Positions 1 to 64,000 of a stretch of DNA of 64,000 bases are shown here, one piece after another. The DNA comes from a virus. The translations under genes and the position numbers were made by a program. Every line of letters starts with the position of its first letter. Positions within the stretch are counted from its first letter, which is position 1. The notes under the pieces were generated by a model. It saw only the letters and a program-made list of their open reading frames with translations, made no database searches and had not been told where the DNA came from. Location of the stretch: positions 3,761 to 67,760 of the IMG/VR virus record IMGVR_UViG_3300014499_000004; one strand, 5' to 3'.

Positions 1-353
1 GAACCATCAATAATTCCACTTCCCAATTTGGTTTCTCTATAGATTGATGCAAGAATTACACCACGATGACGCTTGGGATCAGCATTGTTATGCTCCACAA
101 AGCAAGGACGTCCATTGAATGTTTTGTAAGATTGCTTGACTTGATCTACGGGCCATCCATCATAGTTGGCATTTACTCGTGTACTGATGGCCCTACTAAT
201 CCTATAGAGGTACCCATTTTCAGCATTAGTATTAGGGTTAAACTTAAAGTCTGACCAATCAATACTGTGTTCAGGAATCTTTTCTATATTTGAGAAGTTA
301 GTATCAATACTATGTGGTAGTTTTAGGAAGGGAGCGCCATATTTTCTAAACAT
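1..353 (-). CDS. prohead (capsid maturation) protease, partial (runs off the window)
   Basis: Not in the ORF track. Manual translation from ATG 353 gives MFRKYGAPF...RAISTRVNANYDGWPVDQVKQSYKTFNGRPCFVEHNNADPKRHRGVILAS, resembling N-termini of large actinophage prohead proteases; lies downstream of the portal-like gene. Confidence 0.7.
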   Translation of the reverse strand, partial: MFRKYGAPFLKLPHSIDTNFSNIEKIPEHSIDWSDFKFNPNTNAENGYLYRISRAISTRVNANYDGWPVDQVKQSYKTFNGRPCFVEHNNADPKRHRGVILASIYRETKLGSGIIDG

Positions 354-805
354 TATTTTTTCTTATCCTTAAATAATTTCTGACTATCTTCATATCCACT
401 GTGCCAACCTATGTGTTCAACAAGTCGTTCATTAGTATTTGTTACAGTAATCGCTAATACTTCTACAGTTCTATTTAACAGGTCCACCTTTTCTTCAGTA
501 CGAGCAGCAACATCACCTAAATTATTACTAGTCATTCCATTTCTAGTGATTTTATAATCAATATTAGCAATTTCTGATCTTACTGCTTTGATTACCTCTA
601 ATTTAACTGCTTCTGCTATATCTTGTTTAGAATCGGCTACTACTTTATCTGTAATAGCTTCCGCAATCGCATCTTTGTTATCTTGTCTATTTTTCTTAAT
701 TGCAATATAGAGACTAACCGTTGCCAGTGCAATACCTAAGAGTAAATAAACAGTGCTGAGGTGAACGCCCGACAAGAGATTAACGGAAACACTTGATAGC
801 AACAT
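353..805 (-). CDS. membrane protein (N-terminal TM helix plus coiled coil)
   Basis: Hydrophobic segment VYLLLGIALATVSLYIAI followed by KKNR; TAATG overlap with the next gene. Confidence 0.7.
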   Translation of the reverse strand: MLLSSVSVNLLSGVHLSTVYLLLGIALATVSLYIAIKKNRQDNKDAIAEAITDKVVADSKQDIAEAVKLEVIKAVRSEIANIDYKITRNGMTSNNLGDVAARTEEKVDLLNRTVEVLAITVTNTNERLVEHIGWHSGYEDSQKLFKDKKK

Positions 806-811
806 TAGTCA

Positions 812-988
812 TTAATTATCATAAATTGAATCGTTGAGATTTAACTTATGACTATTTCGAGCAATTTGATGTTCACCCTCTTGTATAATTGCCAACTTTG
901 TTAGCGGAGAAGTTACACTGAGAAAGGACCCTTCATAAACAGCATATTTTGGAAGTGTAACATTATCTTCACCTAGCAAGAATGACAT
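812..988 (-). CDS. small hypothetical protein (58 aa)
   Basis: Manual ORF MSFLLGEDNV... with GAAAGG upstream, filling the gap. Confidence 0.4.
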   Translation of the reverse strand: MSFLLGEDNVTLPKYAVYEGSFLSVTSPLTKLAIIQEGEHQIARNSHKLNLNDSIYDN

Positions 989-1034
989 TTTAACGACCTT
1001 TCATTACCTAGGTTAAGTTTACACTTTAGTTACA

Positions 1035-4000
1035 CTATTTATCTTTTGTGTCGTCTGGTTTTTTGCGATTTGGGAATTCTTGTGACCCGAATGTAACTTT
1101 AGGACCCATATCCTCTGTATTCACTACAGTAATGGCTTTGTTATCAAAACCCATCATTTCACTCTTATGCTTATCGAAATCCATATTAGTGGGGATGATG
1201 TCTTCATTCAATTTGTCATCGAAGTCATTATCTTCTGGGCCAACGACGTTAGACTCTAAAATCTTTGCAATATGATCTTTCATATAAATTTCATCATATT
1301 TTTCGTAATTATCATCAACAACGATTTTTTGACCATTAGCTAACTTCATTTGAGTTCTAAACTGTGATTCCCATGGAACAGAAAACTTCATTCTATCTCC
1401 ATAGGTTATTTCTCGTTCACCATCAAACTCTTCAGTAACTGATGCCTGCTTGGGGTTACTCTTGCGATACTTACCCCACTCTCCACCTTCTTCACCAACA
1501 TTAGATACTATGGCACCCTCTTCGATGATAATGTCATCGCCAGTCTTTTTAGATGTGACTACCATCTCATTATCTTCAATACTGGCAGTCTTCTTCTGTG
1601 GACCATTTGGTTTACCCGATTTAGATTGCTTCGGTTGTGTCTTCTTTTGCTCATGAGATTCTGGTGGATGCTTCTTTTGAGTACCCAAACTATCTAGAGT
1701 TTCTTGGTTGGCAATAGATGGATACATATTAGGAATACCATTCACATCAGTATGAACAGGTGTTCCACCAATATTTGGAGTAGGAGAAGGCGAACCAAGA
1801 CCCTGTATAGCACCAGGTCGTAGTTGTTCAGCTAATTGTGGATCTTGTAGTTGCATAATGTACGCTTCATACTCGGCTTGATATTCCATAGGAATAGGTA
1901 GTTGTAATTGGAAGCACCTATCAAAGATATCTTTCTTAACTTGCTGTTCTGCAATTACTAGATCGACCTTTTCTCTCTTAACGGTTTCTATTTCATCCTC
2001 AAAGTCAAGACCAGCATTTCGAGTAAATGTCTGAAAGCTAACAGGAAGACCCATACCAGCTAACTGTTGTAGGAATTGATGCTCAATATTTTCATCCTGT
2101 AGTGACATACTTTGGAAGATAATATCAGGGATAGCGAGTTTTGGGCGTTCTTCAACGAACTGAGCACCAGTTTCTTCATCAACAACTAACACAGTTTCCA
2201 TGATTGGTACTGGGTGCCCACCGACATTACGATATTCGTAGAATCCTTGACGTTCAGCAACAGCTCGCATACGACCTTGGATAAAATGCTTAATTTGGTG
2301 TTGATGGGTAGTTAACATCTGTGTAATTAGTTCACGGTTAAGAGCACCACTAGCATAGGTTGCACCACTCTTACCACCCTGTAATAGTTCAGAGCCAATA
2401 CCAAAAACCATCATGTAGTTAGCCTGGATTCGGTAGAAGTCATCATCCAATCGAGGCATAGATTCTCTACCGAATGCATTCTGAATTTCTAGACCGTGAT
2501 GATATACCATTAATCTAAAGTCAGCATTAATAGCCATTGCTAAGTCATCTCGCAAAGCACCTAATTCCTCAGCATCAGGAATCCAAGGACCATCTCCATC
2601 AGCATCAGGTAAACCTAGTGTTGCCAAAATAAGTGGCGAATACAATCTATCAGAGATTGCTTCCATACTGGCTTGCAAACTTTCTTCCATCATTAACTGA
2701 CGGAAGGCCCTCATAAGAAGAGGAGTACCGTGTTCAGCCCAAGGGTTGGTATTTTTGGTGACTAAACCAGCACTAACATGTGTGTGTGCCCCGGCGATAC
2801 AAAGTGCATAAGTTTCTTGCTCTCCAGCCACTTTTATCTCTTTAATCGTATCCCACTCTAAAACAGATGAAGACACAACCTGTTGGTCCCACATCTGTTT
2901 TAGTTGTTTTCTAGGAAGCAATGGAGTTAGCTTCTCCCGGAGAATATCAACACCTTGATAAGATTCAACTTTAATATGATGAGGACTACGGGTGGTTGGG
3001 ACACCAAGAACAGATAGTAATAGCTGAGTATCATCCAGCAACTTCTGGTTGTAACTTGCCCAATCATAAGCATTATACGTTTTCTGTGATTTCTGGTCAG
3101 TACGAGAAACTAGACAGCCATCAGAGTCTAAATATCCAGAGAGAAAAGCCCATTTAGCCTCTTCTGAGCCTTCCCATATTAATTGGGGAACTCTCTTCTC
3201 TTGACATTTTTGTCCAAATATACCTAGGTCACGGAAAAGATTCCGTAGGTTATTCGATCCAGTTGAAAACTTGGTTTTCCCATTAGTTCCATCATTAACG
3301 ATAGCAAAACTGCTCTTAAATTTCTTGTGTAGAACACAATCATATTGCTTAACAAATTCTTCAACCCAATCGATAAGGACTTGTTCTTCATTATGAAATT
3401 CAAAGCAATGAGAATAATAAGATCCATCACCTACCATAAGTCCCAAGAAATAAGCAAGATCTACAGGCACTTCTTTTGACTTAAGATCAATAGACGTACC
3501 TATACGTATTTTATCTCCTGGTGATAAGTCTATTGCATTTATCATGCCGGTTGGTGTTAAGAAAGGATGATCCAAAGTACAAGTAAGTGTGCGGCCTTTC
3601 TTTGTAGTGACTGTTACTACGGGGGAAGCCTCTTTTACAGAATTATGTTCTACATAACTAGTAACTGGAGTGTCTGCAGTAATATCCCATGCTATAACAG
3701 GATCACCAATCTGAAGATCCTCAACTGGACGTGGACCAGTTGGAGTTAACATATCAGTTCCTGCTACCAGACACTTATAGGGAATGCCCTTCATAATCAC
3801 ATCTGAAACAGGGATCTCAACATCTTTTCTGGCGTATTCTACTACGTCAGGATACATAGCCATAAGCATGGCAAATTCTTTTTCTGGTTGTCTAGTCTCT
3901 ACTAACTTTTTAACTTCTTCTGGAACTTTAATATGATACTGATAAGTTCTCAGAGCTCTGTTCTTGGCAACAACAACATCATTGGGGTTAATTAGTTCAT

Positions 4001-5783
4001 CAGCTTCCCAAGCACCAATACCATCATTCCATGAACCAAGTGCGAATACATCACCAATGAGCCAGTGCTCACGACTTAATGAATACAGAAAATCTTGATA
4101 CTGTAAACCATCCCAAAACAACTCTGAGAAAAATTCATTAACTCTTTTATCAGGGTGGGCAAATTCCATTCCCAGCAATGGGAATCGAGAATAGATATCG
4201 ATCATTGAAGGAACTAGATAGTGAGTGGTGTAAATTAACCTTGCCCAGTCACGAATCTTTCGAGTTTGTTCGTCGGGATCCTCCATGTTGAACCACCATG
4301 TATTTTTTTGCGCCAATGATTCGACAACAAAACTATGGTCTTCTGTGATGGTAAAACTATAAATTGGCCCTGAATAATCTTCTTCAACTACTGATTTTAC
4401 AGGAACCCAATAACCTGTATCCGTTCTTTCAATTGGAAAACGACGTATATTTTCTTCGATAAATTTTGGATCATTATCAAAAATATCAACACCAAGCCAC
4501 TGCAAAAAACGTGGGTTATCAGAACGATTAATATTTACATTTTTGCCTTCTGTATTACTTGAGAAGGATTTAGTTGTACGTTTATAAATTGATGGGAAAA
4601 ATCCATTTCTTTCTAAGAGAAGAACAAGTTGGTCTGTAAGAGCATTTGAAGATGAGAAGAATGAACTTTCGACAGGTTGGTAACAACCATCTCCATCGAA
4701 GTAACCACGTAGAAGTGCCTTCTGCTTATTCTCTGGAAGGTGCATCATCCATTCTGGTAAATGCTTATTATATGCACCAGAACCAAATGTATTTCTGAAC
4801 CACTGTACTAATGCTTGACTAGTAATTATTACATTGATTGTATTATCAATATGTGAACGATCATCGATATGCCCATCTAGATCGAAGACTTTTTTTGCAT
4901 AATCAAGTATTTGATTTGCATATTCTGTCTCATTTTTATTTAGAGAAAAGGTAAGAGATTTATCACGATTTCCGCATGAACCCTCAGCAATATATAGACC
5001 ACTGAGCCACATCAATTCTTCCGTAACAGGGATTGAGATCGGAAGATTATTAATTGGTCGTCCAATATTCTTATACTGTCCAGATTTATGATGTGTAATA
5101 TATCCATCTTTAACAGTAAATTCATCATCATTTAGAGAATCAATTATAGATATTTCTTCATAGTCTTCAATAGAATTATCCACGGGAACAAAAACTAGAT
5201 CTCCGCGCTTTAGATGATTAATATGTACCCAGTCGATTACATCATTTCTTTTTGTCCAAAAAGGATGTCCCTCTGTTAAAGTAACTGGAAATCTATACTG
5301 AGGAGTTACTGTATAAATCTTACCGTCATATTGTTGTGTTTTTGTATCGAGAACTCTACGGTAACGACCCATATGTGTCAAAGCTTTATCACCACAAACT
5401 ACATCTTCAACCTTTTTAGCACCATCCAACAAACTCATCCACTGTCCAGGTAAAATACATCTCTCTCTAAACCACTCAAATGGGTCATGGAGTTTAGGCA
5501 TTGCCCACTCGGAGTTGGTGCCCATGGATGCACCAGTACGCTGATTTCTACTAACTGCTGGACCTATATTATCGCTAGGTAAATATAATTCTTTTTTGTT
5601 AGCACTAAAACTATTTAACCGCTCTCTACCAGCAGACATTCGGGTATAGTTTTTTACGTCTTGCGAGAGATTACCGTATCTACCAGTATCAACTGTACTT
5701 TGTGCGCGAAGACGATTAAAGAGAGGATTCCTCTTCATCTCATTTAATTGAGTAGAGGCCGACCAGTCTTTTTCGTTTGGCAT
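1035..5783 (-). CDS. portal-like protein precursor with two inteins (about 855 aa after splicing)
   Basis: Extein motifs RDWARLIYTTHYLVPSMIDIYSRFPL and HGTPLLMRAFRQLMMEESL typical of large-phage portals; next to the prohead protease. Confidence 0.75.
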   Translation of the reverse strand: MPNEKDWSASTQLNEMKRNPLFNRLRAQSTVDTGRYGNLSQDVKNYTRMSAGRERLNSFSANKKELYLPSDNIGPAVSRNQRTGASMGTNSEWAMPKLHDPFEWFRERCILPGQWMSLLDGAKKVEDVVCGDKALTHMGRYRRVLDTKTQQYDGKIYTVTPQYRFPVTLTEGHPFWTKRNDVIDWVHINHLKRGDLVFVPVDNSIEDYEEISIIDSLNDDEFTVKDGYITHHKSGQYKNIGRPINNLPISIPVTEELMWLSGLYIAEGSCGNRDKSLTFSLNKNETEYANQILDYAKKVFDLDGHIDDRSHIDNTINVIITSQALVQWFRNTFGSGAYNKHLPEWMMHLPENKQKALLRGYFDGDGCYQPVESSFFSSSNALTDQLVLLLERNGFFPSIYKRTTKSFSSNTEGKNVNINRSDNPRFLQWLGVDIFDNDPKFIEENIRRFPIERTDTGYWVPVKSVVEEDYSGPIYSFTITEDHSFVVESLAQKNTWWFNMEDPDEQTRKIRDWARLIYTTHYLVPSMIDIYSRFPLLGMEFAHPDKRVNEFFSELFWDGLQYQDFLYSLSREHWLIGDVFALGSWNDGIGAWEADELINPNDVVVAKNRALRTYQYHIKVPEEVKKLVETRQPEKEFAMLMAMYPDVVEYARKDVEIPVSDVIMKGIPYKCLVAGTDMLTPTGPRPVEDLQIGDPVIAWDITADTPVTSYVEHNSVKEASPVVTVTTKKGRTLTCTLDHPFLTPTGMINAIDLSPGDKIRIGTSIDLKSKEVPVDLAYFLGLMVGDGSYYSHCFEFHNEEQVLIDWVEEFVKQYDCVLHKKFKSSFAIVNDGTNGKTKFSTGSNNLRNLFRDLGIFGQKCQEKRVPQLIWEGSEEAKWAFLSGYLDSDGCLVSRTDQKSQKTYNAYDWASYNQKLLDDTQLLLSVLGVPTTRSPHHIKVESYQGVDILREKLTPLLPRKQLKQMWDQQVVSSSVLEWDTIKEIKVAGEQETYALCIAGAHTHVSAGLVTKNTNPWAEHGTPLLMRAFRQLMMEESLQASMEAISDRLYSPLILATLGLPDADGDGPWIPDAEELGALRDDLAMAINADFRLMVYHHGLEIQNAFGRESMPRLDDDFYRIQANYMMVFGIGSELLQGGKSGATYASGALNRELITQMLTTHQHQIKHFIQGRMRAVAERQGFYEYRNVGGHPVPIMETVLVVDEETGAQFVEERPKLAIPDIIFQSMSLQDENIEHQFLQQLAGMGLPVSFQTFTRNAGLDFEDEIETVKREKVDLVIAEQQVKKDIFDRCFQLQLPIPMEYQAEYEAYIMQLQDPQLAEQLRPGAIQGLGSPSPTPNIGGTPVHTDVNGIPNMYPSIANQETLDSLGTQKKHPPESHEQKKTQPKQSKSGKPNGPQKKTASIEDNEMVVTSKKTGDDIIIEEGAIVSNVGEEGGEWGKYRKSNPKQASVTEEFDGEREITYGDRMKFSVPWESQFRTQMKLANGQKIVVDDNYEKYDEIYMKDHIAKILESNVVGPEDNDFDDKLNEDIIPTNMDFDKHKSEMMGFDNKAITVVNTEDMGPKVTFGSQEFPNRKKPDDTKDK
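2751..3773 (-). mobile_element. intein 2 with LAGLIDADG homing endonuclease (341 aa)
   Basis: Starts CLVAGT, block B TLDHPF, motifs GLMVGDG and GYLDSDG, ends VTKN followed by Thr. Confidence 0.9.
4302..5459 (-). mobile_element. intein 1 with LAGLIDADG homing endonuclease (386 aa)
   Basis: Starts CILPG, block B TEGHPF, endonuclease motifs GLYIAEG and GYFDGDG, ends AQKN followed by Thr. Confidence 0.9.
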
Positions 5784-5790
5784 TAACTAT

Positions 5791-5819
5791 ATTATATCTT
5801 ATTTTTGCGAAAATTGCAA
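5791..5819 (-). promoter_or_regulatory. sigma70-type promoter, probably leaderless portal mRNA
   Basis: TTGCAA-17-TATAAT, then 7 nt to ATG 5783. Confidence 0.6.
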
Positions 5820-5835
5820 ATTCTAATAGATAAAA

Positions 5836-6018
5836 TTACATTCCGCAAGAGCATGAATCAATGCCAGGAGCTCGTTCATGACCACAGTGATAGAAGGAAG
5901 TTTCACCAGATAAGATAATTACTCTTCCCCCACGAATTGCACTACCACTTAACGTGTAATTTGTTCCCACACGTCGCAGGGTTGCTGTCTTAATACGTTG
6001 TTCGCGTTCCATTGACAT
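5836..6018 (-). CDS. small Cys-containing hypothetical protein
   Basis: AAAGGA before MSMERE; C-terminal CGH...CSCG. Confidence 0.55.
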   Translation of the reverse strand: MSMEREQRIKTATLRRVGTNYTLSGSAIRGGRVIILSGETSFYHCGHERAPGIDSCSCGM

Positions 6019-6026
6019 AATATCCT

Positions 6027-6764
6027 TTATGGGCCAAGCCAAGTATGATTACTTGGGAGATTAGGAATAATTGATGGACCAGGAGTACTAACTATAACTC
6101 CACTAATAAGAGAATAGATTTTTGGAGCACTAATAGTAAGAGATCCCAATGAACTGTTAGTATCCAAAGCATTGGAGCCCACACCCATGGCAGAAAGATC
6201 AAGGAACATCCCAGTAGTTGACCAGTTGATAACTCCTGTACCACCACTTGCGACTAATCGATATGCATTATAAGCAAAACCAGACGCTTGAGGTTGACCC
6301 ATAAAGTAAGTTGTCTGAGCAGATGATACAGTCGTCTGAATTACGGCTACCCAACCACTAGTTGAATAACGATTTAGATTTCCTTGTAAAGTAACTACAC
6401 AAGAACCGGCCCAACCAGATACTGCAAAAAGACTTACACTAGTGTAAGTTGCATCATTAATTGACGTTTGTGAATCAAACGAACAAATTGGTCCAATATC
6501 AATACTATTTCCATATCCCCATGGGTTGGTACCACTAATGGGGTTAAGACCAGGATTTAATGAACCTGGTACTGTACCAGATGGTGTACCATATTGACTT
6601 TGCGTTGGATAAGGAGGATAACCAATCTGAGTACCACTAGGATTAATAGCACTTAGTAGTGCTCCGCTAGGGGGAGTTCCATTCCAAAATAAATTAGTAA
6701 ATTGGCCAAGAGGCCAAGTGTATTTAACTTGTCTTGGTCCTACTCCTTCAGCCCAATTAGCCAT
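6027..6764 (-). CDS. putative virion structural protein
   Basis: 245 aa G/S/T/P-rich, beta-type composition; in the structural cluster. Confidence 0.55.
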   Translation of the reverse strand: MANWAEGVGPRQVKYTWPLGQFTNLFWNGTPPSGALLSAINPSGTQIGYPPYPTQSQYGTPSGTVPGSLNPGLNPISGTNPWGYGNSIDIGPICSFDSQTSINDATYTSVSLFAVSGWAGSCVVTLQGNLNRYSTSGWVAVIQTTVSSAQTTYFMGQPQASGFAYNAYRLVASGGTGVINWSTTGMFLDLSAMGVGSNALDTNSSLGSLTISAPKIYSLISGVIVSTPGPSIIPNLPSNHTWLGP

Positions 6765-6765
6765 A

Positions 6766-7383
6766 TTAATTTCCTTCTAGAAGTCTGACGATTTCCATCT
6801 CTGATTTTAATTCAGGATGCTCTTTCAAAAACTCCTGCGACTTTAAAGCTAATTGCTCATCAAAATCGTCCACTTCTTCATCGTCCCCTAGGAATTCACC
6901 CGAAAATACTGGTGCGGTAGAATCGTTTTCGTAGTCATAAATGAAGTTATTATCTATCTCTTCAGATTCTTTTGTATTTGCCATTAAAGCTTTTTTGGTT
7001 CTATAGGCATCTGCTTTAAATGGAATTACGTTATTTGGTCCTGCAAAATCTTGTATTGCACTAACAATATGAGTTGATAATACTTTTACATCTAGACTTG
7101 GATCTGGTTTTTTATATAGATTCTTGAGGAATTCACTAGCTGAAATAATCATTTCAGTATTTAAGTTTTTACCTTTTAGTGCAGCAACCTGATTCTGTTT
7201 AGAATCCCATGTATAACTTATCTTATTACCATTATAATCAAAAAGATTACCTATAATAAATTCATCTTTTCGAGATGTTTCAATATAAGTATCTATCGCA
7301 ACAAATGTAACTTCTGGGGAAACTACTTCAACCGGATCTATTGAACGAGATACAATTTTTGTTGTAGAAAGTCTAAGTACCAT
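6766..7383 (-). CDS. hypothetical protein
   Basis: 205-aa ORF; TGCTATACT 8 nt before the ATG. Confidence 0.7.
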   Translation of the reverse strand: MVLRLSTTKIVSRSIDPVEVVSPEVTFVAIDTYIETSRKDEFIIGNLFDYNGNKISYTWDSKQNQVAALKGKNLNTEMIISASEFLKNLYKKPDPSLDVKVLSTHIVSAIQDFAGPNNVIPFKADAYRTKKALMANTKESEEIDNNFIYDYENDSTAPVFSGEFLGDDEEVDDFDEQLALKSQEFLKEHPELKSEMEIVRLLEGN

Positions 7384-7402
7384 ACTAAACTAGTATAGCA
7401 TA

Positions 7403-7864
7403 CTACCTTTGATTAATCAAACGGTAATTTGCTTTCTCTTCAGTAGAAGCTACTTTGTCATCCCAAATAACTGAGAATTCATTAGTTCCTTCTGAGATAA
7501 CTGTTCCTTGAATTCCTTGAGCAGCGACACGGCCTTTTACAACTGAACCATCCTGTACAAGCACAGTACCAAATACAGAATCTTTTGAGGCAGAAACCAA
7601 CTGATTATATGGAGCGGTCTGTTGGGCTGGATTGTCAGTGTCACGACCATGTTGAGTTCCATGAGCAATGTCCCAGTCAATGCGTTCTGCCCATCCATTT
7701 CGAAGTTCTTGCTTTGAGTTCTCATTGCGTTGTAGGTCACTCTGGGACTCATCAACGAAGTCGTTGGGAAGAGCCTGATTTGGGGCAACAAAATCGTCAT
7801 CTACCTCAGAACCTTCTGAGAAGAGATCAGCGACTTTAATGTTTAATTTAGAAGTTGTGGTCAT
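7403..7864 (-). CDS. hypothetical, possible head protein
   Basis: 153 aa, AAAGGA RBS, KVA motif near the N-terminus. Confidence 0.7.
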   Translation of the reverse strand: MTTTSKLNIKVADLFSEGSEVDDDFVAPNQALPNDFVDESQSDLQRNENSKQELRNGWAERIDWDIAHGTQHGRDTDNPAQQTAPYNQLVSASKDSVFGTVLVQDGSVVKGRVAAQGIQGTVISEGTNEFSVIWDDKVASTEEKANYRLINQR

Positions 7865-7904
7865 AAATTTCCTTTACGATAACTATGGTAAGTTCCAATA
7901 GAGA

Positions 7905-10496
7905 TTAACTGTAATTCATTTGAGGTACATCGGGGGTAATATCAGGAGTAGAGGAATTAGTTGGTTCTACCATATGTACTTGAGTTCTTTGCATTTTTTG
8001 TACCTTAAGTTTCTTATCAGTATCATAAGTATCATCTGCATTTTCTTCAACCGGATTTAACTTATTTTCTTCTTTTGCAGAGGTTTTAGGTGAAGTTTCT
8101 TCACCTGGGGAATCAAATAGAGTATTTAAGTCAAAACCATCTGTATCAAGACTCCTACCTTCTTCTTGAGCAGGAGGTCCAGTTAATCCTGGACGATCTC
8201 GCATTTTTTGACTATTGAACTTTGGTTCTGGTATATAAGGCTTAAACTTTTCTGGTCGTTTACCATTTTTAATCTGTTTAGCGAAGTGTTGAACAACAGG
8301 GTTATTAGCCCACATTCCATGTTCAACTTCTTGTGTACTAAATGGGTTATTAAGTTGGTATAAGGGGTTTCCAACATATACTGATTCTTTTGGACCACCC
8401 TGACGGATCTCCTCTGGAAATTTAACCTTTTCTTTAGCAAGAACTGGTTCTGGACTTCTACCTGGGACACCTGTTTCTTCTGCTGGCAAAGAAGTGTATT
8501 CTGATTTTTCTGTTGGAGGTTCTATAGTGTGATTGACCACATAATGTTCTCTTTGTATCCTATTAGGGACACATGTAGCTCTATCTGCTGGTAGTTCTAC
8601 TACACGTCCAAAGTTCTCTGGAGTCCACTGTGGGGTTGAACCTCTAAGATCTTGTTTAGCTAATCCAGATTCCATAGGTCTTTTTAAACGTGCTCCTACA
8701 GTTTGAAGAATAGCTTTGCCATTTGGCTTAGTGTATTTTCCTGTTACTAGTCTACTGTTAATACCAGTAGTGACGCCTTCTCTAGGGCTATCAGAAGGAT
8801 TATGATAATCAACCATACATCCAACATCTGGTTCATGGTCTTCACCAGGATCATGGTCACAACCAAGACCGTTATGGACTTCACGCCAATTTTCGTCATT
8901 TTTAAAATATGGCATGGGGTCCGTGATACCCATTTTATGTTTGCCTAAATCAAGTACGCTACCGCTTTGGTGAGGTATTTTTCTACCCTGCCTAAATTGT
9001 TGAGCAGTTAGAGCAGTAGCGATTTCAGGGTCCATATCCTTACCTATGACAGGAGAAAGTTTTTTTCTCAAAGCTCCTCTTAACTGTCCAAAAATATCCA
9101 GGTTTTCGCTAACAGTTTGAAGATTATCTCTCCAACCTCTATAAGAAGGACGTAAACCAAGATCGCGTTTTTTGCTCTTTGCCTTTACTTGTTCATCGGG
9201 TTCGTTCTCCTGTGTTTCAGTTGCTGCTTCAAGATCCTTCATACCCTTAAACATTTTGGACATAGTAGAACGCTTTTCGCTAAGGGACTTTTGCCCCTTT
9301 AACATAGATTTAGTTTTCTCTAGTGCTTTAGAAGGATTATTTACAAATGGACGCAACATATCAGATTCATCCATTTGGCGAACTGTTATAGGACCTCCAT
9401 GTAGACGCTTATTCTGTTCAGGCGTTAAAGTTCTTCTAGATGGAGTTAATGGAGCTAATGATAATCCTTCTGGTAAAAAGTCTTCTTCTGGTGAATCTTT
9501 AGGACCTTCTGGTTTACCAAAAAAATCATCTCCTGATTCATCGGGTTTGGCTGTTTTGCTATTGAAACTATTTTTAATCCTTTTAAAGAAGTTACTTGCA
9601 GTTCTTTGACGATCTGGGTCTAGTAGTTCTGTCTTTGATAGGAAGTCCATATAAGATGGCTCTTTTGCACTATGAATCGGAGGTACGGGGGGAGTAAGCA
9701 TTCCGACTTCGTGTGGAGTTATTCCATCAAAGTCCGATAAGTTATTTTTACTCTCATAGTCGTACTTTGATTCTACACCTCTAATTTTCCAGAGAAGTTT
9801 CAACGGAAGTAGGCGTTGTCCTTCAAAATAATTTTTATCATAAGGGCCTAATTCATTACCAGCACCTTCAGCGTCAGGTTTAGTATAAGTATCTTTCCCG
9901 TCAACATGTGGGCACTTAACCTGAAGAATTGGTGTATAAGGAGATGCGATAGTTCTCTTTTTAGAACCATTACATGTAGGACAAACAATATCATGCTTAG
10001 CTTCACCAGTTTGAGCAAATCCAGGTTTATCAGATCCTTTACCAAGGCATGTAGGACATTCTTTTATAGGAATATTATTCTTATTCCCATTGCAGGTTGG
10101 ACATGGTATTTCGTTAATTTCATCAACACCACCGCCATAAGCTGGAACTACTTTTTTACCTCGATTAAAACAATCTGGGCAAACACTTGGTTTATAAACA
10201 CCGGGTCCTTGCCCAACTCCACGAGCAGTTATAGCACCCTCTCTACAGGTCTTACATTCTGTATAAGTAGGAGATCCAGCAGTTATTTTCCCAGTACTAT
10301 TGCAACCCGAACAACCAGGAACTTTTTTTCTACGGATTTTGTTAGCTGTTGGTTCACCAGATAAGGAATATGGAATTACTGCAACCGAACCAGAATTTTT
10401 TCCGGATTTAGTACTGCATAGACGACATGATCTTTCATCTTCTGCTAATTTAATTAGTTTTGTTTTGGGAGAAAAAAAGATTTTCATATTAGTCAA
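7905..10496 (-). CDS. large protein with DnaJ-type CxxCxGxG zinc-finger repeats
   Basis: CSGCNSTG, CKTCREG, CPDCFNRG, CPTCNGNK, CPTCLGKG, CPTCNGSK; no J-domain HPD seen. Confidence 0.75.
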   Translation of the reverse strand: MTNMKIFFSPKTKLIKLAEDERSCRLCSTKSGKNSGSVAVIPYSLSGEPTANKIRRKKVPGCSGCNSTGKITAGSPTYTECKTCREGAITARGVGQGPGVYKPSVCPDCFNRGKKVVPAYGGGVDEINEIPCPTCNGNKNNIPIKECPTCLGKGSDKPGFAQTGEAKHDIVCPTCNGSKKRTIASPYTPILQVKCPHVDGKDTYTKPDAEGAGNELGPYDKNYFEGQRLLPLKLLWKIRGVESKYDYESKNNLSDFDGITPHEVGMLTPPVPPIHSAKEPSYMDFLSKTELLDPDRQRTASNFFKRIKNSFNSKTAKPDESGDDFFGKPEGPKDSPEEDFLPEGLSLAPLTPSRRTLTPEQNKRLHGGPITVRQMDESDMLRPFVNNPSKALEKTKSMLKGQKSLSEKRSTMSKMFKGMKDLEAATETQENEPDEQVKAKSKKRDLGLRPSYRGWRDNLQTVSENLDIFGQLRGALRKKLSPVIGKDMDPEIATALTAQQFRQGRKIPHQSGSVLDLGKHKMGITDPMPYFKNDENWREVHNGLGCDHDPGEDHEPDVGCMVDYHNPSDSPREGVTTGINSRLVTGKYTKPNGKAILQTVGARLKRPMESGLAKQDLRGSTPQWTPENFGRVVELPADRATCVPNRIQREHYVVNHTIEPPTEKSEYTSLPAEETGVPGRSPEPVLAKEKVKFPEEIRQGGPKESVYVGNPLYQLNNPFSTQEVEHGMWANNPVVQHFAKQIKNGKRPEKFKPYIPEPKFNSQKMRDRPGLTGPPAQEEGRSLDTDGFDLNTLFDSPGEETSPKTSAKEENKLNPVEENADDTYDTDKKLKVQKMQRTQVHMVEPTNSSTPDITPDVPQMNYS

Positions 10497-10938
10497 ATAG
10501 GTTACTTAGATCTATGTCAAATCCACCTTGGTTACCAGTGTCTTTATTGTGTGAACGTTGATTGTCCCACTGTTCCTTCAGTTTCTTTTGGTGTTCTACT
10601 TCTGGATCATCTATACGTTGACGTTCAACTTGTCGATCAACTCTAGTTTTTTCATCAGATAAGTTCTCACTATCTTCTGGGAAAGCTCTATGCAATTCAG
10701 CCATACCTGTCATTAACTTCTTTGGTACCTCTGAATGGTTACGACATACTGTTGTAAGATATCCCATACTAGCGAATGGATCTATTGCACCATATTTGGC
10801 TTCTAGACTACATTCAGAAGTACCGTCAGTACCAACATGTTCTTTAAGAGTTTTTCCATGTTCGTCAGTTCGTTTTTTAAACGTACATTCTTGACGTGGG
10901 TTATACTCACCAATTTCAGCGAAACCAGACTTAGCCAT
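10489..10938 (-). CDS. hypothetical protein
   Basis: 149-aa ORF, ends DIDLSNLFD. Confidence 0.7.
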   Translation of the reverse strand: MAKSGFAEIGEYNPRQECTFKKRTDEHGKTLKEHVGTDGTSECSLEAKYGAIDPFASMGYLTTVCRNHSEVPKKLMTGMAELHRAFPEDSENLSDEKTRVDRQVERQRIDDPEVEHQKKLKEQWDNQRSHNKDTGNQGGFDIDLSNLFD

Positions 10939-10956
10939 TTTATATTTTAGTTAATC

Positions 10957-12903
10957 TTATTCGTTTGAATCGCCAAATAGGTCACCAAGATCAAGGGTAG
11001 ACATATCTAAGTTATCCCTAGATGGCTTAACTGTCTTAGGTTTTTCAGTTGGTCGAGGAGTTTCTGACCTAGCTTTAAATGATGCCTGAGCTCCCTTAAG
11101 AGTAGAGTATAGTTTTGATAGTGTGTTTACTTTTTTACTCGCTGTTTGAACAGTATCAACATTAGAACTTGGATAGTATTGCGTAGTTTCATTTACTGAA
11201 TTTGGAGAAATCTGATTAGTATCAGGATCAACAGCAGTTCGGGGATATCTACTTTTACCAGTGGTAGGACTATCTAATCGGTGTACTATTAATGAATATT
11301 CACCAGGAGTAGAACCAGCCATGGATGAATCTCCTTCAGTATCGGGAGCAAGACCTTCACTTCTACCTAAACGTACATGCTTTCCGTTTCTATGAGAACT
11401 CACACCAGCTAATATACCTAAGTTGGCTTCAGTTCTTGGTTCGCTCGCTCCCCAACTGCGAGTTGTTGATACGATGTCGCCTACTCGATGAGTTTTATCT
11501 CCTATCTTAAACGATTCTTGATTATCCGGGTGAGGACCCGTGCCTCCTGTTCTGGCATGATATGCATCTTTAGCAGCAGCCCATCTTGCACTCTGATCTG
11601 GATGCATTAAGAACATCCTACTTGGTGGGATTTCTCCAACTTGCTCTTCAGTTGGGTTAGTGAAACTATCCGCTTCAGACCCTGCTGACGACTTTGATCG
11701 ATTAATATGTTGCTGTCTAGCATCAGGTGTAAGCCCCGAAAGATCTTTTGGTCTTTCATCTTCCATATGTGGTAGAGCACCAACTTGACCGTTTACACTA
11801 ACGAAACTGGGGGTTTGTACTTTAGTAAGAATGTGATGTTGACCACAACCAGGTTGCATTGAGCCATCCTCGGCTACATCTGAAGTTAGACCGCAACCAT
11901 CACCTTCATGGTGTTCGTGTTGACACTGTGTAAATGAATTATCACTGGAATCAAATCCTCGGAAAGTATTACCAGTGCATCTGTGATGACTCTCAAATAC
12001 ACCTGAATTCCCTAAGGAACTACGGCCAAGTACTGTCCCTGCCATAGCACGAATATGTGATGGATCTATTGCACCAGGAGCATCTTCTCCTTTACGTCCT
12101 TTAAGGCTATTACCCAGACGCTTTTTATCTGGTCCGTATAGACCATGGGCGTCAATCCAGACAGCAGAGTTTGGAGTTAATTGTTTCTTAACTTCTGGGT
12201 CATCTAAGCGACCTAGAGATCCACCAATGGCTTTATCTAAAAGTCCTAATTTTATGGAAGTTTGTTCAAATGGAGTATAAGGTTTACCGGTCTTTGGGCT
12301 ATTCTCTTCAAGAGGAAAACGTCTTTCTGGTTCTCCATCACCATCCTTTTGTCTGGTAATTGACCACTTATCCCATAATTTTCGGCTTTTTTTATCTTCT
12401 GGAAGGACCGGGGAGGCAACCCTTTCGGGTAAGTTAAAATTTCTCTCAGAGCTACCTTTGGCCGAAGCCTCTTTAGCATATTCTTTTTGTGGAAACGAAG
12501 CCGAAGAAAGATCAGAAAGTCCACTGTACGGATTAGACTTCTTCTGAACATCAGAAGCGTCACTAATAGCTTGTTCTTTATCTTGCTCGTCCTTTACGGA
12601 AACTTCTTTATCAGCTACCTTCGGACAAAGAGTACAATTAGCGTGCTTGATATCCCATTCTTGGTAGAGTGCTTTTACCAATTTTGCTTTGCTATCAGAG
12701 ACAGAAGCTAGTCGGCGTGAGGAAGTTGATTCAAGAATTTCATCAATTGCAGTTGCCCTCTGATAGAACTCTTCTTCTGAGTGGGCAATAAATAGGAAAT
12801 TACCTACCTTTTTGGTAACTTCATATTTAGCATTAACGATATCTTTCGCTGCAGCCTTGGCTTGATAAATTAATTCGTTATCGTCCGAATATTCTAATGA
12901 CAT
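10957..12903 (-). CDS. hypothetical, possible head/internal protein
   Basis: 648 aa, low complexity, RLAS/KVAD/RVAS/TASK motifs, ends LDLGDLFGD. Confidence 0.7.
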   Translation of the reverse strand: MSLEYSDDNELIYQAKAAAKDIVNAKYEVTKKVGNFLFIAHSEEEFYQRATAIDEILESTSSRRLASVSDSKAKLVKALYQEWDIKHANCTLCPKVADKEVSVKDEQDKEQAISDASDVQKKSNPYSGLSDLSSASFPQKEYAKEASAKGSSERNFNLPERVASPVLPEDKKSRKLWDKWSITRQKDGDGEPERRFPLEENSPKTGKPYTPFEQTSIKLGLLDKAIGGSLGRLDDPEVKKQLTPNSAVWIDAHGLYGPDKKRLGNSLKGRKGEDAPGAIDPSHIRAMAGTVLGRSSLGNSGVFESHHRCTGNTFRGFDSSDNSFTQCQHEHHEGDGCGLTSDVAEDGSMQPGCGQHHILTKVQTPSFVSVNGQVGALPHMEDERPKDLSGLTPDARQQHINRSKSSAGSEADSFTNPTEEQVGEIPPSRMFLMHPDQSARWAAAKDAYHARTGGTGPHPDNQESFKIGDKTHRVGDIVSTTRSWGASEPRTEANLGILAGVSSHRNGKHVRLGRSEGLAPDTEGDSSMAGSTPGEYSLIVHRLDSPTTGKSRYPRTAVDPDTNQISPNSVNETTQYYPSSNVDTVQTASKKVNTLSKLYSTLKGAQASFKARSETPRPTEKPKTVKPSRDNLDMSTLDLGDLFGDSNE

Positions 12904-12977
12904 GGGAGGTTCTCCAAATAGTAGGTATTATGCCTTAAAAGGCTCTGTACGTTTACTAGTTTGATTTCCGTTACTAT

Positions 12978-13577
12978 TTACTCACCAGACACAAAATCTA
13001 ACTCAAATTTATTGCCGATATTCAATATACCTGTACCAGAAAAATGGCCAACTTCAGTAGCATCATGTTTTTCATATTCGAAGTTATTCCACATTTGTTC
13101 CATCTCTGGACTAAGGTGAATATCATCAAGTATAATTAGACCTTTAAAACCCATGTCAACCAAAAACTCAATCATTGGAGGTTCCTGTAGGCCATCATGA
13201 GGATCTACGTCAATTACGATAAGATCAACAAGATCATATTCAATCTCATCTTCCATAAAATCAGCAACACGCAGAATAATATTATTTTTATCTAGTGCTC
13301 CAGGTTGATGTGTTTCTATACTCATCAAATCATAGCTAATAACATTCTTATCACTAGTAGAAAGTGCTAGAGCGGAACCGCCGAATAGCGTACCAATATC
13401 TAGAACCATTTTTCCGCCTACTTGTTTTGCTAGATAAGAATAGAGTTTATACTCCGTAGTACCTGCTTCTTTGTCCCAGGACATAAAGTTAGGGGGACAC
13501 CATCCCTCTTGATATTGAGCAAGACTAGTGATATCTTCATCTATGATTTCTTTACGATTTAAAGTAAGTTTTTTCAT
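12978..13577 (-). CDS. class I SAM-dependent methyltransferase
   Basis: VLDIGTLFGGSA motif I, DLIVIDVDPH, GLIILDD. Confidence 0.85.
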   Translation of the reverse strand: MKKLTLNRKEIIDEDITSLAQYQEGWCPPNFMSWDKEAGTTEYKLYSYLAKQVGGKMVLDIGTLFGGSALALSTSDKNVISYDLMSIETHQPGALDKNNIILRVADFMEDEIEYDLVDLIVIDVDPHDGLQEPPMIEFLVDMGFKGLIILDDIHLSPEMEQMWNNFEYEKHDATEVGHFSGTGILNIGNKFELDFVSGE

Positions 13578-13578
13578 G

Positions 13579-14169
13579 TTATTTACGGATGCAAAATAAG
13601 AGGTCATCATATCTTCCGAGATTTTCTCTTAAATCTATACACTCATAACTAATACTATCATTTAAATTTAAAGGTAGTGATTCAATAAGAATTGGAAACC
13701 ATGAAGTATCTTGTACATCTTCTAGAACCATTATTCCACCCTCATTTAATTTTGGTAAATATAGTTCCATACATTGTTGCAAAGTAGGTATAGTATGAGG
13801 ACCATCATCAATAATGATATCCCAATTATCGAGTTGATCAAGTGTTTCTGCATCAAAACTATAGGCATCACAAATTCCTACTGATACTCTATCAATATTC
13901 TTATATTTATCTACTCGTTGATCTGAAATATCGAATCCAGTAATTTCAGCATGTGGAAAATACTTACTCCATAATGCTAAGGAGGCTCCTTTATAGACAC
14001 CAATCTCTAGAAGACTAATTGGTTGGTCTTGATACTTCTTAAACTCTTTATTATAGAAACCATTGATATAATCATGTTCTCCTGGATACCCACCTTTGTC
14101 GGTACCGCATTCTGGTTCTTTCCACCAAGTTAGGTCTAGATTTTCTGCTAATAGAGTTTTAAGATCCAC
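13579..14169 (-). CDS. class I SAM-dependent methyltransferase
   Basis: GTDK...HDY, LLEIGVYKGASL, DIIIDDGPH, GGIMVLED. Confidence 0.85.
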   Translation of the reverse strand: MDLKTLLAENLDLTWWKEPECGTDKGGYPGEHDYINGFYNKEFKKYQDQPISLLEIGVYKGASLALWSKYFPHAEITGFDISDQRVDKYKNIDRVSVGICDAYSFDAETLDQLDNWDIIIDDGPHTIPTLQQCMELYLPKLNEGGIMVLEDVQDTSWFPILIESLPLNLNDSISYECIDLRENLGRYDDLLFCIRK

Positions 14170-14464
14170 CGGTCACCAATGATTCGATGTTAATAAAGGC
14201 ATTTTTGATAACCATTTGCAAACGTTCCATATAATACAGATTTTCTCCTTCGGGACTTGATCCGAAGCATAGATGTCTTTGAACATAGTTGTAGTCATCA
14301 CTACCTGTTACTAGTTCTTCTGAAGTACTAAAGATCCAAGCTGGACAGCCATGACCCTTAATAAAGGATCTTGTAGGAGCCATGGTAGTTCCTTTATCTT
14401 CTGTGTCAGGTGCTGGCAATGCAACAATTGAATCTGGTAAACATACTACATATAATCTTGCCAT
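14159..14464 (-). CDS. hypothetical protein
   Basis: 101-aa ORF in operon. Confidence 0.6.
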   Translation of the reverse strand: MARLYVVCLPDSIVALPAPDTEDKGTTMAPTRSFIKGHGCPAWIFSTSEELVTGSDDYNYVQRHLCFGSSPEGENLYYMERLQMVIKNAFINIESLVTGGS

Positions 14465-14481
14465 TGTATTAATCTCTTTCT

Positions 14482-14859
14482 CTATGAGGAGTAAACTACC
14501 TTTTTAATATCAGCATCATTCAATGCCTTTTTACAACGACTGCACGGTTCCGACAAACCAAAGCTACCATCTTTCCTAGCTCTGGCTACATACACAATAG
14601 CGCCTTTAGCCTTACTACCTAGTATAGCAAGAAGACGGCGCTCAGCGCAAATACCTGCCTGTGATTTTATATCTTTGTCTTCTAGAACAGTAGGATGGTT
14701 TCTTCCCTTATTACAGGCTACACCAATTACTCTACCACCAGATACAGCAACTGCTCCGACCTTGAATCTTTCATCAGAGGTTTTAGCTGTTTTCAACGCT
14801 AGCAATAGCATCGAAAGATCTTTATTTGAAATCCCTTGAAAATCAACTAATGTTTGCAT
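14482..14859 (-). CDS. cytidine/dCMP deaminase-like zinc protein
   Basis: FKVGAV, CAE and PCSRC zinc motifs. Confidence 0.8.
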   Translation of the reverse strand: MQTLVDFQGISNKDLSMLLLALKTAKTSDERFKVGAVAVSGGRVIGVACNKGRNHPTVLEDKDIKSQAGICAERRLLAILGSKAKGAIVYVARARKDGSFGLSEPCSRCKKALNDADIKKVVYSS

Positions 14860-15320
14860 TATATAACTCTTTCTAATTTTTTATTTCTAAACTTTGCGTT
14901 ATAAGCATTTTTTAAAGGTCCACAAAGATCACATTGACAATGATACTTTCCGGTAAGTCCTCCTCCGTGATTGACCGTTTTTATATCTCCCTCAGAAATA
15001 CTTTTTTCTACATGGTGATCGTGGCAAAGAAGATGACACTTATTCATCTCAGCTGCCAATTTTGTTTCACTGGCACCACTTATCATTTTAGATACATCAA
15101 ACTCCTTTTCGGAAGCCACTTTATGATCGAATTCTAATCTTTCAGTTGTTCCGCATACTTCACATATACCACCCAATTTTTCTATCCATTCGGCACGACG
15201 ACGGTGGTAGCGTGCAAGAGTATATTTCTTCATATACTCGTTATAGTGAGTTCTACATCTGCTCTTATTACTCTGGGGAAGAGATTCTAATGGACATCCA
15301 TCAACAATACAAATTTTCAT
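14859..15320 (-). CDS. HNH endonuclease
   Basis: GGICEVCG...LEFDH...KCHLLCHDHH. Confidence 0.85.
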   Translation of the reverse strand: MKICIVDGCPLESLPQSNKSRCRTHYNEYMKKYTLARYHRRRAEWIEKLGGICEVCGTTERLEFDHKVASEKEFDVSKMISGASETKLAAEMNKCHLLCHDHHVEKSISEGDIKTVNHGGGLTGKYHCQCDLCGPLKNAYNAKFRNKKLERVI

Positions 15321-15377
15321 ACTCTAAGTATATCACTCTTAAGACCTTTTGGGTTTGAAGAAGTCATTGGTACCATT

Positions 15378-15650
15378 TTAGTTACTCTCCTTTATCTCTT
15401 CTCGTACTATACTAAAATCAGGAACAGTACGAATATTAAAATGTCTTATAGGAAAATCTTCATCACGTTCTATAAAGTTATCTCCACATTTAAAAGTACG
15501 ATCATTCTTATGAAACCAACCAGTAGGAGTACTCCAGTTTTCTCGATAGATTATTTCAGTTCCTGTCCAATCTACATATTGATAAATTGTTTTACCACAA
15601 ACACAAAAAGATTCAACAGTATGGTATCCGCCTGGACATTTTATTTCCAT
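15378..15650 (-). CDS. hypothetical protein
   Basis: 90 aa, AAAGGA RBS. Confidence 0.6.
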   Translation of the reverse strand: MEIKCPGGYHTVESFCVCGKTIYQYVDWTGTEIIYRENWSTPTGWFHKNDRTFKCGDNFIERDEDFPIRHFNIRTVPDFSIVREEIKESN

Positions 15651-15673
15651 TTTTGTTTTCCTTTACTTATTAG

Positions 15674-15944
15674 AAATATTGGCTCCGGTTTCCATAGCCA
15701 CGGAGTCCTCTAGCCGCCTCTAGCGAAGAGGTTCCGGGTTTGCAAGTCCAGTAGCCAACTGCCCCGTGAAACTAATCTTAACCCAGCTAGTATGCATTAT
15801 TCGGTCTTTATCCCCTTAGCCTTGACGTTGATGAGGTAACTTAAGTCTCATCTACGACGCTTAAAGTTCCTTATAACATTAAGCGAAGGAGCGTATTAAA
15901 GGGGCTATTTTATTACACCGACTGTCTATACACCACCAATATTT
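15674..15944 (-). ncRNA. candidate structured ncRNA
   Basis: GC-richer gap closed by AAATATTGG/CCAATATTT with internal hairpins; near tRNA-Met. Confidence 0.4.
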
Positions 15945-16178
15945 ATTTTCCTTTTCCTTATTTAAATTTGCACCTCCGGAGCATCCAACTTAATGAATTG
16001 CGCTACCGGAGGAATAATTCGACCAGTAGTACTTCACTAACCTAGGCTAGATGAGGTCAGAACCCTCTAGTCAATGATTGATTCGGTTAGACTGTTACCA
16101 GCCCCATTCCTTACAGTCTGGCGGATCTGGTACTACTAGTCTAGGTTTATCCCCTTCTGACTGCAAGATAAACCTTAG

Positions 16179-16254
16179 TGGCAGGGGATGGATTTGAACC
16201 ACCGATCTCTTGGTTATGAGCCAAGCGAGAACGACCAGACTTCTCTACCCTGCG
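16179..16254 (-). tRNA. tRNA-Met(CAT), initiator-like
   Basis: CGCAGGG...CTTGG CTCATAA CCAAG...GGTTCAAATCC...CCCTGCC A; 1:72 mismatch; CCA not encoded. Confidence 0.9.
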
Positions 16255-16260
16255 ATCTTG

Positions 16261-16674
16261 TTAGCGCTTAGTCTTTGGTGTTGACTTAGGCGTTTGTTTT
16301 GTCCTAGCAGGCGAAACTGGTTTTACAGGTGTCTTTGCAACCTCTTGAGCCTTCTCCAATGCATTAACATCAGCAGCCCATACACCATTAGGTGTTTCTG
16401 CGAATGTTGAAGATACAGGTGGTGTTACTGGGGGAGTTGGCAAATTCGCTGGAAGTGCTAGGAAAAACACACTCAGCCAAGGGAACTTCTTTTCACCCTC
16501 AGAAATTAGCCAGTGATATGCATACCCAATAGGAGCTGTAAACAAAAGTACAAATCCATGATCAATTTTTGTCCAATAGGTAAGTCCTAGTGACACTGCT
16601 GCTGCTACAAAGGCAGATACTGCTGTAGCCCAGTTAGGCTTAGTTGCTACGGTGTTGCTTAATCCTTTACTCAT
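16261..16674 (-). CDS. membrane protein, holin-like
   Basis: Two N-terminal hydrophobic helices and a basic Pro-rich tail. Confidence 0.55.
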   Translation of the reverse strand: MSKGLSNTVATKPNWATAVSAFVAAAVSLGLTYWTKIDHGFVLLFTAPIGYAYHWLISEGEKKFPWLSVFFLALPANLPTPPVTPPVSSTFAETPNGVWAADVNALEKAQEVAKTPVKPVSPARTKQTPKSTPKTKR

Positions 16675-16730
16675 TATTTCTCTCTCTGTTTAGAATGGTA
16701 AAATGTTGCTTATATTATAGTACAGGTTGG

Positions 16731-17042
16731 TTAGGCCTCTGTCAAGGCTTTGGTTAAAGAATTTTTAGAATTAATCTGAAGGGATGTTGCATTGACTAGT
16801 TCGCCATCCTGAAAGACAAGAAATTGAGGGATAGATTTTATCCCATACTGAGCGGCAATTTCATAACTTTCATCAACATCTACTACTCCAAAGTGGAGAT
16901 CGGGATTTTCATTAGAAATCTCTTCTATAATTGGTTTAATTACTTGGCATGGATTACACCATGTACCAGAAAATTCTACTATATTTTTCCCTTCAGAAGA
17001 TATAAAATTTTCAAAATTCTTTTTATTTAATTGGGTAATCAT
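16731..17042 (-). CDS. trxA: thioredoxin
   Basis: WCNPC active site, SIP cis-Pro motif, 103 aa. Confidence 0.85.
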   Translation of the reverse strand: MITQLNKKNFENFISSEGKNIVEFSGTWCNPCQVIKPIIEEISNENPDLHFGVVDVDESYEIAAQYGIKSIPQFLVFQDGELVNATSLQINSKNSLTKALTEA

Positions 17043-17650
17043 TTGTTTTTCTTTCTTTCTTTTAACATTTGTTTTTCATTTTTGATTTGAATTTTAGTTG
17101 GTGATAGTACATCAAAGGCTGATGCTAGATCAGCAGGAGCAAATAGTTGTGGGGTTCCATTAAAGAATATACCACCACCCCAGAGCATCATAGCAACTAG
17201 ACCCGAACAGTTAATAGTGTTGTTAACTGTAATTCGAAGTTTAACTCCAGTTGCAAACTGAAATCCTATAGACATATCACTAACCCAACCATATTTATCT
17301 TTTAGGAAGGTTTTGGCTGCATTTACTGATTGAATTCTATTTGCAGAACTTAATTTTGTATTAACAACATAGTAAGTTAAATCTTTATATTTAGAAATAT
17401 TATCAATTTTAACTCCAGAACTTAGAGATTCAATAATAGTACCATTATTATCTATAAAGCCTCCACAGTGAGACCACTTAGAATACTTTCGATTTTCACC
17501 ATGGAATCTAAGTCCTTGTCCAAAGAGAATTAATCTACTAAAAAGGGTAGTATTGCGTAATAGAAAGAAATCTCCAGGCTTAGAAGAGGTTACTTCCTCT
17601 CCTGGACCGTAAACGGTATAATTAGCTTTTTGAGAATTAAACGTCGCCAT
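17039..17650 (-). CDS. permuted papain-like (YiiX/YebB-type NlpC/P60) hydrolase
   Basis: PGDFFL, WSHCG His preceding NCSGLV Cys, PADL. Confidence 0.75.
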   Translation of the reverse strand: MATFNSQKANYTVYGPGEEVTSSKPGDFFLLRNTTLFSRLILFGQGLRFHGENRKYSKWSHCGGFIDNNGTIIESLSSGVKIDNISKYKDLTYYVVNTKLSSANRIQSVNAAKTFLKDKYGWVSDMSIGFQFATGVKLRITVNNTINCSGLVAMMLWGGGIFFNGTPQLFAPADLASAFDVLSPTKIQIKNEKQMLKERKKNK

Positions 17651-17694
17651 GGGTTTACTTATCCAATTTGTTAGTGGTGTTACTTAGGTATTTA

Positions 17695-17723
17695 AGTATA
17701 TACTAAATTAGTTAGTAAGTCAA
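17695..17723 (-). promoter_or_regulatory. sigma70-type promoter
   Basis: TTGACT-17-TATACT. Confidence 0.65.
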
Positions 17724-17733
17724 GTAAAACTAG

Positions 17734-19032
17734 TTAAAAACTTCCACTAGCGGTTCCTGAACCACCCATTTGATCATGGTCAATTAGCATACCCGGTAAT
17801 AGTTGGGCACTCTGGTTTGGAAGGTCATTTGCACGAGGTCTTCCATTTTTAAGTTCATCTGCTGGATTTAATAAAGTATCTGGAGACTCTTCATCTGGAT
17901 GAGTATCAAAAACTTCGACAGTTGATTGATGCCAACTACTAGTTATATATGCTGGTTCAATTGTTTCAATATTTTCAGGGATATCTACACCCAAATTGTC
18001 ATCGTCGTGTTCATGAGTAAGTGGATAATTTTTACGGGCAGAAGGATTTTTATGAAGATATATATGAGCATCAATTGGCGAAAGATCTTTTGTGTTTCCA
18101 TCCTTTGAATTATATACAATCACCCTTCGAATATGTGCTATGGCTTGTTCTCGACTTTCTCCAAATTGTTCCATGGTAGATTGTATCACAGGTTCATGAT
18201 GACTAATTATATGCTCTTTAGCATCGTTATGATTTTCGGGCCAAGGGTGATTAATGCCATCCATATGAGCATATCTCTCTTGAAAAGAACTCATGACAGG
18301 ACCAGTTGAATCTTCATTCTGATTATCAGTTGGTTCAAAATCTAGTGGACCACTTAGGTTCTTAGTGTGTGGCCATGGGCCATTGACATCATCACCAGTG
18401 AACCAAGACCTTAATGTAAGAGGATTAGCATCTTGACGTTGTTCTGAATAATTACGTTGACCATCATCTATTGGGAATCGAGATTGTAGTCTGCTAGTAT
18501 CCTCTAGGGAGACCATTCTATTGGCATTATCATTAAGTGGATTTCCGAACTCATTTGGTCCTGCAGTTTTCCAACTACTGTTTTTAAATACACCAACAGA
18601 TTTAGGGAATTTATCAACATTAGTAGCGTTACTGTCTAGATCTTGTGGACCAACTACTTCTTCGTCAGGATCTATCATCCCCGAAATTCCTTCTCCACGC
18701 AGAGTATCGGTAGGATCGGCTAGTTTTTTAAATGAAAATGATTGTGGTAATGCATCTGGAATTTCTTCAAATTTATGATCATTCGAATGATAGTGATCTG
18801 GTTGATCATTTTTTATTGGGAAACCAAGTCCTTTATAAAATGCATTATAACCATTTGGATCTGTATGATATAATTCATGATCATCTTCATCACCAATGAA
18901 TTGATCTTTATGATGAGTTGTTAGATGTGCTAGTAAATCGTCTTCATCGTCTATGTGAGGATGATGATCATTGTGAGCAATTTTCCAACTGCTTCTATTC
19001 ATCTTGGAAGAAAAACGTTCTTTCCAACTCAT
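17734..19032 (-). CDS. His/Asp-rich putative head/internal polyprotein
   Basis: Repeated SWKxA and FxxRYA motifs separating segments. Confidence 0.65.
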   Translation of the reverse strand: MSWKERFSSKMNRSSWKIAHNDHHPHIDDEDDLLAHLTTHHKDQFIGDEDDHELYHTDPNGYNAFYKGLGFPIKNDQPDHYHSNDHKFEEIPDALPQSFSFKKLADPTDTLRGEGISGMIDPDEEVVGPQDLDSNATNVDKFPKSVGVFKNSSWKTAGPNEFGNPLNDNANRMVSLEDTSRLQSRFPIDDGQRNYSEQRQDANPLTLRSWFTGDDVNGPWPHTKNLSGPLDFEPTDNQNEDSTGPVMSSFQERYAHMDGINHPWPENHNDAKEHIISHHEPVIQSTMEQFGESREQAIAHIRRVIVYNSKDGNTKDLSPIDAHIYLHKNPSARKNYPLTHEHDDDNLGVDIPENIETIEPAYITSSWHQSTVEVFDTHPDEESPDTLLNPADELKNGRPRANDLPNQSAQLLPGMLIDHDQMGGSGTASGSF

Positions 19033-19820
19033 TAGATGTTTCTTCCAAAATCACCATCTTGACAGTGTCTACACGCAAATGGATAGGAGTGTATTGATGT
19101 ATGATACTTGTCGTGATGTTCTTTACTAGTTCCTAAGGAATTATTTTCCCCTCTAGAATAGTCATTCCATTTCTGCTGTTCTTGATCTTCGTTCTGGTAA
19201 TGGGGCATAGTATATGATGGTTGTGGAGTGGAACCCCAGGCTTGATCGAAATCTTCTCTATCCATTGCTTCAGCATAACGCTCTTTAAAAGCAGTTATTG
19301 TACTGGGTTGTACTGCCTTATTTATATCCTTAGTTAAAAGAGGAGGACCTTCGGGTCTATCACCAACGTCTAGTTTATATTCGGGATGAGCCATTGGTTG
19401 ACCATTCTCCCAAAGAACTTCTCCATGATTAAAAGCACTGGGAGAAATACCGTCTAATTGACCTTTACCATCTCCTAATACTTCATTATGTGGTCCATTC
19501 AAACCGGCAACTACTGGACTATCAAAGTATGGATCTAACATTTTCTTTAATACTTCTATATTAGTAGTAACATTCTTTTGTTCAATATTCTGAACATACT
19601 GATTCCAAAGAATTTTTTGACAGGCTACTTCGTAGGTTAATTCATCACTTTCTCTAAAAGTAAGAGAAAGTTTGTAATCATCTAATTTGGTGACTTCGGG
19701 ATCAGCCCCATCAGCCTTAAATTGATTGATTAAACTAAGTGCAACTGCATCTACATCATAGATAAAGGGAGTGACATTAAGAGTAATTTGGCGACGACGA
19801 TTTTCACGGTTTAATGGCAT
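19032..19820 (-). CDS. hypothetical protein
   Basis: 262-aa ORF, internal AFKERYA. Confidence 0.7.
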   Translation of the reverse strand: MPLNRENRRRQITLNVTPFIYDVDAVALSLINQFKADGADPEVTKLDDYKLSLTFRESDELTYEVACQKILWNQYVQNIEQKNVTTNIEVLKKMLDPYFDSPVVAGLNGPHNEVLGDGKGQLDGISPSAFNHGEVLWENGQPMAHPEYKLDVGDRPEGPPLLTKDINKAVQPSTITAFKERYAEAMDREDFDQAWGSTPQPSYTMPHYQNEDQEQQKWNDYSRGENNSLGTSKEHHDKYHTSIHSYPFACRHCQDGDFGRNI

Positions 19821-19852
19821 AGTACATTTACTACGCCAATTTTTATACCTAA

Positions 19853-20365
19853 TTAGTGTTCAGGATACCAATCTTTGGTCGCAACTTGATCTATTCTTAA
19901 TGTAGTAGTTCCACTAACAGTAGGACCAGTTACTAAATCCCAACCTGGATCTTGAAACTTCTGAGTTACCCAATTAGGATAGGTAATTTCGTGAACGCCA
20001 TATGAATTCGAGCGATGATGCTTGGGACAAAGTAGTATTAAATTTTCTTTTGAGTCCAAAAACTCTTGGACACTAGTAACGTCTGGAAAAATTGCCTGTA
20101 TCTTTGCTAAATCAGTAGAGTTAGCCAAGGCCCATTCTACGAATTCGTGATGGCCTTCTAGTCGTATTTGTTCGCCTAACTCTTCTTGGGTAATCCCACA
20201 GATATAACATCCAGGACTACTAGATGCTTCCATCTCCTTCTTGTTTTCTGAAAATTCGGGAGATTCAGCACCCCTCTGAACATGAGTAGGATACATCACT
20301 GTTTCGGTCAATTTTCTAGTCTGGGAGTGTTGAGTTACTTCAGCACCTTCTACTGGATCACTCAC
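19853..20365 (-). CDS. HNH-like zinc-binding protein
   Basis: CYICG, LEGHH, NLILLCPKHH. Confidence 0.65.
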   Translation of the reverse strand: MSDPVEGAEVTQHSQTRKLTETVMYPTHVQRGAESPEFSENKKEMEASSSPGCYICGITQEELGEQIRLEGHHEFVEWALANSTDLAKIQAIFPDVTSVQEFLDSKENLILLCPKHHRSNSYGVHEITYPNWVTQKFQDPGWDLVTGPTVSGTTTLRIDQVATKDWYPEH

Positions 20366-20391
20366 TTTATGCTCCTTTAATTATTTTCCTA

Positions 20392-20948
20392 TTAACTAGA
20401 GTGATTTTCGTATCGGTTAATTATCTCATGAGCCCATGATAACTTATCTACTACGCGCTGACCTGCTGGTTGAAAAGTGGACCATAATTCTAAATTTTCT
20501 TGACGATTATCATCCTTTATTCCATTTATATGATGGACGTTTTCATCTTTAAATAAAGGACGACCGAGAATTTGTTCCATGATAAATCTATGTTCACGAA
20601 TACCGTTTTTTTTCCATGACGACCTATCACTCGATATCCATCTTTATCTATATAACCTTCTCCGGACTTGCCCTTCTTCCTTAAAGGGATATCGACTCTA
20701 GGATCTCCCCATTTTTTGACCCTACTATAATGAGAAACACAATATCCGAGAGTACGCGGAGGGTGATCGCAATTATCTACAAAACATGTACTATTTGGAA
20801 TCACACGATATTTTAGTGGTTGTAATTCTTTTCCTCTATTTTGTTGATTCCAGTGTCCGTGACAAAGCCCAAGAGCATTGTGAATGTTCTTACAACCAGG
20901 AAATGAGCAAAGTCTTATTTCGCCTTTCTTTGCACGTATACGCGTCAT
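20392..20948 (-). pseudogene. HNH homing endonuclease split by a frameshift at an A8 run
   Basis: ORFs 20526-20948 and 20392-20580 join by a -1 shift at 20606-20613 to give GKKNGIREHRFIMEQILGR...VHHINGIKDDNRQENL. Confidence 0.75.
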
Positions 20949-22078
20949 TAGAACGGCTGTAAATTGGAATACTTACGAGAAACAAATTGCTTCAATGATT
21001 TCCCCTCATAACGCCTACATAGATAATCTAAACTAACTTCCATTAATTCGTAGCCACCATTTCTGACATCATTACACACAATTATACCGCGCCAATGAGC
21101 TTCATTCCCCTGGAATCCTCTATACTTTTCGTCGTGAATATAACAGGAGCCTGAAACTAATCCTCGTTGTTGCTGGCCCATAACATAACGTATTGCTGTA
21201 AGATGAACTTGTTGATGCCCTTGACTAAATGAAGCACCGATAGTTTTAAGTCGTGTTTCTATATTATTACCAGAGTAAGGTCTACCTGTCATGTTATTTT
21301 GGAAGTAATGTGAATAATTGACGCCTTCAAAATTAGCAACTTTCAAGAATGGATAGCGGTTAAATCCATATTTTTCTACATCCATGAATTCTAGTCCAAT
21401 GAGCCCTTCTAACTCAGGTGACAACTGTAGTGCACGTTCGACTCGAAACTCATGATTTCCATCAAGGAATTCTAAACTGAGTGGCCACCATGGAGTTTTG
21501 CCCTTCTTTTCATCTTTTGCTCGACTATCTAATAAAGGTTTCATAAATGCAGCCATTGCATCATTTCCTGCTACAAAATCTGCAATAATTCTGCGACCTT
21601 CATAGTCCTTAGTTCCCTTATCATAACTAGATAGGGAAGGCATATCCCACCAGTCTCCAATGATTATGATTCGTATTCGCCTACCGTAGAAGTGATCTAC
21701 AATGTACTGTGCGATCCACAGAATATGGTCAATTGGAACTCCAGGGCCAACTTGTGTGTCTGGGATCATGATATGGGTTATGGGACCATTATCCGATAAA
21801 TCATCCGGTCCTATTTTAATGACTTGTGGTACAGTATGCTTAATGGACGTTACTCCTGCAAGCAACTCTGCCCTGATCTTCTCAGTGGCACCAGAGGCCC
21901 CTAGATGCCCCGTAGAGGGCACCAAATTGGTATGACCCTTCCTGATATGGCCACGCAAAGTATAGTAGTTAATACCGTACTTTTCAGCTACTGCTCGTTG
22001 TGTAATCTTTCCTTCGGATATGTCTGCATTGATCTTAATGGCTCTCTCTTGTGGAAAGCATATTGAACATTCTGACAC
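20948..22078 (-). CDS. calcineurin-like metallophosphoesterase with N-terminal HTH
   Basis: IPDTQ, IGDWWD, DGNHE, YSHY, QGHQQ motifs. Confidence 0.85.
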   Translation of the reverse strand: MSECSICFPQERAIKINADISEGKITQRAVAEKYGINYYTLRGHIRKGHTNLVPSTGHLGASGATEKIRAELLAGVTSIKHTVPQVIKIGPDDLSDNGPITHIMIPDTQVGPGVPIDHILWIAQYIVDHFYGRRIRIIIIGDWWDMPSLSSYDKGTKDYEGRRIIADFVAGNDAMAAFMKPLLDSRAKDEKKGKTPWWPLSLEFLDGNHEFRVERALQLSPELEGLIGLEFMDVEKYGFNRYPFLKVANFEGVNYSHYFQNNMTGRPYSGNNIETRLKTIGASFSQGHQQVHLTAIRYVMGQQQRGLVSGSCYIHDEKYRGFQGNEAHWRGIIVCNDVRNGGYELMEVSLDYLCRRYEGKSLKQFVSRKYSNLQPF

Positions 22079-22263
22079 TATTTACCTCACTGGTTTATAT
22101 TCCAGCAGAGGCACTAATCTTGTTGCTGATCGTCCTCTGCTTTGGGGTCGTTCCCGTCTTCGGTATCTATTGTACCAGATGGAACTCCCTCTTGCAACGG
22201 ATCTTTCGTATAATTTTTGTCGAGCGGTTGTCCGTACTTAATAACCATAATAATATTCCTTTA

Positions 22264-22527
22264 TTAGTTTGTTAGTTTTTCTTTGTGAGTCATTTTTTTA
22301 TGACGATCAGAACGTTTTACTAATTCTAATTCTAACATAATTACTGCTTTATCGCGTTCTTTAGGAAGAACATTATTCCAAATAACTTTAGAACTATCAC
22401 TATCCCATATTTGGCCGATAAAACGTTTATTTTCGCCAAGTAATAGTGCTTCCCAAGTAAAAATGCACTCTTCACAAGTCCACGTAGCTATTACTTCAAA
22501 TGGATATTCAATAAAGAATTCATGCAT
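22264..22527 (-). CDS. hypothetical protein
   Basis: 87-aa ORF. Confidence 0.5.
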   Translation of the reverse strand: MHEFFIEYPFEVIATWTCEECIFTWEALLLGENKRFIGQIWDSDSSKVIWNNVLPKERDKAVIMLELELVKRSDRHKKMTHKEKLTN

Positions 22528-22557
22528 TATATTTAATATTTTAACTTTTTAAACTAA

Positions 22558-22797
22558 TTAAAAAATTGCTGAAAAATATCCTAATCGCTGTAGATAATCT
22601 TCTACAGGAATTCCTGATGCTCTAGACATAATTGTGTAAGCACTCAGTAACAGATTAACTAAAGAAGAATAAAGTTCATCTTTATCAACTTCGTTAAATA
22701 GTTCTTGAGCGATTTCCTCTTGACCAGAATATATTGCTGTGAGAATTGCCACAACCTTATTTAGGATCTGAGGCTCGTCTTCTTTATAATCTTCCAA
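22558..22797 (-). CDS. hypothetical protein
   Basis: 79 aa, GGGAG RBS, TTG start. Confidence 0.55.
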   Translation of the reverse strand: MEDYKEDEPQILNKVVAILTAIYSGQEEIAQELFNEVDKDELYSSLVNLLLSAYTIMSRASGIPVEDYLQRLGYFSAIF

Positions 22798-22845
22798 GGT
22801 TGCTCCCTGGGTTGCATTACGGTATAAATTTTATACCTAAGACAA

Positions 22846-23547
22846 TTATAGCCAGTTGACACCAGTGTTGTCAAACGTATCGTCATAAGACTTTGTAATA
22901 TAGGCTTGAGCAACACTAGCTTGTCGAGCCATACTAGTGGCTTTCTTGAGATTAGCCTCATGACGTTCTCGGCGTGTAAGCTCTACATTATCTAAGAAAT
23001 TGTCTATAACTGAGGCTCTATGCGTAACATCTAGAATAGGCATAGTTTCGTCTTCAACGTAATAAGAAGCAGCTTCTCTAGTGGCACTCTGGTCATTTAG
23101 CAGAGAAGGGTTCTGATCGATTACCCAATTTTCTGCTCCAGCAGTAACAAAGTTGATCCAATCAACACTGTCAATATCGTCCTGAGTTTCCTTAGCCAAA
23201 CGATATTCCAAGGTTCCATCATCTGCACCAAGGTCAATTCGACCAGAGTATTTACGATACTGAGCGGCTACAACACCCCCAGGCAAACTTTGGAGATACT
23301 CTTCAGTATCAAAGTCAACATATTCTGAAGCTACCTTTTGCAGGACATCCTTTTCGGCGTCCAATTCAACGACATATGAGGCATATCTTTCAATCTCTGC
23401 ATCACCGGCTCGAACATTTGATGCACCAACTTTTAACCCATCAATTATCTCTTGCAATTGATCAATGCGGTAGTAGATACTATCTGAAGAACCGTCAAAC
23501 CATGAAGCGTTCTTCACTACACTCGCTTGTTTTAATAAATCAGACAT
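22846..23547 (-). CDS. hypothetical, possible head protein
   Basis: 233 aa, KQAS/KNAS/KVAS/RQAS motifs. Confidence 0.7.
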   Translation of the reverse strand: MSDLLKQASVVKNASWFDGSSDSIYYRIDQLQEIIDGLKVGASNVRAGDAEIERYASYVVELDAEKDVLQKVASEYVDFDTEEYLQSLPGGVVAAQYRKYSGRIDLGADDGTLEYRLAKETQDDIDSVDWINFVTAGAENWVIDQNPSLLNDQSATREAASYYVEDETMPILDVTHRASVIDNFLDNVELTRRERHEANLKKATSMARQASVAQAYITKSYDDTFDNTGVNWL

Positions 23548-23603
23548 ATCTATTCCTCAACATCTACGTTGATATTCATCTCCATTTAACCAGTATCTTA
23601 GTT

Positions 23604-24116
23604 CTAATATGCCGAAGAAAGAGAATTATTGTTAATGTTGCCAGCAGCGTTTTGATCCCATGTACCATCTTCAGAAATTTGAGTACCGACTGCTTCATCT
23701 GGTATTTGACCTGAAGGACCAAAATGATCATTGTGATCTTTATCATTAGTGGTAGCAAACTCTGGTACTTGAGTAGTATCGAAACCACCAAAAGCTGCTT
23801 CGCGTATGAGGTTTTCTATATGAGATTTCTTCTGTGTGGTATAAGCAGATTGTTTAGCCTTTTGTTTGGCTGTTGATTGACCTGCTTCATCACCAGGTTG
23901 ATAGACGTGACATTTTGCTTTCTTGCCACTACCCTTAAATCCAGGAAGTCCACCATCACTGCACTCACTAACTTCACCAGCAAGATCAGCTGCATTATAG
24001 CTAAACTTAAGAGAGGCCGACTTAATTACGCTTAGACACTTAATACAGTAGATTTCTTCACCAGCTTTTGAAGCTGTAATAAGTAATTTACCTGAGCAGA
24101 TTGGGCAGTTAGTCAT
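23604..24116 (-). CDS. hypothetical with N-terminal zinc ribbon
   Basis: CPIC...CIKC. Confidence 0.65.
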   Translation of the reverse strand: MTNCPICSGKLLITASKAGEEIYCIKCLSVIKSASLKFSYNAADLAGEVSECSDGGLPGFKGSGKKAKCHVYQPGDEAGQSTAKQKAKQSAYTTQKKSHIENLIREAAFGGFDTTQVPEFATTNDKDHNDHFGPSGQIPDEAVGTQISEDGTWDQNAAGNINNNSLSSAY

Positions 24117-24997
24117 TATTCTTCGGTGTTAAAGAATGCTTCTAGTACGTTGGTAGGAAGAGTCGATGCAATTATTTTACTACGATCAATATCATACCTG
24201 TAGTCTTGTCCACCGATTTGACCCCAACCTTCCAATGAACCATCTGGTGAGGCAGGTTGCGTGACCTTATGAGGTGTAGTACCAACACTCTCTAGGGGAG
24301 TCTTACCATAGTAACGAGCCTGATCATAACCATTAAAATAGTCATCACTAAGAACTGCTAGATCTTCATCTAGTGGTTTACCATGCAAATGGTCTAAGAA
24401 TCCTCTGGTGTATAGTTCAGAGTCATTAGAAAATTTCTTAGATGAAGTTTTGACTACATCACCATCAACTACATCACCTTCTTCAATCTTGTTAGCATCA
24501 GGGTTATCTTCTGGGCAATGACCGCAGTGAGCTAATTTGGCCTCAGCAATTGACTTTGGAGTATAGTAATTTTCACATACTGTGCATTGAGGCGAACCAT
24601 TTTCAGTGACATAAGCGTGAACGATTTTACGTGCTTCTGCATTAACAGTTGAACTTAACATTGTAATTGACCCATCTCCTCGACTGGTCTCTCCAGCATC
24701 TCCAAATAATTGCTGTTCGGGTGGATCTTCGACATTAATCTTATAAACAGACTTTGGAGCACTAATATTCCCCGGTGAGGGATTCTCATCGGTATTAGAC
24801 ATATCAGCTAATTTTGTAGAGCCAGTGAACTGATTACCATCTTCTTTGGGCTCAGTAATCCCTAGTGGCTCTGGGTTAACAGGGTCCATAGTCGATTTGT
24901 GTTCAGGGTCATCCCCAAAGGGTTGGGGCATATACATTTCGTCGTTTTGTGAAATTCCTTCTGCTAACTTATATAATCGTTGAAAAGTTGTACTCAT
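24116..24997 (-). CDS. putative head/internal protein
   Basis: 293 aa, YKLA/TKLA/KIIAS motifs. Confidence 0.65.
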   Translation of the reverse strand: MSTTFQRLYKLAEGISQNDEMYMPQPFGDDPEHKSTMDPVNPEPLGITEPKEDGNQFTGSTKLADMSNTDENPSPGNISAPKSVYKINVEDPPEQQLFGDAGETSRGDGSITMLSSTVNAEARKIVHAYVTENGSPQCTVCENYYTPKSIAEAKLAHCGHCPEDNPDANKIEEGDVVDGDVVKTSSKKFSNDSELYTRGFLDHLHGKPLDEDLAVLSDDYFNGYDQARYYGKTPLESVGTTPHKVTQPASPDGSLEGWGQIGGQDYRYDIDRSKIIASTLPTNVLEAFFNTEE

Positions 24998-25881
24998 TAT
25001 AGTGTCCTTAAGTCTTTTTCTGTAACAATAGTTACAAACTTACCAGTTTGACGAAGTAGATCAACTTTGTACAATTTAGGAAATTTTTCATAATCATTAG
25101 AAGGTTTTGCTTCAAGCCAGATGTCAAACTCAGGAAGATAAAAATCTGGCATGTAAGTTGTTGAACCTAGGTTAAACCTTTGAGGTTCATATTCCCATTT
25201 GACACCATATGAATCAAGTTTTTTAGCAACTCTTGCCTCAAATTTACTACGCATCTGAACACCATGATATTGAGTAGGAATACCTCTTCCATTTGATAGA
25301 GGAAGTTTCATATTAGGGTTAGTAGCCCACTGCCGTAGTGTGGATTGACGATTACGCTCTCGTTCTTCTTCAGATCTAGTAATTCCGATTTTACTCTCTG
25401 AATTTCTCTTATTTTGTTCTTCTGTACGAACTATACCTTTTGCATTATGCCCATAAATAAATTCTTGATTTGGAAATTTCGTAGTGAATACTTCATTATC
25501 GGGACACTTACAGACCTTGTTTATGATTGGATACTTTTTGCGATTATGACCAGTGATGTATCTAGCATTATATTTGGTCGTAAATTCTTCATGATCTGGA
25601 CATTCACATATACGAATTTTCAAAAACTCTTCTTCTTTTTGCTTTTTCCACTCAATCAGCTCTTCTAAGGTAATTCCCATTCGAGAAGCTGTGGCCTTAT
25701 CGATTTGTTCTTGTGGTTGGGTAATCCCCGTCTTAAACTGAGTCTCTATACCATCAGGATTATGGCCTTTAATATACTTAGTTTCTGGATTGCCAGAAAT
25801 CACTTCTTGACTGCAGCGACCGCAAGCACAAATCTTGGGATCATCCGCAAGTTTGTATAGTTTTTCAAAAGCAGTAGTCAT
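24997..25881 (-). CDS. free-standing PD-(D/E)XK endonuclease with NUMOD3-like and CxC...GHN repeats
   Basis: MRSKFEARVA, WEYEP, YMPDFYLP, WLEAK; three CxC...(Y/F)IxGHN repeats. Confidence 0.8.
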   Translation of the reverse strand: MTTAFEKLYKLADDPKICACGRCSQEVISGNPETKYIKGHNPDGIETQFKTGITQPQEQIDKATASRMGITLEELIEWKKQKEEEFLKIRICECPDHEEFTTKYNARYITGHNRKKYPIINKVCKCPDNEVFTTKFPNQEFIYGHNAKGIVRTEEQNKRNSESKIGITRSEEERERNRQSTLRQWATNPNMKLPLSNGRGIPTQYHGVQMRSKFEARVAKKLDSYGVKWEYEPQRFNLGSTTYMPDFYLPEFDIWLEAKPSNDYEKFPKLYKVDLLRQTGKFVTIVTEKDLRTL

Positions 25882-25919
25882 TTCAACTTCTAGTCTGATT
25901 TTTAAGTTGTTTTAACTTA

Positions 25920-26672
25920 TTAACTAGCAGGAGGTACATCAGTGCCATGAACTTCAGCAAGAGCAGTCTCAAGAGTTGTCCAATTAACACGAGGATCGTA
26001 CTGGTCAAAGATAACCCAGGAATCGGTAACATTGTTCTCGCGGAAAGCCTTTGTGAAGGTCTGTAGTCCACCCCAAGTTACCAGGGTTCCGTTGCCTATA
26101 CCACTTGACTTAACATAAAGGGTATCGTGACCATCAACTTGGGCCATTTCGTTCCATGAACGACGAGGAGAATCATCAAAGTCCTGACTCGCCACGGCAC
26201 CATCAATAGCAAGGCCAAGAAGAGCTCCACTAAATTCTTTGGCGAACCAGTCTAGGTACTGTGGTTGTACTTCAGCATAACCATAAATAAAACTTTCTTG
26301 AACAGCCCATGCAAGAACTGTTGCATTAGATACACCCTGATCTGGATGTGGCCCTGGCTCTCCCTGGGCTATACCATAAGCAAAGTAAGCATCGATTAAA
26401 CTTGGATACTTGGATGTTCCAAATTTACCGATAAGGCTTACATCACCAGTCTTGGCGACGTTGTAATGATCCAATGCAGCAAATCCGCAGTCTCCATATT
26501 CTGAGTTCCCATCCATCCCCCAATTATTTTCACCAATTGCATGAGTATGATCAAATTTTAAATAACCTGAAACTGGTGTCACCCCATCCACTAATAGTGA
26601 AACAGCGTCTAATCTCGGTTCATGGCTTTCTCGTAGTGATCCATACCGTCCAGCTTTCATTACCTCTGTCAT
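25920..26672 (-). CDS. papain-like cysteine peptidase
   Basis: YGDCGFAA (Cys), DGHD (His), VTWG. Confidence 0.65.
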   Translation of the reverse strand: MTEVMKAGRYGSLRESHEPRLDAVSLLVDGVTPVSGYLKFDHTHAIGENNWGMDGNSEYGDCGFAALDHYNVAKTGDVSLIGKFGTSKYPSLIDAYFAYGIAQGEPGPHPDQGVSNATVLAWAVQESFIYGYAEVQPQYLDWFAKEFSGALLGLAIDGAVASQDFDDSPRRSWNEMAQVDGHDTLYVKSSGIGNGTLVTWGGLQTFTKAFRENNVTDSWVIFDQYDPRVNWTTLETALAEVHGTDVPPAS

Positions 26673-27373
26673 AATATTTTTTCCTTTATTCGTTCACGGG
26701 CTGCCCCGCGTTTTACATTACAGATCCAGTGAGTTAATCTCACATTGTCGTAGGTGTGTGATCCACCCATCGATAGCGGCTCAATGTGGTCCACAGACCA
26801 GCATTGTTGATTTGGCCATTTTGTTTCAGGGTTAATAGATTTATTACAGATTCCACACATCCAACCATCTCGTTCTGCAAGAGTTGATAGTTTTATGTTT
26901 TCAGATTCTGACCCATACATAATTGCCCTGCGTTTATGACGATAGTTTTTAGCAATCATAGGATTTTTTACTAGCGATTTTTTCGTTCTTTCATTACAGA
27001 TTTCAACATGAGATTCTCTATATTTTTTGGAAGACTCTCTATGATTTTCTTTGACTTCTGGCCTCTGTTGATATGCCTTTTGTCGAGTTGCAATCATTTC
27101 AGCATTTTCAGATTTGTATTTCTTCTGATATTCCAAATACGGGACCTTATTGCGTTGATATTCAGCTTTCTTCAAGTTTCTCATATGGTCGGGTTTTTCG
27201 ATCCATCTCCTACTAGCACGTTCTCTATAACATTGTCGACATTCAGCTTGAAATCCAGATGATCTTCTTTTATCTGCTGTAAATTCTTCTAATGGTTTAA
27301 TATGTTGACATCTAGAACACTGTTTATTGTTTATTCCATTAATGGTAACGATAGTTTGACTGGGGGATGCCAT
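26669..27373 (-). CDS. HNH endonuclease
   Basis: CSRC...CRQC; RDGWMCGIC, VDHIEP, NVRLTHWICN. Confidence 0.85.
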   Translation of the reverse strand: MASPSQTIVTINGINNKQCSRCQHIKPLEEFTADKRRSSGFQAECRQCYRERASRRWIEKPDHMRNLKKAEYQRNKVPYLEYQKKYKSENAEMIATRQKAYQQRPEVKENHRESSKKYRESHVEICNERTKKSLVKNPMIAKNYRHKRRAIMYGSESENIKLSTLAERDGWMCGICNKSINPETKWPNQQCWSVDHIEPLSMGGSHTYDNVRLTHWICNVKRGAARERIKEKIL

Positions 27374-27392
27374 TACTAATTATTTGCCTTTC

Positions 27393-27692
27393 TTAGAATA
27401 AAGAATCTTGAGTACCGTACTCAAGTTGTTTTGCTGTTTCTTTATGAGATTTTGATTTTTTGGAATAATCTTTTGCAAGAGGCCAAAGATGTTTTTTTCC
27501 TTTTAAAGCATGAGATGTTGCAGCTTTTGTTACATTATTTGCTAGATTAGATAATTCATATTGCGTTTCAGGCTTTTTTAATTCTTCTTCACTAGCTCCT
27601 ATACGCCTAGAGTTATAATCTCTAATAAAACTATCGATCTCATCAAGGTTTTGGTTATTAGCGGATAACCGTTGTTCCCACTTAATCGTCAT
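27393..27692 (-). CDS. hypothetical protein
   Basis: Start reassigned to MTIKWEQRLSA. Confidence 0.55.
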   Translation of the reverse strand: MTIKWEQRLSANNQNLDEIDSFIRDYNSRRIGASEEELKKPETQYELSNLANNVTKAATSHALKGKKHLWPLAKDYSKKSKSHKETAKQLEYGTQDSLF

Positions 27693-27987
27693 CGTTTTCA
27701 TCATCATCTTCATTGCTTATATTGTGATAGTGATGACCATTTCCGCCAACATGTCCAATATCTACACCGTCTATTCCGAAGAAATAACGCAATAATCTAA
27801 CAAATTGGAAGATATCAACTTGCGTATTGAATACCATGAAATAACCATTTGGTTCTCCACTAAATAAAGTTAATCCATACTCTTTTTCTGGAACCATATC
27901 TTCATCTGCAATTTCTTCAGCAAATTCGTGTTCGAAGTCTTCGTGACTGTCTAGAAACTGTTGCCACGCTTCCTCTTGATCATTCAT
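27682..27987 (-). CDS. acidic hypothetical protein
   Basis: 101-aa ORF. Confidence 0.6.
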   Translation of the reverse strand: MNDQEEAWQQFLDSHEDFEHEFAEEIADEDMVPEKEYGLTLFSGEPNGYFMVFNTQVDIFQFVRLLRYFFGIDGVDIGHVGGNGHHYHNISNEDDDENDDD

Positions 27988-27997
27988 GGTTTAATTC

Positions 27998-29341
27998 CTA
28001 TCCGCGAAGTTTTAATCGCTTATGTAAAACCTGTCTAACGATATTGGTTGATAGAGAATGTGGATGACCTCCACCTTTAGTTCCATCTTCACGAGTGTAA
28101 ATCGTTTCTGGGTCATTAACCATAATGGCGTGTGGGTTATAAAACCCGAAGTGCTTCTTAAAAACATTCTTTAAGATTGGATCATTACTTGATTTGACTT
28201 CACGGTGTAATGAGGAGTCAAGAACGGTAGCCAAAGGGTTCTCATAGTTTGATATTTGACAATGAGGGCATGGGCAAACAGCCACATTACGAAGAGCTCT
28301 GGTTAATCCGTTATATTCATCTTGATGCTGCCCTAATTGTGCTTTATTGTTTTTATCGATGACATGACGAGTTACCATATCATTAACTTGATTGCCTATT
28401 TCAGAACTGGCATAATCACCTTTATTATCAAAAAGTTCTGGTCGTTGTGAGCGTATTCGACCTTTTGCCTTAAATAAGTCATCTGAAGTAGGTGGTTGTA
28501 TTTTTGTTTTATCGTAAGGCTGAGTCATACTTTGAATGTTATTAGCGAGTGTCGTAAATCCCTTGAAAAATGAAGTTTTTTCACCAGCTGAGTCTACAAA
28601 TAGAGCCTTATTACGCTTTTTAGAATATCCTCGTAGTCCTCGGTTAATAGCTCCAGTAACATTTGTAATATCTGGAGTAGATTTTTCTTCTGGGAAAGCA
28701 CCCTTTTCTATTCCATCAATAGTATCTAATAGGTCTCTTTGTGTATCAAAATGATGAGCTGTTAAATCAGTTAAAGGACTAGTAACTTTACCACTTGACT
28801 CATCTCTGCCAACTGGAACACGACTACTTCCATCAGCATCTTCACTAGTATCAATCTTGAAATAAGGATCTCTTATAAGAGTACCAAACGTTACATGATC
28901 TCGGTCAGCATAACCTTTATTTGATAGTCTCTTAAATCTCTTTTTGGATTGTGAAACAGGTGATGAATCACCAGTATCTTTTGGAACTAATTTAGTGTCA
29001 TTATATTTAGTAAGATTTTGTCCATATAAACGTTCATCGACTTTTCCATTAGTATTCCACGTACCATCATCTGATTGTGCAAGACCTAGAGCAGAAGCTG
29101 CCAAGGGAGAAACTGAATAACCGGATTCAGTGGCCTTATCTAAATACTCACGAGCAGCATACTTACGACGAGACTCAATAATATTTGCTGGATGATTCTT
29201 TGAAAGACTAAGACCTGGGTTACCAACTACATTTTTCTGAACACGCCGTGTTCTAATCTTTTTAGTTGGTGTTACAGTTTTAGGTGCTTCTTCACTTACT
29301 AAGTCATTCTTGGGAGCAATAGCTACCCTGGAGTTAAACAC
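27998..29341 (-). CDS. hypothetical, possible head/internal protein
   Basis: 447 aa basic protein, CPCPHC. Confidence 0.7.
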   Translation of the reverse strand: MFNSRVAIAPKNDLVSEEAPKTVTPTKKIRTRRVQKNVVGNPGLSLSKNHPANIIESRRKYAAREYLDKATESGYSVSPLAASALGLAQSDDGTWNTNGKVDERLYGQNLTKYNDTKLVPKDTGDSSPVSQSKKRFKRLSNKGYADRDHVTFGTLIRDPYFKIDTSEDADGSSRVPVGRDESSGKVTSPLTDLTAHHFDTQRDLLDTIDGIEKGAFPEEKSTPDITNVTGAINRGLRGYSKKRNKALFVDSAGEKTSFFKGFTTLANNIQSMTQPYDKTKIQPPTSDDLFKAKGRIRSQRPELFDNKGDYASSEIGNQVNDMVTRHVIDKNNKAQLGQHQDEYNGLTRALRNVAVCPCPHCQISNYENPLATVLDSSLHREVKSSNDPILKNVFKKHFGFYNPHAIMVNDPETIYTREDGTKGGGHPHSLSTNIVRQVLHKRLKLRG

Positions 29342-29835
29342 TATTCTTCTTCCCTATCAAAAGGGCGTCCTTTTTGAGATCTACCTTGATCACCCGAATT
29401 GAATTTAGGATGTTCACTAATATCAGTTATAGAACCACTTGAAGGGGGAGGACCTCCAGTGTAGCCATTTTCATTATAATCAAAAACTCCATAAGGAGAG
29501 CGAGTCTCAGGCTGAAATCCAGGAACAGATGGATGATTACGAGCAGGCTTATCAGTTTTACGCTGGTTGACGATATCTCTCATTTTAGACATATCTTCAG
29601 AGAAGTCATTGACGTTTTTATTATCGTCCGACTGTTCCTGTTGTTTACGCTCTTTTCGTTCCTTATACTTAGAGATACCAACAGCTGTACCGAAACCAGT
29701 AAGAGCAAGCCATGGGAGGTCCTTTACAGAAGGTCCGCCAGATAAGCCAAAATTGTGTAAGAATTCGCTAACATATGCATTATCAGCGGTCTTTAGGCGA
29801 TCCCGCCAATTGTTTTTATAATTATTAGTAGTCAT
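29341..29835 (-). CDS. hypothetical protein with hydrophobic segment
   Basis: WRDRLKTA leader; WLALTGFGTAVGI. Confidence 0.65.
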   Translation of the reverse strand: MTTNNYKNNWRDRLKTADNAYVSEFLHNFGLSGGPSVKDLPWLALTGFGTAVGISKYKERKERKQQEQSDDNKNVNDFSEDMSKMRDIVNQRKTDKPARNHPSVPGFQPETRSPYGVFDYNENGYTGGPPPSSGSITDISEHPKFNSGDQGRSQKGRPFDREEE

Positions 29836-29877
29836 ATCAACTACTAGTTTGAAAAAACTAGTCTATTAAATTAATAG

Positions 29878-30123
29878 TTAGGTTACTTCTTCTCCATCAT
29901 GAAATTTCCTAATATGATCCCATCTCTCCCAAGTTTCCCCTTCTTCAGAGACAGATGCGACAACTGATGCCCAAACAGATTCATCTAATTCAATACTAAG
30001 TTCCATAAATCTATCTAAATTGGAATCGAAGTGTTCATGTCTAATACGTACGCTACCACTATTAGTACGAGCAAAGAACCACCCATTTTTAGCATGAAAT
30101 TCGCTTCTTATTCCTTCGCTCAT
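29878..30123 (-). CDS. hypothetical protein
   Basis: 81-aa ORF overlapping the upstream stop. Confidence 0.6.
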   Translation of the reverse strand: MSEGIRSEFHAKNGWFFARTNSGSVRIRHEHFDSNLDRFMELSIELDESVWASVVASVSEEGETWERWDHIRKFHDGEEVT

Positions 30124-30998
30124 AGTTCAATTCCAAATTCAGGAAGTACCTCTACAATATTCATATAGGCTTTTTTGGGAGTTCCGTTATTATAAACTGT
30201 GATATCGGCATCAAAAGAAATTTGGTCAGATGAATGGTCATTTACTGGGCCTACACCATCCCGCATAACTCTGATAACTATACCACCACGTCTACGGACC
30301 TCATTTGCTTCATTCTCAAATCTTAGATCGGGAATAACTAGACGAGCTTTATGAGGTTGGGAGAAAAGTGTATTGACCCAAACATCTTCTCCTAAAGCTT
30401 TTCTACCGGCTTCAGTCCCAAGACGCTGGAGTAGTTGACGTACTTCAGTAATTTTTTTAGCTTCTTCCCATCCGAGTCGATCAACGAGATCTTGAGTACG
30501 GTAGTATAGTCCCTTATGAAATATAAGAGGATTCAGTTCATAGAGTATCTCTTTTAGAGCATCCGCAAATCCATGACGTTCAAAACCATCATTCTGTACG
30601 AACTCCTGAGCGATGGTGTCTTTTCCAACGGTTGCGAATCCACAAAATGCCAAAATTAACTCTTTCTCAAAATATGAGTTATCGGCATCCACTCGGTAGC
30701 GATCCAATTTTAGTACATTAGCAAAGTCACTCTCCAGCTTGGCTCCACGAGACTTCTCCCATCCTGGCATGAAAATAATGGAATCACACTCTAATAGAGC
30801 GGCATAGTCATGTTTAATAACTTCCAGATATCTTTCTTCCGTCATCACTGTATTAGCATCAATACCAATTTCAGCATCAAGTTCAGCAGGAGAAATTATA
30901 TCCCAGCCCTTGGCTCGCAGGAACTTAGCATTCTCGTGAAAAGCGGGGTAATTGAATTGTGGATAATTTGACATTGGACCGCTTAAATATGCTTTCAT
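30120..30998 (-). CDS. DUF4406/NDT-like domain fused to dNMP kinase
   Basis: N-terminal YLSGPMS...GWEKSRGA; C-terminal GFATVGKDT, FADALKE, RQLLQRLGTE, DLRFENE. Confidence 0.85.
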   Translation of the reverse strand: MKAYLSGPMSNYPQFNYPAFHENAKFLRAKGWDIISPAELDAEIGIDANTVMTEERYLEVIKHDYAALLECDSIIFMPGWEKSRGAKLESDFANVLKLDRYRVDADNSYFEKELILAFCGFATVGKDTIAQEFVQNDGFERHGFADALKEILYELNPLIFHKGLYYRTQDLVDRLGWEEAKKITEVRQLLQRLGTEAGRKALGEDVWVNTLFSQPHKARLVIPDLRFENEANEVRRRGGIVIRVMRDGVGPVNDHSSDQISFDADITVYNNGTPKKAYMNIVEVLPEFGIEL

Positions 30999-30999
30999 C

Positions 31000-31467
31000 C
31001 TACAATTCCGTTCTCTTAGCGTTAAGAATAGCTGGTACTAGGGTGAGTGCCTCTTCGAGCGTGTCAACACTCCATGCCACTAATTGATTAATAAACTCAT
31101 GATCATGAACCTCACCACGAACCATCAACACAGGAACTCGAAAAGCATCAGCCCACGCTATTTCCATACATGTTCCGATACTGACCTTCTTTGCATCAGC
31201 AAAATTAACGAGGATCAAATCAGATGTTTTCACATCGTTACGGTCTCGTCCTACAATACCCTGAGGGAGTGAGAGAGGCCAATCGGTACGACCAATGTGT
31301 TGTTTATCGATTGTCTCAAACGCTGCCAAATAATCTTTACCTCGTAATGGGCTTAGTCCTTCAATATCCCATGATTCAAGTTCCTTAATGGCATAATCAC
31401 GCCAATCCTGACCATCTGCATAAGATAATCCAGTTATTGGTCCTGCTAAATAGACTCTTTTAGTCAT
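31000..31467 (-). CDS. nucleoside 2-deoxyribosyltransferase-like / nucleotide N-hydrolase
   Basis: VYLAGPI, D...SD, SIGTCMEIAWA. Confidence 0.8.
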   Translation of the reverse strand: MTKRVYLAGPITGLSYADGQDWRDYAIKELESWDIEGLSPLRGKDYLAAFETIDKQHIGRTDWPLSLPQGIVGRDRNDVKTSDLILVNFADAKKVSIGTCMEIAWADAFRVPVLMVRGEVHDHEFINQLVAWSVDTLEEALTLVPAILNAKRTEL

Positions 31468-31484
31468 TGTTATTATTCACTTTC

Positions 31485-32027
31485 TTAGTTTCTAACATTT
31501 AAACTTTCCTCCAGTATTCTTTTAGTATTTTCCATTATGTCAATACCATCTTTAATATATCTTTTCTCATCATTACTATCTTTTCGGGCAATGACCCAGG
31601 ATAATACTGTCCATTGTTCATGATCCCAATCATCACTATACACTGTCCAGTCAATAATAGCAACTCGATCTAATGTTAGATCATGAAAACTTCTACCGAT
31701 GATTTCACCTTCCAATGACATTAAACGATCTGGTGGGAAATCCCTATTATGTGACTCGTTACTAATTATTATCCTTGGAAAATCTATAGATAATATTTCA
31801 TCATCACCAAGATCAATTTCTACACCACCGCTGTTATGTTTTACTATTAACTCATGAGTTGGCATTAGTGCTAGTGGTTTTTCGACAAATGGCATTGCTG
31901 CTGAACGAATTGCCTGTTGGCGTGCTTCATCCTCTAGGTCTACGGCCCAATTCAATACATTATCAAATGATTCTACGCTCAAGGTCCTACTCCTTCCATC
32001 CATACAGTATAGCCGAATCCAGTCCAT
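31485..32027 (-). CDS. hypothetical protein
   Basis: 180-aa ORF; start uncertain. Confidence 0.6.
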   Translation of the reverse strand: MDWIRLYCMDGRSRTLSVESFDNVLNWAVDLEDEARQQAIRSAAMPFVEKPLALMPTHELIVKHNSGGVEIDLGDDEILSIDFPRIIISNESHNRDFPPDRLMSLEGEIIGRSFHDLTLDRVAIIDWTVYSDDWDHEQWTVLSWVIARKDSNDEKRYIKDGIDIMENTKRILEESLNVRN

Positions 32028-32311
32028 CCTGTGTCAAGTTGATAATCAATTTTATCAATAATTTTTTCTAGGTGAGATTCAGTAATAGCATTTATCGGAT
32101 ATGGTTCTTCATTCTTTAGAGAGAGTAAGACATCGAGAATTCTCCGTGCATCATACTTATCTAGGTCGGTATGACTTTTAACATGAAGATCGTGTAGTTG
32201 ATAGCGATCCATATAGTATACTGAATCATAATTCATTCCATGTTCGTTAATCATATGATCTGCGAAATCAACCATTGATATAAACTCATACATTTCTGGA
32301 ATATCAATCAT
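31979..32311 (-). CDS. hypothetical protein
   Basis: Start reassigned to MIDIPE after AAGGA. Confidence 0.55.
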   Translation of the reverse strand: MIDIPEMYEFISMVDFADHMINEHGMNYDSVYYMDRYQLHDLHVKSHTDLDKYDARRILDVLLSLKNEEPYPINAITESHLEKIIDKIDYQLDTGWTGFGYTVWMEGVGP

Positions 32312-32555
32312 TATTTTCCTTAAATAATTTTTCGACCATCGCAAAGTGTAGGTCAATTGAGCCATTATCATCAATAAACCACCAAGGTTCTGAACCATCG
32401 CCTATTAATTGCCAACCAGTTGGGTTCTTGAATTCAGTATCATCATCCTCGTAAACAAATGCAATGGCATAACCTCGTGGATGAAAAACACTAGTGTTGA
32501 TAAGCCACAATAAGCCTCTATCACGAAACTCTTCAAATGTATGAACTTCACTCAT
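32304..32555 (-). CDS. hypothetical phage protein
   Basis: EFRDRGLLWLIN...HPRGYA. Confidence 0.65.
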   Translation of the reverse strand: MSEVHTFEEFRDRGLLWLINTSVFHPRGYAIAFVYEDDDTEFKNPTGWQLIGDGSEPWWFIDDNGSIDLHFAMVEKLFKENND

Positions 32556-34021
32556 TATAAAAGCTCCCCATATTCAATGTCTATTGGATCTTCAACATCA
32601 TCATAGAAACCTTCTGGTAATTCTTCTGGAAGCTTTTTCAAAGGTTTCTTGGTTTTACCCAAAGATTTCTTATACTTATTGTAATAATTTTTATTAATAG
32701 GTTCTACCATCATTTTTTGTACATCTTCTGTAATTTCCTTTAAATCATCTTGAGCAAGTTGTTCTTTGACTGTAACTTTAGTTTGTTCAAAATTTGTTCC
32801 TGTGTCATAAGTAATAGTAGTAGAACCATCAATAGGGTTAACATATGTATACACTGTATTTTCAGGAGTAACTGATCCAAGAGTAGTCCAAGTACTATTA
32901 TAAATACCAGTGTATGGACTATTATATGGTACAGTTGTCATACCTTGTTGAGTCCATGGATTAGTATTTGGAGTTTGTATAACACCTACACCACCTGGAT
33001 AATATGGTGGTATTGGATTTATTGGTGTTATTGGATTTATTGGTGTTAATGGAGGTTGTTGTACTGGTTGTGGGAACTGCTCATAAAATGGATCAGTATT
33101 AGGATCAACGTTACCAGTGTTGTTACGCCACCACCAAATTTTTATATCATAATCACGGATTAGCATTCCACTACCATACATAGTTGTCCACTCATCATAT
33201 TCATTATCTTCAAGAGCATAGGGTGGAGGATCAAAAGTATTAAGGTAATTAGAGTCTGGAATAATATGAATAAAGTTATTTAGTTCATCAATCGAATCAA
33301 TAATTGCTGGTTGATTATCATAGTAAATTTCTCGACCAACTAAATCTTGACCATCCCTACAGATAGAGAAAGGTTGTACCTTTAGTTCATCAATAGCTCG
33401 ATCAGCCTTCATTAGAAGATCTTGTACATCGATACTTTCAAGAATTCTGGCCAATTTATCATTGATATAAATTTTACAAATGGCAGCTTTCTTTACTTCA
33501 CTACCAATAAGATCTGATCTTTGAAGATCATTCCATGTTTCGAACTCTACGAATATTTTTTCTTGATGACCATTAAAAGGAACAATTTCACCGTCAGGGA
33601 ATTTGGCATATAAATCTTCTTCGTCTTCGAATACTGAATCAATTAATCCAATGTGAGCGAAGACTGGTGTTGGAGTTGAAGGGAAATAAACACCATCTTT
33701 GATTCTTGCGTATTGGTGATCTCTTCCAATTTCAACCCTACCACACTCTTCAAACTCATTCGCATATATTGGATTTTCCATATCAATATTAGGACTAGGC
33801 TCTAGAGCTTCATCAGTAGCTTCATTCCACACTGTCTTAGGAGAAGGAGAAAATGGTGGCAAGGCAGTACTAGTTTGAGTAGTGGCATAATTACTAGTTT
33901 GAGTAGTGGCATAACCAGTATAAGTATTTGTAAGTAATCGTTGGTTTTGAGCTTTTATTTGATTTACTACTTTATTTAATAAATCTGCTGTTAACATTGG
34001 TGGATCTCCATTTAAAGCCAT
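32555..34021 (-). CDS. hypothetical protein with Pro/Thr-rich segments
   Basis: About 488 aa; internal YATTQTS duplication. Confidence 0.7.
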   Translation of the reverse strand: MALNGDPPMLTADLLNKVVNQIKAQNQRLLTNTYTGYATTQTSNYATTQTSTALPPFSPSPKTVWNEATDEALEPSPNIDMENPIYANEFEECGRVEIGRDHQYARIKDGVYFPSTPTPVFAHIGLIDSVFEDEEDLYAKFPDGEIVPFNGHQEKIFVEFETWNDLQRSDLIGSEVKKAAICKIYINDKLARILESIDVQDLLMKADRAIDELKVQPFSICRDGQDLVGREIYYDNQPAIIDSIDELNNFIHIIPDSNYLNTFDPPPYALEDNEYDEWTTMYGSGMLIRDYDIKIWWWRNNTGNVDPNTDPFYEQFPQPVQQPPLTPINPITPINPIPPYYPGGVGVIQTPNTNPWTQQGMTTVPYNSPYTGIYNSTWTTLGSVTPENTVYTYVNPIDGSTTITYDTGTNFEQTKVTVKEQLAQDDLKEITEDVQKMMVEPINKNYYNKYKKSLGKTKKPLKKLPEELPEGFYDDVEDPIDIEYGELL

Positions 34022-34044
34022 TTCTTTTCCTTCTTTCTTATGTA

Positions 34045-34233
34045 TTAGTTTAAGCATTTCCAGTTATCATAACTTATCTTTGCGAAGATTGCATCCAACA
34101 CGATAAAGACTATATCAAATATTGACCAACCAAAATTGCGTTTTCCTATTTCAACAGATAAACCTTCTATCATTATAAACATAAATACTAACATCATCCA
34201 GAATCGAAATTGCCAATCAATTGATCTACTCAT
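34045..34233 (-). CDS. small two-TM membrane protein
   Basis: Two hydrophobic helices, GAGGAG RBS. Confidence 0.6.
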   Translation of the reverse strand: MSRSIDWQFRFWMMLVFMFIMIEGLSVEIGKRNFGWSIFDIVFIVLDAIFAKISYDNWKCLN

Positions 34234-34332
34234 TATAACTCCTCATGACATGGGCAACTACAGTTAGCAGACCCGAAACAACCGTAAGATCCACACTCTG
34301 GATAATTCATTTAACTCCTCTATTAGATTGCA

Positions 34333-34447
34333 GCGAGAGGACAGCAAAGTCCATTGGAAAAACAGAATGCTTTTAGAAACATCCAACTCCTCTGGTGTTC
34401 AAAGCCTGATGAGGGAATATCTCCTTAGTCTTTTACTGCCCTCTCAC
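34333..34447 (-). ncRNA. candidate promoter-driven small RNA
   Basis: Closing helix GUGAGAGGGCAGUAAA/UUUGCUGUCCUCUCGC starts just downstream of a consensus promoter. Confidence 0.5.
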
Positions 34448-34455
34448 TATTACTT

Positions 34456-34484
34456 AGTATATTAACACTATTTGTTAGTGTCAA
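34456..34484 (-). promoter_or_regulatory. sigma70-type promoter
   Basis: TTGACA-17-TATACT. Confidence 0.7.
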
Positions 34485-34592
34485 GTCATTAGTTAATACT
34501 TATATTACAACTATATTACGATATTACCTGTCATAGCAAGACACACAATGGCAATGATGGCACACCAAAAAGCCCAGTACCAGCATTCATTT

Positions 34593-34811
34593 CTATTCAT
34601 CCTTATCACTGATCAATGCTAAATATTTAAGTGCTGTTTTTTTCGCAGTTCGCTTAAAAAAATAGGGACCATGCAATGGTATAGGATGTTCACCAGCAGG
34701 TATAGCACCACCAAACCAACCATCTTTAGTTCGTCTGATAATAGCCATATCTTTACCCTTACGATGAGTCCAGTAAGCAGCACCCAAATACTCATTAAAA
34801 CTTGGAAGCAT
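34593..34811 (-). CDS. hypothetical protein
   Basis: 72-aa ORF, overlapping stop/start. Confidence 0.55.
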   Translation of the reverse strand: MLPSFNEYLGAAYWTHRKGKDMAIIRRTKDGWFGGAIPAGEHPIPLHGPYFFKRTAKKTALKYLALISDKDE

Positions 34812-35197
34812 TATCTCTTTCCTTTATTATCTACTGGTGTTACTATAGTCTCATGGCTTTCATTAATAAGAACACGTGGTCCAACAATAGGTCTAAGAAT
34901 TTCATTAAAAACGATTAGTGATGCTTGGCGAACACACTCATAGAATGTTTTACTTATTTCAGTTGTTTGATCATATCTTTCATTTTGAAAGAATGCATCT
35001 ACAGTAATATTACAATTTTCGTGCGAACACCCATTTTTAGGTCCTACTTCAACTGTTACATTAGGAAATCCAGCATCAGATAGAAATTTTAAGACACCTT
35101 TTCTTATTCTTTCGTGGATGTCCTCCTTTTCAGGATCTTCACTAATAGATGGATTAGTAGTTGGTTGTATAACTTTAGTGAATAGTTCTTTTAACAT
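34811..35197 (-). CDS. hypothetical protein
   Basis: 128-aa ORF, overlapping stop/start. Confidence 0.6.
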   Translation of the reverse strand: MLKELFTKVIQPTTNPSISEDPEKEDIHERIRKGVLKFLSDAGFPNVTVEVGPKNGCSHENCNITVDAFFQNERYDQTTEISKTFYECVRQASLIVFNEILRPIVGPRVLINESHETIVTPVDNKGKR

Positions 35198-35721
35198 TAC
35201 TCTTTCTTTTCAATATAAAAGGACATTAGAAAAAGAATAATACCAAGTACGATTAATGCACCGAAGTACCAGATAGCCAAGGTAGTATCACCAATGGTGG
35301 CCGATCCACCAGCACCAGTATTAGGTGGTCCATGAGGAATGGTTATTGGTGGGTATGTAGTACTAGGGCCCGTGCTTGTTGATGTCGTAGTTGTCGAGGT
35401 ACTCGTGCTGGTAGTAGTAGTCGTCCCAATCACGGTCATCGATGTCGTTATCGGAGGTGGTGGTGGGGTGTTTATGAACCTTACAGTCGTAGTGGTGACC
35501 GGGACCGTGGTGGTAGTTTGGACTGGGGCACTTGTCGTTGTAGTGGACTTCGGTACCGTCGAAGTGGTAGTGGTGTTTTTCGAATATGGAATTGTCGTTG
35601 TTGGGCATGGTCTCGTAGTTGTAGTCGTTGGAGAAGCTCCTGCCGTTAAAGACAGGGAAACTATTAGGGTTGGTATCGCCAGAACTCCGACAAGAACTTT
35701 TGATGTAAGTAAGATTTTCAT
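35197..35721 (-). CDS. secreted Thr/Pro-rich protein with sortase-like anchor
   Basis: Signal peptide, poly-Thr tracts, PPNTG, TM helix, EKKE tail. Confidence 0.7.
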   Translation of the reverse strand: MKILLTSKVLVGVLAIPTLIVSLSLTAGASPTTTTTRPCPTTTIPYSKNTTTTSTVPKSTTTTSAPVQTTTTVPVTTTTVRFINTPPPPPITTSMTVIGTTTTTSTSTSTTTTSTSTGPSTTYPPITIPHGPPNTGAGGSATIGDTTLAIWYFGALIVLGIILFLMSFYIEKKE

Positions 35722-35728
35722 ATCTACT

Positions 35729-35757
35729 ACTCTAGCAGAGTAATAGCCTTATGTCAA
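35729..35757 (-). promoter_or_regulatory. sigma70-type promoter, leaderless
   Basis: TTGACA-17-TAGAGT, then 7 nt to ATG 35721. Confidence 0.6.
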
Positions 35758-35781
35758 TCCCTAATGATAGGGATCTCTTAT

Positions 35782-36804
35782 TTAGTTACAGGGACTTCTG
35801 GTCCCATTAAGGTTTTGATTGAATAGAGCACCATTGATTCCTGCTGTAATATCAGAAGGACAGAACTTACTCGTAGCAATAGAGTACTCTGCGTTAAAGA
35901 TTGCCTTATGACCTTCATACTTACTTAGGAAACTACAAGTACCATATTGATTGCACTGCTCTGTGATCACTGCATCGGCAAGAGGATACATAGCGTTAGC
36001 GTAGGTGTTATCTCCTACATCATCAGGGTTTTTAATGATCCAAGCTAACCCTAGAGAATGCATATAGTTAGCTAGCGTAGTCATATAGGTTTCTTCGTTT
36101 GCTTCGGTTATGGTAAAACCAGTTTTGCCCTCGTTGTTATTGAAGGTTTCATCCAGATCGGTTTCAACTCCGTTGAATCCTTTTTGGGCACACTGCTGAT
36201 TGATCATCGCCTCCGTAATAGATACAGTAGATGGAGCATTGATATTGAGGAAATATTCGGGATATCCACTGAGCTTGGAACCAAAATCACCTGCGGTCTG
36301 GTACTGGGAGTAGTAAGTAGTGGATAAGCCTTCTTGCGCTGCAGTGTAGTAGTTACCTGCAGTTCCGACTTCGATGTAGCAGATAGTCTTTTTACCAGAT
36401 GACTCAAGCGTTGATACAGTAGATGCTGAGTTTTCGATTCCATCGATGTCATAGACTTGCGGTGATGGGGCCGTAGCCCCTGATGGAAGTTTGTCATTAG
36501 TTCCCATTTCTGTAGGATTAGTCAAGGATAATTGGCCAGCTAAATACCACTGCCAAGGGAGGTTGGCACCTGATTGGGGTTGCCACCATGATCCATTCAG
36601 TATTGAGGTGGTCGTAGTTGATACGGGGATCGTTGTAGTAGTACGTGGAACTGTGGTGGTTGTAGATTTAGGTTGTGTAGTAGTAGTAGGATGCTTCTTA
36701 TGATGAGAACCAACTGATGAATTAGTTGATACCCCTGTTAATAGTCCCAATGTTAATAGTATAACTGCAGCAACAGTAATAGGGATAAATAATGGATGTT
36801 TCAT
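35782..36804 (-). CDS. secreted GH114-like endo-alpha-1,4-polygalactosaminidase
   Basis: N-terminal signal/TM, Thr linker, WQWYL, VYDIDG, ICYIEVG, KGFNGVETD, IKN, EQC, NAEY. Confidence 0.75.
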   Translation of the reverse strand: MKHPLFIPITVAAVILLTLGLLTGVSTNSSVGSHHKKHPTTTTQPKSTTTTVPRTTTTIPVSTTTTSILNGSWWQPQSGANLPWQWYLAGQLSLTNPTEMGTNDKLPSGATAPSPQVYDIDGIENSASTVSTLESSGKKTICYIEVGTAGNYYTAAQEGLSTTYYSQYQTAGDFGSKLSGYPEYFLNINAPSTVSITEAMINQQCAQKGFNGVETDLDETFNNNEGKTGFTITEANEETYMTTLANYMHSLGLAWIIKNPDDVGDNTYANAMYPLADAVITEQCNQYGTCSFLSKYEGHKAIFNAEYSIATSKFCPSDITAGINGALFNQNLNGTRSPCN

Positions 36805-36808
36805 AGTA

Positions 36809-37141
36809 TTAATTCTTTCTGTCTAAAAGATCTGCAATATGTTGTTTAAGAGATTCGTGGTGCTCGTCAGCTTGTTGCATTTTTTCGTCGTGATGCTGTT
36901 GAGCTTGGTCTTTAAGTTCTGTGTGATTCTTATCTAGTTTTTTGTGAAGAGCCTCAAAGTGGTTGTTGACCCATTTTCTAAATCGAGGAACTAAAAAGTA
37001 AGAACCTATTGCTACTAGAATAGCTTGCCAAGGCCAGGTAGCACCAATATTGGTCTTTACTGCTTCCCAAGCAATAGTTGAAATAACTTCGTGTCTAAAA
37101 AGATCTAAGTAGTGTACTGTTAAATGTAAATACCAATGCAT
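36809..37141 (-). CDS. membrane protein
   Basis: One TM helix and a His-rich coiled tail. Confidence 0.6.
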   Translation of the reverse strand: MHWYLHLTVHYLDLFRHEVISTIAWEAVKTNIGATWPWQAILVAIGSYFLVPRFRKWVNNHFEALHKKLDKNHTELKDQAQQHHDEKMQQADEHHESLKQHIADLLDRKN

Positions 37142-37145
37142 TTAT

Positions 37146-37559
37146 TTACTTAAATGCACCACTAGTGAAGAGAATTATAATAGTTCCACTAAAGATACCA
37201 ATTAAACCTAAAATCGAGAAGAATAACGCACGACCACTTGTTCTATCAGCATCTTGTTTGGCAGCAAGTTTAGCTTCTAGAGTATTTAGATCCTCTTTAG
37301 TAGCATAAAGTCCTCGTTCACTAGCAATTTGTTCACGAAGTTCATTAGCTTTTTCGTCTTTATACGTTTGCTGTTGGCGTGCCAAATCCAATGCTTTTTC
37401 ATCGGCCTCTTGTTTAATCTGTAGTGCTCTTTGATCATTTTCTCGAAGATCTTGGGCGTGTTCAATCCAAGCTTCTAGAGTCCATATTGGACCAGGTGGT
37501 TGCATTTGTTTATCTTTTTTTGGCATGATGATCTCTAAAGTTCTTATATTACTAAACAC
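37146..37559 (-). CDS. coiled-coil protein with C-terminal TM helix
   Basis: KANELR...YATKEDL, hydrophobic C-terminus; start uncertain. Confidence 0.6.
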   Translation of the reverse strand: MFSNIRTLEIIMPKKDKQMQPPGPIWTLEAWIEHAQDLRENDQRALQIKQEADEKALDLARQQQTYKDEKANELREQIASERGLYATKEDLNTLEAKLAAKQDADRTSGRALFFSILGLIGIFSGTIIILFTSGAFK

Positions 37560-37683
37560 TAGTTGGAGTTTCAGTACTAATTAAAAAAAAAGATAGTATC
37601 CATAATCCGCTTTTTAGGGCAAACTACAGATACTACCTTTTTTATTTAATATTAAAGAACTACAATAATAATAATGATTATAA

Positions 37684-38196
37684 TTAAGAGTAGTAATCCG
37701 TTCCCTCGGCTCGTCCAGAAGAACGGACTTTTAGTGCGGCGGTCTCCCAGCGGTCTCGCTCCTTTGTCAACTGGTCTCGCTGCTTGACAATCTCGCCAGT
37801 CAACGCCGCCGACGTTTTCAGAGCCTGTTCCAACATCGCCACTTTTCCTCGAAGTGTTGAAAGTTCTTCCGGCTCGGCTCGTGAAGGGGCGGCAGGGAGT
37901 TCAGAAATTATGTCAAGTGCTGCCATCAGTCCTTCGTCAAATGCGTATCCCTGCTCATCAGACATCCATTCGGCCCAGTCGTCATCAATTTTTGCGTCGA
38001 GGGCCTCTAGTGCGACTGCTCTACTAATATTATCTGAGCCGTTAGTCATTGTTAATAACTCTTCGTACCTCTTGAATATCTCACTGACGAATGTGGGATC
38101 GGGGCAATCAGAACCGGAGCATGTCAACCACTCACCCTGAGCAACGAATACCCCTGAATGGCAGAGGGGACACTTTCCTTTAACGAATACGCTCAT
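37684..38196 (-). CDS. hypothetical protein (zinc ribbon plus coiled coil)
   Basis: CPLC...CSGSDC; AAAGGA RBS. Confidence 0.65.
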   Translation of the reverse strand: MSVFVKGKCPLCHSGVFVAQGEWLTCSGSDCPDPTFVSEIFKRYEELLTMTNGSDNISRAVALEALDAKIDDDWAEWMSDEQGYAFDEGLMAALDIISELPAAPSRAEPEELSTLRGKVAMLEQALKTSAALTGEIVKQRDQLTKERDRWETAALKVRSSGRAEGTDYYS

Positions 38197-38229
38197 TTGA
38201 TTCCTTTCGTATAGAGATTAGTATAACAG

Positions 38230-38493
38230 TTAACTGACTTGGATCAATCTTGGATTTACTATAATACCTTCCATTAGATCGTCAATCCCACGGCAAAAAC
38301 ACCAGTCATTAAGGTCTCCAACAGCGACAAGACATTGTTGACCGCTTGAATGATCCTCTTCAAAGTGACCGCATTGACGACACGAGCTGCCAAAACTTCC
38401 TGTGAACAGCCAATTTTCTGCTTGGTATAACATTGCTGTATAAAGATCAGCACGAAGTTCTTTTCGTCGGAGTGTATTATCTATTTGATTCAT
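38230..38493 (-). CDS. hypothetical Cys-rich protein, leaderless
   Basis: TGTTATACT 7 nt before the ATG; CRQCGH...CFC. Confidence 0.6.
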   Translation of the reverse strand: MNQIDNTLRRKELRADLYTAMLYQAENWLFTGSFGSSCRQCGHFEEDHSSGQQCLVAVGDLNDWCFCRGIDDLMEGIIVNPRLIQVS

Positions 38494-38711
38494 ACTTATG
38501 AGTATAACATAAGGTACTCATTAGCAGTTGGTATTAATGTTACAATTACATTACAATAAGGGGCAGGGGATTAGGGGTAATAGGCACACGGTTTTGACGG
38601 TCACGCTCTGGTTAACTTGAACACGGGCCAGAAATTGATCTTCTCTTCTGTTAGTATTAGCATTAGTATTACATGTTAAACAATATATAATATAACTCTA
38701 TTAATATTAAT

Positions 38712-38912
38712 ATAGGCACTTAGTAAATTGGGATTTTCACTTTATATAAAAAACGCTATTTAGGTATTAGTATATACCAAAGCATGCTTTCTAATATGCT
38801 CATTAGAAATAGAGATTTCCAGTTTACATAAAAGGACGACTATTCAGATATGCATATTAGAAATTTATTCAGATATGCACATTAGAAATTGAATATTTCA
38901 GTCTATATAAAG
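38712..38912. repeat. degenerate direct repeats at the strand-switch point
   Basis: About 40-bp units at 38712, 38794 and 38873, plus 25-bp tandem TATTCAGATATGCAYATTAGAAATT at 38841-38890. Confidence 0.7.
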
Positions 38913-39170
38913 GTAGAGCTAGCTCTGTTATCAGGTAAAATATGGTACCAGTAATACCTTTTGATCTTTTCACAGGAAAATCTAATAGTATAATTCTATG
39001 ACATTTGTGTTCGTCTAATGCACCTGTTATAATGCCGTTATCGCACCTGCCAATGGGTAATGAGGTAAACACTTAATACCAATTGGTTAGACTAATGTGA
39101 TACCCAATAGAAAATATCTAATGGATGGGCTACGCCCAAAAAGAAATAAAAGAAAGTGAGTTAATTGATT

Positions 39171-39890
39171 ATGTCAAATGACTTTACTAGTGACAACACT
39201 GACGAGTTCGACGAACTTTTGGCATCCCTACCAGGGTTATCGCCAATTGTTCCCGGAAAGCGTGGTGGTGGACGAAAGGCTACCAATAACATTGGGGCTG
39301 ATGACTTGGGGCTGTCAATGCTCAAGACTCTTCGTTCGGACAATCACGTTGACTTGTTCACTGCTGGCAATCTAAAGGGTAATACCCTTTGGGGTGTCAT
39401 TGACCAAAAGTCCTACGATAGGGCTAATCAAGTCGCAATGGGCATAACTCCGAGTTATTCTCAGACTGGTATTCTTGCTGTTTCATTGGCAAGGACCAAT
39501 GAGGGTGAGATTTTCGTTCAGTGGTGGAAGGCAACATTGGTTAACAGTGTTCTGTCTTTCCAAAAGGTCCTTCGTAAGGGTGCTCAATACCTTTTGGGTG
39601 CTAACTCAAAGGGTCAAATGGGAATATGGAAGATTGATGCAACCAGTGGTCTTCCAGAAGTGAAGAACAATGGGGACTATTTCTCATTCCCATACTCCAC
39701 TTTGGTTGATTTCGAGGTTTACCTCAATGCCATCGTGGAAGTTCACGAAGTTGCTGTTTCATTCCCCAATGAGGAAGTTTCTCAATTGCGAGGTCTTGCT
39801 GAGATTCTCGCCCAAGTCAACCTCAATGCTATTATCAATGAGCCAGTTGAGGTAATGACTGAAGAAGAGGATGAAGAGGATGATGAGTAG
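39171..39890 (+). CDS. hypothetical protein with acidic tail (first rightward gene)
   Basis: 239 aa, ends EEEDEEDDE. Confidence 0.75.
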   Translation: MSNDFTSDNTDEFDELLASLPGLSPIVPGKRGGGRKATNNIGADDLGLSMLKTLRSDNHVDLFTAGNLKGNTLWGVIDQKSYDRANQVAMGITPSYSQTGILAVSLARTNEGEIFVQWWKATLVNSVLSFQKVLRKGAQYLLGANSKGQMGIWKIDATSGLPEVKNNGDYFSFPYSTLVDFEVYLNAIVEVHEVAVSFPNEEVSQLRGLAEILAQVNLNAIINEPVEVMTEEEDEEDDE

Positions 39891-39922
39891 GGGTTAATAA
39901 CCCCTGCTTCATCAACTCAATA

Positions 39923-40030
39923 CTAATCCTGGGTATGATTAGCGGTAATGATCAATACTAATAACTTGATTATGATCAGTTATTGATTAATGATCAGTAA
40001 TTGATTTAAGTCCGTACTCGATAACTGCCC
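39923..40030 (+). ncRNA. pseudoknot family A (with inserted hairpin)
   Basis: CTAATC-CTGGGTAT-GATTAG...ATAAC-TGCCC. Confidence 0.6.
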
Positions 40031-40069
40031 AATGTCTTGGTCCCCCCAGTAGTACAAATATCAAGACAT

Positions 40070-40142
40070 TCCCAGATAGCTCAATTGGCAGAGCAAATCC
40101 CTGTTAAGGATAAGGTTGTAGGTTCGAGTCCTGCTCTGGGAG
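40070..40142 (+). tRNA. tRNA-Asn(GTT)
   Basis: TCCCAGA/TCTGGGA acceptor, ATCC CTGTTAA GGAT anticodon arm, GGTTCGAGTCC. Confidence 0.9.
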
Positions 40143-40158
40143 CGATGTAAGTTCAATG

Positions 40159-40198
40159 CTAACTATTATTTCTTGAGACTAACTATTATTTCTTGAGA
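40159..40198 (+). repeat. 20-bp tandem duplication inside a hairpin
   Basis: CTAACTATTATTTCTTGAGA x2. Confidence 0.8.
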
Positions 40199-40423
40199 GT
40201 AGTTAGTATTGAGTCAAACACTAGGTTGATTCCAAATTTAGTGTTATTACATCCCACCTAAACTAGTGGCTAAATTAGTTTGCCAAGTAAGTAACGGCTT
40301 AGATACTTGCCTACCTCAAAGCCATCACTGGGGAGAATAAGATAGTAAGTGATGGCCGATTAATAATTTAATAGTGGTGCCCTAATGTGACCTGGGTTAA
40401 ATGACTGAGTACGAGCCACTATT

Positions 40424-40455
40424 AACTACCTTGGGACATGTAGTTAAACTGTCCC
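40424..40455 (+). ncRNA. pseudoknot family A
   Basis: AACTAC-CTTGGGACAT-GTAGTT-AAAC-TGTCCC. Confidence 0.7.
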
Positions 40456-40787
40456 CATTTCTTATTAATACTACGACTTGGAACATTGGATGTTTCCTTA
40501 GTATTGAGTCTAGTACACTTATTTTCATTTGTCAAGTGACCTGATGAGAGGGTGTAAATATAGAGTCATTGACGAAAATTTGATTAGGATAGCCTCTGAT
40601 CAGGTTATTTGTTTAATCATGACCAAATTGGTCAGTTATTGATAGATGTAATAAGTGATAGGGATTGGCAAAAGTTTCGCAGAAGGTCACCACCCTGTCT
40701 GTTATCAGTTTACCCTGTGGTGGGGATACTGATAGTTCCTATCACTTATTAGGTTTATCAATTAAATAAAATAAATAAGGAGAAATA

Positions 40788-40946
40788 ATGACTGACAAAT
40801 TAGGTGAAATTGCAAAATTACATCGACCCCAATTAAGAGCAACAAGGTTTCAAAAGGTTTTCTTTAGTATTAAGCCAGTAAGATGTTGCATTGAATGCAA
40901 TGAAGTTTGGCCTTGCAAAACAAGTCAGATTATAGCATCTTCATAG
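40788..40946 (+). CDS. small protein with CxxC...WPC motif
   Basis: Manual ORF, AAGGAG RBS, CIECNEVWPC. Confidence 0.65.
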   Translation: MTDKLGEIAKLHRPQLRATRFQKVFFSIKPVRCCIECNEVWPCKTSQIIASS

Positions 40947-41026
40947 GGTGCTATGTGTAGTGGAAGGTACAGAGCCAACAAAGGAATTTCGTGAATTCTA
41001 TTCCACTACGCATAAGGCTTTATGAA
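40934..41026 (+). ncRNA. pseudoknot family C
   Basis: AGCATC-TTCATAG-GGTGCT, long helix, AAGGC-TTTATGAA. Confidence 0.65.
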
Positions 41027-41041
41027 AACAAAGGAGAATAA

Positions 41042-41215
41042 ATGGTTAAACAAATAACCAGTAAAGTAGGATGTTATATCCAAATTCCTTACTGGCCAAA
41101 ACGTGGAGTTGTTATATTCAAACGAAGTAGATTGTTTAAACATAAGTTTCTTCCAGGTGAAGGCACAAAAGTTTGTATGATTTGCTTTGGTGTTATTCCC
41201 GTGGGAGGAGAATAA
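41042..41215 (+). CDS. small hypothetical protein
   Basis: Manual ORF, AAAGGAG RBS. Confidence 0.6.
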   Translation: MVKQITSKVGCYIQIPYWPKRGVVIFKRSRLFKHKFLPGEGTKVCMICFGVIPVGGE

Positions 41216-41471
41216 AGAATGTATGCAATTATAATCTTGATTTTGATCTTTGGTTTTGGATCATTTTCAATGGCTGCTTCTGCAAAGAACTGACTGGACT
41301 ACAAGTCAGTAATAATAGAGATAGGCGTGAACTTCGGTTAATAATCCTTTACGGGATAAAATTCCTATAATGAATAGTTCTCTATTATTTAAATGATCAG
41401 GAAACTCTATTAGAGATAATCAGAGAATTCTATCATTAGTGGAAGCATATACCACTTTAATAAAATGGTGC

Positions 41472-41505
41472 ACCAACCTGGGTATTGTTGGTTTAAAAAC
41501 TGCCC
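41472..41505 (+). ncRNA. pseudoknot family A
   Basis: ACCAAC-CTGGGTATT-GTTGGT-TTAAAAAC-TGCCC. Confidence 0.7.
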
Positions 41506-41585
41506 CATTTCTAATTGATCTTGTAGTGGAGAAGGGATGATACCCACCATTATTAGAAGTGAGCCATAACACTTTGAATCATGGT

Positions 41586-41619
41586 TGCACCTTGGATAAG
41601 TGCGTTAAATATGATCCAA
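41586..41619 (+). ncRNA. pseudoknot family A (variant)
   Basis: TGCAC-CTTGGATAA-GTGCG-TTAAATATG-ATCCAA. Confidence 0.5.
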
Positions 41620-41686
41620 TAATAAGTTACCCATGAATTTATTCTTAGCATATTAAGTGCTGGCTTTAACTTATTATTATAATATG

Positions 41687-41713
41687 TACCTGGATAAGTA
41701 ATTAAACTGTCTA
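41687..41713 (+). ncRNA. pseudoknot family A
   Basis: TAC-CTGGATAA-GTA-ATTAAAC-TGTCTA. Confidence 0.55.
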
Positions 41714-41719
41714 AACATT

Positions 41720-41779
41720 GGTCCTGGGTATGGCTGACATGCAGAAACCTAATGAGGTAAATGTATGGTTAAACTGCCC
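41720..41779 (+). ncRNA. pseudoknot family A (with inserted hairpin)
   Basis: GGTC-CTGGGTAT-GGCT...TTAAAC-TGCCC. Confidence 0.6.
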
Positions 41780-41832
41780 TTTTTCTTAACACAAATGTAA
41801 TAAGATTACAAGAATATTACAAAGGAGAAAAT

Positions 41833-42219
41833 ATGGCTTTAACTGAACAAGAGCAACAGAATGTTGACAATGGATTAACGACTGATGGTCGAGTTATTGA
41901 TATTGACCATTATCATTGTCCTGATGGTTGTGGAAGTCATGGAGGATGTTTCTTCGATTTCCATTTTGATGGACAAGTATGTGAATTGGGACATCCCCAA
42001 TTAGCATGTAGTTGGTGCGACTACAAAGGAAGTAGTGCAGAATTACTTGCAAACCATGTAATGTTAAATCATCATTTACTTGGTCTTCTAAAAACTATGG
42101 ATATCCCAGAGTGGAGAAGAAATGACATTGAATGGTTAAGACGCAATCTTCCATTTAATAATAGTGGACACCCTGATTTTGCTAGGGCTTGGAAATTATT
42201 AGGAATGGAACCATTGTGA
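41833..42219 (+). CDS. Cys/His-rich hypothetical protein
   Basis: C2H2-like CSWC...HVMLNH; C-terminal domain shared with 42572. Confidence 0.75.
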   Translation: MALTEQEQQNVDNGLTTDGRVIDIDHYHCPDGCGSHGGCFFDFHFDGQVCELGHPQLACSWCDYKGSSAELLANHVMLNHHLLGLLKTMDIPEWRRNDIEWLRRNLPFNNSGHPDFARAWKLLGMEPL

Positions 42220-42494
42220 TTAATTGGTTTGCAATCACAGTCATGGTTATTGTCTTTTTATTAGTAATAGACAATATTGTGGCTAATATCACTAAGACAA
42301 GAAAAGGAGGGAAAAAATGACAACAACCAAAGTCATTAACCGAAGAAAGAAGAAGAATCACCAGAATCGTCCCAAGCAGGTCTGGAACACTGAGACCAAG
42401 AAGTGGGAGCATAAGTAAACTCAGTTGTAGCTGATGTTTACATTGAATTGATGCTGGTATACATAAAGCCGATGTATACTATGAATAAGGCTGG

Positions 42495-42545
42495 ACCCAG
42501 AAGGTATAGTGAATTACAATTGAGGTTCGATTCCTCAACTGGGTA
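42495..42545 (+). ncRNA. top-half tRNA mimic (family B)
   Basis: ACCCAG...TGAGG TTCGATT CCTCA ACTGGGT A. Confidence 0.7.
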
Positions 42546-42571
42546 CTATGTATTAACTGAAAGGAGATTAA

Positions 42572-42832
42572 ATGATTGATACTAATGTTTGTTTCTTTGG
42601 ATGTGGTAAGATTCGTAGTACAGAAGATGATCCACGATTCTTTGATAAAGAAACAGATTTAGTATGTAAAGACTGTAGAGAAATTGAACGTCTTGTAACC
42701 AATATGGGTGTTCCAGAGTTTAGAACCCATGATTTTGGTTGGTTAAGACGAAATTTAGGAATAAATTTTAGTGAACACCCTGATTTTGATCAGGTTTCTA
42801 AACTATTAGAAGCACAAACAAGAAAAATATAA
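42572..42832 (+). CDS. hypothetical protein, paralog of 41833
   Basis: WLRRNL...HPDF shared. Confidence 0.75.
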   Translation: MIDTNVCFFGCGKIRSTEDDPRFFDKETDLVCKDCREIERLVTNMGVPEFRTHDFGWLRRNLGINFSEHPDFDQVSKLLEAQTRKI

Positions 42833-42840
42833 GGAGAAAT

Positions 42841-43020
42841 ATGAAACCAGGAACAAAAATGGTTAAGGATACTACCAGTAAAATCGATCATGATATTACG
42901 GTCAAGGGCACCAAGCAACACACCATTGCAATTTGTTATACTGAATCAGGTGGTGAGTTAATTGCAATTGGTTCACGTAATCATGTGAATCGTCAAGTAA
43001 GAATGCATAGAAGTAGGTAA
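42841..43020 (+). CDS. small hypothetical protein
   Basis: Manual ORF, AAGGAG RBS. Confidence 0.6.
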   Translation: MKPGTKMVKDTTSKIDHDITVKGTKQHTIAICYTESGGELIAIGSRNHVNRQVRMHRSR

Positions 43021-43024
43021 TAAT

Positions 43025-43180
43025 AGCGTCGTTAGGCGCTAAGTGTAGTGGGATATTACTTGTAGAACTATTCGCTAACTAGGCGGGCAAGTAATAGTAG
43101 GTTCCTAGTTGGATACTCTTATTGCTCGTAGCCTCTGGCTACATAGGTATAAGATTCCACTACACTTAAGGCTTAACGAA
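43025..43180 (+). ncRNA. pseudoknot family C
   Basis: AGCGTCGTTAGGCGCT, AAGTGTAGTGG/CCACTACACTT helix, AAGGC-TTAACGAA. Confidence 0.65.
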
Positions 43181-43200
43181 CAATAAAAAGGAGGTAAACA

Positions 43201-43593
43201 ATGATATTAGTCATTGATGATGTAAAGACATTTCCATTTCCAGATGATAAAGAAGTGTATTATGCTCGCACTTTGAAAGATGGTAATTTGTTTCTTGATC
43301 AATTTGAGAGAAATATTTACGCTACTTCAATGAATAATGAAAGTCTGGATGAACTCTGGCTTGACCATGATTTAGGTGGTGATGATACTATCAGATCAAT
43401 TTGTTTAATGCTTGCTGAAAGAGCATTTAATGGTAATCCTTATCCAGTTGGTCGTATTGTTATTTGTTCAATGAATCCAGTTGGTATTGATTGGATATGG
43501 TCAACACTAAGTCCATACTATGATCTGGTAATATGTAATGATCCAGAGTCAGTTCAAGATTTATTAGGTAGTACTCAAGCAAAGTGGTATTAA
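43201..43593 (+). CDS. cyclic-phosphate-processing receiver-like domain protein
   Basis: ILVIDD...LWLDHDLG...SMNPVG. Confidence 0.7.
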   Translation: MILVIDDVKTFPFPDDKEVYYARTLKDGNLFLDQFERNIYATSMNNESLDELWLDHDLGGDDTIRSICLMLAERAFNGNPYPVGRIVICSMNPVGIDWIWSTLSPYYDLVICNDPESVQDLLGSTQAKWY

Positions 43594-43722
43594 GAATGAC
43601 TTGAAGTTAATAGCTTCAAGGGTCACATGGAGTGGAATAGTTGGTACCAAGACTATTCTTTCGGTACACTCCATGTGTGCCTTGTAGTTATTAATAAAGG
43701 AGATTAATGATAAGGAGAATGA

Positions 43723-43917
43723 ATGAGTAGTGGTAAGAATAGTTGGACTAGAGAAGTAGTTTGTCAAGCTGTTATACCTATTAGAATTGATCCAACAGCA
43801 TCTGATGAGGAGGCTATTGAAGTAGTCCAAAAATTGATTGCAGATAGTCCTAGTGGAGCATTAAGAGTAGATCAATTGGACTTCTTTGCTATTCCTTTAG
43901 AGGATGAAGAAGAATGA
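43723..43917 (+). CDS. hypothetical protein
   Basis: AAGGAG RBS. Confidence 0.6.
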   Translation: MSSGKNSWTREVVCQAVIPIRIDPTASDEEAIEVVQKLIADSPSGALRVDQLDFFAIPLEDEEE

Positions 43918-44192
43918 AACTATCAGAACTAATCAAAGAACTGCAAGATGTTAAAGCAGAAATTGGTGATGTTGAAGTATTATCTACTGATGAGCATGGT
44001 AGTCTCAACATAATTGAATCAGTTAAAACTTCAGTTAATAAAAAGATGGTTATTATTGATACTGTAGATGATCTTCCAAGAAGAGGACCATTTAAGCCAT
44101 CTATCACTGGTAAAGAATTAGGTGAAATGGGTGGTATACCTGGAGTAACTGAAGAAGATGTTGAAGATTTTCTCCGAAATATTAGAGGATAA
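43914..44192 (+). CDS. hypothetical protein
   Basis: MKLSELIKELQ...GDVEV, common small phage protein start. Confidence 0.7.
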   Translation: MKLSELIKELQDVKAEIGDVEVLSTDEHGSLNIIESVKTSVNKKMVIIDTVDDLPRRGPFKPSITGKELGEMGGIPGVTEEDVEDFLRNIRG

Positions 44193-44199
44193 GTATTAA

Positions 44200-44244
44200 A
44201 CCCCATTACTTAAGTGTACGAGTGGAACAAGACCACATGGGGTA
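44200..44244 (+). ncRNA. top-half tRNA mimic, degenerate T-loop
   Basis: ACCCCAT...GTGG AACAAGA CCAC ATGGGGT A. Confidence 0.45.
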
Positions 44245-44323
44245 CTATGAAAGGAGATGATCATTATGCCCTAATTTAATTGTGTATAATACTTAACTAA
44301 TGAAATAAGAAAATATAGTATCT

Positions 44324-44351
44324 GGTCCTGAGTATGGACCTTAAACTGCTC
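44324..44351 (+). ncRNA. pseudoknot family A
   Basis: GGTCC-TGAGTAT-GGACC-TTAAAC-TGCTC. Confidence 0.75.
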
Positions 44352-44536
44352 CACATTGTTGGTTAGATGTAAGATACTATGAATTACCCATCAATGTCAG
44401 AGTGGAAAGTCCCAAATAATAGACCTGTAAATGGGGACTGAGATGGTAGTGGGTTCAGGCCATCATTTGATAAATACACAGACGGTTTCAGTACGCTTAT
44501 CAAGCTAGATATAATAAGTAATTATGGCCAATGTGG

Positions 44537-44564
44537 ACACCTTGGGTAAGTGTATAAACTGCCC
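44537..44564 (+). ncRNA. pseudoknot family A
   Basis: ACAC-CTTGGGTAA-GTGT-ATAAAC-TGCCC. Confidence 0.75.
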
Positions 44565-44603
44565 CATTTCGTGTGTTAACGAATCAATAATAAAGGAGAA
44601 TGA

Positions 44604-45155
44604 ATGAAAAAATCATTAATTGCACTTTCATTGTTGTCACCTTTATTGTTGACTTCAACTGCTAGTGCAACGAATAATCAACCGTTAACATTACCGCCTG
44701 CATTAAATGCATTTGGTAATCAAAAATTCGAAGATTGTATATACTCTGCTGATGCAAACATGGTAGAACTATATGATCCCCATGTTCATATTACTGTAAA
44801 ACAAGTAATAGAGGCATTCCAAACCTATGGAGAATCAGATGGTCTCAACTATATGATAACCAATGGTTTTGATGGAGTAAAAGCCAGTACTATTATTGAT
44901 CTTGGCAAGAATACTATTAATCTTTCAACTGAACTTGCTAATGGTGGAGTTCAAGCATGGATTAATTTTCCAGGCCAAGGTCAACATGCAGTAGCAATAA
45001 TACAAGTCACTAACAAACAAATTGAGTTTGTGAGTTGGGGATATAAGTATTGGTGGAGTTTAAAAGAGTATCAAACAAAAATGTATGATCAATATACATT
45101 CATATGGAATGGAAATAGGAGAAAAAATGAGTTATTTTATACAATCAGGAGATAG
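44604..45155 (+). CDS. secreted papain/C39-like cysteine peptidase
   Basis: Signal peptide, EDC, QHAVAI, VSWG. Confidence 0.55.
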   Translation: MKKSLIALSLLSPLLLTSTASATNNQPLTLPPALNAFGNQKFEDCIYSADANMVELYDPHVHITVKQVIEAFQTYGESDGLNYMITNGFDGVKASTIIDLGKNTINLSTELANGGVQAWINFPGQGQHAVAIIQVTNKQIEFVSWGYKYWWSLKEYQTKMYDQYTFIWNGNRRKNELFYTIRR

Positions 45156-46185
45156 TTTTTTTCCTGCAGCTTCTAAAGAAGCATTATTGGAAGGATTACC
45201 TTCGGGTAATTATACAATAGAACAAAGTATGACAGGATTATTCTTTAAAAGAATAGAAAGTTTTCAACCTTTAGATAAGGTTTATGGAAGCCTAAATACT
45301 TGGGCAGAACGCACTCTTCAAACATTTGAAGATCGTGAAGTTAGTACAGGTATTCTTTTGTCAGGAGAAAAAGGTAGTGGAAAATCACTATTAGGTAGAC
45401 TTATTTCACTAAAAGCTCATGATAAGAGTATTCCTACAGTAATAGTAAATGCTCCTTTTGAGGGTGCTGCACTACTAAAACTATTTGGAGAACTTACTCA
45501 ACCTGTAATAGTATTTTTTGATGAATTTGATAAAGTTTATAGTGATCTTGATCTTCAAGAATCAGTTTTATCATTACTCGATGGTATTTCAGGTACTAAA
45601 CATTTGTTTATCATTACTTGTAATGATCTTTATCGTTTATCAAGATTTCTATTAAATCGACCAGGAAGAATTTTCTATTTCATTGAATTTAATGGGATAG
45701 AAGAAAGTTTTATTAGGGAATATTGTAAAGATAATCTTAATAATAAGTCAGAAATTGATAATATTGTTAAAATTTCAAAAATCTTTGAGAAGTTCAATTT
45801 TGATATGCTTAAATCATTAGTTGAAGAAATGAATAGATATAATGAATCAGCACTTAAAGCAATTGAACTATTAAATATTACTCCTTCTCATCAAAATAAT
45901 GTTGAATATAAAGTTTCTATCACAGATAAAGATAATAATGAATATATCAATTATCCTAATGAATGGGATGGATTCCCTCTAGAAGAGGAAAAGTTTGATA
46001 TGAGAATTATGAGAACTGATGATAAAGAGAAAAAGGAATGGTTGGAGATAATGTTTTTAGATTCAGATCTAAATAATTTTGATACTTCTAATAAAGTATT
46101 TACTTACATTAATAAACAAGGATTTATTTTAACTTTCAAAATTTCTGAACAGAAACACACAAATTGGATGAGTGCATTATATTAG
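45127..46185 (+). CDS. AAA family ATPase
   Basis: GEKGSGKS Walker A, VFFDEFDK Walker B, NRPGR; start reassigned after AGGAG. Confidence 0.9.
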   Translation: MSYFIQSGDSFFPAASKEALLEGLPSGNYTIEQSMTGLFFKRIESFQPLDKVYGSLNTWAERTLQTFEDREVSTGILLSGEKGSGKSLLGRLISLKAHDKSIPTVIVNAPFEGAALLKLFGELTQPVIVFFDEFDKVYSDLDLQESVLSLLDGISGTKHLFIITCNDLYRLSRFLLNRPGRIFYFIEFNGIEESFIREYCKDNLNNKSEIDNIVKISKIFEKFNFDMLKSLVEEMNRYNESALKAIELLNITPSHQNNVEYKVSITDKDNNEYINYPNEWDGFPLEEEKFDMRIMRTDDKEKKEWLEIMFLDSDLNNFDTSNKVFTYINKQGFILTFKISEQKHTNWMSALY

Positions 46186-46198
46186 AATTAAGTATCAT

Positions 46199-46270
46199 AG
46201 CATCGTATGGTGCTAAGGGTATTAGCATATAGCCCATAACGGGATGCTAGTACTCTTAGGGCTATACGAA
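46199..46270 (+). ncRNA. pseudoknot family C
   Basis: AGCATCGTATGGTGCT, AAGGGTATTAGCAT/ATGCTAGTACTCTT, AGGGC-TATACGAA. Confidence 0.65.
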
Positions 46271-46329
46271 AGTATTAGTCTATAAATAAAGTAAGGAATC
46301 TCATAATGAGAAAAATAAAGGAGAAAGAA

Positions 46330-46644
46330 ATGCCATTAGTAACAGATAAGGTTAAGGCTGCGCTTCAAGTTCAGTATGATGAGTATGCTGAAACAACGCG
46401 ACTTAATCAGTTGGCTAGTCCCGGGGGAACCAAGAAGATAGTTAAGGGTGAGGAAGTTTTTGAGCCATTTCCTGATGCTGTTTCCTTCGATCAGTGGGTG
46501 AAAGAACAGCTCACCAGCGAGTTGGAAACACAACTTAAAAATCTGGCTAATCATCGATTGGGTAATAAGTACAGCGTAGTTGCTGGTACTGTTAGCGATG
46601 CTCTCATTGGATTTTATCAGGGGCTCATTGCTGAGGTGAAGTAA
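46330..46644 (+). CDS. hypothetical protein
   Basis: Start reassigned after AAGGAG. Confidence 0.7.
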   Translation: MPLVTDKVKAALQVQYDEYAETTRLNQLASPGGTKKIVKGEEVFEPFPDAVSFDQWVKEQLTSELETQLKNLANHRLGNKYSVVAGTVSDALIGFYQGLIAEVK

Positions 46645-46907
46645 TGCCTATTGTTGATGAACCTAAAGAACCTAAAACAGTAAGAGTTATTACCGATGGG
46701 GGCAGCCATGCCATGAAAGGTGAAATTCTTACAGTAAGATCATGGCCTGACCCTAGCTATGAAATGACTTACTATCAAATCAATAGAAATGGTATATGGA
46801 CCGACAAGAGTATTAAAATATCTAATACTGAACTAGTGAATATTGAAGATATTGATAATACTTCAAAGAGTGAGTTTAACTTTACTTTGATAGCAGTAGG
46901 GAATTAA
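46644..46907 (+). CDS. hypothetical protein
   Basis: Ends FNFTLIAVGN. Confidence 0.65.
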   Translation: MPIVDEPKEPKTVRVITDGGSHAMKGEILTVRSWPDPSYEMTYYQINRNGIWTDKSIKISNTELVNIEDIDNTSKSEFNFTLIAVGN

Positions 46908-46908
46908 C

Positions 46909-47142
46909 ATGAATCCAACACTTAGAGTTAAACTTGTTGCTAACAAAGCTAGATATAATGGTAATAGATATCCAATCGGTACAGAAATTGAAGTAACTCA
47001 AAGCGAAAGAGATAAAAGGAAATTTTTCTTTCCTCGTAAAGACTATTATTGTTACAGAGAAGACTTTGAGATACTCGGAGAATCGTATAACGAAAGTAGT
47101 AGTGGAATGAATTTTGCTCAGATAGCAATGGGTAATTTGTAG
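46909..47142 (+). CDS. hypothetical protein
   Basis: Ends MNFAQIAMGNL. Confidence 0.65.
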   Translation: MNPTLRVKLVANKARYNGNRYPIGTEIEVTQSERDKRKFFFPRKDYYCYREDFEILGESYNESSSGMNFAQIAMGNL

Positions 47143-47155
47143 TACAATGTTTTAT

Positions 47156-47250
47156 AGCACCGTCGTATGGTGCTAAGAGTAGTAGAGCCAGAGAAAACAA
47201 CACGGTAGGTTATCGTCATTGCAACTCTACTACTCTTAGGACTATGCGAA
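47156..47250 (+). ncRNA. pseudoknot family C
   Basis: AGCACC-GTCGTAT-GGTGCT, AAGAGTAGTAGAG/CTCTACTACTCTT, AGGAC-TATGCGAA. Confidence 0.65.
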
Positions 47251-47271
47251 TAGTTTAATAGAAGGAGAAAA

Positions 47272-47592
47272 ATGAGCGAAAGAACAGTTTTAGAATGGGA
47301 AGAATATATATGTAATGGACTTCCTGCTGTAAGAACTAAACAAGGAAAGAAGTGGGATATCCATGTATGGGGTGGGACAAAAGAAAATCCTGTCTATGCA
47401 CTTTCAGTTAGTGGTATACTTATTATTCAAGTAAATATTCCATCTATAGAAATAGCTAAAAGAATTGCACAAGAACTTCAACATGTTCTGGATGGTAATC
47501 TAATGGAAACTATTGGTGAACTTGTAGTAATTGCTTATCAACGTGGTTTGACGAATGGGCAACCATTAGAAGAAAGTGAGATGAATATATAA
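47272..47592 (+). CDS. hypothetical protein
   Basis: AAGGAG RBS. Confidence 0.7.
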   Translation: MSERTVLEWEEYICNGLPAVRTKQGKKWDIHVWGGTKENPVYALSVSGILIIQVNIPSIEIAKRIAQELQHVLDGNLMETIGELVVIAYQRGLTNGQPLEESEMNI

Positions 47593-48026
47593 TGAGTATT
47601 TGGAGTTCAATACCTGGAACTTTTGCACTTCATTATGAAAATAGTGTTACTGATCCTCGTAAAGCAAAACGATTACCAGGAGTAATGCCTGGTGAGTTTG
47701 GTGATGAAATTGATCTAGCAGTAGTTGTTAATGATGTTTATGAAGATGCTCCCAATGAAGAGGGTTATTTACCTTATTTGCGTGTTGGTGTCACTGTTAA
47801 TAATTTTACTAAGGGAGATGTAATTCTAAATCGTAAGCAAGTAAAGAAATTACGTAATGAATTAAATAGATTTCTTAAAGAAACTAAAAAGAAGAAAGAG
47901 ACTATTGAAGAATTAGCACCAGGTCCTCACGGTAATGGATATACTTGCAAAAGTTGTGGTGAAAGTGCAATAACTTGTGGTATGCGTGAGAATGGTGATT
48001 GTTGTAATCACTGTGATCATAGTTAA
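47592..48026 (+). CDS. hypothetical protein with C-terminal Cys cluster
   Basis: CKSCG...CCNHCDH. Confidence 0.7.
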   Translation: MSIWSSIPGTFALHYENSVTDPRKAKRLPGVMPGEFGDEIDLAVVVNDVYEDAPNEEGYLPYLRVGVTVNNFTKGDVILNRKQVKKLRNELNRFLKETKKKKETIEELAPGPHGNGYTCKSCGESAITCGMRENGDCCNHCDHS

Positions 48027-48035
48027 TGAATTATA

Positions 48036-48640
48036 ACTATCAGGATAGCTAATATTATTAGCGTATCTAGGATCAAATCCACTGATAGTACGATGTATAG
48101 TTAGATGCTCTTGCACGAAGCAATCATCGGTGAAGAAGAACCCCGCGTATTGCGGTTAGTAGCTTGCTATACATTAAGTGGAAGCACCATATTGTGTTGG
48201 AATATAATCGCCAATCAATAGTAGGTAAGCTGGGTGTATGCCATACTCTGGGTTGGGTATGTGCGCTGATTGGTCTGCGTATAGTAGATCCTACATTAAT
48301 GTATTAATGTAAAAATTTGAAAAGTGATAAGAGTAACTGTTCTGAACGAGCTAAAAGTAAAGATCTTTTGCGGTCTGTTCTAACTCCCTGATATTACCGT
48401 ATCATGGAACAGATTCTGTCGAACAATGAAAACACTTTCGAATTAAAGTTGGAATATATTGGTGCCAACCTCTTCCAATTTTCTTATTAATAATTAATGT
48501 AGGGTCTGCTATCGGCTAACCAATTAGAATTAGTCAATAGTCTTCCTAATAGAGATACTGTATTAAGGGCTTTTTATATTTTTTCACTCTTAATATACTG
48601 TCGGAGTAGTGTTCATTTGGATGATAACACTATTTATTAG
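48036..48640 (+). ncRNA. candidate large structured ncRNA region
   Basis: No convincing ORF; about 40-bp imperfect helix 48266-48308 with 48486-48527 and nested stems. Confidence 0.45.
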
Positions 48641-48647
48641 GAAAGAA

Positions 48648-48674
48648 ACAGCTGAGCAACTGTATAAACTGCTC
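48648..48674 (+). ncRNA. pseudoknot family A
   Basis: ACAG-CTGAGCAA-CTGT-ATAAAC-TGCTC. Confidence 0.75.
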
Positions 48675-48704
48675 CATTTCTGTAGTAAAATATAAAGGAG
48701 AAAA

Positions 48705-48974
48705 ATGATCAAAGTAACCACTCATAGTGGGACGATTTATATTATTGATGAAAATAACAAGCGGATAAAGCGGGTTCCGCGTCCTGGTACCTCATTTGAT
48801 TCAATATTAAGAGGTATGATTAATGTTGGAGAATGGCAACCATTTACCTCAATTAATACATTTGGAATAGGTGGTGTTTTATATGTTACTTATCCAAATG
48901 AACAAACATGGACTCGTTCTACTCTTATAACAGAGATTGAATATGAGTATGAAGAAAATGGAGAAAATACATGA
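48705..48974 (+). CDS. hypothetical protein
   Basis: AAAGGAG RBS. Confidence 0.7.
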   Translation: MIKVTTHSGTIYIIDENNKRIKRVPRPGTSFDSILRGMINVGEWQPFTSINTFGIGGVLYVTYPNEQTWTRSTLITEIEYEYEENGENT

Positions 48975-49273
48975 AAGACGAAACAAAGCATAATGATTTA
49001 CACCCATTAGCAGGTAAGACAGTTAAGTTACACTCACATAATCCTGATCTTCATAATAAAGATTTTGTTGTTGAGGATTGGTGGGATCATTATTTTGGTC
49101 AGAGTTGGCGAACATCAAATGGTAATGCAATTTGTAATTACTATGCAACTCACTCAACTTACCATATACCTGTTGATGATGAAGTAGTCTTTGGCTACAT
49201 CAATGGAAATGGTTATTTGGTGCATATAACAGAAATTGTACTAATTCATGAAAAAGTGAAAGTAGATGCATAA
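48971..49273 (+). CDS. hypothetical phage protein
   Basis: HPLAGKTV...VEDWWD...DDEVVFG. Confidence 0.7.
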   Translation: MKDETKHNDLHPLAGKTVKLHSHNPDLHNKDFVVEDWWDHYFGQSWRTSNGNAICNYYATHSTYHIPVDDEVVFGYINGNGYLVHITEIVLIHEKVKVDA

Positions 49274-49566
49274 TGACTAATGATCAACTAGAACAAGTTA
49301 AAGTAGAACTTGCAGCTATTGTTAATAATGTTCAGCAAATGATTTTGCAGATGAATGATTTAGGTAATATTGTACAGGAAATTGATGGTGAAGCACAGCC
49401 AGAAGAGTTTAAAGAGGCTGCTGTTTTGTATTCACAATCCAAGAATCAACTTACTTCATATCTTCTAACTGTTGTTGATAGTTTAGGTATAACATTACTT
49501 GATGTAATAGAATATGTACAGTCAAGTCCCAAACAAAAACTTTGGACGCCAGAGAGTGTGAGATAA
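49273..49566 (+). CDS. hypothetical protein
   Basis: 97 aa helical. Confidence 0.65.
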   Translation: MTNDQLEQVKVELAAIVNNVQQMILQMNDLGNIVQEIDGEAQPEEFKEAAVLYSQSKNQLTSYLLTVVDSLGITLLDVIEYVQSSPKQKLWTPESVR

Positions 49567-49748
49567 TGTATAATAATGGAGGAAGTGCTTCTCAAGCAGT
49601 TAAATGTATTGGTTTTGGGAGAATATTTGGACACAAATTTAAAATGAATGCAGGTGATTATACATTTGTACTACGAATTTGTAAGAGATGTGGATATCAT
49701 CCTGAAGGATGGGAAGGTATAGAAAAAGGTATAGAAAAATAGTATTAA

Positions 49749-49823
49749 GCCTCTGTAACTCAGTCTGGACAGAGTACTCCGTTTCTACCGGAATAGTCGG
49801 GCGTTCAAATCGCTCCAGGGGCA
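49749..49823 (+). tRNA. tRNA-Arg(TCT)
   Basis: GCCTCTG/CAGGGGC acceptor, TCCG TTTCTAC CGGA anticodon arm, GCGTTCAAATCGC. Confidence 0.85.
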
Positions 49824-49882
49824 CTTAGTTTTAACAGATCTCAATGTATGAGAAAAAAAAATAGTAGTTAGAAAGGAATTAA

Positions 49883-50119
49883 ATGTCAGAAACTATTAAG
49901 ACTATTCCTTATGGTATAGTGAATGCTGGTAAGCCAGAGGTTAATTACTTTAATTTTAGGCCAACACCAGTAACAAAGAAAAAGGTAAAAGGAATTCAAG
50001 AGCTTGGTCTAACGATCAAATCAACAGTGAATTCTCCACGAACCAGTAGAGCAATTCGTCGTAGTGTGAATGGTTCATTTGGTAAGGAAAGACTGCTAGC
50101 ATCAGAGTTTAATCTATAA
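49883..50119 (+). CDS. basic hypothetical protein
   Basis: AAAGGA RBS. Confidence 0.65.
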   Translation: MSETIKTIPYGIVNAGKPEVNYFNFRPTPVTKKKVKGIQELGLTIKSTVNSPRTSRAIRRSVNGSFGKERLLASEFNL

Positions 50120-50304
50120 GGAGTACTTATGAAGATGAATGAACTCATTGAATATCTCATCATGGTTGAAAAAGATGAGTCTATAGATGATCTAGAGATT
50201 CGTTGTAGTCATCGTGGTGGAGGACTTGAATTATTTCCAACATCAGTTGAGTTAGTAACTATTGCTGGAACTGATAAAATATATTTTTCATTAGAGGTTA
50301 TATA

Positions 50305-50526
50305 ATGGAAGTATGGGTGTTAGAGCAATACTTATCAGCAGAAGGAACTTCAGAGACTCTAAATGTTTATGAAAATGTAGATGTAGCCATAAATGAAGTT
50401 AAAAGACTACATATAGATATTATATGGGCCCAAATTAAAGATGGTAGTTGGGCCAGTAATCAGGTAGATGATGTAATCTATTATATTAATAAATTTGAAG
50501 TTATTCTAGATGAAGTACCAAATTAA
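50305..50526 (+). CDS. hypothetical protein
   Basis: GAGG RBS. Confidence 0.65.
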   Translation: MEVWVLEQYLSAEGTSETLNVYENVDVAINEVKRLHIDIIWAQIKDGSWASNQVDDVIYYINKFEVILDEVPN

Positions 50527-50536
50527 GGAGATATAA

Positions 50537-50725
50537 ATGGATAACGAGAAACGAATTCAGAATTATGTTAAGCAGAGGAAGGCTACTACTTCAGCATGTC
50601 TTTCTTTTAGACAGAAGCGTCGTATTCGTAAGCATGATAAGAAGGAAAATAGATCAAAATTGTTAGTATCGAATCACTCAGCAAAACATCTTAATGAAGA
50701 TGCAACTGTTGCTTTACATGAATAA
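50537..50725 (+). CDS. basic hypothetical protein
   Basis: AAGGAG RBS; RQKRRIRKH. Confidence 0.65.
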   Translation: MDNEKRIQNYVKQRKATTSACLSFRQKRRIRKHDKKENRSKLLVSNHSAKHLNEDATVALHE

Positions 50726-50737
50726 CTAAGTAGTACA

Positions 50738-50780
50738 GCACTGAATGGTTGTAATGAAAGGTTCGATTCCTTCCAGTGCG
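50738..50780 (+). ncRNA. top-half tRNA mimic (family B)
   Basis: GCACTG AATGGTTGTAAT GAAAGG TTCGATT CCTTC CAGTGC G. Confidence 0.7.
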
Positions 50781-50833
50781 CGATAGATAGATGCGCCATC
50801 GTATACAATCCTACGATAATGCGAATCGCTATT

Positions 50834-50862
50834 AGACCTAGATATATGTCTTTAAAGTGTCT
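50834..50862 (+). ncRNA. pseudoknot family A
   Basis: AGAC-CTAGATATAT-GTCT-TTAAAG-TGTCT. Confidence 0.6.
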
Positions 50863-50865
50863 CGT

Positions 50866-51505
50866 TACTATATGATTGATTCAAAAATCAATGCTTATAA
50901 CAGAGTTGACTGTAGAAATACTCTTTTAAGAATGAATTCTTTTGAAAAAAGATATAGTAAATGTGGAGCTGAGTAATCTCTTACCATAGGAATATTTATG
51001 GGCTAAACTATTTGTTATATTGACGATAGATATTATTCGAAATTTATCTAATGTGAAAAGCATTAAGGAAATAGTTAATAGAATATTATACTTTCGCAGC
51101 TGCATTAGATAATATCGACTGACATCTAACATAACTGAGCAAAGTACGGCTAGCGTCCGAGAAGGAATGTTATGACATTTATCAGGGGAGATAATATTGA
51201 CAATAAATATAACGTTTTGCACACAACGGCTTATGATCCATCCAGAAAATGGCATACCAAACTTATGTATGATGTTTGATATACAGAAGAGGTCAATCCC
51301 AGGATTAAATGTTGGTGTTTAGGTATTTACCAATAATGGCTTTGGCCCTGAGGTAATTGAGGGTAGGATCTATTAGTCAGCCTATAAAAATATATGGACT
51401 AAAATGCTAATTCTATTAGAAAGTTTTAGGCTTGTGGGTTAACACACGAAAATAAGACTCAAAGATAGGAATTAGTGAGAAGTAAAAGGACAACCCCTTT
51501 GGTTG
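50866..51505 (+). ncRNA. candidate large structured ncRNA region
   Basis: About 640 nt without a plausible + ORF, bracketed by family A and B elements; long-range complementarity TAATAGAAT/ATTCTATTA. Confidence 0.35.
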
Positions 51506-51510
51506 AGGTA

Positions 51511-51563
51511 ACTCCAGGTAGATAGTTTTGGTACAGTAATGGGTTCGATCCCCTTCTGGAGTG
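51511..51563 (+). ncRNA. top-half tRNA mimic (family B)
   Basis: ACTCCAG...TGGT...GGG TTCGATC CCCTT CTGGAGT G. Confidence 0.7.
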
Positions 51564-51593
51564 CGATGTATAATTAAGAAAGAAGGTTAATAT

Positions 51594-51785
51594 ATGGCAA
51601 GACTATTAGTTAGTGAACTTATTGACTACAATCTTGAAAATGGATTAATAAATGAAAAATGTAAAGGTTGTCAACCACATGGGGATTATTATATACTGTG
51701 TTCCTACCATGAAGGTTGGGTTGATGGCATTGATGCTAAATTTGCTCAAATTTCAAAGATAATGGATAAGGAAATGGAAAAATAA
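51594..51785 (+). CDS. hypothetical protein
   Basis: CKGC...CSYHEGW. Confidence 0.65.
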   Translation: MARLLVSELIDYNLENGLINEKCKGCQPHGDYYILCSYHEGWVDGIDAKFAQISKIMDKEMEK

Positions 51786-52090
51786 TGGATTTTTATGAAA
51801 ACGCAGCAGCGTTACAAAGAGATGTACCAAATTTGCATACTGGTGATACTGTTAATGAAAAGAATTTCAGCACAGCAGAACTTGCTGAGCAGATGGCAGT
51901 TGCCTTTCAAAGGGGACGTAAATATAATTTTGGTAAGCTTAAAGGTAAAATTCAAGATGCAATTGATAATATTAGAAAATTTAAACCAGATGCAGCAACT
52001 TCTAGAGCAATTAGTACTAACTATGAAGATGGTCGAGCAGATGCTTATATCATAGTTTTAGGTTGGATATATGAACTAGAAAAGAATTAA
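51785..52090 (+). CDS. hypothetical protein
   Basis: 101-aa ORF. Confidence 0.65.
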   Translation: MDFYENAAALQRDVPNLHTGDTVNEKNFSTAELAEQMAVAFQRGRKYNFGKLKGKIQDAIDNIRKFKPDAATSRAISTNYEDGRADAYIIVLGWIYELEKN

Positions 52091-52132
52091 CCCCATATGG
52101 TACAAGTACAGGTTCAATTCCTGTATGGGGTA
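52090..52132 (+). ncRNA. top-half tRNA mimic (family B)
   Basis: ACCCCAT ATGGTACAAGT ACAGG TTCAATT CCTGT ATGGGGT A. Confidence 0.8.
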
Positions 52133-52159
52133 CAAAGTTAATTAAGAAAAGGAGAAAAA

Positions 52160-52444
52160 ATGTATGAAGATTTTGCAAAACAACATTTTGAAAAATTAAA
52201 AGGAACAGATAATGATTATTTAGTAATATGTAGAGAAAATAATTCTACTGCTGGTCCATATAGAGATTATGGTTGGAGTACAATACCATATCCGCCTCTT
52301 TGGAACACTATCGAAGAAGCAATTAGATGGCACTTTGAAAAAGGTTGGCAGATAGTTGAAATATATGATCTGTATGCAGAATGGCATAAAGCAATAATAA
52401 GAAGTGTTGAAAAAGCTGATAAACAGAAAAGAGAAAGTTTTTAA
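52160..52444 (+). CDS. hypothetical protein, paralog of 56098
   Basis: KQHF, DYLVI, WSTIP, IYDLYA shared. Confidence 0.75.
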   Translation: MYEDFAKQHFEKLKGTDNDYLVICRENNSTAGPYRDYGWSTIPYPPLWNTIEEAIRWHFEKGWQIVEIYDLYAEWHKAIIRSVEKADKQKRESF

Positions 52445-52445
52445 T

Positions 52446-52745
52446 ATGCAAGATAATTATCAAACTTGTATAGTAAAAATGGAACAATTTGAAGAGTTTG
52501 TACATTATGATGGTAATATGACTGGTTATTTATCTCACATAGATATTCAGTTAATTAAACATTATCATATTAATTATTTGATTTATTCTTATTCAACATT
52601 AATATGTTTTATTAATTTTAACGATAAAACCTATTGTATAAACCCCCAAAGATATAGTACTACTACTAGTAAACAAGTATCATATATTAGAAGAGCAGTT
52701 AAAGTATGGGAACGTAAAGGATTTCAAAGAATTTTATGGATTTAG
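52446..52745 (+). CDS. hypothetical phage protein
   Basis: YSYSTLI...YSTTTSKQ; start reassigned. Confidence 0.65.
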   Translation: MQDNYQTCIVKMEQFEEFVHYDGNMTGYLSHIDIQLIKHYHINYLIYSYSTLICFINFNDKTYCINPQRYSTTTSKQVSYIRRAVKVWERKGFQRILWI

Positions 52746-52763
52746 TAAAAGAAAGGAAATAAA

Positions 52764-53285
52764 ATGATTAATTTTAATAAAATTAAGCAACAGCATTTAA
52801 AATTGGAAGATATGAATGGAATGCCATATTGTGATAAATGTACAATTATTTGGCCTTGTGAAGTGATAACAATTTTAGATGAGTTTGAACACTTTATTAA
52901 GAAGATTAAGTTTAATTCAAAGGTTGTTTATTCTTGGATTAAAGATTATCAAGAAGTATTTGAGGTAGGAGATATTGTTGACTTTGTGAATAGTGCATTA
53001 CCTGAAGAGTTTGCTAATGTTGCAACTATTAAAGATATTGAATCACTACCCACCTACCATCTGGAAGATGATGATGGAAGAGGGTGGATAAATGTTAAGC
53101 AAAATGATCTCACCATGATCAAGAAGCGTCAAGATAAAGAATTAGTACCTCATGCTCATAGTTCTGATTGTACTAGTTGGAGAACATGTAATTGTCCAAG
53201 AATTGTAGAAGTTTGTGCTAAATGTGGAACACCATTTGATAATGATAAGTTTAATAGATGTAAAATATGTCATCCTATGGGATAA
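52764..53285 (+). CDS. Cys-rich hypothetical protein
   Basis: CDKCTIIWPC and C-terminal Cys clusters. Confidence 0.7.
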   Translation: MINFNKIKQQHLKLEDMNGMPYCDKCTIIWPCEVITILDEFEHFIKKIKFNSKVVYSWIKDYQEVFEVGDIVDFVNSALPEEFANVATIKDIESLPTYHLEDDDGRGWINVKQNDLTMIKKRQDKELVPHAHSSDCTSWRTCNCPRIVEVCAKCGTPFDNDKFNRCKICHPMG

Positions 53286-53298
53286 TACTTAAAGAAAC

Positions 53299-53328
53299 AT
53301 GACCTTAAACACGTCATTAAACTGTTTA
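53299..53328 (+). ncRNA. pseudoknot family A
   Basis: ATGAC-CTTAAACAC-GTCAT-TAAAC-TGTTTA. Confidence 0.7.
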
Positions 53329-53331
53329 CAT

Positions 53332-53494
53332 GGTCCTGATAGTTGGTATTACTATCTTTAAACTACGAGTTATTGATCAGTTTCAGTTAATAATCCCTAG
53401 TATGTTCGCTTTATATAAATGTATTTTAATTGATTTTAGCATTTATATTTAGCTTGAGCAATTATAGTAGGTAGTTCAAATCTACCCAGGACCC
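53332..53494 (+). ncRNA. tRNA-framed RNA with about 130-nt insert
   Basis: GGTCCTG/CAGGACC acceptor, GGTAG TTCAAAT CTACC T-arm, three internal hairpins. Confidence 0.65.
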
Positions 53495-53526
53495 CTAGTT
53501 TTAAAATACAAATAGAAAAGAGAAAG

Positions 53527-54042
53527 ATGGAAAATGAATTTGAAAATGAATTTAATGATAATAGTACAGATCTTAAATCCCTAGAGGAGTTTTTTAGTAA
53601 AGAAATTAACAATCTTTTTACTCCTCAAGAAATAATGATATTATCATTGTCGTTAAATCACATAGCAAATGTATTAAATCTATACAGTATGTATTCTGAT
53701 GTAGCTATTTTTGATGTAAAAGCATTTATAGAGAAACATCCTGAATATGCTAATATAGATTTTAATAATTTAAAAGATTTAGATGAAGATACACTAAAAA
53801 CTATAGAAGATGCACTTTATGATAAAAATGGAAGTAATGGTGAAGAATTTAATAAAGGTGATATACTTATTAAAAATATTATTACAACAATATTAAGTGC
53901 TTCTTCAAAGTTGTATAATACCTATACAAAAGAATATAGTAAAATATCACCACCAGATACAGAACCATTTTTTACAATGTTAGAGAATTGTTTACAAAGT
54001 TCTCTTTCATTGTTAACAGCACTCTTTACACCAAGACCTTAA
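53527..54042 (+). CDS. acidic helical hypothetical protein
   Basis: 171 aa, very AT-rich. Confidence 0.7.
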   Translation: MENEFENEFNDNSTDLKSLEEFFSKEINNLFTPQEIMILSLSLNHIANVLNLYSMYSDVAIFDVKAFIEKHPEYANIDFNNLKDLDEDTLKTIEDALYDKNGSNGEEFNKGDILIKNIITTILSASSKLYNTYTKEYSKISPPDTEPFFTMLENCLQSSLSLLTALFTPRP

Positions 54043-54060
54043 AGAAAGAGAAGAAATAAA

Positions 54061-54423
54061 ATGGATGAATCTAAAATATTAGAGGAATGTGTTAATATTA
54101 GCCTTACTCCTCTCCAGACTATACTGTTATCAAAAACTTTAATTGTAACTAATACATTAATAGATTTTCTGTTAGCAAATAATTGTATGGACATAGAAAA
54201 AATTAAAAACGATAGTTCTGAAATTCCAGTTTTTGAACCAACAGGAAATATTCTAATTAAATCTGCAGTTGCAGCAATGAAAGAAGTTTGTGACAAGATT
54301 TGGGAAAGTGGACGTGAAGAAATTGGAGAAGAAATTCCTGAAGAATTTGAAGAAGTTATATTAGTATATTCTACAGTCGTAGAGCAAATTGCTATACAAT
54401 TTGTAAAATCATTAAAAAAATAG
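54061..54423 (+). CDS. acidic helical hypothetical protein
   Basis: 120 aa. Confidence 0.7.
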   Translation: MDESKILEECVNISLTPLQTILLSKTLIVTNTLIDFLLANNCMDIEKIKNDSSEIPVFEPTGNILIKSAVAAMKEVCDKIWESGREEIGEEIPEEFEEVILVYSTVVEQIAIQFVKSLKK

Positions 54424-54440
54424 AGAGAAAGATAAATTAA

Positions 54441-54599
54441 ATGTCAAAACACAGTACTGAAAATGGGAAACCAGCACAGAGACTTCAGAAGAGAATAGAT
54501 GCTTATGAGGACTCTGTTAATGGTAGATCTTCAGGTAGTTATCCGCAAAGTGCTAGTATTAGAAATACTTTGCGAAAGCCGGGGAGTAGGAAAAAATGA
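54441..54599 (+). CDS. small basic protein
   Basis: Manual ORF ending RKPGSRKK. Confidence 0.55.
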   Translation: MSKHSTENGKPAQRLQKRIDAYEDSVNGRSSGSYPQSASIRNTLRKPGSRKK

Positions 54600-54832
54600 T
54601 TTGGTGGATTACTGAAAAATTTTACAAAGTTGCTCCATGGTTTTGGGTAATAGCTACATTTATATGGATAATTAGTGACTTTATCTTATGGTGTCAAGAG
54701 AAATCTATTATTAGTTGGGGATCATTTGGCTATTTTATTTTAATTCTTTTAACAATGTGGATCTTTGAAAGCAATTGGAAAATTTTAGTTGCAAGATCAA
54801 ATGCTAAAAAAGTATCAAGAAATAGGAGATAA
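54596..54832 (+). CDS. two-TM membrane protein
   Basis: Trp-rich hydrophobic helices. Confidence 0.65.
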   Translation: MIWWITEKFYKVAPWFWVIATFIWIISDFILWCQEKSIISWGSFGYFILILLTMWIFESNWKILVARSNAKKVSRNRR

Positions 54833-54834
54833 CT

Positions 54835-55083
54835 ATGATTTGTAATAGTCATTGTAGCCATGGTGGAGTTTGTATACTAACAGAAAATCATGAAGAAAAG
54901 CATGATAGTCGATACTGTCAGTGGACTGATGAAGAAGCTATTAGTAAAGAAGAAGCAGATCAACTGTTCTTACTTGAAGCAAAATTTCAAGGAGCTGAAC
55001 AAATAGCAGAATTAATGATTGCTATAGAAGATCAACTAATGGCTCGTTTAAAAGAGTTAGAAGAAGAAGAAAATAAAAAATAA
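54835..55083 (+). CDS. hypothetical protein
   Basis: AGGAG RBS; CNSHCSHGGVC. Confidence 0.65.
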   Translation: MICNSHCSHGGVCILTENHEEKHDSRYCQWTDEEAISKEEADQLFLLEAKFQGAEQIAELMIAIEDQLMARLKELEEEENKK

Positions 55084-55090
55084 GTAGTAA

Positions 55091-55134
55091 GGGCAGCTGG
55101 TGCGTTAAAGGGAGTTCGTTTCTCCCTTTGCCCA
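55091..55134 (+). ncRNA. top-half tRNA mimic (family B)
   Basis: GGGCAG CTGGTGCGTTAAA GGGAG TTCGTTT CTCCC TTTGCCC A. Confidence 0.7.
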
Positions 55135-55202
55135 CGATATTAGCAGTAATGATATGTATAATATCAATTAGTATCAGTAAAGACAGTTAAAAAAGGAGAT
55201 AT

Positions 55203-55547
55203 ATGAATGATGAAAATATTCAAATAAAAGATTTAACTGAAATGGAAAGATTAGTTATCGGTAGTTCTATAAATTTTGTTTATAATATTATTAATAGTCA
55301 AATTTATCATATAGAACACCATGACCCAGCATTAACAGAATTATTAGCTTCTAATGAAATTGCTCAAGAAGATTATATTCTTTTACAAAATTTAAGAGAA
55401 GTTACAGAAAAGTTGACTAATTTGTTTGGTAATACACTTTCTTCATTTTCAGATGAAGAAAAAGAAAGTTTATCAAAACCAGGTATGAAATTAGAATTCT
55501 TTTTTCAGGGAATATTTCATGCAATATCATGTGATGACGGAAATTAA
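55203..55547 (+). CDS. acidic helical hypothetical protein
   Basis: AAGGAG RBS. Confidence 0.7.
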   Translation: MNDENIQIKDLTEMERLVIGSSINFVYNIINSQIYHIEHHDPALTELLASNEIAQEDYILLQNLREVTEKLTNLFGNTLSSFSDEEKESLSKPGMKLEFFFQGIFHAISCDDGN

Positions 55548-55581
55548 AACTATAATAAACAATAATATTTAAAGGGAAAAA

Positions 55582-56013
55582 ATGTTAGATGATGAATTTA
55601 AAAAGATTGAAGACTTCCTTAAAGTTGGAGGAAATTTAGAGTTACAAACTCTTCAAAAATTTGAAGAAATAGTAGATGACTTTATTACAAATAAATTTAA
55701 AGTGAATTCTAAGGAAAGTTTTTCAACTTTAAATTTACTAATTTTTCATAGTTATAGTGAATTTGAAAAAAGTAATGAAAGTATTACAAAAGATTTTGCT
55801 ATTACTATATTAGTTATTAAAAAACTTATATTAATACTTCAAAATACAAATGATGAATCTATTTTGAATGAAGAAGATAAAAAAACATATATGCGATTAA
55901 TAAAAATGTTAATGGGTTCATTTAAGAAAGAAATTGAATCTCATCTTAATTTCTTTAAGACATTTGCAGAATATATTGATGATATTACTAACTTACTTAG
56001 TACTGAAAGCTAA
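55582..56013 (+). CDS. helical hypothetical protein
   Basis: 143 aa, very AT-rich. Confidence 0.65.
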   Translation: MLDDEFKKIEDFLKVGGNLELQTLQKFEEIVDDFITNKFKVNSKESFSTLNLLIFHSYSEFEKSNESITKDFAITILVIKKLILILQNTNDESILNEEDKKTYMRLIKMLMGSFKKEIESHLNFFKTFAEYIDDITNLLSTES

Positions 56014-56025
56014 AATAAGTTAGTA

Positions 56026-56070
56026 GGGGTTCTGGTGATTTTATAGTGGGTTCGATTCCCACTGACCCCG
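56026..56070 (+). ncRNA. top-half tRNA mimic (family B)
   Basis: GGGGTT CTGGTGATTTTATA GTGGG TTCGATT CCCAC TGACCCC G. Confidence 0.75.
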
Positions 56071-56097
56071 CTCAGTAAATAAAAAATAGGAGTTATA

Positions 56098-56367
56098 ATG
56101 ATAGATCCACAATATAGAAAAGAATATACAAAACAACATTTTATGAATAATGTTGAAAAAGATGCAGACTACTTAGTAATACTCGAAAAAAGTGATACTT
56201 TAAATTGGTCTACTATACCAAGTGTATTTGGAGTATTTGAAACTGTAGATGAAGCAATTGAATATTTTTTTAGTGAGGATAAGACCGGTAAAAAATGGAC
56301 CACAATTAGAATATATGATCTTTATGCACCATTCGAAACATCAATAATACAAAGTTCATCACGTTAA
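56098..56367 (+). CDS. hypothetical protein, paralog of 52160
   Basis: Shared motifs; AGGAG RBS. Confidence 0.75.
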   Translation: MIDPQYRKEYTKQHFMNNVEKDADYLVILEKSDTLNWSTIPSVFGVFETVDEAIEYFFSEDKTGKKWTTIRIYDLYAPFETSIIQSSSR

Positions 56368-56392
56368 ATGAGCTAATTACTCACTCATATCC

Positions 56393-56422
56393 TTGATTTT
56401 TTATCAAAATTGATGCTATACT
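56393..56422 (+). promoter_or_regulatory. sigma70-type promoter
   Basis: TTGATT-18-TATACT with extended -10 TG. Confidence 0.5.
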
Positions 56423-56452
56423 ATTAGATATACATTAAGCAAGGAAATATCT

Positions 56453-56659
56453 ATGAGCACTACGAAAGACAATCGTTTAATCTTTAAAATCAAGAATAGC
56501 AATCGTAAAAAGTATTTTACTCAATCTACTGACTCCGAGAAATATACGGCTCGAAAACTCCGTAAATTCAATAATGGAGCGTTCGGTAGAATGAAATCTC
56601 ATAATACCAAAAACTATAACAAGATGATTATTGGAACTAGTTTAGGATCAAAGATGTAA
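56453..56659 (+). CDS. basic hypothetical protein
   Basis: AAGGA RBS. Confidence 0.55.
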   Translation: MSTTKDNRLIFKIKNSNRKKYFTQSTDSEKYTARKLRKFNNGAFGRMKSHNTKNYNKMIIGTSLGSKM

Positions 56660-56667
56660 TTTACATT

Positions 56668-56696
56668 AGACCCGGATATGTCTCAAAACTATGCCC
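56668..56696 (+). ncRNA. pseudoknot family A (degenerate)
   Basis: AGAC-CCGGATAT-GTCT-CAAAAC-TATGCC. Confidence 0.4.
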
Positions 56697-56731
56697 CGTA
56701 AGGTATGTAATAAATATAATACGATACATCC

Positions 56732-56759
56732 ACGACCTGAGTATGTCGTTAAAGTGCTC
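56732..56759 (+). ncRNA. pseudoknot family A
   Basis: ACGAC-CTGAGTAT-GTCGT-TAAAG-TGCTC. Confidence 0.75.
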
Positions 56760-56788
56760 TATTTCTTATATAAAAAAAGGAGTGTAAT

Positions 56789-57391
56789 ATGAAATTACAA
56801 ACAGTTATAGATAAAGATTATGTACCACAAGTTGGTGATGTTCTATCTAATGATAAACATTCATGCATAACTATAGAGATGATTTATAAATTAGATAGAT
56901 ATTCATATAGAGTTAATAGGAATTATAATGATGATCTATTTAAATATGAAGCTCTTAAGAAAGTAATTCGGAGAAAAGAAATTATTTGGAGTCAACACAA
57001 ATTTGATTTTCAATTATTTCCAGTAACTAGCCCAGCACACCGTGGTAATGACGAAGAACAAACTATAGATATACGCAAGAATATAACTTTTCATATATAT
57101 CTTTTTTATAATGACAACAAACAATATCAGCGATTATACAATTCAAAGTATGATTTCCCGCCTCAGCGTAAAAGTAGAGTTATAATAGGTAAAAAAATAA
57201 TGGTAAGAGTAAATCATAGTTTATGTCGTGAGGAAGTTCCAGCTGATGAAAAACAATATCATTCATCTGGAAGAGGTTGCTACTATTGGTATGGCAAAAA
57301 AGCTACTCCATTAGGTTCTCTTGTAAATCAGAAATTTGTATACCATGGTAATATATACTCTGATCTATTAGAGTCGCATGATTGGGACTAA
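56789..57391 (+). CDS. hypothetical protein
   Basis: AAGGAG RBS, 200 aa. Confidence 0.7.
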   Translation: MKLQTVIDKDYVPQVGDVLSNDKHSCITIEMIYKLDRYSYRVNRNYNDDLFKYEALKKVIRRKEIIWSQHKFDFQLFPVTSPAHRGNDEEQTIDIRKNITFHIYLFYNDNKQYQRLYNSKYDFPPQRKSRVIIGKKIMVRVNHSLCREEVPADEKQYHSSGRGCYYWYGKKATPLGSLVNQKFVYHGNIYSDLLESHDWD

Positions 57392-57667
57392 ATGAAAGTT
57401 AACTTTAATGATGAAGATCATGAGAGTGTAGTAATAGCCATGGAAGTTGGTTATCAAGCACTAGCAGATTTAGCAAATTTGTATAAAGAGATCAATAGTG
57501 AATTATTAAAACAATTAGCTATCTTTGAGGGTAAATCAGTTAGAGATATTAAGAAAGATATTAATACTTCTTTATCATTAGATGGTAAAGAAAAAGATTT
57601 ATTAGCAAAGATTAAAGCATCACAAGAAGTAATAAAAAGATATAATAAGTCAAAAAAGGAGAAATAA
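57392..57667 (+). CDS. hypothetical protein
   Basis: 91 aa. Confidence 0.65.
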   Translation: MKVNFNDEDHESVVIAMEVGYQALADLANLYKEINSELLKQLAIFEGKSVRDIKKDINTSLSLDGKEKDLLAKIKASQEVIKRYNKSKKEK

Positions 57668-57868
57668 ATGCCTCAAAGTGAAACATTTTGTTGGATGCAT
57701 ATGAAAGATCATTGTAATCACTGTGAACTTGAACAATTAAGAAAAATTGTTAAAGATGCAGTTTACAATATTGAATCTGCTGATAGTTTTGGTGATGAAT
57801 TAGATCCTGATGATTTACTAAAAATACTTAAACGCCCAATTAAACCTAGTAACATCATAGAAGAATAA
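57668..57868 (+). CDS. hypothetical protein
   Basis: AAGGAG RBS. Confidence 0.65.
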   Translation: MPQSETFCWMHMKDHCNHCELEQLRKIVKDAVYNIESADSFGDELDPDDLLKILKRPIKPSNIIEE

Positions 57869-57872
57869 CACA

Positions 57873-57915
57873 ACCCCATATGGTATTTACATCTGTTCGA
57901 TTCAGATGTGGGGTA
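57873..57915 (+). ncRNA. top-half tRNA mimic (family B)
   Basis: ACCCCAT ATGGTATTTAC ATCTG TTCGATT CAGAT GTGGGGT A. Confidence 0.8.
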
Positions 57916-58177
57916 CTTAATCGTAACAAACTTGTAATATTAAGTTACTTGCTAATCTAGCTGGTATCAGTTACTCTTTATAATGCCCGTAGGGTTAAAG
58001 GGTGCTGGGGTGGGGTAGTAACTCCATAACACTAACTAATAGTCAATTGATAGTCATTGTTACTTGTGAAGTAACGTATATCACTAATAGTTAACAGTTA
58101 ATCAATCAAATATATAACAGTTAGTTATTAATCCCTTAATATTTAAGGTGTAATAGAATCTAAAATAATGTAGTACA

Positions 58178-58219
58178 GCTCCAAATGGTTATATACCAGT
58201 TCGATTCTGGTCTGGAGCA
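58178..58219 (+). ncRNA. top-half tRNA mimic (family B)
   Basis: GCTCCA AATGGTTATAT ACCAG TTCGATT CTGGT CTGGAGC A. Confidence 0.75.
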
Positions 58220-58398
58220 CGACTGATAACTGATGGATCTTCTTTTCTTAGAATAAGTGGAGGGATTACAGGCAGTCTAATAGTATGTACGTTTATCTAT
58301 TTCTAGCATACTTGATAATAAGGAATAGGGGAATAGTTATGGCTATAAACTGTAAATAATAGTACAAGTCTCCAATCATGAGAGGGTGAAAGCTGTGA

Positions 58399-58426
58399 TG
58401 TCCTAAGCAAGATAGTAAAAGGCTTA
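58399..58426 (+). ncRNA. pseudoknot family A
   Basis: TGTC-CTAAGCAA-GATA-GTAAAAG-GCTTA. Confidence 0.6.
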
Positions 58427-58452
58427 TTCGTTCGTATAAAGGAGGTCGTAAA

Positions 58453-58671
58453 ATGAGTTATACATCAAAAGACGAAAATTTACTTTGTACTTGTGGTCAT
58501 ACACTGATCGATCATCACATCTCTTATTTGATGGGCGGGTCAGTATGGGTTGAAGAGTGTGAATTTTATGGTTTTAATGAAAGTAGTGGAATGAAACAAG
58601 ATGAAAATGGTCAATGGATAGTTCACTGTATGAAATTTACCCCAGTTAAGGAAAAAATAAATGGAAATTAA
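58453..58671 (+). CDS. hypothetical Cys/His protein
   Basis: AAGGAGG RBS; CTCGH. Confidence 0.65.
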   Translation: MSYTSKDENLLCTCGHTLIDHHISYLMGGSVWVEECEFYGFNESSGMKQDENGQWIVHCMKFTPVKEKINGN

Positions 58672-58945
58672 AGTAGGTGAAGGAGTTTGGGAACAAATAG
58701 ATGAAGATAACTATAAGTTAGTTAGTTTAACTGGTGTTCCTACAATTCTTCCTAGAATTACTTATTATGTAGGTATTAAAAAAATATTTGATTGTCATGT
58801 AGCAGGAGTATCATACTGTGATAAGGCATTTTTTTATGAGCCTATTACTCAAACCTGTAAAACATTTGCAGGGGCTGCAACATGGGCTCAAGAGAAACTA
58901 TTAGAAATAGTTAATAGATATGAGAAGGTATTAGGAAATGGCTAG
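58661..58945 (+). CDS. hypothetical protein
   Basis: 94 aa. Confidence 0.65.
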   Translation: MEIKVGEGVWEQIDEDNYKLVSLTGVPTILPRITYYVGIKKIFDCHVAGVSYCDKAFFYEPITQTCKTFAGAATWAQEKLLEIVNRYEKVLGNG

Positions 58946-59100
58946 AACCCACAAACAAATTCGTGAGTATATTAAAGCGCAACGTACTAAAGTATATGAA
59001 AAGTATTCTGGTGCTGCATATGAGGATTCAGATTGGTGGCATCAGCAGGGTAGTATATATGGTTACGAAGAAGCTCTAGATGATTTAGAACTATTTTTGG

Positions 59101-59316
59101 ATGGTAAATAATATGACACTCTATAAAGTAACTGTTACTAAAACAGTTGAAGCAACTAGTGGTAGCCCTACATGGCGTGAAGGAACTGCTGAATACTATG
59201 TAGAAGAAGAAATTAAAACCTATGGGTTTAATCACTGTGAAGTAACAGTTGAAGAGGTAACTGATTCTTTTAAAGATGAAGCACTATCTATGGATCGAAA
59301 TGAGGAGAAGGATTAA
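59101..59316 (+). CDS. hypothetical protein
   Basis: 71 aa. Confidence 0.55.
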   Translation: MVNNMTLYKVTVTKTVEATSGSPTWREGTAEYYVEEEIKTYGFNHCEVTVEEVTDSFKDEALSMDRNEEKD

Positions 59317-59538
59317 TGAAGAAATTTGTAGCAAACAGTCGAACTCTTTCAATGGAAGATCCAATTAGAATAGATTTAACTGTAAGTGGAATTAATAGAC
59401 TTCCTCGTAAGATTAAGAAGAAAATTAAGTCGATGGTTAAAAGAGTATCTACAGTTGAACTACTAAGCTATATAGTTGGTAATGAAGATGATTAAAGATC
59501 TTAAAGTAGGAGATAAGGTATGGTTAAAAGGAAAATAA

Positions 59539-59772
59539 ATGAGAAAGTATCATGTAGGTGATGAAGTAGTTATATGGACTGATCCTGGGTCATATAACTA
59601 TGGTAGAAAATTTAAGATAACTAATGCATATTTTCAAATGGTCGATCCATCTAATCCTAAATTAGATAAATTTAGTTATACCATTCAAGATGGTATAACA
59701 ATTTTACATCGAGATGAAAAAGATTTATATTGGATTCCCTCAAATACTATTGATAGACCAAAAGGAAAGTAA
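59539..59772 (+). CDS. hypothetical protein, SH3-like start
   Basis: KYHVGDEV. Confidence 0.6.
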   Translation: MRKYHVGDEVVIWTDPGSYNYGRKFKITNAYFQMVDPSNPKLDKFSYTIQDGITILHRDEKDLYWIPSNTIDRPKGK

Positions 59773-59999
59773 TGGATGAAGAAACACTTGAAGCAATTAA
59801 ACAAAAGTATGAATTAAGTGTTATTACTGCTTCTTTAGCAGCAATAACACGATATGAAAAACAGAAACTATTAGAATCAGCAACTTTTGATTTTGACAAA
59901 TCCAAAAGAGATCATTCTCACGCAGTAGACGATATTAATAAAAATCGTAAAGAATATGAAAATGCTTTGTACGAATTTTGGGAGATAAATAATGAATGA
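59772..59999 (+). CDS. hypothetical protein
   Basis: 75 aa. Confidence 0.6.
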   Translation: MDEETLEAIKQKYELSVITASLAAITRYEKQKLLESATFDFDKSKRDHSHAVDDINKNRKEYENALYEFWEINNE

Positions 60000-60369
60000 A
60001 GAAATGTGGATTAAGTGCACTAAGTGCGGTGTTTCTATTCCTCCTGAGTTTGAACCAGAATTTACACGAAGACTGGGAGATGAAAAACAATTTGAACAAA
60101 TTAAAGATGGTGTAAAATTAATCTTTAGCGTTGGTTATGGAATGTTTACTGATAATCTTACTCAAAGTGATCCAGTCGCATTTTTGTGTCATGACTGTGT
60201 AGTGGAACTACTGGAGTTCTTTCCAGAATCATTTAAAAATAGATTCAAGAGAGGACATCCTTATAGTCATAAACCTAATGGTAGATGCTGTGAGTATGCC
60301 TGGAGTTTTAAAGACGAAGAATGCGACTATATCCCTACTGATGAAGATCGAGGAATAACAAATGAGTAA
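59992..60369 (+). CDS. zinc-binding hypothetical protein
   Basis: CTKCG...GYGMFTD...LCHDC. Confidence 0.7.
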   Translation: MNEEMWIKCTKCGVSIPPEFEPEFTRRLGDEKQFEQIKDGVKLIFSVGYGMFTDNLTQSDPVAFLCHDCVVELLEFFPESFKNRFKRGHPYSHKPNGRCCEYAWSFKDEECDYIPTDEDRGITNE

Positions 60370-60586
60370 ATATTATCATGGAGATCAAATGAGTAAGTAT
60401 TATCATTGTGCAGTTTGTGAACAAATCATTCCCAAGGAAGACATTGTTCATATTCAGAATACACGAAGTTCAACAAGAGCATGGAAAGAATGCCCAACAT
60501 GTGGATCAAAAGTGTTACCAGTATCTAATGATAACTTCGATGTACAAGAGATGGTTGAGTTTCAATTTCATAAGGCTTTACAATAA
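60362..60586 (+). CDS. zinc-ribbon protein
   Basis: CAVC...CPTCGS; duplicated MSKYYH start. Confidence 0.65.
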   Translation: MSKYYHGDQMSKYYHCAVCEQIIPKEDIVHIQNTRSSTRAWKECPTCGSKVLPVSNDNFDVQEMVEFQFHKALQ

Positions 60587-60594
60587 AAGATTAA

Positions 60595-60640
60595 ACCCCA
60601 CACGGTGCAGTGTTTGAGCGTTCGACTCGCTCATGGGGTA
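60595..60640 (+). ncRNA. top-half tRNA mimic (family B)
   Basis: ACCCCA CACGGTGCAGTGTTT GAGCG TTCGACT CGCTC ATGGGGT A. Confidence 0.75.
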
Positions 60641-60701
60641 CTAAAAAAAAATAATTTGTTGTCTCGAAGGAGGTGACAAACACCTCGAACACTGGTAGGA
60701 T

Positions 60702-62573
60702 ATGGTCATGCCTATTACTATCTTTGTCGAGGAGTCCCGTCAACTCAATGGTGTCCTTCGTTTTTCTTCGGACAGTCTTGGACTAACGGGAGAGCCTTTT
60801 AGCCAATATATTGACGGTGTGTTCGCCCTTAAACACTATGGGGATGCCAAACCTCTAAACGATTTGTTTGTTGCTGCCGGAGCTGAACTAAAGTTTCTTA
60901 GTGCGGGTGCTGAGCGTTTTTGGAATGTGTTATTGAACCTCGATGATGAGTTCATAGTGTCATGTCCGTTCACTCAGACTAAACAGTTGCATCCCTTCCA
61001 AAGTGCTGGTCTCAATGTTATTTGGGACTGTATGACTGAGGGTGACAGAAGATTTATTCTTCAATGGGACACTGGAGCAGGTAAAACAGTGGCTGGCTCT
61101 TTGATTGCTCAAAAATTATTTGATGAGGGTCTCATCGATAAAGTCTTAGTCTTTTGTGACAAAGTTAAAATCGATGACTGGGAAGAAGACATGAGGAGAG
61201 ACACTTTCTTGAAGGTCGAAAAAGTTTCTGAAAAGTTCACCCGGATTAAGCGTCATAATTTTTATTTGGCCGACACTTCAGACGTCCTGGTAATGAACTA
61301 CGAGAAAGTTCGTGGACCCTCTAAGAAGCGTGGGCAAAAGGTTCCTAACTTCAGTCGAACTGACCTCAAAGAAATTGCTGCTCTTATCAATGGCAAAAGA
61401 ACACTAATAATCATTGATGAGGCCCAAAAGATCAATACTGATAAGAATCTATTAAGAGCTGGATTTGATTATATTATTAATCAACATTCAGATATGAGAG
61501 TACTAGCTTTAACAGCAACTCCATATACAATTTCTCCAGTTAATATATTTAATATTCTGGATATTCTGTCACCTCATCTAAATGGTATAACTACATTTAC
61601 CAGAGATCAATTCAAGCGTGAATACGCCAAAGATTATTTTGTTATGTCGTATGGACCTTGGGTTAATGAACTAAAGGTTCGTGAATGGGACCGCAAAAAA
61701 TTACGCTTACTTGGTAAGGCCCATGAAAGGTCTACTCATATTGCTATGAAGTCAGACCCCTTAATTGCCAAGCAGTTTCCTGAATCAATTCAAAAGAAAC
61801 TTATCTTTGATCTAAGCGAAGAAGATAAGATTATCTACAAGTACGTTCTTCGGATGGCTCAAGATAGATATGATACTGAAATTGGTGCTGTTCAATGGGG
61901 CTATGTAGATATTCTACGCAAAATCTGTAATACTTCTAATTCTTTACTATTTAGTAATTCAGAGATAGCTAAAGAAGTAGTTAAACACTTTGGCCCTGAT
62001 GCATTTCAAATTGAGAACTCTAATAAGTATCAATTATATGAAAAAGAGTTAGAAGGAATATTCGAGAACAACGAAAAGGCTGTTATGTTCACTCGTTGGA
62101 CTAACCAAACTCTGTTCTTATATGAGGATGCCCTAAAGAAAACTTTTGGTGCAGAAGTACCAATCATTACTCACTGGGGAACTGGTTTAAGTAACACTGA
62201 GAAGAAACTTCGTAGAGACAACTTTAATAATATTAAAGGTCCAGCTTTGTTCTTAACGAGTGATGCTGGAGAGAGGGGCCTCAATTTATATGCTCCCTAT
62301 CTCTATCACATAGAACTGCCTCGACAGTATAGTACGTTTAAACAGCGTTCTGAAAGAATTAATAGAGCTGATTCTATATCTAAAGGTATTAGTACAACAT
62401 GGACTTATTGGACTACTGCAAAAAATACAGTAGAAGAAAAAGTAGAACAAAAAGTAATTCTTAGAAAGCAAGAAGCCGAAGCTATTCGTGGTCAACGAGA
62501 CTCCGAAGAAGATATGGAAGATGCTGAAGAGATCTATTTAAGTCCTAAAGACTTTCTGTTTGACAAGGAGTAA
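60702..62573 (+). CDS. SF2 (SNF2-like) helicase
   Basis: LHPFQ, DTGAGKT, IIDEAQ, LTATP, SDAGERGLNL, QRSERINR. Confidence 0.9.
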   Translation: MVMPITIFVEESRQLNGVLRFSSDSLGLTGEPFSQYIDGVFALKHYGDAKPLNDLFVAAGAELKFLSAGAERFWNVLLNLDDEFIVSCPFTQTKQLHPFQSAGLNVIWDCMTEGDRRFILQWDTGAGKTVAGSLIAQKLFDEGLIDKVLVFCDKVKIDDWEEDMRRDTFLKVEKVSEKFTRIKRHNFYLADTSDVLVMNYEKVRGPSKKRGQKVPNFSRTDLKEIAALINGKRTLIIIDEAQKINTDKNLLRAGFDYIINQHSDMRVLALTATPYTISPVNIFNILDILSPHLNGITTFTRDQFKREYAKDYFVMSYGPWVNELKVREWDRKKLRLLGKAHERSTHIAMKSDPLIAKQFPESIQKKLIFDLSEEDKIIYKYVLRMAQDRYDTEIGAVQWGYVDILRKICNTSNSLLFSNSEIAKEVVKHFGPDAFQIENSNKYQLYEKELEGIFENNEKAVMFTRWTNQTLFLYEDALKKTFGAEVPIITHWGTGLSNTEKKLRRDNFNNIKGPALFLTSDAGERGLNLYAPYLYHIELPRQYSTFKQRSERINRADSISKGISTTWTYWTTAKNTVEEKVEQKVILRKQEAEAIRGQRDSEEDMEDAEEIYLSPKDFLFDKE

Positions 62574-62581
62574 ATAAATAT

Positions 62582-63043
62582 ATGGCTAAAACAGAGCAGG
62601 AAAAACGTGAATCGAATCGTATAGCCGCAAAAAAGTGGAGAGATGCTCATCCTGAAAGATCTCGTGAAATTTCTCAAAAATATTGGGAAAAGAACAAAGT
62701 TAAATTACATACCAAAAATAAAAAATGGACATCAGAAAACCCTGAAAAAAGACGAGAAATAGATAAAAATTTTTACGCGAGAAATCGCCAGAAGAGGAAT
62801 GATTCCGCTAAAGAATATAAACGTAAGAAACTTGTTGCATTGGCTGGACGCGAGCGACCGACCATTTGTGAAGTGTGTAATATGGAATCAGAAAAAACTC
62901 TTCACTTTGATCATAATCACGAGACAGGAGAATTTCGAGGATGGATATGCGGTCCTTGTAATCGTGCTATTGGCATAGTAAAAGAAAATCCAGATACACT
63001 TCGAGCTTTAGCAGATTATCTTGAACAATCAAGAAATCAATAA
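62582..63043 (+). CDS. endonuclease VII-family nuclease
   Basis: CEVC...FDHNHETGEFRGWICGPCNRAIG. Confidence 0.85.
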   Translation: MAKTEQEKRESNRIAAKKWRDAHPERSREISQKYWEKNKVKLHTKNKKWTSENPEKRREIDKNFYARNRQKRNDSAKEYKRKKLVALAGRERPTICEVCNMESEKTLHFDHNHETGEFRGWICGPCNRAIGIVKENPDTLRALADYLEQSRNQ

Positions 63044-63072
63044 ATAAAATAGAAAGAGAGGAAATAAATACA

Positions 63073-63345
63073 ATGAACACACCAACACCAGAATTAGACT
63101 ATCAATCACTTATAATTGAAAGTGGACAACCTGAACTATTGGCCAAGTTTTATGATTGGCTCAGGGATAAAAACTATTATCTGTGTTCTTTTGAAGAGGG
63201 AAATGTTTGGGATGATACTACTAGTGGATATTATCCACTTTCGATACCACCTGAACAACTCTTCGCTGACTTCTTTGGTATCGACTTAAATAAAATCGAA
63301 ACTGAACGACGAGCAATTCTAAAAGAATTGAGGAATCGACAATGA
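63073..63345 (+). CDS. hypothetical protein
   Basis: FFGIDLNKIETERRAIL. Confidence 0.7.
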   Translation: MNTPTPELDYQSLIIESGQPELLAKFYDWLRDKNYYLCSFEEGNVWDDTTSGYYPLSIPPEQLFADFFGIDLNKIETERRAILKELRNRQ

Positions 63346-63998
63346 GTGACAACTATCGTAATACCCCATATGACGGTATGGAAGAACAAACAATGAGTGA
63401 TAAAAATACGCCTCCATTCAATAATGGTGATATAGTTCGTTATATAACCTCAACTTTAATTGGTGAAGAAAGAACCGTTAGTTATTGTAGATATACTAGT
63501 GCTTTTTTAATTGGTGAAGAAAGAACCGTTAGTTATAGTAGATATACTAGTGCTTTCAAATGGAGAGTGTATTTTAATGGTGATTCTTTTGACTGGTCCG
63601 ACAATCTTGAATTAGTTCGACCAGCTTTAGGATCGTCAATGCCAGCATCATTAAAAGTTGATAATTGGCCTATGGGCTATTGTGATAATGGATTTGGACA
63701 TGAAGGTGAGCATCCATTATATACCAGTAGTGATAATGGCTGCAAAAACTTTATTACTTCTGAACGACTATTAGAAATAAAAGAATTATTTGATCTTACT
63801 GAAGAACGTGATGAAGCTCTCGCACAAATTGAAAATATTGATTATGTAAAAAGAGATATATGCAATCAAATTGCTGACCGTTTAATTGAGTTAGCACCAA
63901 AATGGAAAGATAGTAAAGGAAATGAAGCAATTTTAAATATTACAGGTCATATCCGATTATTCCATATTAGTTCATATTACAAACCTTTGGAGAAATAA
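63342..63998 (+). CDS. hypothetical protein with internal 17-aa duplication
   Basis: LIGEERTVSYxRYTSAF x2. Confidence 0.7.
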   Translation: MSDNYRNTPYDGMEEQTMSDKNTPPFNNGDIVRYITSTLIGEERTVSYCRYTSAFLIGEERTVSYSRYTSAFKWRVYFNGDSFDWSDNLELVRPALGSSMPASLKVDNWPMGYCDNGFGHEGEHPLYTSSDNGCKNFITSERLLEIKELFDLTEERDEALAQIENIDYVKRDICNQIADRLIELAPKWKDSKGNEAILNITGHIRLFHISSYYKPLEK

Positions 63999-64000
63999 TG

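What the first reader, a model, noticed from the sequence alone, without database searches (positions are those of the whole stretch)
40934..47250. Third RNA family: four pseudoknots with a long inserted helix sitting between genes
Seen at 40934, 43025, 46199 and 47156: ATAGCRYC-loop-GGYGCT, then a 13-14 bp helix with a variable cap (about 16-100 nt), then ARGRC, then a tail complementary to the first loop. Loop/tail pairs are TTCATAG/TTATGAA, TCGTTA/TAACGA, TCGTAT/ATACGA and TCGTAT/ATGCGA. Each begins at or within about 14 nt of an upstream stop, and three end 4-11 nt before a Shine-Dalgarno. Inference: a self-cleaving ribozyme, riboswitch-like leader or double-strand RNase site. I could not match it to hammerhead, twister, pistol or HDV cores by eye.
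Basis: partly seen in the sequence, partly recalled or inferred. Interest (0 to 1): 0.8.

Follow-up and report, generated by a model that had tools for sequence, protein, structure and literature searches.

The report
Two-state RNA hairpins between phage genes
A small family of folded RNA elements sits between the early genes of an uncultured peat phage; they look most like the signals at which long phage messages are cut into single-gene pieces, but carry an unusual built-in alternative fold.

Summary
No Rfam family matches. Ten more members occur in four metagenome contigs of related phages. Two of them sit in the same gene slots as e3 and e2, with many compensatory changes.

The clean-pseudoknot reading is only partly right. 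The 3' strand of P1 (GGYGC) has two mutually exclusive partners, and both are supported by covariation:
- the 5' arm AGCRYC, which gives P1;
- the junction plus tail.

The second pairing turns the loop-tail helix into a 9-11 bp lower stem. This stacks under the 14-16 bp helix across a 2x2 or 1x1 internal loop. This two-tier rod is the predicted minimum-energy fold in 14 of 14 members. Five members have 4-nt loops that cannot hold the loop-tail helix with P1 intact.

My best reading (about 0.4) is a T7-type double-strand RNase (RNase III) processing and stability signal in the polycistronic early mRNA. P1 would then be the hairpin left on the upstream message. No cleavage is shown. I found no support for a ribozyme or a riboswitch.

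Earlier notes of this scan describe T7-like intercistronic hairpins on other phage DNA, but not this family.

The parts
40932..41026 (+). Element e1. 5' ATA 40932-34; P1 5' arm 40935-39; loop 40940-46 (holds the TAG stop of ORF 40788-40946); P1 3' arm 40947-51; long helix 40952-65 / 41001-14 with a 35-nt cap; junction AGGC 41015-18; tail 41020-26. SD AAGGAG at 41031; start codon at 41042.
   Evidence: parse. (MFE is a rod, -36.7 kcal/mol). (CM 108.5 bits).
43023..43179 (+). Element e2. P1 43026-30 / 43035-39 with the 4-nt loop GTTA; long helix 43040-54 / 43154-68 with a 99-nt structured cap; junction AGGC 43169-72; tail 43174-79. SD at 43188. The downstream gene 43201-43593 is cREC_REC.
   Evidence: (-67.2 kcal/mol). 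Same slot as L132b upstream of a cREC_REC homologue.
46197..46269 (+). Element e3. P1 46200-04 / 46209-13 with loop GTAT; long helix 46214-28 / 46244-58 with a 15-nt cap; junction GGGC 46259-62; tail 46264-69. It lies 11 nt after the stop of the ATPase gene (45085-46185). The next start codon, 46330, is about 60 nt further on.
   Evidence: -40.5 kcal/mol. Positional orthologue of L137a / L132a behind a 67%-identical ATPase.
47154..47249 (+). Element e4. P1 47157-61 / 47169-73 with loop GTCGTAT; long helix 47174-87 / 47225-38 with a 37-nt cap; junction GGAC 47239-42; tail 47244-49. SD at 47262; start codon at 47272.
   Evidence: MFE -41.6 kcal/mol on the 103-nt stretch folded there; -42.1 with two more 5' bases. 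(CM 103.1 bits). Near-identical copy in metagenome contig L148, differing by one base deleted in the cap.
40636..40764 (+). Variant of the same architecture with a different sequence: a 5' competitor hairpin, a 10-bp lower stem, a 1x1 loop, a 17-bp upper stem, a branched cap, and AGG in the junction. SD follows at about 40776.
   Evidence: the fifth hit of the structural descriptor. (14.3 bits, E 0.38). (MFE -53.4 kcal/mol, z -6.5).
43597..43696 (+). Variant of the same architecture: competitor hairpin CTTGAAG / CTTCAAG with loop TTAATAG, a lower stem of 10 + 5 bp split by a 1x1 mismatch, a 2x2 loop and an 11-bp upper stem. SD follows directly.
   Evidence: 13.1 bits, E 0.8. (MFE -43.8 kcal/mol, z -6.8).

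Best explanation
The elements are cis-acting RNA structures inside the polycistronic early transcript of an uncultured peat/permafrost phage. Each can adopt two folds.

Fold A is the predicted most stable one. It is a two-tier rod with these parts:
- a lower stem of 9-11 bp, made of the P1 loop plus GGY pairing with junction positions 3-4, the next base and the tail;
- a small internal loop, GC opposite AG, or 1x1;
- a perfect upper stem of 14-16 bp;

Fold B is a local 6-10 bp hairpin (P1) made by the conserved 5' arm AUAGCRYC with GGYGCU. It leaves the tail single-stranded.

I infer that the rod, with more than two helical turns, is a substrate for the host double-strand-specific endonuclease RNase III, as are the intercistronic signals of phage T7. 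Cutting near the internal loop would have three effects:
- it would release the capped upper hairpin;
- it would give the downstream gene an unstructured leader of about 20-30 nt ahead of its Shine-Dalgarno;
- it would free the upstream fragment to refold into P1, a 3'-terminal hairpin directly behind its stop codon that protects it from 3' exonucleases.

Shown here: the RNA-level structure, the two competing covarying pairings, the gene grammar and the conservation in orthologous slots. Inferred: transcription as one message, cleavage, the enzyme, the cut site and the post-cleavage role of P1.
For: 1. RNA, not a DNA palindrome. The gene-strand fold is more stable than its reverse complement in 14 of 14 members (mean -40.0 against -29.1 kcal/mol). 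The structural descriptor hits only the + strand.

2. The rod.
- ViennaRNA's MFE is the nested two-tier hairpin in 14 of 14 members.
- It beats the tail-free P1 + helix fold by 3.8-10.6 kcal/mol, mean 6.7.
- On the CM alignment of 11 of the 14 members, 97.9% of cells pair, and 0 of 500 shuffles reach any of the five measures. The extension helix (columns 22-24 with 154-156) pairs in 100% of cells, with G-C to A-U and G-U to U-A exchanges. Column 27 pairs with column 151 (UA in 10 rows, GC in 1) rather than with the 5' A.

3. P1 also covaries: 64 of 65 cells in 13 members and 97% on the CM alignment. Both folds are therefore under selection.

4. Loop-tail specificity. The own-tail helix averages 7.1 contiguous pairs, with 7 or more in 12 of 14 members. 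Tails of other members give 4.4 and shuffled tails give 4.2.

5. Orthologous slots.
- e3 and L137a both follow an ATPase gene that is 67% identical.
- e2 and L132b both precede a cREC_REC gene that is 48% identical.
- In both pairs P1, the long helix and the loop-tail helix differ at many positions yet stay paired (for L132b).

6. Grammar like the T7 sites.
- An upstream stop lies within -28 to +12 nt of the element start in 11 of 14 members. An SD starts 11-23 nt after the junction in 9 of 14.
- The T7 early intergenic hairpins, folded here, are also two-tier: 8 bp, an internal loop, 10 bp, and an SD about 10 nt behind.

7. What is known of RNase III substrates (passages of PMC1540722 read): they typically span two helical turns; a typical target site is cut on both strands; internal loops or bulges can restrict cutting to one strand and so leave protective 3' hairpins.

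8. No promoter-like or terminator-like site coincides with any of the four elements. This fits read-through transcription.

9. In distant relatives the slot behind the ATPase gene holds a terminator plus promoter-like hexamers, a tRNA gene, or nothing. It is a punctuation slot.
Against: - No cleavage is shown.
- The only RNA data are contigs, which cannot give RNA ends.
- The internal loop is small and symmetric (2x2 or 1x1), unlike the asymmetric 4x5 loops of the T7 sites folded.
- T7 sites have no 5' competitor arm. The post-cleavage role I give P1 is my own inference.
- The host, and so its RNase III specificity, is unknown.
- No RNase III gene lies in the 48%-complete record. That is expected if the host enzyme is used, but it gives no support either.
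- Sequence conservation of the first four base pairs of the upper stem and of the junction G could equally mark a sequence-specific protein site.
- The energy model used cannot score pseudoknots. 'Rod more stable' is therefore not a test against a pseudoknot in the 7-nt-loop members.
- The members are few (14, from about four phages) and related, so the covariation counts include shared ancestry.
Confidence: 0.4

Rival explanations
1. A genuine H-type pseudoknot. It would act as a translational operator or leader: P1 and the loop-tail helix form together, the purine-rich junction lies in the P1 groove, and a phage or host protein, or the 30S subunit, reads the fold just upstream of the Shine-Dalgarno.
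For: - P1 (97% of cells) and the loop-tail helix (93.2%) both covary.
- Nine of 14 members have loops of 5-9 nt, in which both helices could coexist.
- The element ends 4-12 nt before an SD in e1, e2 and e4.
- The conserved junction G and the conserved first pairs of the long helix could be protein contacts.
Against: - Five of 14 members have 4-nt loops, so a 7-bp loop-tail helix cannot coexist with P1.
- Junction positions 3-4 and the next base pair Watson-Crick with the P1 3' strand in 39 of 39 cells, with compensatory changes. A pure pseudoknot model does not explain this.
- e3 and its orthologues L137a / L132a travel with the upstream gene and are not next to an SD.
Confidence: 0.18
2. A translation-sensing switch. 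A ribosome terminating at the upstream stop, which lies 0-14 nt before or inside the 5' arm, masks AUAGCRYC. It thereby decides between hairpin P1 and the rod, coupling the fate of the downstream cistron (initiation, re-initiation across the rod base, or cutting) to translation of the upstream one.
For: - There are two mutually exclusive, covarying pairings.
- An upstream stop lies within -28 to +12 nt of the element start in 11 of 14 members, and inside the P1 loop in e1.
- The rod base brings the stop codon and the next SD close together.
Against: - The rod is predicted to win by 3.8-10.6 kcal/mol even without a ribosome, so masking the 5' arm would change little at equilibrium.
- Neither fold pairs with the SD itself.
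- This is pure inference, with no data on translation.
Confidence: 0.12
3. A passive stability element that is not cut. A very stable hairpin would block 3'-to-5' exonucleases for the upstream cistron, and 5'-end-dependent decay (RNase J or RNase E) for the downstream one.
For: - The folds are very stable: -32 to -67 kcal/mol, z -3.5 to -9.3.
- They sit at cistron borders.
- The element follows either its upstream gene (e3 / L137a) or its downstream gene (e2 / L132b) when gene order changes.
Against: - It does not explain why the competing P1 pairing and the conserved internal loop are kept.
- Any stable hairpin would do, yet the two-tier geometry and stem lengths are conserved.
Confidence: 0.1
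4. A new self-cleaving ribozyme that cuts the early transcript, as hammerheads do around genes in prophages.
For: - Ribozymes that flank single genes in prophage transcripts are documented (PMC3088659, passages read).
- About ten positions are invariant.
- The order of strands (P1 5' arm, partner of the tail, P1 3' arm, hairpin, junction ending in C/U, tail) is that of an HDV-like fold without P3. I recall the HDV layout; it comes from no call.
- One 151-nt RNA contig ends at 40931, one base before e1. It is a single low-depth contig.
Against: - No ribozyme family of Rfam 15 matches, even at E up to 10.
- There is no room for P3 / L3 / P1.1: 0-1 nt lie between the loop strand and the P1 3' arm.
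- Nearly all conserved positions are in Watson-Crick helices, and few unpaired conserved bases remain to build an active site.
Confidence: 0.05
5. A DNA-level element: a recombination site of gene cassettes (attC-like), another protein-bound inverted repeat, or a mobile repeat that shuffles early genes.
For: - Presence and absence differ between related phages, and gene order differs while elements stay with their genes.
- The two-tier stem with a variable tip resembles a folded attC site.
Against: - There is strong strand asymmetry, through G-U pairs, in 14 of 14 members.
- No tyrosine recombinase lies in the record (the record is 48% complete).
- The attC core order as I recall it (RYYYAAC at the 5' end, GTTRRRY at the 3' end) is reversed where such words occur at all (e2, L129a, L129b), and they are absent from the other members.
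- All copies are co-oriented with the genes.
Confidence: 0.05
6. A metabolite-sensing riboswitch.
For: A two-state architecture sits just upstream of ribosome-binding sites.
Against: - No Rfam riboswitch matches at the elements. The one riboswitch row in the E<=10 list lies at 44583-44650, away from all four.
- There is hardly any conserved unpaired core.
- The downstream genes are unrelated to each other.
- The variable cap and the freely covarying helices leave no candidate pocket.
Confidence: 0.03

Closest known systems
RNase III processing signals between the early genes of phage T7 (R0.3, R0.5, R1, R1.1, R1.3). The names and their assignment to these intergenic hairpins are recalled from Dunn and Studier 1983. 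They are not annotated in the record fetched.
   Same: - Paralogous two-tier hairpins between co-directional early genes.
- The lower stem, internal loop and upper stem add up to about two helical turns or more.
- They begin just after a stop codon and end about 4-12 nt before the next SD.
- Sequence next to the internal loop is conserved among the copies.
   Different: - The internal loop is 2x2 or 1x1, not about 4x5.
- The upper stem is 14-16 bp with a variable 15-99-nt cap, not 10 bp with a 4-5-nt loop.
- The folds are much more stable: -32 to -67 against -20 to -26 kcal/mol.
- A conserved 5' arm offers an alternative hairpin, which T7 sites lack as far as I recall.
- Cleavage is untested.
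Classical H-type pseudoknots with a hairpin inserted in loop 3. The preQ1-II riboswitch layout is recalled from memory.
   Same: The order of strands is the same: a hairpin whose loop pairs with a 3' tail lying next to the ribosome-binding site, with an extra hairpin in between.
   Different: - No match to any Rfam riboswitch model at the elements.
- The tail helix extends into the P1 3' strand.
- 4-nt loops in 5 of 14 members exclude coexistence of the two helices.
- The SD is not part of the pairing.
Hammerhead ribozymes flanking single genes in prophage transcripts (PMC3088659; passages read)
   Same: Repeated structured RNAs at gene borders of phage polycistronic messages, thought to cut them into single-gene mRNAs.
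   Different: No hammerhead core or Rfam match. Nothing here indicates self-cleavage.
Lambda sib retroregulation (recalled, not checked here)
   Same: An RNase III-sensitive long hairpin that competes with a shorter local hairpin made from part of the same sequence.
   Different: In lambda the choice is set by where transcription ends. Here both arms lie inside one transcript, and the element occurs many times per genome.

Membership tests
T7-type RNase III intercistronic processing signal | Hairpin of about two helical turns interrupted by an internal loop | tested here: met
   Lower stem of 9-11 bp plus a 2x2 or 1x1 loop plus an upper stem of 14-16 bp in 14 of 14 MFE folds. The pairs covary. 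T7 sites were folded for comparison.
T7-type RNase III intercistronic processing signal | Lies between co-directional cistrons, shortly upstream of the next ribosome-binding site | tested here: met
   a stop lies within -28 to +12 nt of the element start in 11 of 14 members. An SD starts 11-23 nt after the junction in 9 of 14.
T7-type RNase III intercistronic processing signal | Asymmetric internal loop that restricts cutting to one strand | tested here: not met
   The loops are symmetric, 2x2 (GC/AG) or 1x1. The T7 folds show about 4x5.
T7-type RNase III intercistronic processing signal | Site-specific cleavage by RNase III | not testable with these tools
   Only RNA contigs were available. 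No raw reads and no enzyme assay.
   P1 97.0% and loop-tail helix 93.2% of cells paired, with 0 of 500 shuffles reaching any measure; own tail 7.1 against 4.4 for other members' tails.
   In the 5 of 14 members with 4-nt loops, the 7-bp tail helix uses 2 nt of the P1 5' strand and 1 nt of its 3' strand. In all members the first three bases of the P1 3' strand also pair with the junction.
Known self-cleaving ribozyme classes (hammerhead, twister, twister-sister, pistol, hatchet, HDV, hairpin and others in Rfam 15) | Match to the family covariance model | tested here: not met
   At gathering thresholds the window gives only 3 tRNAs. At E up to 10 over 40500-47600, none of the 11 weak rows is a ribozyme family.
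HDV-like ribozyme | Nested double pseudoknot with P3 / L3 / P1.1 between the P2 5' strand and the P1 3' strand (layout recalled) | tested here: not met
   Only 0-1 nt separate the loop strand from the P1 3' arm.
Riboswitch | Match to a known aptamer model | tested here: not met
   No riboswitch model matches at the elements. The one riboswitch row in the E<=10 list, AdoCbl-II at 44583-44650 (18.1 bits against a gathering score of 36.5, E 3.1), lies away from all four.
Riboswitch | Controls functionally related genes | tested here: not met
   Of the four downstream genes, one is cREC_REC. The other three have no family and no similarity to one another.
Integron attC site | Conserved core words in the order RYYYAAC ... 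GTTRRRY (recalled) | tested here: not met
   Such words occur only in e2, L129a and L129b, and there in the opposite order. The strand asymmetry in 14 of 14 members also points to RNA rather than folded DNA.
Integron attC site | A tyrosine recombinase nearby | tested here: not met
   PF00589 is absent from the record, which is 48% complete.
Intrinsic terminator | G+C-rich hairpin followed by a U tract | tested here: not met
   None of the 6 terminator-like sites in 39000-48500 coincides with an element. The tails are followed by A-rich spacers.

The most novel reading that the evidence does not exclude
The two covarying, mutually exclusive pairings are a working switch rather than a before-and-after-cleavage pair. 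The ribosome that terminates on the upstream gene covers the 5' arm. It so decides whether the local hairpin or the long rod forms. Cutting or (re)initiation at the next cistron would then be coupled to translation of the previous one. Together with the tRNA-half mimics and the AAACUGCCCC-type leaders in equivalent slots of the same phage, this would be a phage-encoded punctuation code for early mRNA with a translation-sensing member.
Probability: 0.12. Interest if true: 0.75.

Novelty: new variant of a known kind. Interest (0 to 1): 0.45.

Why it matters
If these are processing signals, this uncultured peat phage punctuates its early message with at least three interchangeable kinds of structured RNA. 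The early-gene logic of T7 would then extend to a very different, environmentally common phage lineage.

The built-in competitor hairpin would be a new design feature. It would act either as a cap that forms only after the cut or as a sensor of upstream translation.

The family is small (83-167 nt) and has clear compensatory variants. That makes it a convenient model for asking how phages set the stability and translation of individual cistrons, and a possible part for synthetic operons.

Tried and rejected
1. Known families. Rfam at gathering thresholds and at E up to 10 over 40500-47600 gave only chance-level snoRNA, miRNA and similar rows. Two of these lie on the opposite strand of e2 and e4 (E 5 and 4.4).

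2. More members in public collections.
- Viral contigs with four patterns gave 42, 2, 0 and 0 stretches. None of the 44 has the long helix; the best is 9 of 12 pairs.
- Genome contigs gave 17 stretches, none accepted. The best, L164 at 11 of 12 pairs, is the same G+C-rich sequence as L127 and has no loop-tail pairing.
- Metagenome contigs gave 22 stretches, of which 5 are real (L129, L132, L137, L147, L148). L127 was rejected.

3. Relatives found through proteins.
- 80 loci around ATPase homologues at 38-52% identity hold no member, by descriptor.
- Five whole related virus records hold none by CM (0 of 5; that call had no positive control).
- A single-sequence search with the cREC protein in viral contigs found no relative.
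They could show whether e2 is conserved there.

4. A relaxed structural descriptor gave 1289 raw hits on one strand of the window and was useless.

5. MAFFT alignments (A1-A4) misplace the 3-nt loop indel and the caps. They were not used for counting.

6. RNA evidence.
- Four metatranscriptome runs, held only as contigs, were laid on 40500-47600.
- No listed contig covers any of the four elements. The two bins that hold e3 and e4 have depth 0 in all four runs, apart from 0.2 for X17 at e4.
- One 151-nt contig ends at 40931. One contig starts, with adaptor, at 43194, 15 nt after e2.
- Holes and single contig ends are not evidence, and 14 further pieces were not shown. I draw nothing from this.

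7. Other checks.
- A promoter or terminator reading was rejected.
- A phage-encoded RNase III was not found, nor an integrase. The record is 48% complete.
- Papers: three searches listed nothing describing such a family. I saw only listings and abstract starts, plus passages of PMC3088659 and PMC1540722. Supplementary files were not consulted.
- A tRNA-like (T-arm or anticodon-arm) reading of P1 was considered by eye and dropped: the closing pair and the loop do not fit the T-loop consensus as I recall it.

Full report
WHAT THE WINDOW IS

The window is 64 kb of a 67.8-kb IMG/VR virus record that CheckV estimates to be 48% complete. Its DNA recurs in peat and permafrost metagenomes, and parts of it occur in peat metatranscriptomes. 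Genes at 1-38 kb run on the minus strand. They include a portal-like giant ORF. From about 39 kb a block of small genes runs on the plus strand, with many non-coding gaps. All four elements lie in this block.

THE OBSERVATION

Each has these parts, in order:
- a 5' ATA;
- P1 (GCRYC with GRYGC), with a loop of 4 or 7 nt;
- a four-base purine-rich junction (AGGC, GGGC or GGAC);
- one T;
- a 6-7-nt tail complementary to the P1 loop.

Evidence that this is not chance:
- The sequence pattern occurs four times forward and never in the reversed control.
- A sequence-blind structural descriptor finds the four elements plus one more place (40636) on the plus strand and nothing on the minus strand.
- The same descriptor gives 7 unrelated hits in 1.7 Mb of other phage DNA.

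Rfam 15 has no matching family, at gathering thresholds or at E up to 10.

RELATIVES

Pattern scans of IMG/VR and of one genome per prokaryote species returned only chance matches, as judged by the long helix.
- Five are real. L148 is the same phage as the window. L129, L132, L137 and L147 are different phages.
- L129 shares genes and the other leader types with the window.

An anchored scan and a covariance model built from e1, e4 and L129b found further copies in those loci. I count 14 members with the full architecture:
- e1-e4 in the window;
- L129 at 1361, 2938 and 3195;
- L132, minus strand, at 913 and 621;
- L137, minus strand, at 177 and 1893;
- L147, minus strand, at 9140, 12000 and 11320.

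Looser variants lie at window 40636 and 43597, L129 about 1010, and L137 5242 and 5113. At E up to 1e-5 the model returns 11 hits, all on the gene strand. Five whole related virus records have none, nor do 80 loci around distant ATPase homologues. The family is therefore confined to a narrow group of soil and peat phages.

THE STRUCTURE: TWO COMPETING FOLDS

On the CM alignment of 11 members, P1 pairs in 97.0% of cells, the loop-tail helix in 93.2% and the long helix in 99.3%. Eighteen of 25 pairs change on both sides, and 0 of 500 shuffles reach any measure. That alignment was fitted to P1 and the long helix, but not to the loop-tail helix. Each tail fits its own loop: 7.1 contiguous pairs on average, against 4.4 for other members' tails and 4.2 for shuffled tails.

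Free-energy folding gave an unexpected result. In 14 of 14 members the minimum-energy structure is not P1 plus the long helix. It is one nested hairpin in which the loop and the first three bases of the P1 3' strand pair with junction positions 3-4, the following base and the tail. This gives:
- a 9-11 bp lower stem;
- a 2x2 (GC opposite AG) or 1x1 internal loop;
- a 14-16 bp upper stem.

The extension is not a folding artefact:
- Its three pairs are canonical in 39 of 39 cells of my own alignment of 13 members (L132b was left out because of a bulge) and in 100% of cells of the CM alignment.
- They show G-C to A-U and G-U to U-A exchanges.
- In L129b the A that mismatches in P1 pairs in the extension.
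- The T after GGYGC covaries with the first junction A (UA in 10 rows, GC in 1) and not with the 5' A.

The rod is predicted to be 3.8-10.6 kcal/mol more stable than the best fold with a free tail. That free-tail fold is a 6-10 bp P1 hairpin plus the long helix.

Five of the 14 members have 4-nt P1 loops. Their 7-bp tail helix must consume three P1 nucleotides. The element is therefore better described as bistable, either a local hairpin or a long two-tier rod, than as a static H-type pseudoknot. In members with 5-9-nt loops a pseudoknot intermediate remains possible, and the energy model cannot score it.

RNA OR DNA

The gene-strand fold is more stable than its reverse complement in 14 of 14 members (-40.0 against -29.1 kcal/mol on average), because of G-U pairs. 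This argues for a transcript structure and against a DNA palindrome or a cassette recombination site. No integrase lies in the record. The attC core words, as I recall them, are absent or in the wrong order.

CONTEXT

- A long reading frame stops within -28 to +12 nt of the element start in 11 of 14 members. A Shine-Dalgarno begins 11-23 nt after the junction in 9 of 14.
- No promoter-like or terminator-like site coincides with the four elements.
- e3 and L137a / L132a both sit directly behind an ATPase gene that is 67% identical.
- e2 and L132b both sit directly in front of a cREC_REC gene that is 48% identical.
- In the L132 / L137 phage these two genes are neighbours and both elements are kept in tandem. 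An element thus stays with its upstream gene in one case and with its downstream gene in the other.
- Across these orthologous pairs P1, the long helix and the loop-tail helix differ at many positions yet remain paired (for L132b).
- In distant relatives the slot behind the ATPase gene holds a terminator with promoter-like hexamers, a tRNA gene, or nothing.
- In the window itself, equivalent slots in front of other early genes hold tRNA top-half mimics and AAACTGCCCC-type leaders.

MECHANISM

The rod has the anatomy and the placement of the intercistronic hairpins of the T7 early region. I folded those from NC_001604 for comparison: an 8-bp lower stem, an internal loop, a 10-bp upper stem and a Shine-Dalgarno about 10 nt behind. 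That these are the RNase III sites is recalled; the record does not annotate them.

Passages of PMC1540722 state the following about bacterial RNase III:
- substrates typically span two helical turns;
- a typical target site is cut on both strands;
- internal loops or bulges can limit cutting to one strand and so leave protective 3' hairpins.

With only a 2x2 or 1x1 loop, the elements would more likely be cut on both strands. That would remove the hairpin that protects the upstream message in T7. The conserved 5' arm offers a replacement. Once the tail is cut away, the upstream fragment can refold into P1 immediately behind its stop codon. The downstream fragment would start with an unstructured leader of about 20-30 nt. 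This accounts for selection on both pairings and for elements that serve either neighbour. Every step after 'the rod forms' is inference, and I put it at about 0.4.

RIVALS

- A true pseudoknot operator read by a protein or by the 30S subunit (0.18).
- A translation-sensing switch in which the terminating ribosome masks the 5' arm (0.12).
- A passive stability hairpin (0.10).
- A new ribozyme (0.05). Precedent for ribozymes around prophage genes comes from PMC3088659, but there is no model match and almost no unpaired conserved core here.
- A DNA-level site (0.05).
- A riboswitch (0.03).

RNA DATA

Four metatranscriptome runs hold parts of the region, but only as contigs. They show that neighbouring non-coding stretches yield abundant, adaptor-flanked RNAs. 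They neither cover nor bridge any of the four elements.

NOVELTY AND SCORE

The family is absent from Rfam. My three literature searches listed nothing like it (listings and abstract starts only). As a kind it is closest to T7-type processing hairpins. Earlier notes of this scan report such hairpins in other phages, but not this family. The competing, covarying 5' hairpin is the new feature. I class it as a new variant of a known kind, with interest 0.45.

Noticed in passing
window 42551-42907: RNA contigs of all four metatranscriptome runs cover this stretch at the highest or second-highest depth of the region (65, 26, 47 and 9.5). All end at 42906/42907, inside ORF 42841-43020. Two runs read into adaptor at both ends. 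The starts (42551-42574) lie just 3' of a tRNA top-half mimic. This looks like a discrete RNA of about 350 nt.
   Followed up: no
window 44258-44528 and 41303-41504: These ORF-free stretches carry the CTGGGTA...AAACTGCCCC motif and give abundant RNA contigs (depth up to 92 and 113), partly adaptor-flanked.
   Followed up: no
window 42495-42548: An acceptor-stem plus T-arm mimic (ACCCAG / CTGGGT with a GGTTCGATTCC loop) sits directly upstream of the SD of gene 42572-42832. Similar mimics precede the starts at 52160, 56098 and 60702.
   Followed up: no
window 43201-43593; L132 148-474 (-): The gene behind e2 is a cREC_REC (cyclic-phosphate processing receiver, PF20274) protein. It has 87 homologues in metagenomes. 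Its homologue in L132 is also preceded by a family member.
   Followed up: partly
L132 / L137 compared with window 43023-46269: Gene order differs between the phages. In L132 / L137 the order is ATPase, element, element, cREC. In the window the order is e2, cREC, then further genes, then ATPase, e3. Each element has stayed with one gene, as if the modules recombine between elements.
   Followed up: partly
L137 5002-5242 (-): Two two-tier rods stand in direct tandem. The 5' competitor of the first is identical to its own tail, TTATCAAT.
   Followed up: partly
L132a against L137a (L132 841-913, L137 105-177, both -): These near-identical orthologues differ by a compensatory double change in the cap hairpin (CTTTG...CAAAG against CCTTG...CAAGG). 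At least this cap is therefore structured too.
   Followed up: no
window 1035-5783 (-): A 1582-aa ORF combines a strong portal-protein match (residues about 1008-1317) with weaker nuclease-like and helicase-like matches further towards the N terminus.
   Followed up: no
L129 3052-3210; window 41833-42219 and 42572-42832: A short domain (PEF/WR..D..WL.RNL....HPDF) recurs in several small early proteins. In L129 it is a separate gene preceded by element L129b. In the window it is the C-terminal part of larger ORFs preceded by other leader types.
   Followed up: partly
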